64,000 bases of DNA from a phage: assembly GCA_024683775.1 (NCBI GenBank), contig GCA_024683775.1_4106.1; one strand, 5' to 3'. The position numbers were made by a program, and so were the translations under genes. The notes under the pieces are model-generated. The model was not told where the DNA came from. It was given only the letters and a program-made list of their open reading frames with translations, and did no database searches. Numbering within the stretch: position 1 is the stretch's first letter; every line of letters starts with the position of its first letter. Shown piece by piece: positions 1 to 64,000 of this stretch.

Positions 1-19917: not shown

Positions 19918-21045
19918 TCAAAAAGGTAAATCAATTTGCTTAGTAATAATAGTATCTAACGGTATTGAACACAATGAGAAATTCTTTCCACCCGTATTTT
20001 CAGGATTATATCCATTCATCCATACATTATTACCTTCGTAAAATGTATTCCAGTATAAAGACCCACTATATCGTGTATTCGAATTGAACGATGTAAAATT
20101 GAATTCTTGAAATGCTGTAAAATATGGAAGGGAACTTGAACTACTTCCCGTAAATGGGGTATGCCCAGTTGCTATTAGTTTGTTTGTATCTGCATTAATT
20201 AAAAATACAACACTAGTCGAATAGTCCAACGAATCAGGATGATATATATTACTCATATCACCTATAGTAAAACCAACATCAAAAACTTTACTATGTGCAC
20301 CACTACCAGCAAAAGTAGTTCCAGTTGCATATATTTTATTATCAGATGTTATCATTACAAAACCAACACCAGAAACAAAACTGCATTTTATATCATAAGA
20401 TATATCATCAAACAACGGAACAAATGTGGTTGCATCACCCGATGTTGCTTTAACTTGAAAGCTGTTATTTGAACCTGAACCATATACAGTTCCATCGTTT
20501 TTAATCTTAAACAATGTATCGCCAAGGTAACCGCCAAATATATTATCCACATTAGTGTCAAGTACAGTCCACGCTGAAACATAATTTTTATGTCCTAAAC
20601 CTAATGTACCACTTCGATTCCATCCTCTTCCATAAAGTGTTCCGTCTTTCATTAATATAAATGCTGTATAACCACATAACATTTTTTTAATTTGGGTAAC
20701 ATCTATACCAGTGAAATACACAGCCCAGTCAGTATATCCTTGTTGGAAAGTATTAGAATTCGTGAATGCATATGTTGAACCTGAACCATATATTTTATCA
20801 CCTTTAATAACAACGGAAAACGATCCTAACCATAAGTCATCAACTTCAGTTGTGATTTGTTGAACTGCTCCTAACGATACAAACTGTGTACTTAAACCCG
20901 CATTATAGTTTGAATCTTCACCGTGTGCATATACAGTGCCATCTTGCATTAGAAACATTTCAAGAGTGTAACTAACAACACTTTTCTTTATATTATTAAC
21001 TTCGATTATATTCCCATAATCAAACATTCTAACAAAAGGTAACAT
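19918..21045 (-). CDS. RCC1-like beta-propeller repeat protein, array member 16
   Basis: 375-aa ORF; N-term MLPFVRMFDYGN. Confidence 0.85.
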   Translation of the reverse strand: MLPFVRMFDYGNIIEVNNIKKSVVSYTLEMFLMQDGTVYAHGEDSNYNAGLSTQFVSLGAVQQITTEVDDLWLGSFSVVIKGDKIYGSGSTYAFTNSNTFQQGYTDWAVYFTGIDVTQIKKMLCGYTAFILMKDGTLYGRGWNRSGTLGLGHKNYVSAWTVLDTNVDNIFGGYLGDTLFKIKNDGTVYGSGSNNSFQVKATSGDATTFVPLFDDISYDIKCSFVSGVGFVMITSDNKIYATGTTFAGSGAHSKVFDVGFTIGDMSNIYHPDSLDYSTSVVFLINADTNKLIATGHTPFTGSSSSSLPYFTAFQEFNFTSFNSNTRYSGSLYWNTFYEGNNVWMNGYNPENTGGKNFSLCSIPLDTIITKQIDLPF

Positions 21046-21087
21046 AATTCCCTCCTTTATTCATTATACTATATTTAATCAAAAAAA

Positions 21088-21106
21088 GCCAGTATCAAGT
21101 ACTGGC
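21088..21106. terminator. hairpin terminator (array cassette)
   Basis: GCCAGTATCAAGTACTGGC. Confidence 0.55.
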
Positions 21107-21114
21107 ATATTAAT

Positions 21115-22263
21115 TTACTGCACAAATGACATATCGACTTCGGTATAATTAAGAACGTTCTGTCCAGCACTACCACCCATTACTACAAATGAAGCACCCG
21201 AATAATATAACTTCGAAGTGTCAGTAAGTATAAGTGAACCAGATGGAGTGCGTACCAAATTACACGAAGTATTAAACGAAGTATATGAAGGAGTATAGGA
21301 GTACTGATTATTATTATTACCAACACCTAATTGCCCAAACCTATTCGATCCAGAAGCATATAGAACTTCATCTGCTTTGACAATATGTGATGCCATGTTA
21401 CCAACACAAGTATATAGAGTATAAACTCCTGAACTCAATAATGTCGGAGTTTTATATTGTATATCAGTAGAAGAGGAAGTACCACCTGTACCAAATTCGT
21501 TCCCATATTGTGCACCGAACTGTTTACCACAAGCGTACAAATTATTATCCGATTTGATAAAAAATGTACTCTGATAACTTACATTAAAATCTATAACATC
21601 CGAAGAAATCATCGTCACCCCAGTAATAGAAGTTTGATTGCCCGTGCCCAACTGGTAGTAATAGTTAAAACCACAACCCCATAAAGTATTATCTTCTCGC
21701 AAATAAATGTTACCAACAGCCTTTTTAACCGAAGTTATAGTATCTACTCTTTTGAATGTGTTAAAAGAATTAATGTTTGTGCCATCACCAAATGATGATA
21801 TGTTCGATATATTGTTAGCTCCACAACAATACAATGTACCATCGTTTGTTATCAAATTCACCTTCATATCATAAAAACTACTCATGTATTTTATATCAGA
21901 AACATTAATACCACTTGATGTTATCCACGTAGTACAGTCCGTCCACAAAGTTTTTCTATCAGTTACACCAGTGAATGCCTTCGTGTTACCAGTGATAAAA
22001 ACTTTTCCAGTACCTTTCTCTTCATACAATTGACAATCACTACTGTTATCTTCCAATAGAACTCGTTTAACATTCTCCGCACAAAGAATAAATTTACTCG
22101 ATGCTACACCTGTACCAGTACCCCAATTCGTCGCAGAAGATGCATACAACTTGTCAGTATAAGTATCATGAAGATACATAGAATCACTGGAATATATTTT
22201 ATAACGACCAGAGTTGGTAGGAGCTTCATTTCCATAATCAAACATTCTTACAAAAGGTAACAT
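21115..22263 (-). CDS. RCC1-like beta-propeller repeat protein, array member 17
   Basis: Start at conserved MLPFVRMFDYGN (22263), SD GGGAGGGAAT; repeats YYQLGTGNQ. Confidence 0.85.
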   Translation of the reverse strand: MLPFVRMFDYGNEAPTNSGRYKIYSSDSMYLHDTYTDKLYASSATNWGTGTGVASSKFILCAENVKRVLLEDNSSDCQLYEEKGTGKVFITGNTKAFTGVTDRKTLWTDCTTWITSSGINVSDIKYMSSFYDMKVNLITNDGTLYCCGANNISNISSFGDGTNINSFNTFKRVDTITSVKKAVGNIYLREDNTLWGCGFNYYYQLGTGNQTSITGVTMISSDVIDFNVSYQSTFFIKSDNNLYACGKQFGAQYGNEFGTGGTSSSTDIQYKTPTLLSSGVYTLYTCVGNMASHIVKADEVLYASGSNRFGQLGVGNNNNQYSYTPSYTSFNTSCNLVRTPSGSLILTDTSKLYYSGASFVVMGGSAGQNVLNYTEVDMSFVQ

Positions 22264-22307
22264 ATTCCCTCCCTTATTCATTATACTATATTTAATCAAA
22301 AAGAAAA

Positions 22308-22326
22308 GCCAGTACTCAAGTACTGG
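22308..22326. terminator. hairpin terminator (array cassette)
   Basis: GCCAGTACTCAAGTACTGGC. Confidence 0.55.
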
Positions 22327-22333
22327 CCTGTAT

Positions 22334-23470
22334 TTAAATTATTGTTGGTAATGGTAATGGTATAAATTCATCACTCGATGGCAAACCATATAACGTAGTT
22401 GCATTTCCAGAATAATACCATCCAGTTGAATCTTGCACTATAGATAGATAGGCTAACGATACCACCTTTGTTATATCATTAAACCCGTGTGGTACTTCTT
22501 TGAATGCAGATGAATATTCAACACCAGGATCACCAGAAGATAGTGTATTGTTAGTACCAGCATAATATAAAGTATTGCCATCTGTGCTTATAGCAAAAGA
22601 AAGAACAGAGTTATTCATATCACTCCACAAATCCCTAAACCTGCCTCTATATCCGGTTAATTCTGTATACGAATATACGTTTGTGGTATTTGAAGAAGAA
22701 TTACCTAGTTGATAATTTCTATTTTGACCTGCTATAACATATCTAGTGATACCATTAGTATCATAATATAATATACCAGAGTTTAATGTTGACATACCAA
22801 CTGCACATTCGGATGCAAATTCGGGAGCAGAGTACAAATTATAAGAAGTTAAATTTGTGCTAGTACCCAATGCTCCAGTATTGCTTATACCACAGCGGTA
22901 GTAACCACCAGTAGTACTAGAATATATAGTACCAGATAGAGAAGTGTAGAATTTTGAAACATTTGACGCAACTAATACAGCATTAACTTTGCTTGTTGAA
23001 CCACCAAATGATTGGTTATTATCATATCCTTTAGCATATAATCTATTATCATTTGTAAGTAATCCTACACAATAATAAGTTATTTTCATTTCACGAACTG
23101 TGCTTAGATTCACTGCACTAAATTGTGTCGTAACATCTTTCCATGTAACAACTTTAGAACTTGTCGAACCACCAGATTCAAACCATTGATCACCACAGTA
23201 GAAAATTTTATTATCTACAGTTAATACAACGCATACTAAATTACTAGCACAAGCAAACTTAACATCATCTCTAACTTTAGTCCACTCGGTTACATTCACT
23301 ATAGTATCAGTTCCTATACCTAATTTGCCATACGCATTATTACCACGCACCCATAATTCATTATCCTCGGTTATTAGTAATAATGAATTAGCACCTGCAA
23401 CAATATCACGTATTTTTAGTTTATCTGGTGCTACGTTCCCGTACTTAACCATTCTTGCAAAAGGTAACAT
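22334..23470 (-). CDS. RCC1-like beta-propeller repeat protein, array member 18 (first transcribed)
   Basis: 378-aa ORF; N-term MLPFARMVKYGN; YGKLGIGTDT repeat. Confidence 0.85.
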   Translation of the reverse strand: MLPFARMVKYGNVAPDKLKIRDIVAGANSLLLITEDNELWVRGNNAYGKLGIGTDTIVNVTEWTKVRDDVKFACASNLVCVVLTVDNKIFYCGDQWFESGGSTSSKVVTWKDVTTQFSAVNLSTVREMKITYYCVGLLTNDNRLYAKGYDNNQSFGGSTSKVNAVLVASNVSKFYTSLSGTIYSSTTGGYYRCGISNTGALGTSTNLTSYNLYSAPEFASECAVGMSTLNSGILYYDTNGITRYVIAGQNRNYQLGNSSSNTTNVYSYTELTGYRGRFRDLWSDMNNSVLSFAISTDGNTLYYAGTNNTLSSGDPGVEYSSAFKEVPHGFNDITKVVSLAYLSIVQDSTGWYYSGNATTLYGLPSSDEFIPLPLPTII

Positions 23471-23520
23471 ATTTCTTCTCCTTTATTCATTATATCATAT
23501 TTACCTCAAAAAGAAAACCC

Positions 23521-23549
23521 TTGACACCCTTTCAGTACTGATGTACTAT
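23521..23549 (+). promoter_or_regulatory. sigma70-like promoter driving the small-gene array (divergent from RCC1 array)
   Basis: TTGACA (23521-26), 17-bp spacer, TACTAT (23544-49); AAGGAG SD at 23561; ATG 23575. Confidence 0.5.
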
Positions 23550-23574
23550 AGAAGGAATATAAGGAGAACTGCAC

Positions 23575-23802
23575 ATGACAAATACTTTTAAGTACTACCT
23601 CAATACTCTAAATGAACTAGAGTACGCGAAGTTTCTCGCGGATAGTTCGTGGCTAATTGAGCTAAAAACACATAACAGTACTGGATGTAACCTTATGCTG
23701 AACAATGCACTTGATACCCTTGTAGTGAGTATTTTACACAGCACCATCTGCGGGGATAGCAATAAACAATTATCAAAAATCTTAGTACTGGTAGCTCTAT
23801 GA
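23575..23802 (+). CDS. small hypothetical protein (75 aa), first gene of small-gene array
   Basis: ORF with AAGGAG SD; downstream genes overlap or abut. Confidence 0.6.
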   Translation: MTNTFKYYLNTLNELEYAKFLADSSWLIELKTHNSTGCNLMLNNALDTLVVSILHSTICGDSNKQLSKILVLVAL

Positions 23803-24011
23803 ACACTATGAACATTGAACAGTACTACATTGATGCACTACCAACAAAAGGTCTACGAGAAAGCCTACTGTATACACAAAATAATTATATAAACTTCAAA
23901 CATTGTCCTAAACTCTTGAACTCGTACAGGAATAATAAAATAAGAAATGCTGTACAAGGGGTAGAAAGTATGCAATACTATTACATCCTAACCCTTTTAA
24001 TCGAGCACTAA
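23799..24011 (+). CDS. small hypothetical protein (70 aa); paralog of 24210
   Basis: ATGA start/stop overlap; N-term MNTMNIEQYYIDALP similar to 24210 MKTMNIHQYYLDILP. Confidence 0.6.
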   Translation: MNTMNIEQYYIDALPTKGLRESLLYTQNNYINFKHCPKLLNSYRNNKIRNAVQGVESMQYYYILTLLIEH

Positions 24012-24012
24012 T

Positions 24013-24198
24013 ATGTATAAAGAATTCTACTGTAGTAAGCTGCACAAACAATACAGAGATTCATTTCCCAATGAACCTATGGATATGAATAGTCCCTTTT
24101 ATAAATTTGACTTCAGACTGGAGACACGTTATGCAATAGAACATCAATTTCCTGAAACTAAGTACTTATCTATCATGAACCTCATCTTTAAGTTCTAA
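24013..24198 (+). CDS. small hypothetical protein (61 aa)
   Basis: ORF 1 nt after previous stop; N-term MYKEFY. Confidence 0.55.
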   Translation: MYKEFYCSKLHKQYRDSFPNEPMDMNSPFYKFDFRLETRYAIEHQFPETKYLSIMNLIFKF

Positions 24199-24209
24199 AA
24201 GAGTACTAT

Positions 24210-24422
24210 ATGAAAACTATGAACATACACCAGTACTACTTAGATATTCTCCCTAAAGATGTACAGTTCATCCTTAAACAAGAATACAGTACTTTAAAAA
24301 ACCTTAAAAGAACCGCACCGAATGTATTAATCCTGCACCAAGAAAATGTAGTTGATAATATTCTACAAGGTGTACCAGGGACCGAGTACTTTAACATAAT
24401 AAGGCTAATTACATTACCATGA
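24210..24422 (+). CDS. small hypothetical protein (70 aa); paralog of 23799
   Basis: Sequence similarity to 23799 ORF. Confidence 0.6.
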   Translation: MKTMNIHQYYLDILPKDVQFILKQEYSTLKNLKRTAPNVLILHQENVVDNILQGVPGTEYFNIIRLITLP

Positions 24423-24604
24423 ATCATATATTATACTATTACCAAAATCTATCCGACAGGGACAAGTACACCCACAACTCCAATGTATGGTACTACAAAC
24501 GCGGTAGTATAAGAGACAAACAACATTACTTCTGTATTGCTATAAAAGAAGCACTAACAACTAAGTACACGTACAGAGCAGTACTGAAACTTATTGATAT
24601 GTAA
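24419..24604 (+). CDS. small hypothetical protein, C-terminus YRAVLKLIDM (subfamily A)
   Basis: ATGA overlap with previous gene; conserved C-terminal motif. Confidence 0.6.
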   Translation: MNHILYYYQNLSDRDKYTHNSNVWYYKRGSIRDKQHYFCIAIKEALTTKYTYRAVLKLIDM

Positions 24605-24614
24605 AGAGAATACT

Positions 24615-24797
24615 ATGAGCATTGAATTGTACTTAAGTAAATTACAGCCTGGCGATAGATTCATCTACAATAAGTTCGAATTCAACTACAAGAACGGGAG
24701 CAACAAATATCGTCGAGGATACCTATATACAAGCACAAGAGATGCACAAAACGAAAAGTACACATACAGAGAAGTACTTAAACTAATCTCTATTTGA
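24615..24797 (+). CDS. small hypothetical protein, C-terminus YTYREVLKLISI (subfamily A)
   Basis: Start moved to ATG 24615 (tracked ORF begins at TTG); conserved C-terminus. Confidence 0.6.
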   Translation: MSIELYLSKLQPGDRFIYNKFEFNYKNGSNKYRRGYLYTSTRDAQNEKYTYREVLKLISI

Positions 24798-24805
24798 GGT
24801 AATAT

Positions 24806-24991
24806 ATGAATACATTTGAGTACTATACAAATAAACTATCTATGCCTGAAAGATCTCATCTCTATGTGTGGAGAAATGCGTATAAAAGCGGCAATAAACT
24901 TATACAAAGAAATTCCCTTACAGTGTGTACAAATTTAATTAAAGCAGAGTACCGCACATATATTGAAGTACTCAAACTGATAGCAATATAA
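24806..24991 (+). CDS. small hypothetical protein, C-terminus YIEVLKLIAI (subfamily A)
   Basis: 61-aa ORF; conserved C-terminus. Confidence 0.6.
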   Translation: MNTFEYYTNKLSMPERSHLYVWRNAYKSGNKLIQRNSLTVCTNLIKAEYRTYIEVLKLIAI

Positions 24992-24999
24992 GGTACTCT

Positions 25000-25179
25000 A
25001 TGCAAGAATTCTATATCTATAACCTCCAGCACAAAGATAGATACAACTATAATAAATTCCAAAGGTACTACACAGTCGGGAACAAAAGAGATAAAAAACG
25101 TTATCTACTCTCGTGTACAGTAGAAGCACAAAACGAAAAGTACACGTACAGAGAAGTACTTAAACTAATCTTAATCTAA
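25000..25179 (+). CDS. small hypothetical protein (59 aa), C-terminus YTYREVLKLILI (subfamily A)
   Basis: ORF below the 60-aa track cutoff, found by reading the sequence (ATG 25000, TAA 25177-79). Confidence 0.55.
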   Translation: MQEFYIYNLQHKDRYNYNKFQRYYTVGNKRDKKRYLLSCTVEAQNEKYTYREVLKLILI

Positions 25180-25186
25180 GGTAGAC

Positions 25187-25375
25187 ATGAACACTTTTGA
25201 GTACTACTTCAATAAACTAAACCACATAGAACAAAGTATGCACAACTCATTTATTCAGCACCATCAATCATCTGCACATGGAATTAAAAATATATCGATT
25301 GAGATTATCACTACCCGTGTACTGTCATCTGAACGTTATATGTATATTGATGTACTGAAACTCATCTCTATGTAA
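25187..25375 (+). CDS. small hypothetical protein, C-terminus YIDVLKLISM (subfamily A)
   Basis: 62-aa ORF; conserved C-terminus. Confidence 0.6.
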   Translation: MNTFEYYFNKLNHIEQSMHNSFIQHHQSSAHGIKNISIEIITTRVLSSERYMYIDVLKLISM

Positions 25376-25383
25376 GGAATAAT

Positions 25384-25563
25384 ATGCAAGAATACTATAT
25401 AGAACACATAAGCATTAAAGACCGTTTCATGTACGACACCTTCGTGAAGTACTACAACCTGGCAACTAATAGTACTAAAAATATTAATCTCAATAGCTGC
25501 ATTCATCACGCACTAACAAAAGATAATCCCTTCAGGGAAATCCTCGCTCTCGCATCTGTATAA
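25384..25563 (+). CDS. small hypothetical protein (59 aa), MQEYYIEH..
   Basis: ORF below track cutoff found by reading (ATG 25384, TAA 25561-63); N-terminus resembles 25000 ORF. Confidence 0.5.
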   Translation: MQEYYIEHISIKDRFMYDTFVKYYNLATNSTKNINLNSCIHHALTKDNPFREILALASV

Positions 25564-25574
25564 AGGAAAACCAA

Positions 25575-26234
25575 ATGAAACTTAATGCACACAGCAAACA
25601 ATACCTTAAGCACTTTAAATACCTCAACAGTATTCAAGCAGAATCTTTTACACCAGCATATACGTATCACCCAAATGTACTAAAGAAACGAAATAAAAAG
25701 AAAAAATCCAGAAATGTTCTCGTATCTAAGAACCTCAAATCGTACTTGAAGAAAAATAGTATAGCTCTTGCTTTTATTAATATCTATAATACTGATTTAA
25801 AAGTATTGAGTACTAATACCAGCACAAAAGCACTAAAGAATGCATCTATCTATATACACATTGATAATATCCCGTGCACTATAATTCTATCTTTCGGGAA
25901 TGTATACTTCTTCGGGAATTGTAATAGCACCCATGATATCAGTACTGCACAATTCCAAATCGGCGATATGTACTGCATGGGTTCAGAAAAAATACACGAT
26001 AACATGCACTTCTTCCAAAAGCAACGTACTAACGAAACTGATACAGTACTGCAATTCCTCAAAGAACTAGAACACAAAGAATTATCCGAGGAAGAAGAAT
26101 TCATGTACAGTACTGTAATCGATAATCCAGGACTCTATAAAAACGCGTACAAACTAACAAAACATGTACAGGAACTTATCAGTACTGATAAGAAATTTCA
26201 TCACCTCATTACGTATATTTCAAACTATGTATAA
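25575..26234 (+). CDS. hypothetical protein (219 aa), lysine-rich N-terminal region, C-terminal EEEEFMYSTVIDNP motif (EE-FQ family outlier)
   Basis: ORF with SD AAAGGAAAA; motif shared with 2164 and the 55.6-64 kb family. Confidence 0.65.
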   Translation: MKLNAHSKQYLKHFKYLNSIQAESFTPAYTYHPNVLKKRNKKKKSRNVLVSKNLKSYLKKNSIALAFINIYNTDLKVLSTNTSTKALKNASIYIHIDNIPCTIILSFGNVYFFGNCNSTHDISTAQFQIGDMYCMGSEKIHDNMHFFQKQRTNETDTVLQFLKELEHKELSEEEEFMYSTVIDNPGLYKNAYKLTKHVQELISTDKKFHHLITYISNYV

Positions 26235-26409
26235 AGAATACTACAAAGATAAAATCCCAATGCATCTACAACACCATATACCAAACGTTGCATTGGGTAT
26301 CAAAGATCACGCAAAGATAATGTTCCAACAATGTACTAAGTACACGCTCATATACGATGATAATCCATATATGCTGTACTACGTAGTAATGCTAACATTC
26401 AGGTACTAA
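26227..26409 (+). CDS. small hypothetical protein, MYKEYY... C-term LTFRY (subfamily B)
   Basis: Start at ATG 26227 overlapping previous stop; family N- and C-terminal motifs. Confidence 0.55.
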   Translation: MYKEYYKDKIPMHLQHHIPNVALGIKDHAKIMFQQCTKYTLIYDDNPYMLYYVVMLTFRY

Positions 26410-26410
26410 T

Positions 26411-26590
26411 ATGAATACTTATAAAGAATTCTACCTCTCGTACCTTAATTCCGATATAGTAACATCCAATACATTCAGTACTAAAATTATCTATAATGAA
26501 GTAATGAAAGAATGTATTAAAGGTGCTATTAACCCTAAAGATACGTATGACTTGTACTATGCAGTACTAACCCTTGTTTTCACGAAATAA
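26411..26590 (+). CDS. small hypothetical protein (59 aa), MNTYKEFY.. (subfamily B)
   Basis: ORF below track cutoff found by reading (ATG 26411, TAA 26588-90). Confidence 0.5.
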   Translation: MNTYKEFYLSYLNSDIVTSNTFSTKIIYNEVMKECIKGAINPKDTYDLYYAVLTLVFTK

Positions 26591-26598
26591 CACATAAT

Positions 26599-26790
26599 AT
26601 GAATAACCACAAAGAATACTACATAGAGAAACTCCCAATGTATCTCCAACACCTTGTACCAACAAAACAATTGAGTATAGAAAAAGACTACGAAAAAGAC
26701 TATTTCATTAAGTGCACTAAATCCTCGATAGATATTGAGGACTATAATAGAGTACTGTATCACATCCTTTTACTAATATATAAGTACTAA
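26599..26790 (+). CDS. small hypothetical protein, MNNHKEYY... LLIYKY (subfamily B)
   Basis: 63-aa ORF with family motifs. Confidence 0.6.
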   Translation: MNNHKEYYIEKLPMYLQHLVPTKQLSIEKDYEKDYFIKCTKSSIDIEDYNRVLYHILLLIYKY

Positions 26791-26791
26791 T

Positions 26792-26980
26792 ATGAATAAC
26801 CACAAAGAATACTACACACAATTTCTCCCCAGTATATTTGAACACTACGCCAGATATAAAGTCCCCCTGGATAACGATTTGGCAGTACTGGGATTCAATA
26901 ACTGCATAGAACGAAGTATAGAAAATAGTAGTAGCTATGACCAGCTATATAACACTATCCTACTTATATTCAGGTACTAA
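26792..26980 (+). CDS. small hypothetical protein, MNNHKEYY... LLIFRY (subfamily B)
   Basis: 62-aa ORF with family motifs. Confidence 0.6.
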   Translation: MNNHKEYYTQFLPSIFEHYARYKVPLDNDLAVLGFNNCIERSIENSSSYDQLYNTILLIFRY

Positions 26981-26981
26981 T

Positions 26982-27170
26982 ATGCATAAAGAATACTACA
27001 CAAAATATTTCCCAATGTACCTCAGTACTAATCTATTAGATAAACCTCGCGGTATCAATGCTCAAAACGATAAAGTGTACTTTACTATGTGCACTAAAGC
27101 ATGTATACTAGATTTTGATAGCTATCATCGAGTACTGTATCATACACTGTACCTAGCTTTCGTGTACTAA
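26982..27170 (+). CDS. small hypothetical protein, MHKEYY... LAFVY (subfamily B)
   Basis: Start at ATG 26982 right after previous stop (tracked ORF extends upstream into previous gene). Confidence 0.6.
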   Translation: MHKEYYTKYFPMYLSTNLLDKPRGINAQNDKVYFTMCTKACILDFDSYHRVLYHTLYLAFVY

Positions 27171-27180
27171 AGAGGCCAAT

Positions 27181-27387
27181 ATGAACGAACAGAAAGAATT
27201 TTACACCAAACACCTCAGTGCATCAGAACAAATGTTTCTAAGGAGTGTATCACCTTTAAGTTTAGATACACCACACGCCAGAGATTGCTTTAATAATTGT
27301 ATACGTATTACTCTAGAAGCTTTAGAAAACAATAACAAAAATATTCAATACTCAGGCGTAATGGGACTAATATTCTTCTATGAATAA
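27181..27387 (+). CDS. small hypothetical protein, MNEQKEFY.. (subfamily B); paralog of 27761
   Basis: 68-aa ORF; HLSASEQMFLRS vs HLSPTEQMFLRT in 27761. Confidence 0.6.
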   Translation: MNEQKEFYTKHLSASEQMFLRSVSPLSLDTPHARDCFNNCIRITLEALENNNKNIQYSGVMGLIFFYE

Positions 27388-27568
27388 CAAAGAATTCTAC
27401 TTAAACCATCTGGAACTAAACTCCCAAATGCTTATACCACTAAACCCAATAGATATCAAGGATAAGAAAAATACCAAACAATTCCACTACCACACACTAT
27501 GTGCTATCAACCCAGATTATAATACATATAAACTGTACTACATTCTCGCCCTAATATATAGGTACTGA
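27380..27568 (+). CDS. small hypothetical protein, MNNKEFY... LIYRY (subfamily B)
   Basis: 62-aa ORF overlapping previous by 8 nt. Confidence 0.6.
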   Translation: MNNKEFYLNHLELNSQMLIPLNPIDIKDKKNTKQFHYHTLCAINPDYNTYKLYYILALIYRY

Positions 27569-27569
27569 T

Positions 27570-27755
27570 ATGCATAGAGAATACTATATACAATTTGTTA
27601 AAGGGAACTACAAACACGCCGTCCCCGTAAACCCCTTAAATTCTAATGACCCAAGTACTATATTCTTGTTCCATGACGCAATACGTACAGTACTCAATAC
27701 TAAAGATGAACAGGTGCAGTACGTATTCTTACTATTACTTATATACAGACACTAA
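27570..27755 (+). CDS. small hypothetical protein, MHREYY... LIYRH (subfamily B)
   Basis: 61-aa ORF. Confidence 0.6.
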   Translation: MHREYYIQFVKGNYKHAVPVNPLNSNDPSTIFLFHDAIRTVLNTKDEQVQYVFLLLLIYRH

Positions 27756-27760
27756 CTAAT

Positions 27761-27970
27761 ATGAATAAAGAACATAAAGAATTCTATTCCAAACACCTCA
27801 GCCCCACAGAACAAATGTTTCTAAGGACTACTGCACCTTTAAGTACTGATACTTATTTCGGCAGAGTATGCTACAATAATTGTATTCAAATGACTTTAAA
27901 CGCAAACGACAATAATAACAGTACTAATATGTACTCCGGCATCATAGGTATACTATTCCTATATGAATAA
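27761..27970 (+). CDS. small hypothetical protein, MNKEHKEFY.. (subfamily B)
   Basis: 69-aa ORF; paralog of 27181. Confidence 0.6.
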   Translation: MNKEHKEFYSKHLSPTEQMFLRTTAPLSTDTYFGRVCYNNCIQMTLNANDNNNSTNMYSGIIGILFLYE

Positions 27971-28154
27971 AGAACATAAAGATTTCTATATAAGTAAACT
28001 AAAAGAAAACGAACAAGCATGGGTTAACAATTTAATCCCCCTGGCAATGACTCAATACGAATTTAATATGTGTACAAAGATTGTTTTAACTACTAATGAT
28101 ATCTCTAATACGTACTACTTCCTATTAAGAGTACTATATGGTACTTTGAAATAA
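27963..28154 (+). CDS. small hypothetical protein, MNKEHKDFY.. (subfamily B)
   Basis: 63-aa ORF. Confidence 0.6.
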   Translation: MNKEHKDFYISKLKENEQAWVNNLIPLAMTQYEFNMCTKIVLTTNDISNTYYFLLRVLYGTLK

Positions 28155-28165
28155 TAAGGTATACT

Positions 28166-28372
28166 ATGCAGAACATAAAAAACTATAAAGAGTACTATAT
28201 AAGTAAACTACCACCGACTGACCAAGCATGGATTAGATCTATAATAGTACTGGCATTTAATAGATATGCATTTAACAGATGTACCGAGATTGCTATAGAC
28301 CCTTATAATATTAAAGAGAATGTACAGCATAATCAGTACTACTATATGTTAATGCTTATATATAGGAAGTAA
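28166..28372 (+). CDS. small hypothetical protein, ...KEYY... LIYRK (subfamily B), last of array
   Basis: 68-aa ORF. Confidence 0.6.
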   Translation: MQNIKNYKEYYISKLPPTDQAWIRSIIVLAFNRYAFNRCTEIAIDPYNIKENVQHNQYYYMLMLIYRK

Positions 28373-28497
28373 TTCAACATATAGACAGGGGAAGCTCCGC
28401 AGGGAAAGCATTGGACAGGCTTTAACAATTAGAAGAATTGTTAAAATTCAGCCTGGACAAATGCGATCACTAGGATTCTCCCCAGGCTAAACCCCGT

Positions 28498-28570
28498 AAT
28501 CATATGTAGTCATAAGTAATCATATATAAACATTTAAGTAATCATTTATAATCACTACTGTGATTAGTAT
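28498..28570. repeat. iteron-like short direct repeats (GTAATCAT units)
   Basis: AAGTAATCAT repeated at least 3 times within ~60 bp, in a region with no ORFs. Confidence 0.4.
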
Positions 28571-29399
28571 TGAGTACTAGAGTGTAATAGAGTACAGGAA
28601 TGTGCTCGTTTAATCAAGAACGTAGCAGTACTGCCCCAAAAGTATTCAGTACTGAAGGTGTCGATATGCCACTAAGTAGGCAGAGGAAGTCTGCCGTACT
28701 TTGTAGTTTCCAAGCTCCTTTTCCATTTTGCAAATTACATCAAATGTAATCAAAAGTAATCACGCAATGATTAGTACTGAATTATTACTTTCACCTTAAT
28801 TTCAATTACCCTTTTACCCTTCGGGGTAAAATTCAATTACCCCTTGAGGCTCCAGCAAAAAGTTGGTTAGTACTCCATCCTAAATCTCGATCCTAAAAAT
28901 TTTGGAGTACCTATGAAATAAAAGTTGGATCTTCGAAAGTTGAAATTTACGTTGGGACGTTTATGATTTGTGGGATATAATGATGTTTGTAGTCGGGTAG
29001 TTCTCAAGAATATCAGTACTGAATGGTGAAAGAAAGTTATTGACATTATGATTCAGTACTGTATAATGTTCTACATAGGGTGATGAGTTGCTGCGAACAA
29101 TTCATTTACTCTACCTCCTGTCGTGAGACAGTACAGAAAAGATAGTTCCTCCTGTGGTGGTACATCTTTTTGAACCTCATATGAAAATCGTAATAACAGT
29201 ACTGATATTAACAGAATGGTATCAGTACTGATTTTAATCTAAAGCATTATGCCACCAGCACAAGCTGGTGGATTCCCTCTAACAGTATTCAGTACTACAT
29301 GATAGTCTTCATCCTCCTAGGGTAACATAGTGAGGGCTATGATGGCAGTACTGAATACTCCCTTTCAAAAGATAGATCTATGGTATAGTACTGACGGAT

Positions 29400-29590
29400 T
29401 TTGGGTGTAGTTACCCTGGATGGATTTTGGGCGTAGATATGTCTAGCCCTCCAGAAGTCTGGAAGTAAAGATGGCTATCCATCTAGACGGCTAAACGGCT
29501 AGATTTCTGGATGGCTGGATGGCTAGACGTTTGGACGGCTAAACTGCTAGATGGTTACACGTCTGGAAGTATAGACGGCTAAATCAAAAT
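29400..29590. repeat. cluster of short direct repeats (GGATTTTGGG[TC]GTAG; ACGGCTAAA; GGCTAGA; TCTGGAAGTA)
   Basis: Multiple 7-15 bp units repeated 2-4 times each; non-coding context. Confidence 0.5.
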
Positions 29591-30201
29591 TTTATTTTGT
29601 TTTTTCCAATAGTTCCCCTACCGCGTGGGGATAGTTTCCCCGCAGTATCTGGCGTTAGATTTTTCTGAATCTGGAATCATTATCTTATAAACTGGGGGCA
29701 ATGTCAACGACCTGGACGGATATTTTTAAAAATTTTTTCAGTACTGAATTTTGGGCGTAACTATGCACCCGGTGGGCTTGAGTCTTTCTCGACTTGATGG
29801 AACTATTATACAGTACTGAAAAAATAAAGCAATACCCTGGAAGCAAAAAAGTTTTAATTAATTTGCTTGCTATCCTGGGCCGGACTATGGTACTATATTT
29901 CAGTACTGAGAAAGTGCGTTTACCTGCTAGGGTGCGGGAGTGTATCCTTTTTTTATATCTTGAATTTTGGGCGGATCTTCCCACCCCCTGGGGTATCCGC
30001 TTTCTCGCGTCTATGTAGTAATTATACGCTTTTTCAGGATCAAGTCAATACCTAAAAACAAAATAATTGAAAATAATTTAACGCGTTTAAACGGCCTGTA
30101 AAGCCCTGGAATGATTGGAATGGTGCAAATGTATAGCTTATGTGTATTAATGCGTTAGAATGCGTCTGAGGCCGTTTTACGGGGTATAGGGATGATTTAG
30201 T

Positions 30202-30355
30202 GGATTGATTCAGTACTGAATAATAGTACTCCTATATAGAAAGATAGTTCCCCTGGATTGATTCAGTACTGAATAATAGTACTCCTATATAGAAAGATAG
30301 TTCCCCTGGATTGATTCAGTACTGAATAATAGTTCCCCTATATAGAAAGAAAACT
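30202..30355. repeat. three tandem direct repeats of 53 bp
   Basis: Unit GGATTGATTCAGTACTGAATAATAGTACTCCTATATAGAAAGATAGTTCCCCT at 30202, 30255 and (degenerate) 30308. Confidence 0.8.
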
Positions 30356-30381
30356 ATTTTAAAAGTATTTGTAGAAAGTAC

Positions 30382-30409
30382 TTGCACCGTACTGATAAAA
30401 GCGTATAAT
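30382..30409 (+). promoter_or_regulatory. early promoter (conserved type)
   Basis: AGTACTTGCAC -35-like (TTGCAC 30382-87), 16-bp spacer, TATAAT 30404-09, then GTTTTACATC start region. Confidence 0.65.
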
Positions 30410-30423
30410 GTTTTACATCGAGA

Positions 30424-30440
30424 GCGGGAACACTTCCCGC
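30424..30440 (+). promoter_or_regulatory. conserved GC-rich 5'UTR stem-loop
   Basis: GCGGGA-ACACT-TCCCGC immediately downstream of promoter start region and upstream of SD/ATG 30465. Confidence 0.6.
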
Positions 30441-30464
30441 TACACATTACGAGAGATTAAAACG

Positions 30465-30827
30465 ATGGCGACTCAAATCAATAAAATTATTGCTAACCTG
30501 GTTAACTTCCGCGACGAGATGAAAGATCTTCCGGCGGCAACGGTTAAAACTCACATTGACGCATACCGCGAACTGATTAAAATGCTGCCGCTTAAGCGTG
30601 AACAATACGCCGCTACCGTGATGCTTGATGCGATGATCCATAAGATGATCTCAAATGATTTGACGATGGTTTATCAGTATATGGGTGAAAATTTCGCGGT
30701 GTGCAGTAAGCCAGTACCAGGGATGGCAACAACTGAGGAATTGCACGGCTTAAACTTAAAACAAGATGCATGGGATAATATGCCTCGTTTCCTGGTATGG
30801 GCTGACAGTGGCAAAATTTACAAATAA
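30465..30827 (+). CDS. hypothetical early protein (120 aa)
   Basis: Start at ATG 30465; the tracked N-terminal extension MFYIESG... is translation of the promoter -10/hairpin. Confidence 0.7.
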   Translation: MATQINKIIANLVNFRDEMKDLPAATVKTHIDAYRELIKMLPLKREQYAATVMLDAMIHKMISNDLTMVYQYMGENFAVCSKPVPGMATTEELHGLNLKQDAWDNMPRFLVWADSGKIYK

Positions 30828-30841
30828 GTTTAATAAAGTAC

Positions 30842-30869
30842 TTGCAAACTATGTTTAATGGCGTATAAT
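30842..30869 (+). promoter_or_regulatory. early promoter (conserved type)
   Basis: TTGCAA 30842-47, 16-bp spacer, TATAAT 30864-69, GTTTTACATC, then stem-loop GGGGAATAGTTCCCC. Confidence 0.65.
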
Positions 30870-30919
30870 GTTTTACATCAGGTGGGGAATAGTTCCCCAC
30901 TATATAAGAGGATTAAAAA

Positions 30920-31159
30920 ATGGCTAAATCAAAAAAGTTCTTAGGTCACAAAAACAAAACTCATTGGAATGTAAGCCTTTGGATTAATAACGATGAGGGA
31001 TTGTATCGGTTGGCCCTGGATTTTATTAACGACAACACTAATCGCAATGATGCGGCCCGTCATATGATGTTATTTTTAGAACAGACTGGACAAGATAAAA
31101 CACCGGACGGATTCAAATATAGCACTACTGCGATCCGTGCGGCAATGGTTGGAATGTAA
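30920..31159 (+). CDS. hypothetical early protein (79 aa); paralog of 32960
   Basis: SD AGAGGA; shares GHKNKTHWNVSLWINN and PDGFKYSTTAIRAAMVGM with 32960 ORF. Confidence 0.7.
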   Translation: MAKSKKFLGHKNKTHWNVSLWINNDEGLYRLALDFINDNTNRNDAARHMMLFLEQTGQDKTPDGFKYSTTAIRAAMVGM

Positions 31160-31244
31160 TAGAATTTATTTAAAGTACTATCATTTTTTGCGATAGTACT
31201 TTATAATAGTGTTTTATTCATACACCAACGATAAGGGCAACAGC

Positions 31245-31511
31245 ATGAATATTAAGTATTTTGCGACGCGTGAACAAGCTCGGATCGCCGCACGCCAGGA
31301 CGGGGCAACGTTTAAAGATATGGGCGTACAATCGGAACGTGGTAAACGTTGGGCCATTGTAAAGCGTAGTACCGCCAGATCATTACAGTACTGGTTAGCG
31401 GCCTTAAAAAGTCCCGATAGTGTATCGCGTCGAGTGGTAGAAATAAAGCTCGACCGAAAGGGCAACCGCGTGACCGTGTACCGTACTAAAAAGATTGCAG
31501 TACTTGAATAA
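31245..31511 (+). CDS. hypothetical early protein (88 aa); paralog of 43401
   Basis: Start at ATG 31245 with AAGGG SD; shares FATREQARI..GETFKDMG..RKGNRVTVY with 43401 ORF. Confidence 0.7.
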   Translation: MNIKYFATREQARIAARQDGATFKDMGVQSERGKRWAIVKRSTARSLQYWLAALKSPDSVSRRVVEIKLDRKGNRVTVYRTKKIAVLE

Positions 31512-31598
31512 AAAGTACTTGCTAACTATGTTTAAAGGCGTATAATGTTTTACATCGAGAGCGGGAACTCTTCCCGCCTATAACCTGGAGTAATAAAA

Positions 31599-31829
31599 AT
31601 GACTAATATGTATATGACTGAAGTTAAAACCGTAAAAGATACTACCACGAATAAAACTACTTACTTACAGCGGATCTGTGGTGTATGGCAACGTATCAGC
31701 AAATCAAAGTACTTTAAATTAACATCATATGCAAATCGTTCGGATTCATTCAGTACTGAAATAAAAGGTAATAAAGTACACCAATACGGCACTTATTATT
31801 ATTACAGCCTGGACGCGATTGCAGTATAA
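31599..31829 (+). CDS. hypothetical early protein (76 aa)
   Basis: Promoter + stem-loop GCGGGAACTCTTCCCGC upstream; SD GGAG. Confidence 0.65.
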   Translation: MTNMYMTEVKTVKDTTTNKTTYLQRICGVWQRISKSKYFKLTSYANRSDSFSTEIKGNKVHQYGTYYYYSLDAIAV

Positions 31830-32257
31830 GCAGTTTACAAATCTTTACAATTGCCGGTATTGACTTATTTTGTCAGTACTGGCATAATGTATTCATTGGC
31901 AGATAAGCCGTAGCCCATAGGGTGCGGGAGTGTATCTATAGAAAAATTAGTTTAGTATAGTTACAATTGTGCACCCGGTGGGTTAGCTGTTGTCATGGGG
32001 TATATTATGCCAGTACTTGATAATGCTGTCAATACTTTTTTTTTACTATTCAGTACTGAAAACTATTTTTAAAAAGTACTTGTAAACTATGTTTAAAGGC
32101 GTATAATGTTTTACATCAGGACGGGGAACGAAATAAGTAACTTCCCGTTAAGTAGCCCAGGAGTAAGGCACACGAAAAACTCCCCTGATAAAATAGTTTG
32201 ACAATAGAAAGTAAAAGCGTATAATACTTACATCAACTACTGAATGAGGGTTACAAA

Positions 32258-32869
32258 ATGAAAACTATCACTACTACTACTTTTGTTATGGCTTTTTCTG
32301 AACTGAACGCAGAACAAAAAACGGCGGCTATCGAACTGGTTCGGGATCGTGAGCGTTCATGTGAGGATAATTTCTTTGCTGAGGGCGTTATCGAGTACTA
32401 TAAAGAAACAGTACTACCAGAATACGGCATAGATGAAGCTGAATTGCAATACAGTGGTTTTTGGTCGCAAGGTGACGGTGCATCAATCAGTACTGACCAC
32501 GTTGACGCAGTGAAGTTTTTACGCAAGGTAAGAGCATTAACTAAGTATCGCTCAATCCGTCACTTGCTGAATGAAGATGATTTGGCGATGAGTGTAGAAC
32601 GTTCACACTCTCGCTACGCACACGAAAACACGGTAAGCGGGTACATTGAATCGGCTTACACTGATTTAACCGCAAAACAAGAAACGTTAGTTAATGAGCT
32701 TGAGGAACTACTCACTGAAACTATTCGTGAATTGTCCCGCAAGTTGTACCGTGATTTAGAGAATGCATATGAGGATCAATTCACTACTGAAAACATTACG
32801 GCACTGATTGAGGGTAACGAATATCAATTCAATGTTATTGATGGCGTAGTGGAATCAATCGAATATTAA
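32258..32869 (+). CDS. hypothetical acidic early protein (203 aa)
   Basis: ORF with two upstream promoter-like boxes (32075-32110 and 32195-32230); SD GAGGG. Confidence 0.7.
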   Translation: MKTITTTTFVMAFSELNAEQKTAAIELVRDRERSCEDNFFAEGVIEYYKETVLPEYGIDEAELQYSGFWSQGDGASISTDHVDAVKFLRKVRALTKYRSIRHLLNEDDLAMSVERSHSRYAHENTVSGYIESAYTDLTAKQETLVNELEELLTETIRELSRKLYRDLENAYEDQFTTENITALIEGNEYQFNVIDGVVESIEY

Positions 32870-32881
32870 TTTAAAAAGTAC

Positions 32882-32909
32882 TTGCAAACTAAGTTTAAAA
32901 GCGTATAAT
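32882..32909 (+). promoter_or_regulatory. early promoter (conserved type)
   Basis: TTGCAA 32882-87, spacer, TATAAT 32904-09; stem-loop GCGGGGAATGGTTCCCCGC 32923-41. Confidence 0.65.
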
Positions 32910-32959
32910 ACTTTATATCGAGGCGGGGAATGGTTCCCCGCTCAAACGAGGATTTAAAA

Positions 32960-33199
32960 ATGGCTAGTACTAAAACTTACAACGGACACAAAAACAAAAC
33001 TCATTGGAATGTAAGCCTTTGGATTAATAACGGTGAGTCATTGTATCGGCTTGCACAAAGTTGCATCGCACAAAGTAGAACTAAAGATATTGCTGCGGAA
33101 TGTATGTACCGCAGATTAAAAGCCAACGGTACTACTACAACGCCGGACGGCTTTAAGTATAGCACTACTGCGATCCGTGCTGCAATGGTTGGAATGTAA
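32960..33199 (+). CDS. hypothetical early protein (79 aa); paralog of 30920
   Basis: Start at ATG 32960; conserved C-terminus identical to 30920 ORF. Confidence 0.7.
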   Translation: MASTKTYNGHKNKTHWNVSLWINNGESLYRLAQSCIAQSRTKDIAAECMYRRLKANGTTTTPDGFKYSTTAIRAAMVGM

Positions 33200-33256
33200 T
33201 ATTCAGTACTGAGATAATGGCGGGTAATAGTTCCCGCCTTTACTGAGGGTTATCTA

Positions 33257-33517
33257 ATGAGTAAAGTAATTAGCTATACAGCACTAAGCAAGACATTATC
33301 TATTAGCCAGTGCACCGATGGTTATTGGCTATTTGATGAAACGCGTGGCATGAATTTAGCCATGCGTGCAAAAACTGCTGAGGCGGCGTATCTTGAAGCA
33401 TTGGAATACTACCAGGAACGTTTAAAGGAAGTAGAAGAAGATTATAAAAGCCTCAAAGCGAAAGTAGATCATTTCGTCGGTCAATTCATCGAGGAAGACG
33501 ACGACAAACAATATTGA
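33257..33517 (+). CDS. hypothetical early protein (86 aa)
   Basis: ORF preceded by stem-loop GGCGGGTAATAGTTCCCGCC 33219-38 and SD GAGGG. Confidence 0.65.
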   Translation: MSKVISYTALSKTLSISQCTDGYWLFDETRGMNLAMRAKTAEAAYLEALEYYQERLKEVEEDYKSLKAKVDHFVGQFIEEDDDKQY

Positions 33518-33603
33518 AAAAGTACTTGCAATTAGTTTTCAGTACTGTATAATGGTTTACATCAAAGGGAGAAATGGTTCTCCCTGGTAATGAGGAAAAT
33601 AAA

Positions 33604-33825
33604 ATGGCTAATATCACTACTCTTTCCCAACTGGAAGCACTGGTTAAATCTATGCGGGAACATGCCGACAAAATCGGCGTACAAGATCCAGCCGTTTGCT
33701 TCTGCGACGAATTGAATGATGATACCCTGGTAATAGCAGAAGTCCAGGACGTTTCTAACTATTCCTCGCGTTACACTGGCGGCGTAGCAAATAAAGGCGA
33801 CTTCTGTTTATACCTTACAAAATAA
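33604..33825 (+). CDS. hypothetical early protein (73 aa)
   Basis: Start at ATG 33604 after promoter and stem-loop GGGAGAAATGGTTCTCCC; SD GAGGAAAA. Confidence 0.65.
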   Translation: MANITTLSQLEALVKSMREHADKIGVQDPAVCFCDELNDDTLVIAEVQDVSNYSSRYTGGVANKGDFCLYLTK

Positions 33826-33828
33826 CAA

Positions 33829-33860
33829 CGCGGGGAGATAATAACTCCCCGTTACTTTTT
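33829..33860 (+). terminator. rho-independent terminator
   Basis: CGGGGAG-ATAATAA-CTCCCCG stem-loop followed by TTACTTTTT. Confidence 0.6.
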
Positions 33861-34068
33861 CAGTACTGAATCATTTAATAGACGGATCTCGGCACCCGGT
33901 GGGTTAGTGACTGTTTCGTCTTGATGTAGTAATTATGCCAGTACTGGATGCACTTGTCAACAACTATTTTTCAAATACTTTTTATTAAAATACTTGCAAT
34001 TAGTTTTTAAACGCGTATAATGTTTTGCATAGGGGGAGCGGTTCCCCTGGTAACTAAGGAATAATAAA

Positions 34069-34305
34069 ATGCTTGAACAAATCAAATCAACGTCTGCGAA
34101 TGTAACGGGAACGGTAGTACACTTTACTAGTGATGAATCGCGGGGTGTACCCTATTGTGCTGTACATGTAAACACTGAGGGTAACTACTGGTTTACGGTT
34201 TACGGATCATATTCATTTGGACGACCAGGGCATCAAAAAATTCTGGATAAAGTACAGCCAACGGGTAAAAATATCACTGCTGAAATGTTTTATAAAAAAT
34301 CATAA
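34069..34305 (+). CDS. hypothetical early protein (78 aa)
   Basis: Promoter + stem-loop GGGGGAGCGGTTCCCC upstream; SD AAGGAA. Confidence 0.65.
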   Translation: MLEQIKSTSANVTGTVVHFTSDESRGVPYCAVHVNTEGNYWFTVYGSYSFGRPGHQKILDKVQPTGKNITAEMFYKKS

Positions 34306-34389
34306 AGTACTTGATAATAGTTTTTAGTACTGTATAATATTTTACATCGCAAGGGGGAGCGGTTCCCCCTGGTAACTAAGGATAATCAA

Positions 34390-34689
34390 ATGAAAATTAC
34401 AATCATCGCCCTGGCTTTATCTGTTTCCTCTTTCGCTGTTAATGCGTCATTAGATGTAAGTAGTGAAAAATTCATTCAGTGCACTGTTGCAATGACCGAT
34501 GAAAGTACTGGCGAGATTGTATTAAAGGATCTGGAGATTCAGCCGGAAGCATTTAAAAACGGCCCGTTCCATGAAGAAGACGAAAACGGTAGCACGACAA
34601 TTTATTATGATGCCAGTACTAAACGCGGTTCGGTCACTGTAATGGATACCGAGAAAGTAACTCATACCGGCGTTATTAATTGCCGTTGA
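34390..34689 (+). CDS. small secreted/periplasmic protein (99 aa) with N-terminal signal peptide
   Basis: N-term MKITIIALALSVSSFAVNASL: basic residue, hydrophobic core, A-x-A-like cleavage site (VNA-S); promoter + stem-loop upstream. Confidence 0.65.
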   Translation: MKITIIALALSVSSFAVNASLDVSSEKFIQCTVAMTDESTGEIVLKDLEIQPEAFKNGPFHEEDENGSTTIYYDASTKRGSVTVMDTEKVTHTGVINCR

Positions 34690-34710
34690 TAGATACTACG
34701 GGGTAACATC

Positions 34711-34941
34711 ATGACTAAGCGAATTGTTTTACTTAACGAAAGCAGTACTACACAACTACTTAACGCCGTGCATTATGATATTGAAACGAGCGTTAATCTT
34801 ATCAGTACTGTCGTACTGTTGGACACTGGAAAGGTCGCCAATGATAAAGCGATTGCAGGTATACTAACGGATCTTGAGCCTGGTAGCAGTGCACCAATAA
34901 CGTTAAATGGTAAAGTGTTTAATATTTTACTCACTGATTAA
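34711..34941 (+). CDS. hypothetical early protein (76 aa)
   Basis: ORF with SD; followed by terminator. Confidence 0.6.
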   Translation: MTKRIVLLNESSTTQLLNAVHYDIETSVNLISTVVLLDTGKVANDKAIAGILTDLEPGSSAPITLNGKVFNILLTD

Positions 34942-34947
34942 GTACAT

Positions 34948-34976
34948 AGCCCACCTGGTGGGCTTTTTTGTTTTTG
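34948..34976 (+). terminator. rho-independent terminator
   Basis: AGCCCACC-TGGTGGGCT palindrome followed by TTTTTTGTTTTTG. Confidence 0.75.
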
Positions 34977-35174
34977 TAGTATCGTAGTACTGAGATACTT
35001 TGAAAATAGTTTTAAGAAAGTAGTTGACATTACCGCAGAAAAGCGTAGAATGTATTACATCAAGACGGGGAGCACTAAGTAGACCGCCAGTAAGTCGAAC
35101 GAAAAACTGGACACGTCGAGAAAACTTTGATACACTAATAAACGTAAACTAAACTTTAATTGAGGATTTATAAA

Positions 35175-35657
35175 ATGGCTAATGTAAAATCATTCATCAA
35201 AGCACTGGTAGCAAATGAAACTAACGTCGCGGCTGAGATCCTGGCTGAACTGGATAACGATACCATGAAAGCGGTACGCAATAATTTTAACATCGCGTAC
35301 AGTACTGCGAAAGAACTACAAGCAAATAAAGCGGCAGAAATTGAAGCGGCAAAGGCGGCCCGTGAAGCAGAACTACAAGCAACAATCGAAAGTATTCAGG
35401 CGGCAGTAGTTGGATTGGATCTGGAAGTAGTTACAGAGATGGCACAAAAAGCCCTGGCGGTTAAGTATGGGGAAGACAAGCCAGAAGTAAAAGCCAAAAA
35501 ATGGATTCAGGAACGCGTAGCGGTAGTACTGGACAACGGGGAAGAATATCTGATTCCGGTGCGTGGTAACTGCATTGCGGTAGTACTGGATGCGATTAAC
35601 TCCAGTGGTATGACTCGCGAGGAATGGATCAAAGCTCATCGCAAAGTTGAAGCATAA
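35175..35657 (+). CDS. hypothetical early protein (160 aa), alanine/glutamate-rich, predicted helical
   Basis: Start at ATG 35175 with SD GAGGA; followed by terminator. Confidence 0.7.
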   Translation: MANVKSFIKALVANETNVAAEILAELDNDTMKAVRNNFNIAYSTAKELQANKAAEIEAAKAAREAELQATIESIQAAVVGLDLEVVTEMAQKALAVKYGEDKPEVKAKKWIQERVAVVLDNGEEYLIPVRGNCIAVVLDAINSSGMTREEWIKAHRKVEA

Positions 35658-35678
35658 CAATTAAAGTACTGAATCACT

Positions 35679-35710
35679 AGCCCACTGTATAAGTGGGCTT
35701 TTTTGTGTTT
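35679..35710 (+). terminator. rho-independent terminator
   Basis: AGCCCAC-TGTATAA-GTGGGCT stem-loop followed by TTTTTTGTGTTT. Confidence 0.75.
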
Positions 35711-35941
35711 ATCGTTTACCATGCCACCAGCACCGCCTAGAAACGATTCTAACGCATTAAACTGATTATCTGATGCATTGCCCTAGCTGGTGGCGTTAAG
35801 GCTGTAAGAACGCGATTGAGAGCGTTTAAAGTATTTTGCAAAAAGTAATAAAAAGTACTTGCACGATTAAGAGATTAGCGTATAATGTTTTACATCGAGA
35901 GGGGGAAACGGTTCTCCTTCCAAATCAAAGGAATTAAAACA

Positions 35942-36169
35942 ATGGCTATCGTAATCACTCGCGTAACTGGTACTACTGGCAATTCTTCTACTGTTGCTGT
36001 AATTACTAATAAGAAAGGTGCGGAATTGCATTTTGCAATGGATAAATGGGCCGTTAATGAGTTCGGTCAGTGGGCAAGTGTAGCATACATTGAAACCTAT
36101 CAAGTGCCGTCGATTAGTTTAACTGATTTGGGCGTTGAGCGTATCCTTTGCCTGGATGAATTAAATTAA
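35942..36169 (+). CDS. hypothetical early protein (75 aa)
   Basis: Start at ATG 35942 after promoter + stem-loop; tracked extension MFYIERGK is promoter-derived. Confidence 0.65.
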   Translation: MAIVITRVTGTTGNSSTVAVITNKKGAELHFAMDKWAVNEFGQWASVAYIETYQVPSISLTDLGVERILCLDELN

Positions 36170-36255
36170 AAAAGTACTTGCAAAGTAAATCAGATAAAGT
36201 ATAATACATTACATCAAGGGGAGAAATGGTTCTCCCTGATAATGAGGAAACTAAT

Positions 36256-36399
36256 ATGAAAACTTGTCAATGTGGTAAAAAATCTATTACTGGTTTAAAG
36301 CGGGGCGTTGCACTTTGCCAGTACCATTATAATTTACAAGTATGGGGTAAAGAATGGGCCGACCAGGTGGAAGCAGCAAAGAAAGCAAAAAGTAAGTAA
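36256..36399 (+). CDS. small cysteine-containing protein (47 aa)
   Basis: ORF below track cutoff found by reading; preceded by promoter, stem-loop GGGAGAAATGGTTCTCCC and SD GAGGAAA. Confidence 0.5.
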   Translation: MKTCQCGKKSITGLKRGVALCQYHYNLQVWGKEWADQVEAAKKAKSK

Positions 36400-36417
36400 A
36401 ATATTATCACAGTACTA

Positions 36418-36446
36418 TTGACATAGTTTGATAGTACTGGCATAAT
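36418..36446 (+). promoter_or_regulatory. sigma70 consensus-like promoter
   Basis: TTGACA 36418-23, 17-bp spacer, CATAAT 36441-46. Confidence 0.65.
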
Positions 36447-36489
36447 AGATTTTATCAAGACGACACATATTAATTTAAGGAATACTAAA

Positions 36490-36813
36490 ATGGCTAAAAC
36501 TATCATTAACACCGTTTCCCTGGCTGCAATCCGTGCAATCAATGTTGACGGTAAACGTTGGACTGATTCATATGGCAATACTTATCATTCTTGTCATGTA
36601 AGCGTTGAACTGGATAACGGTTTGAATGATCTGGCGGTTGAATCATTTACTTATGGCTATGAAGATGCATATCAACAAACGGCGTTAGATCTCTTAAAGG
36701 AATCAGTAGACGGGCTTAATACTGATGACACCTCCCTTACTCGTTTGTGCAATGATCTTAATATCCCGTTGCATTGTACTGTACAGAATGTTAAACGCAA
36801 AAAAGATCTTTAA
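36490..36813 (+). CDS. hypothetical early protein (107 aa); paralog of 42978
   Basis: Shares RWTDS.GNTYHSC.VS...FTYGY and C-terminal VKRKKD with 42978 ORF; SD AAGGAA. Confidence 0.7.
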   Translation: MAKTIINTVSLAAIRAINVDGKRWTDSYGNTYHSCHVSVELDNGLNDLAVESFTYGYEDAYQQTALDLLKESVDGLNTDDTSLTRLCNDLNIPLHCTVQNVKRKKDL

Positions 36814-36893
36814 TTAGCTTTACTTTATGCAGATACTTTGATATAGTGTCTGCATAGGGGAAAGAAATTAAATTAACTTAAGAGGAACGTATA

Positions 36894-37163
36894 ATGAAAA
36901 ATATCAGTACTTTAATCGACGCAGGTACACATGTTCGGCGGTCTATGGTTGCAACCAGTACTACAAAACAAGTACCAAGCGGTTATCTTGTATTTGTGCA
37001 CGATGGTAAACTCCTGGAACGTTCAATCAATTTTGATGTTAAAAACAATTGCCGTTTTATTATCTTTAAGCGTGAGCAATATAAAATTGATTTACCAGCA
37101 AAGCCCATAAGCGGGGCGTACAACGTGCAATCATTGTTTGAACGTCAACCATACACCTATTAA
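36894..37163 (+). CDS. hypothetical early protein (89 aa)
   Basis: ORF with SD AGAGGAA. Confidence 0.6.
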   Translation: MKNISTLIDAGTHVRRSMVATSTTKQVPSGYLVFVHDGKLLERSINFDVKNNCRFIIFKREQYKIDLPAKPISGAYNVQSLFERQPYTY

Positions 37164-37214
37164 TCAAAACATCGTTAGCGGTCGATTTAGGCCGCTTATA
37201 TTGGGGATTATACC

Positions 37215-37487
37215 ATGAACGTTAATCAAGTACTGAATGAGATCGAAAGCATCATTAAACCGATGAAGCGTACTGATGCTATGTTAACACCGGAAGAATG
37301 CCGCCTTTATGAGCGTTACAGCGTCGAACAAGTCCAGGCGATGGCTATGGCTACCCCAGCCGTTAAACCGCCTGAGAATGCGTTACAGGACGTTACAGGG
37401 GATTATATCATCAATCCAGTACTAGGGAAGATGGCTGCAATCACCGAAGATCAACAAGACTACTTAAGCCAGTACTTAAAAGGTTAA
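37215..37487 (+). CDS. hypothetical early protein (90 aa)
   Basis: ORF with SD GGGGA. Confidence 0.6.
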   Translation: MNVNQVLNEIESIIKPMKRTDAMLTPEECRLYERYSVEQVQAMAMATPAVKPPENALQDVTGDYIINPVLGKMAAITEDQQDYLSQYLKG

Positions 37488-37492
37488 TTAAT

Positions 37493-37702
37493 ATGCTTAC
37501 TGTACAGGATAAGATCGACATCTTAAAGGTTAATATGTATGTGATTGATGCAGTACCTGGTAAAGTATTTGCATACGATGACAGTACTGTAAGCGATTTC
37601 TACTATAGCCAGGCCGTGGGGGATCTTTCTGTACAGTCGGTTATTGAAAACGTAGTTAATGCAGCGTATGAGCATTTACTTTCAAATAGTACTTGCAATT
37701 AG
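37493..37702 (+). CDS. hypothetical early protein (69 aa)
   Basis: ORF 5 nt after previous stop; 3' end overlaps next promoter. Confidence 0.55.
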   Translation: MLTVQDKIDILKVNMYVIDAVPGKVFAYDDSTVSDFYYSQAVGDLSVQSVIENVVNAAYEHLLSNSTCN

Positions 37703-37720
37703 TTTTTAAACGCGTATAAT
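37693..37720 (+). promoter_or_regulatory. early promoter (conserved type)
   Basis: TTGCAA 37693-98, spacer, TATAAT 37715-20, GTTTTACATG; stem-loop GGGGAGAAATGATTCTCCCC 37733-52. Confidence 0.65.
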
Positions 37721-37771
37721 GTTTTACATGAAGGGGAGAAATGATTCTCCCCACTAATTAAGGAATATGAA

Positions 37772-37918
37772 ATGAAAGCATCAAAAAAGAGTACTAACAA
37801 GAAAGCACGTTCAACCTTAGATGGGGTATTCCCTTTACGTTTCGTTGATGAAGTAGTTTCCTACCCGCCGGGCCTTACTCCTGAGATGGTAGAAAGTTTG
37901 CGTAAATCTAAAAAATAG
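37772..37918 (+). CDS. small basic protein (48 aa)
   Basis: ORF below track cutoff; promoter + stem-loop + SD AAGGAA upstream. Confidence 0.5.
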   Translation: MKASKKSTNKKARSTLDGVFPLRFVDEVVSYPPGLTPEMVESLRKSKK

Positions 37919-37999
37919 TACTTGCAATTAGTTTTTAGTACTGTATAATGTTTTACATGAAGGGGAGAAATGATTCTCCCCAATAACAGGAGAAACAAA

Positions 38000-38152
38000 A
38001 TGAAACAATACAACGCTCGGTTTGATGTTACTATCGGTAACGGCAAAGGTCAATTCTCTTTCAGTACTCGCAAAAGTTATACAGAAAACTTCCTGCGTAA
38101 TTGTGCACTGACCGCCGCTCAAATTAAACATTATTTTCAGGCTAAAAAATGA
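38000..38152 (+). CDS. small hypothetical protein (50 aa)
   Basis: Start at ATG 38000 after promoter + stem-loop + SD AGGAGAAA. Confidence 0.55.
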   Translation: MKQYNARFDVTIGNGKGQFSFSTRKSYTENFLRNCALTAAQIKHYFQAKK

Positions 38153-38238
38153 GATCATTAGCTTATTACAGTTCGGCCCTGGTCGGTGCATTGATCGCGG
38201 CGTTGTTAGTAACCTATCTATTCTTTATGGTGATTTAA
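38149..38238 (+). CDS. putative 29-aa hydrophobic micro-protein
   Basis: ATGA overlap with upstream stop; sequence MRSLAYYSSALVGALIAALLVTYLFFMVI is a single TM-like helix. Confidence 0.35.
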   Translation: MRSLAYYSSALVGALIAALLVTYLFFMVI

Positions 38239-38382
38239 ATGAATCCAACAGGTTTAAACTATAAAAGTTGTTCGGCGTTTACGAAAGCAAATAAAGCGAA
38301 TGCACGTAAAGCGAAAGTACAGGAATACATCAAGCAAGGCATGACGCGAAAGGCGGCGATTCTAAAAGCTAAAAATAAATGA
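38239..38382 (+). CDS. putative 47-aa basic micro-protein
   Basis: TAAATG overlap with upstream stop; lysine-rich. Confidence 0.3.
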   Translation: MNPTGLNYKSCSAFTKANKANARKAKVQEYIKQGMTRKAAILKAKNK

Positions 38383-38384
38383 AA

Positions 38385-38420
38385 AAAGTGGTTGACTCCG
38401 GTCAGCCATTTTGCTATTAT
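38385..38420 (+). terminator. conserved hairpin of the recurrent intergenic module (copy 1)
   Basis: Near-palindrome GTGGTTGACTCCGGTCAGCCAT followed by TTTGCTATTATAT. Confidence 0.5.
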
Positions 38421-38593
38421 ATATTCATTGAGAGATAGCTCACTAGCCCACAGGGTGCATAAGTGTATCTATTATATGAGTATTGAGTACTGAAAACTAT
38501 TTGATAAAAAGTACTTGCAAACTATCTCAATAAGCGTATAATGTTTTACATCGAAAGGGGAAACGGTTTCCCCTGGTAATAAGGAAACGAATC

Positions 38594-38935
38594 ATGACTA
38601 TCTCAATTGCTCAATCTAACTTTGAAAATGAAATCATCGCCCAGGCACTGCGTTTAAATGATGGTCGGGCCGAAATTAATTACGGTTTCAATTCAGGCGG
38701 TTGCGAAAACTATCAGTACTTTGTAACGGCTGATGGCGGTGTCCTGGGTATCAATACAGTTATTGTAAACATCCAAAAAATTAATTTCAATGATCCAGAC
38801 GATAGCCAGTTTTACATCACTGGCGTAGACGTGAACTATGAGGATGACTCACTAACTGATGATTACACTGGCGAGCGGTTAGAAAGTGCATACGGTGAAG
38901 ATGATTATCAGTCCGGTCCAGAAGATTTCGAATAA
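38594..38935 (+). CDS. hypothetical acidic early protein (113 aa)
   Basis: Promoter + stem-loop GGGGAAACGGTTTCCCC + SD AAGGAAA. Confidence 0.7.
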   Translation: MTISIAQSNFENEIIAQALRLNDGRAEINYGFNSGGCENYQYFVTADGGVLGINTVIVNIQKINFNDPDDSQFYITGVDVNYEDDSLTDDYTGERLESAYGEDDYQSGPEDFE

Positions 38936-38948
38936 TATAAAAAAATAG

Positions 38949-38977
38949 TTTGACAATAGATTATAGTACTGTATAAT
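38949..38977 (+). promoter_or_regulatory. sigma70 consensus promoter
   Basis: TTGACA 38949-54, 17-bp spacer, TATAAT 38972-77; followed by GGGGAGAATAGTTCTCCCC stem-loop. Confidence 0.7.
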
Positions 38978-39028
38978 GTTTTACATGAAGGGGAGAATAG
39001 TTCTCCCCACTAACAGAGAGAAAACAAA

Positions 39029-39241
39029 ATGGCTAATATCTGCACTGTACTGAAAAATGCAAAACAAGTTTTATTTTCTGATCACGATCATTTAAACAAG
39101 GATATTACTGGCGTTCGGAATATCAAAGATGTAAAAAGTGTTATGGGTATCTATTGCAATATGAAACGTGTCGGCACGTTCGGCGATAAAGTACTATACC
39201 AGGCAGGGGATTACAATTTTACACTGACTATCATTAACTAA
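39029..39241 (+). CDS. hypothetical early protein (70 aa)
   Basis: ORF with promoter, stem-loop and SD upstream. Confidence 0.65.
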   Translation: MANICTVLKNAKQVLFSDHDHLNKDITGVRNIKDVKSVMGIYCNMKRVGTFGDKVLYQAGDYNFTLTIIN

Positions 39242-39324
39242 AAATATTATCACAGTACTATTGACATAGTTTTATAGTACTGACATAATAACTTTTATCA
39301 ACTACACTACTAAGGAATTAAAAA

Positions 39325-39504
39325 ATGGCTATCATCGCAAAAACTGAAATCGTTGGTCTGGATTCTATCATCATGACGTTTGAAGATCAAAAAGGTATGT
39401 ATGTAGTTTCATATGGTGATTATGTTCGGGAGTATGAAACGGTAGACGAAGCCTTTGAAAGTTATATTCGCCAGGTGAATAAAGCATACGACGACTACCG
39501 CTAA
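39325..39504 (+). CDS. hypothetical early protein (59 aa)
   Basis: ORF below track cutoff; TTGACA-N17-CATAAT promoter at 39261-89; SD AAGGAA. Confidence 0.5.
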   Translation: MAIIAKTEIVGLDSIIMTFEDQKGMYVVSYGDYVREYETVDEAFESYIRQVNKAYDDYR

Positions 39505-39594
39505 AATATATTACCAGTACTATTGACATTGTTTGATAGTACTGTATAATAAGTTTTATAAACAGTAGTTAACTTAACCTAAGAGAGAAATAAA

Positions 39595-39738
39595 ATGATC
39601 GCACTGGATTCATTCATCGACGCAGTACTGGCAAAAACTGGCGAGGATCTGACCGCAGAACAATACGCGATGATCGAGCAATGTCAGCAAAACGGTAAAT
39701 CGGTGAAAGATACTGTTAAGATTATCCGCAAGATGTAA
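39595..39738 (+). CDS. hypothetical early protein (47 aa)
   Basis: ORF below track cutoff; TTGACA..TATAAT promoter at 39523-50; SD AGAGAGAAA. Confidence 0.45.
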   Translation: MIALDSFIDAVLAKTGEDLTAEQYAMIEQCQQNGKSVKDTVKIIRKM

Positions 39739-39837
39739 TATTATAGCCCACTGGTTAACGCTGGTGGGCTATAATCATTTACCCTATACAATGCCAGTAC
39801 TCAACCGTTTATCTCGTTAGAATGCGTTACAGGACGT

Positions 39838-40041
39838 TTGACAATGATTAGCATGAAATCAGTACAAAAACAAATAGAAACATTATCAAAAATTAAACGT
39901 AAACAGTACTCGTTAGAATATACAATCAATGGTAACTATCATCTAATGAAAGAGAATAATTTCATTGTCATTGATGAATCATTGCAAGTTATTAGTATAG
40001 TACTGAAAGCATTAATCAATGACAGAAAAAAATTAAAATAA
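39838..40041 (+). CDS. hypothetical early protein (67 aa)
   Basis: ORF; weak SD. Confidence 0.45.
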   Translation: MTMISMKSVQKQIETLSKIKRKQYSLEYTINGNYHLMKENNFIVIDESLQVISIVLKALINDRKKLK

Positions 40042-40369
40042 TCTATTGACAATATCCTCCAGTACTGGCATAATACTTACATCAAGACGAGAACGTCACT
40101 AACCCATAGGGTGCACAAATGTAACTATATAATATCGATCAATAAATGATCAAAAAGTACTGGATCAATTTAGCATAAGGCGTATAATTCTGATCAATTC
40201 TTGATCAAAGGCAATATACGCAGTTGAATTTATATAGACAGTACAAAGGCGTTACTATCCGTGGTAATGCTGGTGGATATGTAGTATCATATGGTTTGAA
40301 TAAGATAAACACTAGTAGTATTATTGTAGCATTACAGTACTATAGTATTTTTATAATGAGGTTAAAATA

Positions 40370-40627
40370 ATGGCAGTAGGATACGCGAAAGACGGGGCCG
40401 AACAAGACGAGATTCACGCAGTGATTCAGGCAGCCGTTAACCACGCTAGAAAGCAAATTAACGCACAAAGAGAATCACTGGTACATTGCCTCGACTGCGG
40501 CGATAAAATCCCTGAGAATCGACGCCAGGCCGTTATAGGGTGCATGTATTGTATTACTTGCCAGGAGGATCATGATAGTACTTTTAAAAGAGATCCGCGT
40601 AATTGTTGGCATAGATCTATGAGATAA
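40370..40627 (+). CDS. TraR/DksA-like C4 zinc-finger protein
   Basis: C-x2-C-x17-C-x2-C (CLDCGDKIPENRRQAVIGCMYCITC) with the conserved IP.[AE]RR.A motif typical of TraR/DksA zinc fingers; SD GAGG. Confidence 0.6.
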   Translation: MAVGYAKDGAEQDEIHAVIQAAVNHARKQINAQRESLVHCLDCGDKIPENRRQAVIGCMYCITCQEDHDSTFKRDPRNCWHRSMR

Positions 40628-40690
40628 AAAGTATTGACAGTACTGAAAGATAGTGTATAATGTTTTATATCTTAACTGAGGATAGTAATC

Positions 40691-41047
40691 ATGGGAATAC
40701 AACATATCACGCGTACTACTGACAATGGCGAGATCACTGGTTATCAGGTACAGGGCAAAGTAGCACAATTGCAGTACTGGTTTGTTAAACGTGGAATCAT
40801 TGCACCGGATCTTGATTATGACCGTGTAGCGTTTATTGATTCTCTTTATGTTGATCCTGATAGTCGGGGCAATGGTGAAGGTAACGAATTAATGAATGCC
40901 TTTATTGATGCCGCCGATGATTCAGATTGTATCATCTTAGAATGCGATACGGGAGAAGATAACGCCTTTAATCTTAAAGAATGGTACGAAGGTTTCGGAT
41001 TCGAGGTACTGATCGATAGTGAATATCCTATCATGATTTTATCATAG
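40691..41047 (+). CDS. hypothetical protein with weak GNAT-acetyltransferase-like motif
   Basis: VDPDSRGNGEGNELM resembles the GNAT motif A ([QR]-x-x-G-x-[GA]); TTGACA..TATAAT promoter at 40633-60. Confidence 0.4.
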   Translation: MGIQHITRTTDNGEITGYQVQGKVAQLQYWFVKRGIIAPDLDYDRVAFIDSLYVDPDSRGNGEGNELMNAFIDAADDSDCIILECDTGEDNAFNLKEWYEGFGFEVLIDSEYPIMILS

Positions 41048-41125
41048 TACTTGCATTTAGTTTTCAGTACTGTTATAGTACTTGCATCAAGGGGAAACAT
41101 CTTCCCCTACTAAGAGGAAATAAAA

Positions 41126-41314
41126 ATGGAAAACTTATCAAGTATTTTAGTACAAGATGATTTCGGTAATCCTGGAAGTGCTATCATTGTTCGGGGCAAT
41201 AAAGCAACGTTTGTTATTGCTGGTGGACCCGTACAGCGTAGCATTAAAAATAATGCTGTTACCATTAATAATGTACGCTATCGCTTAGATAAAGAATTAA
41301 TTCATAAACTGTAA
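41126..41314 (+). CDS. hypothetical early protein (62 aa)
   Basis: Promoter-like box + stem-loop GGGGAAACATCTTCCCC + SD GAGGAAA. Confidence 0.6.
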   Translation: MENLSSILVQDDFGNPGSAIIVRGNKATFVIAGGPVQRSIKNNAVTINNVRYRLDKELIHKL

Positions 41315-41399
41315 AAAAGTACTGGACAATAGATTATAGTACTGTATAATAGTTTACATGAAGGGGAGAAATGATTCTCCCCACTAAGAGGAAAGAAAA

Positions 41400-41612
41400 A
41401 TGCAAGGTCAACTAATCGTTCGTAAATGGTCTGATACTAACGAAAAACCGTGGGATGTACAATACATCGCCCCAAATGGTGAATCCAGATATCAACCAGG
41501 TGTAACGCATAGTACTGAGCAATTCGCCGCCGCTCATCGCGAACGTCTGTTACAATCAATGCAGCACGGTTCCGGTGAAAAATTCATTCAGGATCATTGG
41601 CTGAAAGATTAA
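41400..41612 (+). CDS. hypothetical early protein (70 aa)
   Basis: Promoter + stem-loop GGGGAGAAATGATTCTCCCC + SD. Confidence 0.65.
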   Translation: MQGQLIVRKWSDTNEKPWDVQYIAPNGESRYQPGVTHSTEQFAAAHRERLLQSMQHGSGEKFIQDHWLKD

Positions 41613-41698
41613 AAAGTACTTGCACAGTACTGAATAAAGTGTATAATGTTTTATATCGGAAGGGGAATAGTTCCCCTCCTAACAAAGAGGAAAGTATA

Positions 41699-41872
41699 AT
41701 GGTCCAGGTAGAATTAACAGTACTGAAAGATCTGTTTTATCGGATTGGTACTACTGGCGAATATCCGAAGGGTGATAATGCAAAACTTTACGTATCACTC
41801 GACTTATGGCAACGCGAACAATTAGCAACGGCCTGGCGTAAAGGCAAAGCAGATAGCGAGGTGAAAGCATGA
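41699..41872 (+). CDS. hypothetical early protein (57 aa)
   Basis: Start at ATG 41699 after promoter + stem-loop GGGGAATAGTTCCCC + SD AGAGGAAA. Confidence 0.55.
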   Translation: MVQVELTVLKDLFYRIGTTGEYPKGDNAKLYVSLDLWQREQLATAWRKGKADSEVKA

Positions 41873-42018
41873 AAGAATTCTTATTTGAAGTAGTGTTTCA
41901 AGGTGTCGGTAATAACCAACTGATTCGATCAAGTGGTTATAATGTTAACCAGGCATGGAATAACATTAAACAAATGTACCCGAACGCTATCACATATCGC
42001 AACCCGAAAGAAGTTTAA
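41869..42018 (+). CDS. hypothetical early protein (49 aa)
   Basis: ATGA overlap with previous stop; ORF below track cutoff. Confidence 0.4.
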   Translation: MKEFLFEVVFQGVGNNQLIRSSGYNVNQAWNNIKQMYPNAITYRNPKEV

Positions 42019-42030
42019 AAATAATTGAAA

Positions 42031-42056
42031 AAGGGATTGACTCCGGTCAGTCCCTT
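42031..42056 (+). terminator. conserved hairpin of the recurrent intergenic module (copy 2)
   Basis: AAGGGATTGACTCCGGTCAGTCCCTT near-palindrome followed by TGCTATTATATA. Confidence 0.5.
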
Positions 42057-42343
42057 TGCTATTATATACGCATAGAAACAAATTAGCCCACCGGGTGCAT
42101 AAATGTATCTATTGTTTGCTGGTGGCTAGTACTATCAAGTACTGAAAACTATTTTTAAAAAAGTACTTGCAAAGTATCACGATAAGCGTATAATGTTTTA
42201 CATCAGGACGGGGAACGAAATAAGTAACCCCGTTAAGTAGTCCAGGAGTAAGACATACGAAAAACTCCCCTGATAAAATAGTTTGACAATAGAAAGTAAA
42301 CGAGTATAATACTTACATCAACCACTGATAAGGAAACATTAAA

Positions 42344-42619
42344 ATGCGGACTTTACTTACAGCTAACGAAATCGAGCAAGTACTGACTACTAATCTGGAA
42401 CAATGGAAACGTGAAGCAGATATCCAGGCGGTTCAATGCCTTAACGATAAGTTAACGCCAGATGACTTAAGCACGATTGTTGATCCACAATTTTATGAAG
42501 ATATTCACGACACGTCTTTAAGCGTCGAGGATGTACTTGATAAGCACTACATTGATACTGATTTACATGTTTACGGTCGTAAAAACTTTATCACTATTCA
42601 CGACATTTACAATACTTAA
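42344..42619 (+). CDS. hypothetical early protein (91 aa)
   Basis: Two promoter-like boxes upstream (42165-42200, 42280-42315); SD AAGGAAA. Confidence 0.65.
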   Translation: MRTLLTANEIEQVLTTNLEQWKREADIQAVQCLNDKLTPDDLSTIVDPQFYEDIHDTSLSVEDVLDKHYIDTDLHVYGRKNFITIHDIYNT

Positions 42620-42707
42620 GTATTGACAAAGTATCTTAGTACTGTATAATAGTTTACATCAAGTGAGGGGAAACGGTTCCCCTCCTAACAAAGAGAGAGA
42701 AATTAAA

Positions 42708-42890
42708 ATGGCTAAGTGCACTATCTGTAAGAAAGAAATCGTATTAGTTCCAAGTGCCCGTGAACGTGCCGCTCGGTTCGGTGGCAAAGCGTCAGACTAT
42801 ACAAAAATGTTTACTGCCCATGCAGCTTGTCAAGTAGCAAAACGTTCACAAGAAAGCGTAGAATTAATGCGTAAACTTTCCAAAAAATAA
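42708..42890 (+). CDS. hypothetical early protein (60 aa), cysteine pair CTIC + CQ
   Basis: Start at ATG 42708; promoter + stem-loop GAGGGGAAACGGTTCCCCTC upstream. Confidence 0.6.
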   Translation: MAKCTICKKEIVLVPSARERAARFGGKASDYTKMFTAHAACQVAKRSQESVELMRKLSKK

Positions 42891-42977
42891 GTATTGACAA
42901 AGTATCTTAGTACTGTATAATAGTTTACATCAAGCGAGGGGAATGGTTCCCCTCCTAACAAAGAGAGAGAAATAAAA

Positions 42978-43301
42978 ATGGCTATGATCCTTACCCAGAA
43001 AGTAGAACTGAAAATTGTAACCTCCTTTGACATTAAAGTTAATCGGTGGACTGATAGCCACGGCAATACTTACCACTCCTGCTACGTGTCCGCATTGATT
43101 GGTGATCGCTGGGAAGACCTGGGACACGAAACCTTTACATACGGTTACGGCACACAAGGTGAGTACACGGGTTTAGAAATCATTAAGGAAACTGTAATAG
43201 GTTTCAACCCGAAAGAGAAAGTACTACACAGAATTGAGAAAGAGATCAACAAAGAAATTACAGTTCGCTACTACGATGTAAAACGTAAGAAAGACATGTA
43301 A
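42978..43301 (+). CDS. hypothetical early protein (107 aa); paralog of 36490
   Basis: Promoter + stem-loop + SD; similarity to 36490 ORF. Confidence 0.7.
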   Translation: MAMILTQKVELKIVTSFDIKVNRWTDSHGNTYHSCYVSALIGDRWEDLGHETFTYGYGTQGEYTGLEIIKETVIGFNPKEKVLHRIEKEINKEITVRYYDVKRKKDM

Positions 43302-43400
43302 TAGAATCCATTTAAAGTACTATTTGACATTGCCCAGATAGTACTTTATAATAGACTCTAACTTGTAGTACTAATTAACTTAACTAATAGGATGTACACC

Positions 43401-43796
43401 ATGATTACTAAATTCTTCGCTACCCGTGAACAAGCTCGCATCGTTGCCCGTGAGGAAGGTGAAACATTTAAAGACATGGGTAAAGATTCTCCTACTGGTA
43501 AACGCTGGGCGGTACAGTTCAAAGAGATCTCTGATATTGTGAATTCACCTGAGCCTGTACTTACAGCAGCAGAACTAAAGCAAGCTCAAGAACTGGCTGA
43601 AGTACTGAACGCTCAAGATGACTTCTTGAAAGGTTCTGATATTGAAGTTACAGTTAACGCAAATGCATGGACTCACGCGGATCACCTGGCAAACCTTAAG
43701 CGTCCAAGTGAACTGATTCGCAACCAGAAAGAGATCCGACACGACCGTAAGGGTAATCGTGTAACAGTATACAGTAAACGCCGCCAGGTTATCTAA
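43401..43796 (+). CDS. hypothetical early protein (131 aa); paralog of 31245
   Basis: Start chosen at ATG 43401 (AGGA SD 9 nt upstream); similarity to 31245 ORF. Confidence 0.65.
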   Translation: MITKFFATREQARIVAREEGETFKDMGKDSPTGKRWAVQFKEISDIVNSPEPVLTAAELKQAQELAEVLNAQDDFLKGSDIEVTVNANAWTHADHLANLKRPSELIRNQKEIRHDRKGNRVTVYSKRRQVI

Positions 43797-43818
43797 TAAC
43801 TTGCAGTACTAACAACAC

Positions 43819-43843
43819 GGCGGGATCAGTTCCCGCCTTTTTT
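43819..43843 (+). terminator. rho-independent terminator
   Basis: GGCGGGA-TCAGT-TCCCGCC followed by TTTTTTA. Confidence 0.7.
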
Positions 43844-43857
43844 ATAGGACAAACAAA

Positions 43858-44112
43858 ATGATTAAGGTTCAACTATATAAAGATAACATCTTACGGGTAC
43901 ACTATAAAGCACCTCAGAGAATCATCACAAAGGCCGTACAGCTTGCTAATGAGTTTATTAATGGTAACCTATTACCTAGGAAGTTAAGCAACGGGAAACT
44001 GCGTGTAATCGACGTGGACACTAACAACAGGATAGTAATCGAGAACACAGGAAAGATAAACCTTTATGAGCATCAACAATACAATAAGAAAATAAAACTA
44101 ATATCACGTTGA
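43858..44112 (+). CDS. hypothetical protein (84 aa)
   Basis: ORF with SD AGGA. Confidence 0.55.
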   Translation: MIKVQLYKDNILRVHYKAPQRIITKAVQLANEFINGNLLPRKLSNGKLRVIDVDTNNRIVIENTGKINLYEHQQYNKKIKLISR

Positions 44113-44165
44113 CAGTACTCAATTGTTTTAGTACTATGTACACATACCAACACGGGAGAAACAAA

Positions 44166-44384
44166 ATGAAATTATCTAAAATCGAAAAGAAAACTATTGA
44201 TGAAGCAGTTAAGCACGGTTATACCTTTCGTAATGATTCACATTTTACCAATTTTCAACAAGGGTATCGTACTATTAAAAAACTAATTGACAAAGGTTTA
44301 TTAGTTGAAGTCAATAACGGTAACGGTATCGAGTATCAACCAACACAAGACGCATTTTATTTTAAGAAATATAATATTATCTAA
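44166..44384 (+). CDS. hypothetical protein (72 aa)
   Basis: Start at ATG 44166 with SD GGGAGAAA. Confidence 0.55.
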   Translation: MKLSKIEKKTIDEAVKHGYTFRNDSHFTNFQQGYRTIKKLIDKGLLVEVNNGNGIEYQPTQDAFYFKKYNII

Positions 44385-44442
44385 TTGACAGTACTCAATT
44401 GTTTTAGTATTATGTACACATACCAACACGGGGGGAAACAAA

Positions 44443-44685
44443 ATGATTACTTTAGAAAAACGTATCAAAGAAACTACATCGCTGGTGGAACTGTTAACAG
44501 TACTCAAATGTAAAACAACACCATTCAGCACGCCGGACTTTATTAATATGGTTGATGTTAATGGTCGCTATCGTATCACGGTCGAACAAGGAGCGGCGAA
44601 AGTATTCAGTACTAAAAACACTAAGGAAGTGATCCACGCCGTTAATGTTAAAAAAGTAGTTGCCATTGATAGTAAAGTACTGTAA
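44443..44685 (+). CDS. hypothetical protein (80 aa)
   Basis: SD GGGGGGAAA; upstream region duplicates that of 44166 (TTGACAGTACTCAATTGTTTTAGTA.TATGTACACATACCAACACGGG). Confidence 0.55.
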   Translation: MITLEKRIKETTSLVELLTVLKCKTTPFSTPDFINMVDVNGRYRITVEQGAAKVFSTKNTKEVIHAVNVKKVVAIDSKVL

Positions 44686-44716
44686 TATAGTTTCATTAAC
44701 TCAAGGAGAACATGCA

Positions 44717-45301
44717 ATGCGTAAATATACTAAATTCATCCGTACACTGTCAGAAATGGAAACCAACAAAGAGATCCTTTCAGCTTGTCGGTTAGCTGGC
44801 CTGGAGATCATCGGTGCTGGTTCTTCCCGTATAGTATTCGCTTTAAATGATCGGTTAGTGATTAAGGTCGCGAATTGTGATGCGGGTGTCGAACAAAATG
44901 AAACTGAATGTAAGGTATGGAATTTTTTAGACTATGACCGCCCTCAGTTGAAACAGTACTTTGCAAAGGTGCATATGCATTTATGCGATCCTGATAATAT
45001 GTTTATCGTTATGGATCGGTTGAGTACTGCAAGCAAAGGCAGTGTGAAGCACGTAAACGCGTGCAATGAATTAAAGTACAATATTAAACGTAATGCAATC
45101 GAACGCCAGCACCGCTTTGCTGATGCACTACAACACGTTGATGATACATTATCAACACTAACGATAAGAGATATCAGAAAACAGAATATCGGCCAGGATC
45201 GTAATGGACTTATTAAAGTACTTGATTACGGTTTAACCAGCAATATCTGGAATCAGTACTATAAAAAGCGTGATGTGGCAGCAAGTAAGGTAACACGATA
45301 A
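44717..45301 (+). CDS. putative protein kinase-like protein (194 aa)
   Basis: Motif order matches a kinase fold: GAGSSRIV (Gly-rich loop), VIKVA (VAIK-like Lys), IRDIRKQN (catalytic loop D..N), LDYG (DFG-like); SD AAGGAGAA. Confidence 0.5.
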   Translation: MRKYTKFIRTLSEMETNKEILSACRLAGLEIIGAGSSRIVFALNDRLVIKVANCDAGVEQNETECKVWNFLDYDRPQLKQYFAKVHMHLCDPDNMFIVMDRLSTASKGSVKHVNACNELKYNIKRNAIERQHRFADALQHVDDTLSTLTIRDIRKQNIGQDRNGLIKVLDYGLTSNIWNQYYKKRDVAASKVTR

Positions 45302-45312
45302 AAAAGATTAAA

Positions 45313-45340
45313 AAAGGGATTGACTCCGGTCAGTCCCTTT
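45313..45340 (+). terminator. conserved hairpin of the recurrent intergenic module (copy 3)
   Basis: AAGGGATTGACTCCGGTCAGTCCCTTT then GCTATTATATAT. Confidence 0.5.
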
Positions 45341-45525
45341 GCTATTATATATCCATTGAGAGATAACTCACTGACCCATAGGGTGCGGAAGTGTATCTAT
45401 TATATAAGTATTCAGTACTGAAAACTATTTGATAAAAAGTACTTGCAAACTATCTCAATGAGCGTATAATGTTTTATATCGAGAGGGGGAAATGGTTCTC
45501 CCTGGTACTAAAAGGAATCAAGACG

Positions 45526-45747
45526 ATGACTACTATGACCTGCGTTCACGCTTCAAATCTTCTGAATGATGCAGCATTTAAAGCAGGTGAAGAATATCAA
45601 TGCTATCGGGATGAAAATAAAAAAGTTTTCGTCGTTGATGCTAACGGTTTCCATATTGAATTGCAATCCGGCTTCACTGGTTTAAATGGTAAATCAGTAT
45701 GGGGCGTTAATGATGATAATGGTCTTTATCACTTTATCCGTAATTAA
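45526..45747 (+). CDS. hypothetical early protein (73 aa)
   Basis: Start at ATG 45526 after promoter + stem-loop GGGGGAAATGGTTCTCCC + SD AAAGGAA. Confidence 0.6.
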   Translation: MTTMTCVHASNLLNDAAFKAGEEYQCYRDENKKVFVVDANGFHIELQSGFTGLNGKSVWGVNDDNGLYHFIRN

Positions 45748-45751
45748 GTAT

Positions 45752-45779
45752 TTGACAAAGTATATCAGTACTGTATAAT
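45752..45779 (+). promoter_or_regulatory. sigma70 consensus promoter
   Basis: TTGACA 45752-57, 16-bp spacer, TATAAT 45774-79; stem-loop GGGGAGAATAGTTCTCCCC 45792-45810. Confidence 0.7.
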
Positions 45780-45831
45780 AGTTTACATCAAGGGGAGAAT
45801 AGTTCTCCCCGATACTAAAAGGAATAAAATC

Positions 45832-46239
45832 ATGACTACTACCAATCAAGCTCGGAACATCACCAACGATAAAAATCATGCTGCAATGGTCGCTGGATAC
45901 ATTGAAGCTATGCAATTCAGTACTGTATACAATGAGAACGGCGATTACCTGGAAGATTATGAATTATCAGAGCAAGCCCATCAAGCGGCAGTGATTGCAT
46001 GTTCACGTTTCCTTGCTGTACATGGTGAAGATATGGAAACAGTACAAAAACACCATAATCCTGATTATACTTATAGTCATGCAGGTCATGATCTCTTTCT
46101 TACTCGCGAAGGTCACGGCACTGGTTTTTGGGATCGTGGTTTAGGTCACTATGGCGATGTATTCACGAAGTACTGCGAAGAAATCAACGTTTGCGATCCC
46201 TATGTAGGCGATGATAACTTAATCTATATGGGCGAATAA
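45832..46239 (+). CDS. hypothetical early protein (135 aa), His/Gly-rich C-terminal half
   Basis: ORF with promoter, stem-loop, SD AAAGGAA. Confidence 0.7.
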   Translation: MTTTNQARNITNDKNHAAMVAGYIEAMQFSTVYNENGDYLEDYELSEQAHQAAVIACSRFLAVHGEDMETVQKHHNPDYTYSHAGHDLFLTREGHGTGFWDRGLGHYGDVFTKYCEEINVCDPYVGDDNLIYMGE

Positions 46240-46328
46240 AAGTATTTGACAAAGTATATCAGTACTGTATAATAGTTTACATCAAGGGGAGAATAGTTCT
46301 CCCCACACCAATAAAAGGAAACAAAATT

Positions 46329-46601
46329 ATGTCCAGCTACTCCGCTACTATGATCATTAAAGATATGAACGGTAATCCTACTTCTGCTGGTGGATCATTT
46401 GGAAATATTAACTTAGATGGGCGGTTATCCATGCAATCAGCCATCGATGCAGCGAAAGAAGTTTTTAAGAATGAATGTACTGTTAGTAAGCTGGATTATA
46501 TGGGTTTCGCTATCGAGAAAACTACTCGTTTTGTGAACTACAAAAATCCACTGATGATTGATACTAACCTGAAAGCTAACGAAGTGGGGTACTTATTATG
46601 A
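46329..46601 (+). CDS. hypothetical early protein (90 aa)
   Basis: Upstream region (46243-46300) is a near-copy of the 45752 promoter/stem-loop; SD AAAGGAA. Confidence 0.7.
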   Translation: MSSYSATMIIKDMNGNPTSAGGSFGNINLDGRLSMQSAIDAAKEVFKNECTVSKLDYMGFAIEKTTRFVNYKNPLMIDTNLKANEVGYLL

Positions 46602-46789
46602 CAGTAGAAGAAGTAAAAAAAGTACTGGCAGTACTACGATATCATAATCATTGCAAGGTGAAGAATGATCCTGATTATCTTGATTCATCCCTGGAGGAAG
46701 ACACCTTGAACGCTATAAGCCATATGCAGACATTAGCAAAGCGTATGACTGAAAAGAACATGCCGGACTATATCGGAAATAAAATTTAA
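46598..46789 (+). CDS. hypothetical early protein (63 aa)
   Basis: ATGA overlap with previous gene. Confidence 0.55.
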   Translation: MTVEEVKKVLAVLRYHNHCKVKNDPDYLDSSLEEDTLNAISHMQTLAKRMTEKNMPDYIGNKI

Positions 46790-46876
46790 AAAGTACTTGC
46801 ATTGTAGTTAGATTAACGTATAATGTTTTATATCGAGAGGGGGAAATGGTTTCCCCTCAAGTCCAGGAGATACACC

Positions 46877-47140
46877 ATGAACACTATCGAAATCACTATC
46901 AATGCACACGTATACGACAACGTAGTACTGCAAACTACTATGACCGCCAATGATACCAGTACTTTGCGGAATACTGTTATTAGTGCCGTATGTGCCGCTA
47001 TCGGTGATGTCGCCCTGGAAAATGCAAAACACGTAAACGATGGTTTCACTATGTGCAAACGTGATAACGCAAAACATATCATCGTGGAAGGTTACGGCGG
47101 TGTAGAATTTAATGTTTATATGAAAAAAGTACTTGCATAA
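46877..47140 (+). CDS. hypothetical early protein (87 aa)
   Basis: Start at ATG 46877 after promoter + stem-loop GGGGGAAATGGTTTCCCC + SD AGGAGA. Confidence 0.65.
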   Translation: MNTIEITINAHVYDNVVLQTTMTANDTSTLRNTVISAVCAAIGDVALENAKHVNDGFTMCKRDNAKHIIVEGYGGVEFNVYMKKVLA

Positions 47141-47207
47141 TAACTAAAACAAAGTATAATGTTTTGCATAGGGGGAGATATCCTCCCCCACTAAAAGGAG
47201 TAATAAA

Positions 47208-47432
47208 ATGGCTAACTTTGATGAACTGATGCGGGAAGTAGCTAACCTGGCAGAAGAGAAGAAATCATTCGATTCTATCTATAACACCGCTCACCGTGAT
47301 TCAGTACTGGCATGTAACCAGGATCAAAAAGATGAACTAATCGCCACCTATCATGAAGCATGGAAGTACTACCGACAATGGGAGAAAGAAGAAAGTGAGT
47401 CTACCATTGACGGCCTCAATAATCTAATCTAA
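47208..47432 (+). CDS. hypothetical early protein (74 aa)
   Basis: Promoter + stem-loop GGGGGAGATATCCTCCCCC + SD AAGGAG. Confidence 0.65.
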   Translation: MANFDELMREVANLAEEKKSFDSIYNTAHRDSVLACNQDQKDELIATYHEAWKYYRQWEKEESESTIDGLNNLI

Positions 47433-47508
47433 AAGTTTTATTTCAGTACTATTGACATAGCTTGATAGTACTGATGTAATAACTTTACTAACTACAAGGG
47501 GAAACATA

Positions 47509-47766
47509 ATGGATCAGTTCACACAATATCGGGTAAATCCTCAAGCTATGGCCTACGTAGAAGACCATAAAACGTTACCAGTACTGCAACCAGTTAAAGG
47601 CCATATCTATCGTGCAATGTCGTGGTGTACGGCCCAGGATGGCTATAAAACCGTAGCCGTGGGTATGTATTGCGGTGATGGTGAATGGTTTGATCCAAAT
47701 AATCCGGTATCCATTGACAGTACTGAAAAAATGAAATGGGCCGACTACATCGAAGATATTTCATAA
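47509..47766 (+). CDS. hypothetical early protein (85 aa)
   Basis: TTGACA 47452-57 / TGTAAT promoter; SD AAGGGGAAA. Confidence 0.65.
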   Translation: MDQFTQYRVNPQAMAYVEDHKTLPVLQPVKGHIYRAMSWCTAQDGYKTVAVGMYCGDGEWFDPNNPVSIDSTEKMKWADYIEDIS

Positions 47767-47856
47767 AAACTATTTGACAGTACTAACCAGTAATGTATAA
47801 TGTTTTACATAGAGCGGGGGAATAGTTCTCCCGCCAATAGTTTGGAGTAAAACATT

Positions 47857-48057
47857 ATGTCTATCGCTATCGCCCTGGTTGAAGTACTGAAAGAAGCTAA
47901 AGCCAACCAGATCGACGTAAAGATCCAGGAACTACAAAACGGCTTAATCGGCTGTACTTGTACCGCTGGTGGAGCGGCAGACTATCGAGAACACGAATCA
48001 CTCGAATCACTGGTTCGGTATCTTACCATGATCGTTGATGATTGGAGAATCATCTAA
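47857..48057 (+). CDS. hypothetical early protein (66 aa)
   Basis: Promoter + stem-loop GCGGGGGAATAGTTCTCCCGCC + SD GGAG. Confidence 0.65.
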   Translation: MSIAIALVEVLKEAKANQIDVKIQELQNGLIGCTCTAGGAADYREHESLESLVRYLTMIVDDWRII

Positions 48058-48071
48058 CAAAAAAGAATAAA

Positions 48072-48098
48072 AAAAGGGATTGACTCCGGTCAGTCCTT
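48072..48098 (+). terminator. conserved hairpin of the recurrent intergenic module (copy 4)
   Basis: AAGGGATTGACTCCGGTCAGTCCTTTT then GCTATTATATA. Confidence 0.5.
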
Positions 48099-48302
48099 TT
48101 GCTATTATATACGCATAGACAAAAACTAGCCCACAGGGTGCATAGGTGTATCCAAAATATATAGTTAATAACGGTGAGTAACTATCTGCTGGTGGAACTA
48201 AAACTATTAATAAAAAAGTATTGACAAAGTATATCAGTACTGCAATAATGTATCTCGTAGGGCGGCAATGGTGCGACGGCCCACAAAGTTAGGAGATTCA
48301 AA

Positions 48303-48638
48303 ATGACTACTTCAATCGCTATCGTTAAAGCTTTCATCCGTACTAATGTTTCCTCTGTATTCATCGACGGCCTCGACCGTAACGTAGAATACTCAATCAT
48401 TATCGCACAAACGGCAAACGGTTCTCGGTACATCCTGAATGATAGTGAAGCAAATCACTACTACTTCACTAAAGCCACTGGCTTTAAACGCATCGATGCT
48501 GATGTAGTATACGCTAAGATGAATAAGCTGGTAGACAAGATTAACGCGAAAGGTACTATCGATTTACAGTACTGGACCGAAACCGATCCAGAGTATGGAT
48601 CTCACCGCTACCTGAATCCAGGTATTAAAATGAAATAG
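48303..48638 (+). CDS. hypothetical early protein (111 aa)
   Basis: TTGACA..(spacer)..GCAATAAT promoter-like box at 48223-48250; SD AGGAGA. Confidence 0.65.
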   Translation: MTTSIAIVKAFIRTNVSSVFIDGLDRNVEYSIIIAQTANGSRYILNDSEANHYYFTKATGFKRIDADVVYAKMNKLVDKINAKGTIDLQYWTETDPEYGSHRYLNPGIKMK

Positions 48639-48723
48639 TACTTGCATAGTACTTAGATTCATGTATAATGTTTTACATAGAGAGGGGGAAATGGTTCTCC
48701 CTCCTAAATTAAGGAGTTTTATC

Positions 48724-49125
48724 ATGACCTTCTCAATCACTTCCTTCGCTGACGTTTTAGTACTGGCCCGGACTTTTGGTAAAGCTGGCCTTGAACACGC
48801 TGTAAGTAATGGTCATATGCACCCTGAATATTGCCGCATCATTGGAAGCTGCAAACGTTGGGCAGTGTCCCGTAATATTGAGATTGAAAACTTCAATGAC
48901 GGCAACAACGAATATACAGTTGATGCAGTATTCGAAGCCGTTGATCTCGGCGGTATCTATAACACTAACCTGAATGATGTGCGTATCGTTCGCACGGGGT
49001 TCGGTGCTTATGATGTATCTATCCGTGAAGCTATGGACAAGGGATACATTAGCAAGGACCAGTTAGCTTACATCATGCAGCAAACTAAGGAGCGTAATGA
49101 AGCACGTACTATCTTAGGGCTGTAA
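48724..49125 (+). CDS. hypothetical early protein (133 aa)
   Basis: Start at ATG 48724 after promoter + stem-loop GGGGGAAATGGTTCTCCC + SD AAGGAG. Confidence 0.7.
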   Translation: MTFSITSFADVLVLARTFGKAGLEHAVSNGHMHPEYCRIIGSCKRWAVSRNIEIENFNDGNNEYTVDAVFEAVDLGGIYNTNLNDVRIVRTGFGAYDVSIREAMDKGYISKDQLAYIMQQTKERNEARTILGL

Positions 49126-49148
49126 GCAATACACATCACCAAACATCA

Positions 49149-49168
49149 TAGGCCGCTCTCTAGCGGCC
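49149..49168 (+). other. GC-rich hairpin (possible terminator or processing site)
   Basis: AGGCCGCT-CTCT-AGCGGCCT perfect 8-bp stem; no T-run after it. Confidence 0.4.
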
Positions 49169-49193
49169 TTAACTATATCAGGAGTACATACAC

Positions 49194-49403
49194 ATGATCT
49201 ATACAGTATATAGCGTTCTAGGCACTATTGCAGGCGTACATGATAACGTCGATGGTGCTATGCGTACAGTACTGCAACAGGTTCCACTAAAGCCTAAGAC
49301 CATTAAGCAGATGACAGCACGACTAACCAGGGCGACGGCTGGCGTGGAAGTATGGCAGGACTATGGGGATACACAGATAATCGTAAGCGTAACGAAGGAT
49401 TAA
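49194..49403 (+). CDS. hypothetical protein (69 aa)
   Basis: ORF with SD AGGAG. Confidence 0.6.
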   Translation: MIYTVYSVLGTIAGVHDNVDGAMRTVLQQVPLKPKTIKQMTARLTRATAGVEVWQDYGDTQIIVSVTKD

Positions 49404-49432
49404 TGCGTAAAAGGATTTAGTACTGAATCATA

Positions 49433-49512
49433 AAAAAGTCAAGGCATTTTTAAACTTCAGCGTTAAAAAAATGCATAGGTAATCCCTTGACTTTTATGAA
49501 TAAAAAGGGATT
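49433..49512. other. nested inverted-repeat element at the boundary of the early region and the LGTNYQ array
   Basis: AAAAGTCAAGG (49433-44) pairs with CCTTGACTTTT (49485-95); inner GCATTTTTA/TAAAAATGC; adjacent AATCCCTT..AAGGGATT (49481-49512). Confidence 0.5.
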
Positions 49513-49652
49513 GGACTATGGCAAAATGCGTAGGGGGCTAAAGGGCGGGTAACCTTAGCGACTTCGATAAAGGGGTATTACTTATAAAATGTTATTGACT
49601 TTTTATATGAATCGTATATTATTGGATTGATATTATTTTTAATGGAGTCCCT

Positions 49653-49850
49653 ATGCGTATTTTAACTCAAGAAGAGCACAACCACACACTCATATCCAAC
49701 ATGGCATATATCCTACATATGTCACATATCCGTGGTATTGCATATAAGCGTGAATTGGTTATGAAACTTTTCATAGGAACTAACTATCAAGAAAAGTATA
49801 TCGAACTATACTTACAAGAATTACGAAGGGACATAAAAGGTAGACTATGA
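49653..49850 (+). CDS. LGTNYQ-family small protein, member 1
   Basis: 65-aa ORF; SD GGAG; core FIGTNYQEKY. Confidence 0.65.
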   Translation: MRILTQEEHNHTLISNMAYILHMSHIRGIAYKRELVMKLFIGTNYQEKYIELYLQELRRDIKGRL

Positions 49851-50047
49851 AAATGCGTATTTTAAATAAAGAAGATTATCAAGAACTGTTACGTAAAAAC
49901 ATGGTAAAGATTTATAACACAGACACAAACTTAGAACGAATTGAGTTATACCTTTTGATTACATTGGGAACAAGCTATCAGGGAAGATGGGTGATTCAAT
50001 ATATGGATGCATTGAAAAATGAAATATTATCCACGAGGAAACAATGA
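49847..50047 (+). CDS. LGTNYQ-family small protein, member 2
   Basis: ATGA overlap with previous stop; core LGTSYQGRW. Confidence 0.65.
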   Translation: MKMRILNKEDYQELLRKNMVKIYNTDTNLERIELYLLITLGTSYQGRWVIQYMDALKNEILSTRKQ

Positions 50048-50253
50048 AAACTATAACACGAACCCAATCATACGGTCTTATCTTGAGATACATGGACTTA
50101 ATGTTGGATATCAGAAAAGACCTTCCTAAAACTGCAATTGAAGTTGCAAGAGCAGAGATCCGCATGTTGGCTGTACTGAACACAAACCATCAGGAAGAGT
50201 ATGTTGACGATTGGATTCGATTTTTAATAGAAGATATTAAGAGGAAACTATGA
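50044..50253 (+). CDS. LGTNYQ-family small protein, member 3
   Basis: ATGA overlap; core VLNTNHQEEY. Confidence 0.65.
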   Translation: MKTITRTQSYGLILRYMDLMLDIRKDLPKTAIEVARAEIRMLAVLNTNHQEEYVDDWIRFLIEDIKRKL

Positions 50254-50462
50254 TTTTTTTAACACCAGAAGAATATAAGATACGTTTTGTTTCTGTCCAG
50301 AATAAAATCTTAATTATATACAATTCAAATGCAGACCTTAACTTATCAAGGGTATTAGAAAAAGATTTACTTATGGGTGCATTTTTGGATACAGACTTTC
50401 AGGTGTATTATGTAGGGGAATACTTAATTGCACTCCAGAATTACATTAAGAGTAAACTATGA
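50250..50462 (+). CDS. LGTNYQ-family small protein, member 4
   Basis: ATGA overlap; core FLDTDFQVYY; C-term ALQNYIKSKL. Confidence 0.65.
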   Translation: MIFLTPEEYKIRFVSVQNKILIIYNSNADLNLSRVLEKDLLMGAFLDTDFQVYYVGEYLIALQNYIKSKL

Positions 50463-50671
50463 ATAGCATTAACTCAAATCTATATACCGAACGCGTCGCT
50501 GCAAGACAACTTGAAATTCTCATAGTATATGAAGAGACTGATGATTTGAACTTAGCATTAGTATTGGAAAATGATATACTATTGGGTGCATTCCTCGGCA
50601 CAGATTATCAGGAGCACTTCTTGAATGAGTATATAATTGCACTCCAGAAATACATTAAGAGCAAACTATGA
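50459..50671 (+). CDS. LGTNYQ-family small protein, member 5
   Basis: ATGA overlap; core FLGTDYQEHF; close paralog of member 4. Confidence 0.65.
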   Translation: MNSINSNLYTERVAARQLEILIVYEETDDLNLALVLENDILLGAFLGTDYQEHFLNEYIIALQKYIKSKL

Positions 50672-50886
50672 AACATTTAAGTAATTCCGAGAAGAATAAA
50701 ATTATCATTGCTGCAATAAACAAATATTTTACACTTCCTCACACAGAAGGTTTATGTGTAAGGGAACACAGGATAAACACCACCGATATACGCATGATGG
50801 CTGTACTGGGGACGAACTTTCAGGAAGAGTATGTTGTTGCACACATAGTTGCCCTCACTGATCTAATAAGGGACAAATGTAAATGA
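50668..50886 (+). CDS. LGTNYQ-family small protein, member 6
   Basis: ATGA overlap; core VLGTNFQEEY. Confidence 0.65.
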   Translation: MKHLSNSEKNKIIIAAINKYFTLPHTEGLCVREHRINTTDIRMMAVLGTNFQEEYVVAHIVALTDLIRDKCK

Positions 50887-51140
50887 AACACTTAACACTA
50901 GATGAATATGAAACTATAGTCCGTAAACTAACCCCTATAGCAAGGATAGTCTACGATGACCCCAGCCTTACATGGAACCAAATGCGAGCTAAAGTTAATG
51001 AGCTATGGTTGCTGTACTTTATGGGGACTCAATATCAAGATAAGTTTTGCACAGAATATGTCGAACAATTAATGAATGTTATACAGGATAAACTAGATGA
51101 TTATTGGCTCACAAAACATGAAGACTTTATCAGGAGTTGA
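50883..51140 (+). CDS. LGTNYQ-family small protein, member 7
   Basis: ATGA overlap; core FMGTQYQDKF. Confidence 0.6.
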   Translation: MKHLTLDEYETIVRKLTPIARIVYDDPSLTWNQMRAKVNELWLLYFMGTQYQDKFCTEYVEQLMNVIQDKLDDYWLTKHEDFIRS

Positions 51141-51369
51141 GTATCAAACTGCCCTATTCTCTTTAATCCATACCCTTAGAAAAAACAATGCCTTACATGG
51201 TGCACCTGAAGTGGATGTTATCAACGGTGAACTTTATCTTATGAAATTCATTGGAACAAACTATCAAGATCTGTTCATTCAACGATACTTATCAGCATTA
51301 AGAAACCAAATCCAATATAAAACCATCAAGGCCAAAAAAGAATGGAATAAACAATGCGACACAGACTAA
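51118..51369 (+). CDS. LGTNYQ-family small protein, member 8
   Basis: Start chosen at ATG 51118 (tracked ORF starts 51097); core FIGTNYQDLF. Confidence 0.6.
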   Translation: MKTLSGVEYQTALFSLIHTLRKNNALHGAPEVDVINGELYLMKFIGTNYQDLFIQRYLSALRNQIQYKTIKAKKEWNKQCDTD

Positions 51370-51605
51370 ATCACAAAATGTATTGTAAACTATTACAGAC
51401 ACTGGCACAGAAACACTATGACACGGTATCTGGAATATTACCCTATGATATCATGCGTTTACTTCACTGTGAGGCCGAGATGCTTGTACTGATGACAGGC
51501 ACTGATAAAAAAGCAATTGTCAAATCAATAGATATGTTCATCGAAGCACAATGTCAACACATTAGAACCGAGATATGGAGGCGAGAGAATGATAACCCTA
51601 AATGA
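51354..51605 (+). CDS. LGTNYQ-family small protein, member 9 (divergent core LMTGTDKK)
   Basis: ORF in array; start uncertain. Confidence 0.5.
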   Translation: MRHRLNHKMYCKLLQTLAQKHYDTVSGILPYDIMRLLHCEAEMLVLMTGTDKKAIVKSIDMFIEAQCQHIRTEIWRRENDNPK

Positions 51606-51804
51606 GTTTCAGTATCATTGGAGATTACAAGCTATAAGAAGGAAAGTTGTTAGTATTTCTTTAGACAAGTCTATTGCACAAGAGGACAAATGTGTTATAA
51701 TAGCTGAAATGAAGTTGGGTGCTTTCGTAGGGACAAACTATCAAAACATCTACACTGACGTATTGTTAAGTGCCTTACGTAACAAGGTGATATCAAAAGA
51801 ATGA
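51589..51804 (+). CDS. LGTNYQ-family small protein, member 10
   Basis: core FVGTNYQNIY. Confidence 0.65.
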   Translation: MITLNEFQYHWRLQAIRRKVVSISLDKSIAQEDKCVIIAEMKLGAFVGTNYQNIYTDVLLSALRNKVISKE

Positions 51805-52019
51805 GAAAATTACAAGGCTTTGAATACATCAGACTCCTGAAAACATGCACCAGCAGAAGGAAAATCTTATCAAGCAACAAGAGCATCCCTGCCAACCTAA
51901 AACATGCAATGATAGCTGAACTCTATGTAGAAGCACTCATAGGGACAAACTATCAACAAATGTATATAGACATGTGGGTTGATGCATTAGTCAAGGAGAT
52001 CAAAAGTAAATGCAAATGA
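51801..52019 (+). CDS. LGTNYQ-family small protein, member 11
   Basis: ATGA overlap; core LIGTNYQQMY. Confidence 0.65.
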   Translation: MRKLQGFEYIRLLKTCTSRRKILSSNKSIPANLKHAMIAELYVEALIGTNYQQMYIDMWVDALVKEIKSKCK

Positions 52020-52228
52020 TTAATTTAAGTAAAGATGAATATTATGATCGTCTTGCAAAAACTTATCCAGCACGTAACGCCGTTTATAATAGTAACATTA
52101 TTGAACGCTCAAAGAAGTTGATTGTAGTAAATGAGATTAAGATGCTTTCAGTCTTAGGAACAAACTATCAAGAGAATGCTGTACTGTTGTTAATTGATGC
52201 CCTCAAGAGAGAGATACAAAGTAAATGA
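52010..52228 (+). CDS. LGTNYQ-family small protein, member 12
   Basis: core VLGTNYQENA. Confidence 0.65.
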   Translation: MQMINLSKDEYYDRLAKTYPARNAVYNSNIIERSKKLIVVNEIKMLSVLGTNYQENAVLLLIDALKREIQSK

Positions 52229-52461
52229 TTCATTTATCTTACCATGATTATCAAAAACGTTTAAATGCATCAAGGGATATAAGGATTCAAATCTTCAATA
52301 ACAAAAAATTGAAACCTGATAACAGAAGAATCAAAATGATAGAAGCAGAGTTATGCAACTTCCTGGGGACGAACTATCAGGCAGGTAAGGTAAAAAACTA
52401 TCTTAGAGAACTAATGAATTGTATCGAAAATAAATGCGATGCTTTGGAGAATAAAAAATGA
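52225..52461 (+). CDS. LGTNYQ-family small protein, member 13
   Basis: ATGA overlap; core FLGTNYQAGK. Confidence 0.65.
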   Translation: MIHLSYHDYQKRLNASRDIRIQIFNNKKLKPDNRRIKMIEAELCNFLGTNYQAGKVKNYLRELMNCIENKCDALENKK

Positions 52462-52715
52462 TCAATTTAAGTAAAGATGAATATACCGAGCGTATGACAA
52501 AAATTACACACAAACGTAATACAATCTATCACAACCAAAAAATTCAACACAGTAAGAAAATGATTATGATGCGTGAGTTAAAGATGGGTGTATTCTTGGG
52601 AACAAACTATCAAGAGCCAGAAGTAAATCGATTAATTGATGAGTTACTATTGGAAATCAAAGGTAAGCTGTACTTTTATCAAATGACCCGTCCACTAAGG
52701 TGTACTGATCGATGA
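52458..52715 (+). CDS. LGTNYQ-family small protein, member 14
   Basis: ATGA overlap; core FLGTNYQEPE; N-term MINLSKDEY like member 12. Confidence 0.65.
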   Translation: MINLSKDEYTERMTKITHKRNTIYHNQKIQHSKKMIMMRELKMGVFLGTNYQEPEVNRLIDELLLEIKGKLYFYQMTRPLRCTDR

Positions 52716-52954
52716 ATATTGTGAATAACATCAGATTAGCAGAAAGATTTGATAGAATTGGGGAAGCTATGAGAAGATACGATAAAGAATATGGTCATTT
52801 AAGCTTTACGATAGAAAAGAGATATGAACTTGAAGCAGAGTTTAAAATGCAGTTCCTTTTAGGTACACAGTATCAAAACCAATATGTAGAAAAATGGATT
52901 TCACTTTTAATCCAGACAATTTACGTAAGGAACATTAAATGCAAAATGAAATGA
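52712..52954 (+). CDS. LGTNYQ-family small protein, member 15
   Basis: ATGA overlap; core LLGTQYQNQY. Confidence 0.65.
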   Translation: MNIVNNIRLAERFDRIGEAMRRYDKEYGHLSFTIEKRYELEAEFKMQFLLGTQYQNQYVEKWISLLIQTIYVRNIKCKMK

Positions 52955-53175
52955 TATACTTAACACATGATGAGTTAACAGAAAGACTAGATAAATCCAA
53001 AAAACTTACAAAATATCTTCCACACAACCCAAACCAAACCCCAGCAGAAAGGAGTGCAGAAGTTTTATTCCAAACATTACCATACCTTCTTGGAACTGAT
53101 AGGCAAGAGTATCATATTGAACGTATAATTAAATATCTCAAAATTACTATTATGGAAAAAGTAAATGCAAAGTGA
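52939..53175 (+). CDS. LGTNYQ-family small protein, member 16
   Basis: core LLGTDRQEYH; N-term MQNEMIYLTHDEL. Confidence 0.6.
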   Translation: MQNEMIYLTHDELTERLDKSKKLTKYLPHNPNQTPAERSAEVLFQTLPYLLGTDRQEYHIERIIKYLKITIMEKVNAK

Positions 53176-53395
53176 AATGATATACTTAACGAATGAAGAA
53201 TTTCAAGAGAAGATGTTAAAAGCCAATAACATTACTCTTAAGTTCGTTCCAAATCAATCAATATATGAAATGTCTGCGAATGTATTGTTTCAGAAGCTAC
53301 CATACGTTCTTGGAACTGATAAACAAGAATTTATGGTTCAAAATATGATTGAACATCTTGTAATGAGTATTAAGGAAAAAGTAAATGCAAAATGA
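53165..53395 (+). CDS. LGTNYQ-family small protein, member 17
   Basis: core VLGTDKQEFM; N-term MQSEMIYLTNEEF; start could be the second ATG (53177). Confidence 0.6.
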   Translation: MQSEMIYLTNEEFQEKMLKANNITLKFVPNQSIYEMSANVLFQKLPYVLGTDKQEFMVQNMIEHLVMSIKEKVNAK

Positions 53396-53642
53396 AATGA
53401 AATACTTAACAGACGATGAGTTAAAAGAACGATTAATTAAATCCAGAAAACTTACAAATCAACTTCCAAACGACACAAACAAGTCACCTGCCGAAAGGAG
53501 TGCAGAAGTTTTATACATTCAACTCATGTACTTTCTTGGAACTGACAGACAAGAGTATTACATTGAAAGTATGCTTCGATATCTTAAATTCTCTATAAAG
53601 GAAAAGATACATGCTCAAGAATTTAAAAATCCTAACAGTTAA
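53385..53642 (+). CDS. LGTNYQ-family small protein, member 18
   Basis: core FLGTDRQEYY; paralog of member 16. Confidence 0.6.
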   Translation: MQNEMKYLTDDELKERLIKSRKLTNQLPNDTNKSPAERSAEVLYIQLMYFLGTDRQEYYIESMLRYLKFSIKEKIHAQEFKNPNS

Positions 53643-53868
53643 TGAATATCATAAGATTGTAATGAAAACTAATAGTGCAATTTCTAAAAAATCAAACCCA
53701 AAGTACATACTGGAACACACATTTGAAGAACGTCAATTAGCTTTAGTTGAAGCAAAACTTCTTGCACTCCTAGGAACAAACTATCAGGAAGAATACATCA
53801 GAAAACTAATATACCTTTTAACTAAACACATCAGGAAAAGAAAAAAGCATGAAGCACTTGACAGATGA
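53611..53868 (+). CDS. LGTNYQ-family small protein, member 19
   Basis: core LLGTNYQEEY. Confidence 0.6.
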   Translation: MLKNLKILTVNEYHKIVMKTNSAISKKSNPKYILEHTFEERQLALVEAKLLALLGTNYQEEYIRKLIYLLTKHIRKRKKHEALDR

Positions 53869-54079
53869 TGAACATGGGCTTATAGTAATGGATGTAATCA
53901 ACATCGAATACAAAAAGTTGATACGCTACCGTTGTTATGAAGATAAGCAACTCGTTCTAGCAGAACAGAAGTTGTTTCGACTCTTAAACACAAACTTCCA
54001 AGCACAATACGAAGAATCGTATATGTACCTTTTGGCGAGGAAAGCAAAAAGAGATTATGAAAATTTTAAGCCACAGTGA
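53849..54079 (+). CDS. LGTNYQ-family small protein, member 20
   Basis: core LLNTNFQAQY. Confidence 0.6.
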   Translation: MKHLTDDEHGLIVMDVINIEYKKLIRYRCYEDKQLVLAEQKLFRLLNTNFQAQYEESYMYLLARKAKRDYENFKPQ

Positions 54080-54272
54080 ACAAACAGAATTGTTAATCTT
54101 TAATACAAGTAAATTCTTAAACATAACATTGTCTGATATAGATGAGGATGAAAAAGAGTTACTTAGAGCAGATTTAAGAGTTCTTTTATATATTGGAACT
54201 AACTTCCAAGAGCAATTCGTTGAGGACTACATCGATGAACTTAAAGAATCTGTACTGAGAACATGCAAATGA
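54057..54272 (+). CDS. LGTNYQ-family small protein, member 21
   Basis: core YIGTNFQEQF. Confidence 0.6.
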   Translation: MKILSHSEQTELLIFNTSKFLNITLSDIDEDEKELLRADLRVLLYIGTNFQEQFVEDYIDELKESVLRTCK

Positions 54273-54505
54273 AAATCCTTTCACCAAGTGAATACCACGA
54301 ACTATTAAGTAGTTTAATTCTAAAATTGTATATAGCAAAGACCACAGATTTACCTGATGAAGAAAAAAATATTCTAATGAGTGAAATCTATGTTAATTCT
54401 ACCCTAGGGACTAACTATCAAGAATGTAATATTAATGATTACATCAAAGAACTAAAAAGGTTTATCCAATGCAAATGCGAATCATTACTGAAACAGAATA
54501 CCTAA
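54263..54505 (+). CDS. LGTNYQ-family small protein, member 22
   Basis: core TLGTNYQECN; N-term MQMKILSPSEY. Confidence 0.6.
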   Translation: MQMKILSPSEYHELLSSLILKLYIAKTTDLPDEEKNILMSEIYVNSTLGTNYQECNINDYIKELKRFIQCKCESLLKQNT

Positions 54506-54711
54506 CAATCTTAAATGGACTGTTTTTGAAGTTATTTGCCATTAACACATCAAAACTACCAGATACTGATAAAATTATTAAGTTAAATGAAATCTATGTT
54601 CAAGCTACACTGGGAACTAACTATCAAGAAGCCAATGTGTATAATTACATTAATACACTCAAAAGGGTAATAAAATTAAAATGCACAAACAGCCAATACA
54701 CAAACCCCTAG
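54469..54711 (+). CDS. LGTNYQ-family small protein, member 23
   Basis: core TLGTNYQEAN; close paralog of member 22. Confidence 0.6.
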   Translation: MQMRIITETEYLTILNGLFLKLFAINTSKLPDTDKIIKLNEIYVQATLGTNYQEANVYNYINTLKRVIKLKCTNSQYTNP

Positions 54712-54911
54712 GAACAGCAGAATACATTGAACTAATGGCTGCAAACTTCTCATCCTTTAAGAAACTGATGCAAGAATCAAATAATGATTTAGAATATCAC
54801 ATCAAAAGTTCAGATTTAAGATTGCTACTCACTCTAGGAACAGATTCCCAAGAGCGATTTGTCAATGAGCATATTAGAGCACTTTTAAATGGCATCAGGA
54901 ATAAACTATGA
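54681..54911 (+). CDS. LGTNYQ-family small protein, member 24
   Basis: core TLGTDSQERF. Confidence 0.6.
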   Translation: MHKQPIHKPLGTAEYIELMAANFSSFKKLMQESNNDLEYHIKSSDLRLLLTLGTDSQERFVNEHIRALLNGIRNKL

Positions 54912-55123
54912 AGGAAATATCAAATCAAGAGTACTTGGCACTATTCAGGAAGAATAATCACAAATATATGGCACTTGATTCAAGAACTGATATAAGTGAA
55001 CTTCAGAAAAATCTTTTGCGTTCAGAGATGATAGTACTGACACTCTTAGGAACACAGCATCAAGAGAGAACTGTTAATTCACACATAGAGATTCTTATGC
55101 AGATAGTACAGGAAAAGATATGA
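54908..55123 (+). CDS. LGTNYQ-family small protein, member 25
   Basis: ATGA overlap; core LLGTQHQERT. Confidence 0.65.
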   Translation: MKEISNQEYLALFRKNNHKYMALDSRTDISELQKNLLRSEMIVLTLLGTQHQERTVNSHIEILMQIVQEKI

Positions 55124-55341
55124 GAATCATAACACAACAAGATATTCTTAAGTTCACAAGGGTTCATGCATCTGAATTTGATGCTATATTATCAAAAAGT
55201 TACAACAACCCTTATACAGAAGATGTACATTACAGTGAATTATGGATGTATATACTTTTAGGTACAAATAAGCAAGAGCAAGCAGTACAGAAGTATTTGA
55301 CAGCTTTACGTGATGCTACAGCTAATGGAGTACGTGTTTAA
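55120..55341 (+). CDS. LGTNYQ-family small protein, member 26
   Basis: ATGA overlap; core LLGTNKQEQA. Confidence 0.65.
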   Translation: MRIITQQDILKFTRVHASEFDAILSKSYNNPYTEDVHYSELWMYILLGTNKQEQAVQKYLTALRDATANGVRV

Positions 55342-55342
55342 T

Positions 55343-55594
55343 ATGAAAGTACTGACAGAACTAGAAATGTATCATAGATTTAATAAGTACTATCATTTAC
55401 TTAAGCCTATACAGAGGATTAAATGTCCATTTGAAGAGAAACAGGTTTTAATCTATGAGCACAAGTTCTTTGTATCATTAGGTACAGATCAACAAGAGTA
55501 CTATTTGACGTTGTACTTGATTACATTAATAGATTTCATTCACTATAAAACCACACAATCTAAACAAGCTAATAAAGAGAAATATGAAAACTAA
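55343..55594 (+). CDS. LGTNYQ-family small protein, member 27
   Basis: Start chosen at ATG 55343 right after previous stop (tracked ORF starts 55310); core SLGTDQQEYY. Confidence 0.6.
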   Translation: MKVLTELEMYHRFNKYYHLLKPIQRIKCPFEEKQVLIYEHKFFVSLGTDQQEYYLTLYLITLIDFIHYKTTQSKQANKEKYEN

Positions 55595-55922
55595 TATAAA
55601 ACTCAAGGTATATAAATCATTTGCAAGTACATACATCAAATGCCATACATGTAACTCTGTAATGGACTACAAAGGTAAGCCATTTGCACTTACTTATGAT
55701 AATACAAGAGGTTTTTATATATCTTTTGCTGATTACAAATATAACATGTACGAACACATTGACATTGAAGATTTAAGTACTTTATCTGAAGAGGAATACT
55801 TTCAAGAATCATTAGTATGGGATTTGGAGTTTCCTATGCCATTAGTACATAAAATGATAGTACTAATAAAAGAAACTAAACCTGTACCTAATGGTTATGA
55901 AGAACACATTATTGAGTATTAA
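55584..55922 (+). CDS. EE-FQ family protein (112 aa); near-duplicate of 55937
   Basis: C-terminal half DLSTLSEEEYFQESLVWDLEFPMPLVHKMIVLIKETKP almost identical to the next gene; cysteines C-x2-C near N-terminus. Confidence 0.65.
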   Translation: MKTNIKLKVYKSFASTYIKCHTCNSVMDYKGKPFALTYDNTRGFYISFADYKYNMYEHIDIEDLSTLSEEEYFQESLVWDLEFPMPLVHKMIVLIKETKPVPNGYEEHIIEY

Positions 55923-55936
55923 TATATAAGGTAACT

Positions 55937-56278
55937 ATGAAAACTAATATACAACTCAATGTATACAGTTCAGAAGAACATACATATATCAAATGCAGTC
56001 TATGTAAAGATGTAATGGACTACAAAGGTAAGCCATTCACAATTACTTATGATTCTGATGTTAATGATTTATATATATCATTTCTTAATTACGAAAAGAA
56101 AATATACAAGCACGTTGATATTAAAGATTTAAGTACTTTATCAGCAGAGGAATACTTTCAAGAATCATTAGTATGGGATTTAGAATTTCCTATGCCATTA
56201 GTACATAAAATGGTAGTCCTAATGAAAGAAGCTAAACCGGAGTTTAATGGTTATGAAGAACACATCGTTGAGTACTGA
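55937..56278 (+). CDS. EE-FQ family protein (113 aa); near-duplicate of 55584
   Basis: SD AAGG; C-terminal half near-identical to the previous gene. Confidence 0.65.
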   Translation: MKTNIQLNVYSSEEHTYIKCSLCKDVMDYKGKPFTITYDSDVNDLYISFLNYEKKIYKHVDIKDLSTLSAEEYFQESLVWDLEFPMPLVHKMVVLMKEAKPEFNGYEEHIVEY

Positions 56279-56281
56279 ACA

Positions 56282-56497
56282 ATGAAAATATTATCATACG
56301 AAGATTACCGCAAGCTTCGCGGTATTTTGCGACCAGAAATTCAAAGAATTAATTCTCTTCCTATATCTAATGCAGAATGTTCAGTACTGAAAGATGAGTT
56401 AATATTAAAACACACAGTAGGAACTAACTATCAAGCTGATAGTGTTCGATATCTAATTTGGGGATTAATATGCATAGTAAAGGAAAAACAAGCTTGA
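56282..56497 (+). CDS. LGTNYQ-family small protein, member 28
   Basis: 71-aa ORF; core TVGTNYQADS. Confidence 0.6.
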   Translation: MKILSYEDYRKLRGILRPEIQRINSLPISNAECSVLKDELILKHTVGTNYQADSVRYLIWGLICIVKEKQA

Positions 56498-56553
56498 CAG
56501 TACTTTTCATTACTGATATAGTACCTGTACGTTAATCATTAGGGTAGAAAATT

Positions 56554-56799
56554 ATGTTGAATTTTTTAAATTTCCTTATCGTCTTGTGTATTGTTCTTGG
56601 GATTGCACCATTTGTATTGTATTTCATGGATTCCGATGAAATGCAAAAGATGAATTGCACAAGGACAGGACAGAGTAGAGAAGAGACGATTCTTATGCCT
56701 GTTACCGTTATTGTTAATAATATGCCCATTACAAACATGGTCCCTACCCTAACGACAACGTACCAGTACTCTTGTACAGACGGAGAGAGGTGGAGATAA
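56554..56799 (+). CDS. small membrane protein (81 aa), N-terminal TM helix
   Basis: N-term MLNFLNFLIVLCIVLGIAPFVLYF; promoter-like CTTGACA at 56505; SD AGGGTAGAAAA. Confidence 0.55.
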   Translation: MLNFLNFLIVLCIVLGIAPFVLYFMDSDEMQKMNCTRTGQSREETILMPVTVIVNNMPITNMVPTLTTTYQYSCTDGERWR

Positions 56800-57122
56800 T
56801 GCGTAAGTTCAATTGTATTGTACGTAAGAATTCATGTTACATTGTAGTAGCTGATTTTAATACAGGTTCTGGGTTGAAGATATTTGAGTACAGAAAATGC
56901 AATAATTCTTTTCATTGGAAATTGGGTGCAAGAAAAGCAAAAACAATTTCAGTACCGAATTTATGTTCTATCTCTGAAGAAGAAGAGTTTCAGTACTTGT
57001 TAGTACATGATGATTCTTTAGGATTTACATTCGAAGATATGAAGGAAGTACAAAAGCAGATGATTGCACATTGTCATCTTCCACCGAATTTTGTTCAACG
57101 CGTATGTGAATTCTACATATAA
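56799..57122 (+). CDS. EE-FQ family protein (107 aa)
   Basis: Start chosen at ATG 56799 overlapping the upstream TAA, SD GGAGAGAGGTGGAG; motif EEEEFQYLLVHDDSLGF. Confidence 0.6.
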   Translation: MRKFNCIVRKNSCYIVVADFNTGSGLKIFEYRKCNNSFHWKLGARKAKTISVPNLCSISEEEEFQYLLVHDDSLGFTFEDMKEVQKQMIAHCHLPPNFVQRVCEFYI

Positions 57123-57131
57123 GAGAAGAAT

Positions 57132-57443
57132 ATGAAATTTAATATAGCAAAAACATCGAGTATATGTATTTTTGGTTATGCAGAAGAGTTAGGTGATATT
57201 GACATTCTTTTGTACAAAAAGGATGGTGTTATGCATTTCAAGTACCAGGATGAAGAGGCAGACAATTATCTTTTACCTAATTTAGTACAAATGCAGGAAG
57301 AGGAATTATTCCAGTACAGCTTAATATACGACATTGATATTTGCACGATGCCAGTATTAATTAGTATTCAAAAAGTGATGCTCGATATGTATGATAATTT
57401 AATACAAGGTACAGCAGGGATAACCAAACATGTCAATATATAA
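57132..57443 (+). CDS. EE-FQ family protein (103 aa)
   Basis: SD AGAGAAGAA; motif EEELFQYSLIYDIDICTMP. Confidence 0.6.
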   Translation: MKFNIAKTSSICIFGYAEELGDIDILLYKKDGVMHFKYQDEEADNYLLPNLVQMQEEELFQYSLIYDIDICTMPVLISIQKVMLDMYDNLIQGTAGITKHVNI

Positions 57444-57636
57444 GGATTTACCTAATGCATATATGTTGAAGTATAAAGAGTTTATTAAAGATGTATATGT
57501 AGATCCGTTCAATATAAAATTATCAGAGTTCGATGTATCATTTTATCTAGGGACAATAGTACAGGAACAATACGTTGATAAGCTCATAAGGTGCATGAAA
57601 AATGAGATTCGATGGAGATTAGATGCAAATGTATAA
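57430..57636 (+). CDS. LGTNYQ-family-like small protein, member 29 (core YLGTIVQEQY)
   Basis: 68-aa ORF with a divergent family core. Confidence 0.55.
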   Translation: MSIYKDLPNAYMLKYKEFIKDVYVDPFNIKLSEFDVSFYLGTIVQEQYVDKLIRCMKNEIRWRLDANV

Positions 57637-57880
57637 AAAGATAGATGCTTATTTGTATGCTTCAAAGTACAGGGATTTTTGTTTACGAGGGGGAGAGGAA
57701 GATTTCGCTCTGAGATTATCTGAATTTAATATGTTATTTTATCTTGGTACAAAAGAACAAGAAGATACAGTACAGAAATTTCTCAATCATCTTGTACAAA
57801 AAATTAATATGCAAATTTTGATGCTTAAGTTACAGAATGAGATAAATGAATATGAATCCAGAAATAGTTCAGGATCTTAA
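57623..57880 (+). CDS. LGTNYQ-family-like small protein, member 30 (core YLGTKEQEDT)
   Basis: 85-aa ORF, paralog of 57430. Confidence 0.55.
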   Translation: MQMYKKIDAYLYASKYRDFCLRGGEEDFALRLSEFNMLFYLGTKEQEDTVQKFLNHLVQKINMQILMLKLQNEINEYESRNSSGS

Positions 57881-58256
57881 AAAAGTAATATTTCTTTTGA
57901 ATACAAGAAGCTCTTTATATAAGGAGTTCAAGGATATTAAAACATCGTGTAATATAGATTTTTTTGAAACCATACATGCGGAGTTTCGTGATTTAATTGC
58001 AGATGCATTGTTTGAATTTTCCGAGAAATATCAAGGTACAGTCTTCGGTGTTAAGAATGTTCTTCGTCCAAGTACAGGTACAAGGAAGATTGAGTTATCA
58101 CATTTTACAATTGGTAACAACGATTTATTCAGTTATAACCCCAGTACATCTTTATATTTTATTCCTGTTTCAGACAAAAATCATCCTATTCATTACGGAT
58201 GGATTATATCTTATACAATAAATGGAACGGAGTATCCTATCAAATGGCACGATTAG
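57846..58256 (+). CDS. hypothetical protein (136 aa)
   Basis: ORF overlapping the previous gene's 3' end. Confidence 0.5.
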   Translation: MNMNPEIVQDLKKVIFLLNTRSSLYKEFKDIKTSCNIDFFETIHAEFRDLIADALFEFSEKYQGTVFGVKNVLRPSTGTRKIELSHFTIGNNDLFSYNPSTSLYFIPVSDKNHPIHYGWIISYTINGTEYPIKWHD

Positions 58257-58396
58257 GGTGTGAAGATTATAATATGAATATATTATTAAGAAATATTAAT
58301 GCAGATTATTGTGTATGGGTTAAGAATAGAGATATGATGTATTATGATTTTTATTTAGATTGTGCCATTAAGCGTTATTTGAGGGAAGAATTTTAA
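58244..58396 (+). CDS. small hypothetical protein (50 aa)
   Basis: Start chosen at ATG 58244 overlapping the upstream stop (tracked ORF starts 58199 inside the previous gene); uncertain. Confidence 0.35.
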   Translation: MARLGCEDYNMNILLRNINADYCVWVKNRDMMYYDFYLDCAIKRYLREEF

Positions 58397-58578
58397 TGAA
58401 ATCATATGAAGCAAGAACATTTGATGATTTAAATAATTCATTGATTACAAGCATTAAGATGTATTACAATATACATTTAAAGGGTGGAATTAATGATTTT
58501 AGTTATTATCTTAGTGCAATATTACAAGAGCATTTAAATTATCAAGATCGTTTATTACATCCAAATCCACCAAATTAA
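58396..58578 (+). CDS. small hypothetical protein (60 aa)
   Basis: ORF overlapping the previous stop (TAATG). Confidence 0.45.
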   Translation: MKSYEARTFDDLNNSLITSIKMYYNIHLKGGINDFSYYLSAILQEHLNYQDRLLHPNPPN

Positions 58579-58589
58579 GGAATACCAAT

Positions 58590-59150
58590 ATGAATGATAT
58601 TGAGTTATTGGTACATAAGATTTGCACAATATCGTTAGTGCTGAACAATGCGAATACAGTACAGAGTTCCCTTTTAAGAATTAATAAAGTTGGGAGTAGT
58701 TTATATTTGGAAGTAAAAGCTGGTTTTGCAGGACAGTACAATGATAAAATCAAAGAAGAAGTTAAGGGAAATGAAGATGCTTTCATTGAGGTTTGTGCAA
58801 CAGTTGGTTCAAATCCAATTTCAGTATCACCTTTAATGCGAAATGAAAATTCAGAATTTGATTCCAGTTTTGAAGGTTATTTGTGGTACAATTATGGTGA
58901 TGATTATTTTATATATCAAAATTCCAAAACGGATTATAGTGAAGAAGGTATAAAATTCATTGATCCTTACAATGAAGCAGAAGTATTTCAGACATCCCTA
59001 ATATACAATACAAATCAAATGAAGTATCTTATGTTGTTTAGTACAATGCATTTGAATCCATTGAAAGATAATTTAAAATTTTTCATTCGTTTAGAATTAG
59101 TTGATATTGCTTATGATCTTTTAATGCAAGGATATAGTTATGAAGTATAA
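58590..59150 (+). CDS. EE-FQ family protein (186 aa)
   Basis: SD AAGGAATA; motif EAEVFQTSLIYNTNQM. Confidence 0.6.
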   Translation: MNDIELLVHKICTISLVLNNANTVQSSLLRINKVGSSLYLEVKAGFAGQYNDKIKEEVKGNEDAFIEVCATVGSNPISVSPLMRNENSEFDSSFEGYLWYNYGDDYFIYQNSKTDYSEEGIKFIDPYNEAEVFQTSLIYNTNQMKYLMLFSTMHLNPLKDNLKFFIRLELVDIAYDLLMQGYSYEV

Positions 59151-59451
59151 AATGCTGTATACATTAACATTAATATATGTAGAATTAGAATCCGATTCAG
59201 ATGCATGGAATTTGGTTAAAGAGGTCGATACCAATCAATGGTACATGGCAAATTTAGACGAACATGTTGTTACGGATTATTTTATAGATTTTAATACATT
59301 ATCTGAAGAAGAATTTTTCCAAATGCAATTGGTGGTTGACATGTACGGACATGACATGGTAACATTAAGAAATATACAGAAAGTCGTTAATGAATTCCAA
59401 AGCAAGAAAGATTATGAGGTAGGAGCGTATTATGACATCGACGTACAGTGA
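59140..59451 (+). CDS. EE-FQ family protein (103 aa); paralog of 59457
   Basis: Motif LSEEEFFQMQLVVDMYGHD; N-term MKYKMLYTLTLIYVELESD. Confidence 0.6.
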   Translation: MKYKMLYTLTLIYVELESDSDAWNLVKEVDTNQWYMANLDEHVVTDYFIDFNTLSEEEFFQMQLVVDMYGHDMVTLRNIQKVVNEFQSKKDYEVGAYYDIDVQ

Positions 59452-59456
59452 AAGCA

Positions 59457-59798
59457 ATGAGTACAATAGTTATGATATATAAAATGCTTTATACAGTATC
59501 GGGGATATATGTAGAATTAGAACCCGATTATCCAGATGGATGGAATTTTATTAAACGCTCCGAAAGAAATACATGGCACATGGCACATTTGGATAATGAC
59601 GTAATATTAGACAATTTTGTGGATTTTAATACATTATCAGAAGAAGAATTCTTCCAAATGCAATGTGTGCTTGACACAAAAGGATTTGATGTGCTATTAT
59701 TAAAGAATATACAGAAAGCTGTTAACGAATTAATATCCAATGACGAGTTAGGCAAAGTGAGGCTGTTCCATGATCTCGAAGTACCGTACCAGCAATGA
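59457..59798 (+). CDS. EE-FQ family protein (~113 aa); paralog of 59140
   Basis: Tracked ORF begins at GTG 59448; first ATG is 59457, and ATG 59472 (MIYKMLYTV) is also possible; motif LSEEEFFQMQCVLDTKGFD. Confidence 0.55.
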   Translation: MSTIVMIYKMLYTVSGIYVELEPDYPDGWNFIKRSERNTWHMAHLDNDVILDNFVDFNTLSEEEFFQMQCVLDTKGFDVLLLKNIQKAVNELISNDELGKVRLFHDLEVPYQQ

Positions 59799-60339
59799 AA
59801 TTCAGTACACCTACGCTAATGCAATCCTAATGGGACAAAAGTTAGCTTGTATTGTTGCAGCCTTATATAATGTACAAAAAGCAGCACATAATAAAAAACC
59901 ATATACAAGAATCATTAACGCATTCATGGGGTTTAAACCATCTGATTTTGATTCACATATTGCGTGCACAAGTTATTTTGACAAACGATTCAATACACCT
60001 GATACCCCAAATGCCCGTAGTGTTATTAGTCTTTTACAGTTTAATCCAACACCAGTTATATCAAAGAATGATTTGGATTACACATGGTACAATTCAAATC
60101 AAGATTCATTTTATTCTAATGATCAATCGATTGAATATAATAAAATTAAATCAGAGGAAGCATTTTTTCAGGAATCATTATTTACACATGAACGTTCTTT
60201 GTTTTATAGTGTTATGTTGAGTACAGTATACAATAGTCCATTACACAAGAATAACAAAATTAATTTCAGTTTTTGTGCTTATGCGATTGATGGTGTTTAT
60301 GAGTGCTTAATGGAGGTATTGAGTTATGAAGCTGAATAA
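59770..60339 (+). CDS. EE-FQ family protein (189 aa)
   Basis: Motif EEAFFQESLFTHERSLF; overlaps previous gene by 29 nt. Confidence 0.55.
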   Translation: MISKYRTSNEIQYTYANAILMGQKLACIVAALYNVQKAAHNKKPYTRIINAFMGFKPSDFDSHIACTSYFDKRFNTPDTPNARSVISLLQFNPTPVISKNDLDYTWYNSNQDSFYSNDQSIEYNKIKSEEAFFQESLFTHERSLFYSVMLSTVYNSPLHKNNKINFSFCAYAIDGVYECLMEVLSYEAE

Positions 60340-60667
60340 TACATTTGATATTAAGAAGTTAAGAGAATGGTTTTATAGTATTGAAATTGAAGCCATTCCT
60401 TATCATAGATATGAACAAAGTGATTTACAAAGTATTGATATCAGAGAGTTGTACAAATATTATCAGAGTGCATTAGAGATGCATAAGTTATTTTTGAGTA
60501 CAAATTTCATTCTAAATTACAATTTTGAGGAATTTAATAATTATAATTTAGTACAGAAATATGTAGTAGCAAAGTACATGTACAATCAAGGTATCAAAGG
60601 TTGCCTCGAATTCAATACCGTTCTTATTTTAGTTGAGGTAATTTTATGCACCGCATGTCTGATTTAG
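60326..60667 (+). CDS. hypothetical protein (113 aa)
   Basis: ORF overlapping neighbours on both sides. Confidence 0.5.
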   Translation: MKLNNTFDIKKLREWFYSIEIEAIPYHRYEQSDLQSIDIRELYKYYQSALEMHKLFLSTNFILNYNFEEFNNYNLVQKYVVAKYMYNQGIKGCLEFNTVLILVEVILCTACLI

Positions 60668-61143
60668 AGTTCAGTTTAGATGCAGCCTTTAAATTTGTTC
60701 ACAAAATTGAAACAATATATCGTACATTATGTGCAATAACATCAGTATCAAAAGAGTTTGATGTTGGTGAAAGGTATCAGGTGTGGAATAATTCATTTTA
60801 TAATAAAGAACATTCTGCGACGGCATTTTATATTTTAGCATTTAATCCCAGCAATTGTTACCCAGAGAAGCATGAACGTTATCCAAATGACGACATGTGG
60901 TTTGAGTACAAAGAAGATGCTGATATGTCGTCAATTGTAGTTCCTGATGATTTTAATGCACAAGATTTAACAGAAGAGTGGTGGTTCCAGCAGAATTTAG
61001 TACATGATGATATTGATTTATTTTTCTATATTGCATTTAAAATGCTTTATCACAACAATATAGTTAAAGAAAGTTTATCGTTTTCATGTCTATATATTGA
61101 TGATTTGTACAATGAAATTCAAATAAACATGCCTGTATCGTAA
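60646..61143 (+). CDS. EE-FQ family protein (165 aa)
   Basis: Motif EEWWFQQNLVHDDIDLFFY. Confidence 0.6.
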   Translation: MHRMSDLEFSLDAAFKFVHKIETIYRTLCAITSVSKEFDVGERYQVWNNSFYNKEHSATAFYILAFNPSNCYPEKHERYPNDDMWFEYKEDADMSSIVVPDDFNAQDLTEEWWFQQNLVHDDIDLFFYIAFKMLYHNNIVKESLSFSCLYIDDLYNEIQINMPVS

Positions 61144-61215
61144 GATATGGGCTTTTTTTGTTTGACACGAGTACAAATGCATGGTACAATGTGTAATCAT
61201 TTTAAGGAGATACCT

Positions 61216-61791
61216 ATGGAAAATTTTAAAATACCAGATGATTTCAATTCAGTACAAGAGATTGTACACAAGGTTCATTATATTTTTAATGAATTAATTA
61301 TTGCCAATTCATCCGGTATGCAAATTGAGTTAAAGGATATTGATAGAGAAGAAGTTTTTTTGGGTTCCCCAAATTCAATCATTCCTTTTTATGGACAAGA
61401 TCGTTTATGGTTCATGAGAGATACCCCAATTGACAAATACAAAATACAAACAAAATCAGAGTTTTATTCTATTTTTGAATATCTTAATATTACATTACAA
61501 ACACAAGATATAAATGCAATAAGTGCCATGAGTGCTGAGGAATATTTTCAGTACAGTACATTGCATAGTCCAGAAGAAATCTTTGTTGTTATGCTCGTTG
61601 CAAAATTAAGTACAGTTGATTTTGGGACGTACCCAAATAAATCATTCAAGATTATTATTCCTGCATTCGTTGATCTTTATGATTTCATTGTGCACAAGAA
61701 AGAAAGTACAGTGTACGATATGTATCGTTCAAATATCAGTTTATTTGCATCAAGTGCAGTAAATGCAGTGATTACAGGGGAATTAAAATGA
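61216..61791 (+). CDS. EE-FQ family protein (191 aa)
   Basis: Start chosen at ATG 61216 after TTTGACA-N17-TACAAT promoter-like box (61163-61191) and AAGGAG SD; motif AEEYFQYSTLHSPEEIF. Confidence 0.65.
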   Translation: MENFKIPDDFNSVQEIVHKVHYIFNELIIANSSGMQIELKDIDREEVFLGSPNSIIPFYGQDRLWFMRDTPIDKYKIQTKSEFYSIFEYLNITLQTQDINAISAMSAEEYFQYSTLHSPEEIFVVMLVAKLSTVDFGTYPNKSFKIIIPAFVDLYDFIVHKKESTVYDMYRSNISLFASSAVNAVITGELK

Positions 61792-62396
61792 ACATAGACC
61801 AATTAATGAAGTACAGTACAAGTGCAATCACAGTGCTAAGTAAAGCATTAGATTCATTCAATGCTAAGTACCCTGAAGGTTCAGAGTTAAATATTCCTTT
61901 TACCACAGAGGGGATTGTTGATACGTACATTGTAAACATCAGTAGTACAGGTATTGTTTTGAAGCAAAAGTACGGCGAAAGTGAATATTATGGATTGAAG
62001 CTGGATAATATTTCAGGAGAGAAGACACCTTATGAGTTTTGGGTTCCGAATAACATTGAGTCATGGAAAACAAATATTAATAAGAGAGACGAAAGAAATT
62101 TACCTCTTGTACAAAATAATGAAAAAAGAATTGATGTATTTTATTATTACAGTACAGCCCAGTTTCCAGAAGAGATTTATTTAAATTCAGAGGTGCATGA
62201 AGATATTGAATCATTTTTCTTTCAGTTATCATTGGTACAGGATATCATGCCTGTGCAAATGTTCAGGGATGAAATAAATTTAGCGAAAGAGATTTCGGAT
62301 ATGTTACCTGAATTTAGTGTTCTTTATGGTAGTAGAGCTTTACCTGAAAATGTTTACAAAGAATTTATTTCCATTGTTAAAGGGTTGAATATATAA
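61788..62396 (+). CDS. EE-FQ family protein (202 aa)
   Basis: ATGA overlap; motif ESFFFQLSLVQDIMPV. Confidence 0.6.
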   Translation: MNIDQLMKYSTSAITVLSKALDSFNAKYPEGSELNIPFTTEGIVDTYIVNISSTGIVLKQKYGESEYYGLKLDNISGEKTPYEFWVPNNIESWKTNINKRDERNLPLVQNNEKRIDVFYYYSTAQFPEEIYLNSEVHEDIESFFFQLSLVQDIMPVQMFRDEINLAKEISDMLPEFSVLYGSRALPENVYKEFISIVKGLNI

Positions 62397-62397
62397 T

Positions 62398-62592
62398 ATG
62401 ACCGCCTATGATATCAAACAAAGGCATACGAAGTTTGATTTGTTCACATACCAATTCCACAATGATATAGTGAATTTTAACATCAATGCGTCATTGCATC
62501 CTACATCACAAGATGATTTTGACAACAGAGTGCTTAACATCGTGGTGCTTTTGTGTTATAATCATTTCAGTGAATATTTTAACACAAGATAA
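62398..62592 (+). CDS. small hypothetical protein (64 aa)
   Basis: ORF 1 nt after previous stop. Confidence 0.45.
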   Translation: MTAYDIKQRHTKFDLFTYQFHNDIVNFNINASLHPTSQDDFDNRVLNIVVLLCYNHFSEYFNTR

Positions 62593-62605
62593 GGTTGAGG
62601 CACAC

Positions 62606-63124
62606 ATGTATCAGGCCAAGTACAATACATCATATGCATTTGCACACAACATTTTGAAGATCATCAAAGCGTTAGAGGGTGGATTGCTTAGTCATAAGTA
62701 CACCAAAGTAGGTGACAATTGGTTCAGAAATGATGATGAGTTCAGAAGTCATAAGATTGTTTACAGCAATAATTACAGTGCTAATTACCTTCAGGATGTT
62801 GCTATGTGCTTCGAATACGTGTTACAGTTCAGGGGTTCCATCAGTCCTGAGCTAAGAGAACACATGTACATTCGATACCTACCAATGCTTAAGGATGAGA
62901 AAACAATATTCAATTCAGTACACCACAGAGTACGAGAGAGAACATTCAGGGATATTTTAGAAGATGAAGCTGCATATTTCCAGCAATCATTGATTGATGC
63001 TCCTGATGTGTTACAGATGCAGAATTTGTATAATGTATTAGATGCGAACATCGATACGGATATCTTTTTTTCCTTAAGTGATTATGAAACATTTTTGGAA
63101 GATTTAAAGGAAATAGGATTATGA
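62606..63124 (+). CDS. EE-FQ family protein (172 aa)
   Basis: Start chosen at ATG 62606 with SD AAGGTTGAGG; motif EAAYFQQSLIDAPDVL. Confidence 0.6.
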   Translation: MYQAKYNTSYAFAHNILKIIKALEGGLLSHKYTKVGDNWFRNDDEFRSHKIVYSNNYSANYLQDVAMCFEYVLQFRGSISPELREHMYIRYLPMLKDEKTIFNSVHHRVRERTFRDILEDEAAYFQQSLIDAPDVLQMQNLYNVLDANIDTDIFFSLSDYETFLEDLKEIGL

Positions 63125-63465
63125 GTAGATTTTCAGTTTATATAGTAAACGTCAGTAAAGATGGTAGTTTAATTGAATTTGATGTAGTTGATGACAATGA
63201 TAATTCATATGGTATTAAGGTACAGGACAATGATGTACAGTTCAGTACAAGGACAAATTTTGAGAATCCAGTCCAAGTTCCGAATTTCATAGAAGATGAA
63301 GCTGCACGATTCCAATACGAAACGGCCTTTGATAATTTAGCGATGCATATTATTATGCAACAAAGTTTAGTTCAATTGCTTCAGGTATTCAGACAAAATA
63401 TATATGTACATGAAGTGTCGATTAATGGCATTCAAAGTTCCGTTTTGTTCGGTACAAATATGTAA
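63121..63465 (+). CDS. EE-FQ family protein (114 aa)
   Basis: ATGA overlap; motif EAARFQYETAFDNLAM. Confidence 0.55.
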   Translation: MSRFSVYIVNVSKDGSLIEFDVVDDNDNSYGIKVQDNDVQFSTRTNFENPVQVPNFIEDEAARFQYETAFDNLAMHIIMQQSLVQLLQVFRQNIYVHEVSINGIQSSVLFGTNM

Positions 63466-63475
63466 GGAAAGTACA

Positions 63476-64000: not shown

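Follow-up and report, generated by a model that had tools for sequence, protein, structure and literature searches.

The two pairs of adjacent small genes described here, copies A and B (pair 1) and copies C and D (pair 2), are very probably old tandem paralogues that are best read as stacked allelic lineages, with recombination re-mixing the copies. They lie in a stretch of 64,000 nucleotides (the window) that comes from an Escherichia coli jumbo phage of the Asteriusvirus type (121Q/PBECO4 group), and all four are recovered by the profile of one small-protein family, here called the EE-FQ family. An initial annotation had taken them for very recent duplicates. The tandem paralogy, the rank of these pairs as the closest in the family and a copy number that varies among close relatives were all borne out, whereas the youth of the copies was not.

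Both pairs are true tandem paralogues with shared blocks, and the last 50 residues of copies A and B read as the initial annotation had given them. Over their full length, copies A and B are 70% identical in amino acid sequence (BLASTP E 6e-56) and 82.1% identical in nucleotide sequence when aligned by codons (81.8% in a comparison that included 121Q), and 43 of the 50 residues of their C-terminal blocks are the same. Copies C and D (BLASTP E 1e-35) show 55% amino acid and 71.5% nucleotide identity and have KMLYT, IYVELE.D and DFNTLSEEEFFQMQ in common. In the other 76 comparisons within the family, codon-aligned nucleotide identity reaches 53% at most (median 43.9%), so that the two pairs, at 82% and 71.5%, lie far above the identity between other members and also above chance. 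From 49 to 64 kb of the window, no two paralogues are more alike than copies A and B, and no pair there exceeds 82% nucleotide identity. The spacer between A and B has no informative second copy within the window, and the source of this 14-nt junction is not identifiable. For copy D, candidate starts are a GTG at 59448, an ATG at 59457, which the initial annotation had used, and an ATG at 59472, which aligns with 121Q gp350 and was chosen by two GenBank annotators.

Table 1. Features of the window discussed in the text (aa, amino acids; positions are those of the window)
Feature	Position	Strand	Basis or remark
Segment equivalent to the fEgEco12 left direct terminal repeat	28675..49534	+	Alignment to fEgEco12
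27 small 'LGTNYQE' genes, array immediately 5' of pair 1	49653..55594	+	Motif scan and alignment
Copy A of pair 1, 112 aa	55584..55922	+	ORF; the 121Q gp342-type gene in a second allelic lineage
Copy A residues 63-112, conserved C-terminal block, DLSTLSEEEYFQESLVWDLEFPMPLVHKM...	55770..55919	+	Family signature module
A-B spacer, 14 nt, TATATAAGGTAACT	55923..55936	+	AAGG, Shine-Dalgarno-like element for copy B
Copy B of pair 1, 113 aa	55937..56278	+	ORF; orthologue of the single-copy gene in most Asteriusviruses
Copy B residues 64-113, conserved C-terminal block	56126..56275	+	Family signature module
Three more LGTNYQE copies, interspersed among EE-FQ genes	56282, 57430, 57623		Motif scan and alignment
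Two short EE-FQ genes	56772-57122, 57132-57443	+	Alignments with invariant FQ; profile hits
Long-type EE-FQ gene, 186 aa, motif NEAEVFQTSLIY	58590..59150	+	Alignment and family profile
Copy C of pair 2, 103 aa	59140..59451	+	Extra copy, fEgEco12-like subgroup only
Copy D of pair 2	59448..59798	+	Orthologue of 121Q gp350
Six EE-FQ genes	59770-60339, 60646-61143, 61147-61791, 61788-62396, 62486-63124, 63121-63465	+	Family profile
ORF among these six genes	60326-60667		Unrelated to the EE-FQ family

Synonymous divergence was estimated by the approximate NG86 method, from the few synonymous sites available (61 in pair 1 and 56 in pair 2) in a genome of 31% GC, and amounted to dS = 0.30 (dN = 0.19) for pair 1 and dS = 0.60-0.64 (dN = 0.31) for pair 2. 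Median dS values between orthologues of the same 16 kb, taken over 34-47 genes of the region, are 0.02-0.05 for the sister phages EC.P1, fEgEco12, Ecwhy_1, WPEC3, WPEC5 and vB_Ec-M-J, 0.25 for ph0011, 0.37 for PBECO4 and 0.47 for 121Q. The copies within a pair are thus separated by 6-25 times the dS to sister phages, and both copies of each doublet recur at 93-99% amino acid identity in those sister phages that bear the doublet. With a pair dS of 0.30 and 0.60, compared to 0.25-0.47 for orthologues across the genus, the copies are no younger than the species of the genus. The proposal of a family that is still expanding does not hold in the form in which it had been put.

The relationships of the individual copies argue against young duplicates as well, since the copies within one genome are not each other's nearest relatives. 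Over its full length copy A is closer in nucleotide sequence to 121Q gp342 (85.9%) than to copy B (81.8%), in its middle third it is 86% identical to 121Q but only 70% to copy B, and in its 3' third it reaches 92-93% with the singlets of WPEC5, ph0011 and 121Q, compared to 89% with copy B. The encoded protein has 93-99% amino acid identity to counterparts in fEgEco12, EC.P1, vB_Ec-M-J, WPEC3 and Turkey3 and just 70-78% to the gene of all 29 singlet records, and the copy A lineage is confined to doublet-carrying phages. Copy B is 97% identical in amino acid sequence to the singlet of Ecwhy_1, 86-88% to those of WPEC5, ph0011 and PBECO4, and 75% to 121Q gp342. Similarly, copy D is nearer to 121Q gp350 (87% nucleotide and 78% amino acid identity, dS = 0.27) than to copy C (71.5% nucleotide identity). 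The downstream context of gp350 is kept at copy D and its upstream context at copy C. Copy C is found with 97-99% amino acid identity in eight of 34 phage records and has at most 59% identity to the gene of the 26 singlet records.

The near-identical C-terminal block of pair 1 had been read as a sign of youth, yet its synonymous sites are not less diverged than those of the rest of the gene. Along three successive segments of pair 1, dS is 0.20, 0.32 and 0.36 and dN/dS is 1.14, 1.23 and 0.19, the last values being those of the C-terminal block (dN = 0.069; 8 synonymous differences over 28 such sites) and the first two, neither of them significantly above 1, those of the N-terminal 63 codons. 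The N- and C-terminal parts are unlike in their non-synonymous changes (Fisher p = 3.6e-5) but not in their synonymous ones (p = 0.56). In the shared motif of pair 2, there are no non-synonymous changes while 2 of 6 synonymous sites have changed. Across twelve further alleles that were aligned or read, the C-terminal block of pair 1 is nearly invariant, and the N-terminal part is the variable part in all alleles. Judged from these substitution patterns, the N-terminal part is fast-evolving and the C-terminal module strongly constrained, and the identity of the block is due to purifying selection on the family signature module rather than to recency. An AlphaFold2 model of copy B (pLDDT 81) consists of five strands, two helices and a last strand, with AEEYFQESL forming the helix of residues 70-78 and a mean pLDDT of 87-94 in the block over residues 61-90.

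Copy number at these loci differs between phages that are otherwise closely related. A doublet is present in 5 of 34 phage records at the pair 1 locus (singlet in 29) and in 8 of 34 at the pair 2 locus (singlet in 26); doublets are limited to one closely related subgroup, and copy A is absent from the close relatives Ecwhy_1 and WPEC5. When mosaicism was scored at the 61 sites distinguishing A and B, copy A of WPEC3 was found to turn B-type from nt 288 onward, as a conversion tract. Three records that are single-copy at the pair 1 locus are chimeric: in the singlet of P0012 an A-type 5' part gives way to a B-type 3' part at nt 249-277, and those of P0004 and P0003 are A/B/A and 121Q/A mosaics, respectively. 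Together, the chimeric singlets and the conversion tract show that unequal recombination continues.

Each protein consists of a fast-evolving N-terminal beta-sheet part and a strongly constrained C-terminal module, in which [IV]P[DN]L..LSEEE.FQ.SLV.D leads into a helix and the last strand. We propose that crossovers take place in the conserved stretches, namely over the first ~20 nt, in the VMDYKGKPF region and in the C-terminal block, that unequal exchange there between related phages either stacks two divergent alleles or collapses a doublet into a chimeric singlet, and that short conversion tracts pass between adjacent copies. Copy number is polymorphic at both loci, probably because related phages recombine.

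A very recent tandem duplication in place, in this phage lineage, with identical blocks that have not yet diverged, was the view of the initial annotation. The pairs are indeed adjacent, in the same orientation and the most similar in the family, and the extra copies are missing in most relatives. However, the excess of dS over that to sister phages already carrying both copies, a dS within the block as high as outside it, the closer match of copy A to 121Q gp342 than to its neighbour and the ceiling of 82% nucleotide identity between 49 and 64 kb leave such an event extremely improbable. After a young duplication, the N-terminal parts might also have diverged very rapidly by adaptation, positive selection inflating the differences, as the dN/dS values of 1.14 and 1.23 in a region that varies in all alleles would suggest. 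Synonymous divergence is nevertheless high too and uniform along the gene, and A-type blocks occur in singlets of other lineages (121Q, P0003, P0004 and P0012) and are therefore older than the doublet-bearing phages; we consider this course of events very unlikely.

Old copies could alternatively owe the identity of their C-terminal blocks to concerted evolution by gene conversion between neighbours. Conserved stretches would favour such exchange, and the B-type 3' end of copy A in WPEC3 is what it would produce, but in the window the synonymous sites of the block are not homogenised, with no fewer differences than elsewhere in the gene, and the conversion tract was found in WPEC3 only. As the block is equally conserved in the 29 single-copy records, where it has no conversion partner, and the 3' third of copy A is nearer to singlets of other phages than to copy B, we regard concerted evolution as unlikely. 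A single ancient duplication, dating from the genus ancestor and followed by independent loss or collapse in most lineages instead of later stacking of alleles, deserves more credit and is a possible though not the favoured history. The dS values of the pairs are comparable in magnitude to those of the deepest splits of the genus, chimeric singlets such as that of P0012 resemble collapsed doublets, and the tandem array predates the genus, being present in an Erwinia phage; against it, 29 and 26 of 34 records are single-copy, which would call for many independent losses, and doublets are confined to one close subgroup. This history departs from the stacking of allelic lineages only in the origin of the second copy.

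With regard to the genomic setting, position 1 of fEgEco12 corresponds to position 28675 of the window, with collinearity extending through 52 kb. The left direct terminal repeat of fEgEco12 measures 20,993 bp (PMC13070987), and for the window's own phage the inner repeat boundary at 49534 is extrapolated from this alignment. Relative to this extrapolated boundary, the LGTNYQE array starts ~120 bp past the inner end of the repeat and the EE-FQ array, behind it, ~6 kb past. Both arrays lie entirely on the + strand and read inward, as oriented by the fEgEco12-derived terminus. No relationship between the LGTNYQE and EE-FQ families was detectable with hhalign (probability 0.5%), and sigma-70-like promoter matches were not enriched (92 found, 88.5 expected). 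The literature searched yielded no transcriptome of the genus.

The EE-FQ family comprises 13 ORFs of the window, exactly those recovered by hmmsearch with a profile built from 33 sequences, and the same profile recovers 10-18 members per related locus. Its signature is ..LSEEE.FQ.SLV.D, after which come a helix and a terminal strand, with FQ invariant in both the 13- and the 33-sequence alignment. Ecwhy_1 carries five further members downstream of the point equivalent to the window end, and the array probably extends beyond that end in the window's phage. Only 24 clusters were recovered when 1.84 billion representatives were searched exhaustively with a profile. In Erwinia phage Hallingskeid, at least a dozen members stand in tandem, the short ones before the long ones in the same order as in the window, and the predicted fold is shared by a RaK2 protein (TM 0.71). 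The family is restricted to 121Q/RaK2-type jumbo phages, it has no relative in Pfam, NCBIfam or PDB, and its proteins are without cellular homologues. Window proteins match phrog_13866, phrog_33987, phrog_15629, phrog_19795 and related PHROG entries, which are phage clusters without assigned function: copies A and B match phrog_13866 over the motif region (E 2e-9 and 2e-7, respectively), as does the gene at 57132 (E 3.4e-38), copies C and D match phrog_33987 (E 3.8e-41 and 9.4e-54), and the gene at 58590 matches phrog_19795 (E 4.5e-50). PHROGs thus splits the family over several clusters, and neither the linking EE-FQ module nor the selection pattern is described there. Membership in Pfam DUF2283 (PF10049) was rejected, as only copy B gave a match, over residues 36-62, with 12.9 bits (E 0.13) against a gathering threshold of 23. 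DUF2283 is also the name on the UniRef entry of the homologue P0014, the record of which, a 1-kb contig filed under an actinomycete, is probably phage contamination.

None of the counterparts gp450c-gp470c is listed in the virion proteome of phAPEC6, although small proteins can escape virion mass spectrometry, and this absence fits a non-structural role. Tentatively, the EE-FQ proteins might be early-expressed accessory proteins in which the constant module has a shared mode of folding or docking and the variable sheet gives each copy a different host target; this role is proposed because of the position inward of the terminal repeat, the inward reading, the non-virion counterparts in phAPEC6 and the lack of cellular homologues. 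It is rather doubtful, yet conceivable, that the array acts as an adaptor library of the phage, the C-terminal module docking all members onto one common partner while the N-terminal sheets recognise different host targets and allele shuffling widens the repertoire. Candidates for such a partner would be a host machine (protease or polymerase) or a phage effector, candidate targets would be, for example, different defence proteins, and stacking and shuffling would amount to an exchange of repertoire between co-infecting jumbo phages in an arms race.

At present, the EE-FQ pairs are a case of ordinary phage genome dynamics in an uncharacterised family. They are a clean, small example of how accessory arrays evolve in jumbo phages, and of how easily a long identical protein block in adjacent phage genes is mistaken for youth. 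The constrained module would be both functional core and recombination handle, variable parts being re-assorted between alleles, and copy number shifts on the timescale that separates near-identical isolates. Should the proteins turn out to interact with the host, their constant-plus-variable layout would be a guide for experiments.

Several known systems offer parallels. Early or host-takeover accessory genes of the T5 pre-early or SPO1 type would be expected in or beside a long terminal repeat, at the leading end and transcribed inward; the EE-FQ array has a putative place ~6 kb past the inner end of such a repeat, by alignment to fEgEco12. Published paralogue counts for the RaK2/121Q group report phage-specific tandem paralogues without database homologues; the passages searched in that work count paralogues and do not describe the EE-FQ family, its motif, its position relative to the terminal repeat or the shuffling of alleles. 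The 'genomic accordions' of poxviruses produce bursts of near-identical new copies under acute selection, whereas the EE-FQ array, in which a role as host antagonists is only putative, holds no young copies (maximum 82% nucleotide identity). In their terminal multigene families, poxviruses also carry paralogous accessory arrays near the genome ends, with copy numbers that differ between close isolates and with a conserved module attached to target-binding parts that evolve fast.

The window carries two pairs of neighboring EE-FQ genes, copies A (55584-55922) and B (55937-56278) of pair 1 and copies C (59140-59451) and D (59448-59798) of pair 2, which the initial annotation had taken for very recent duplications with shared blocks (near-identical in pair 1), indicative of a family that is still expanding. 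The shared blocks are real. Copies A and B are 70% identical in amino acid sequence (BLASTP E 6e-56) and 82.1% identical in nucleotides in a codon alignment, and 43 of their last 50 residues are the same. Similarly, copies C and D are identical to 55% at the amino acid and 71.5% at the nucleotide level, and have KMLYT, IYVELE.D and DFNTLSEEEFFQMQ in common; the ATG start of copy D is likely at 59457 or 59472. Among the remaining 76 EE-FQ pairs, codon-aligned nucleotide identity reaches 53% at most (median 43.9%), which leaves A/B and C/D as the closest two in the family. An identity no higher than between other members, which would have contradicted the initial annotation, is thus not what the comparison shows. 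Across 49-64 kb of the window, A/B is the closest paralogue pair of all (maximum 82% nucleotide identity).

Silent sites were used to judge the age of the pairs. Nei-Gojobori (NG86) estimates on protein-guided codon alignments gave dS 0.30 and dN 0.19 for pair 1, and dS 0.60-0.64 and dN 0.31 for pair 2, each dS depending on few sites and on a method that is approximate in an AT-rich genome. For calibration, all genes from 49.6 to 63.5 kb were compared in this way with their best full-length counterparts in nine related phages. Median orthologue dS, employed to limit the effect of paralogues that best-hit orthology may pick for some genes in this mosaic region, was 0.02-0.05 for EC.P1, fEgEco12, Ecwhy_1, WPEC3, WPEC5 and vB_Ec-M-J, 0.25 for ph0011, 0.37 for PBECO4 and 0.47 for 121Q. 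The silent-site divergence of the paralogue pairs is 6- to 25-fold that between the window phage and its sister isolates, and is about that between species of the genus. Sister isolates with doublets (both copies at a locus) possess both copies at 93-99% amino acid identity, and the pairs therefore predate the separation of those isolates. A very recent origin of the duplications is not supported.

The near-identity of the C-terminal block of pair 1 has a different cause. Values of dS (dN/dS) amounted to 0.20 (1.14) for codons 1-34, 0.32 (1.23) for codons 35-63 and 0.36 (0.19) from codon 64 to the end. The N- and C-terminal parts differ strongly in non-synonymous change (Fisher p = 3.6e-5) and do not differ in synonymous change (Fisher p = 0.56). 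As the silent sites of the block are not conserved, it is neither a stretch that has not yet diverged nor one that was recently converted. Its identity is the result of purifying selection on a constrained module, because silent sites diverge while residues hardly do. The block is also nearly invariant across other aligned alleles, including those of 121Q, PBECO4 and ph0011, and is conserved to an equal degree in further protein-database alleles; in pair 2, a 14-residue motif shows no amino acid change with two of six synonymous sites changed. The dN/dS near 1 of the N-terminal part, based on 33 synonymous sites and not significantly above 1, points to relaxed or diversifying selection.

An AlphaFold2 model of copy B, obtained with a 33-sequence alignment (pLDDT 81, pTM 0.75), consists of five strands, the motif as a short turn and helix 70-78, a second helix and a final strand, with block mean pLDDT values of 87-94 for residues 61-90. 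Prediction for the long-type member 59770 was unusable (pLDDT 41). TEV-type proteases recognize E-x-x-Y-x-Q. A reading of E-E-Y-F-Q as such a site was set aside, since nothing points to a protease of this kind and the model places the motif with confidence in a helix inside a folded domain.

Region 55000-60500 is matched by 34 phage records, all of them E. coli or Salmonella jumbo phages of the 121Q/PBECO4 group and assigned to Asteriusvirus wherever a genus is stated, with Ecwhy_1 (96.4%), WPEC5, CMSTMSU and EC.P1 (97.7% over 96% of the query) as top matches. Copy B is the orthologue of a single-copy gene in 29 of these 34 records and shows 97% amino acid identity to the allele of Ecwhy_1, 86-88% to those of WPEC5, ph0011 and PBECO4 and 75% to 121Q gp342. 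Among the 34 records, copy A occurs in doublet genomes only (fEgEco12, EC.P1, vB_Ec-M-J, WPEC3 and Turkey3). Its upstream surroundings are the native ones, with precisely the overlap with the preceding gene that singlets (single-copy genes) show, and it is followed by a 14-nt spacer and then by copy B with a ribosome-binding site of its own; a search within the window for the source of this junction yielded no informative second copy. Over its whole length copy A is 85.9% identical to 121Q versus 81.8% to copy B, in its middle third 86% (nucleotides) versus 70%, and its 3' third is 92-93% identical to the WPEC5, ph0011 and 121Q singlets versus 89% to copy B. Judged by these identities, the neighboring copy B is not the source of copy A. 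Copy D is the orthologue of 121Q gp350 (87% nucleotide identity, dS 0.27); the upstream context of gp350 is kept by copy C and its downstream context by copy D. The pair 2 doublet is present in 8 of the 34 records, which make up the fEgEco12-like subgroup.

The gene just upstream of pair 1 (55310-55594) is 99% identical at the amino acid level to its counterparts in EC.P1, fEgEco12, WPEC3 and WPEC5, and only 88% (dS 0.16) to that of Ecwhy_1 (locus L002), which itself lacks copy A. WPEC5 is without copy A too, yet has a PBECO4-like B allele. The differences between Ecwhy_1 and WPEC5 imply that the two singlet states of the subgroup stem from different recombination events.

Alleles were typed at 61 sites distinguishing A from B. 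Copy A of WPEC3 stays A-type as far as nt 282 and is B-type from nt 288 on, a 3' switch that represents a conversion or crossover tract from its neighbor. Among the other alleles, P0012 begins as A-type at its 5' side and turns B-type between nt 249 and 277, within the conserved block; P0004 has the mosaic order A/B/A, P0003 is a mosaic of 121Q and A, and each of the three is single-copy at the pair 1 locus. P0024, in which another N-terminus precedes the pair 1 C-terminal block, was not relied on (662-bp contig, 0.3x coverage). The mosaic alleles lead us to regard A-type and B-type as two allelic lineages of one locus, which recombine freely via conserved stretches and are stacked in tandem in some genomes; evidently, the chimeric singlets include doublets that have collapsed. 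The picture is similar for pair 2. Because the doublets are confined to one subgroup, we tentatively prefer an origin by unequal exchange between phages with different alleles to one ancient duplication for each doublet.

Copy number is dynamic despite the age of the copies. An extra long-type member lies between the homologues of 58590 and 59140 in EC.P1, WPEC3, WPEC5, fEgEco12 and vB_Ec-M-J, and an extra short-type member follows the homologue of 56282 in several relatives; the window has neither. In EC.P1 (locus L004) extra genes of these two types are found at 9314-9820 (168 aa, long-type) and 5471-5833 (120 aa, short-type). Because these genes are present in several near-identical relatives and missing from the window, genes must have been gained or lost on a very short timescale. 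With the family profile, the window yields 13 members and related loci yield 10-18, these loci spanning differing portions of the array. Flux of this kind is what remains of the proposed ongoing expansion, as paralogues in 49-64 kb reach at most 82% nucleotide identity and none is thus a young copy, and the history of the family is better described as birth-and-death with recombination.

With EE-FQ proteins, Pfam searches returned sub-threshold noise alone, NCBIfam and PADLOC searches no match, and a sequence search of the PDB a best E of about 0.9; in PHROGs, the proteins are spread over several clusters to which no function is assigned. From 5.8 billion proteins, a word-indexed search retrieved 40 relatives, whose named sources are all Asteriusvirus phages or E. 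coli assemblies, bar one short contig filed under an actinomycete. This 1-kb contig (Actinomadura adrarensis) encodes P0014, an 87-aa fragment of a pair 1 gene that UniRef calls DUF2283; most likely the name misleads and the sequence is contaminating phage DNA. When 1.84 billion cluster representatives were searched exhaustively with a profile, only 24 clusters were obtained, the more distant of which bear the motif [IV]P[DN]L..LSEEE.FQ.SLVWD. Six distant clusters as one combined query found distant matches only in a phage collection (best Hallingskeid, 33% identity), and the distant metagenomic member P0058 had no match there. In the Erwinia jumbo phage Hallingskeid (locus L018, 47-9305), at least a dozen tandem EE-FQ genes occupy the very end of the record, short members (108-131 aa) preceding long ones (150-250 aa) as in the window, and so the array predates the genus.

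From about 28 kb onward, where the coding strand changes along with the GC skew, small plus-strand ORFs are densely packed. Window position 28675 aligns with position 1 of fEgEco12, and the sequences are collinear from there. fEgEco12 has experimentally supported direct terminal repeats of 20,993 bp (PMC13070987); 28675 corresponds to its physical left end and, by extrapolation, the inner end of the 21-kb repeat would lie at about 49534. The window assembly seems to have the repeat collapsed or to be circularly permuted.

Tandem gene arrays of the window
Feature	Coordinates	Strand	Basis
EE-FQ family, 13 members	55584-63465	+	family profile
LGTNYQE array, 30 small genes	49653-55594; 56282-56497; 57430-57636; 57623-57880	+	motif scan
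About 19 tandem paralogues, 358-449 aa	962-23470	minus	RCC1-repeat (beta-propeller) Pfam hits

Given the five more members that follow downstream in Ecwhy_1, the EE-FQ array probably runs on past the window end. The tandem LGTNYQE genes (65-94 aa, no Pfam match) begin some 120 bp past the extrapolated repeat boundary, and their closest pairs are 52939/53385 (64% amino acid, 79% nucleotide identity) and 50250/50459 (56% amino acid identity). Kinship with EE-FQ, considered for the Y/F-Q-E motif in both, was rejected (hhalign probability 0.5%). EC.P1 encodes (L004, 6570-7379) a 269-aa protein with an LGTNYQE-type N-terminal domain fused to an unrelated C-terminal part of about 200 aa; its gene, which the window lacks, is an insertion that separates the homologues of 56772 and 57132. 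The RCC1-repeat genes probably have counterparts in the 30-42 kDa 'DNA condensation proteins' (gp003-gp010, gp549 and gp551) of the phAPEC6 virion (PMC7247149).

None of the EE-FQ counterparts of phAPEC6 (gp450c-gp470c) is among the 62 virion proteins detected in that study. The EE-FQ genes are small, tightly packed and inward-reading, are no more than about 15 kb away from the left terminal repeat (its boundary extrapolated from fEgEco12) and lack cellular homologues. These features would fit early accessory genes dealing with the host, a reading we hold only tentatively. The layout of a constant module and a variable sheet would point to members that share a fold or a docking surface and differ from copy to copy in their targets. 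Scans for sigma-70-like promoters and terminators revealed no enrichment over shuffles, and no transcriptome of a member of the genus came up in a literature search. Of the sigma-70-like matches in intergenic gaps, the strongest (56494-56522; TTGACA, 17 nt, TATAGT, extended TG) is just upstream of an 81-aa ORF (56554-56799) for a putative membrane protein with a hydrophobic N-terminus, which breaks up the EE-FQ array. At 61131-61152 (+), a terminator-like hairpin followed by a T-run coincides with the end of gene 60646-61143 and reaches into the start of 61147, where one transcription unit of the array may give way to the next.

Our literature search retrieved no description of the EE-FQ family, and its sequences are already in GenBank as hypothetical proteins of near-identical phages. 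That homologous recombination shuffles tandem paralogues is a familiar observation in phage genomics. The interest of the present case is modest, and its main value is a correction, in that protein-level identity here marks constraint and not youth. Paralogous families have been noted as a characteristic of RaK2-like jumbo phages and comprise about 10% of the RaK2 products (PMC3622015) and 22 ORFs of CBB (PMC5259590); in the passages searched, neither of these reports describes the EE-FQ family.
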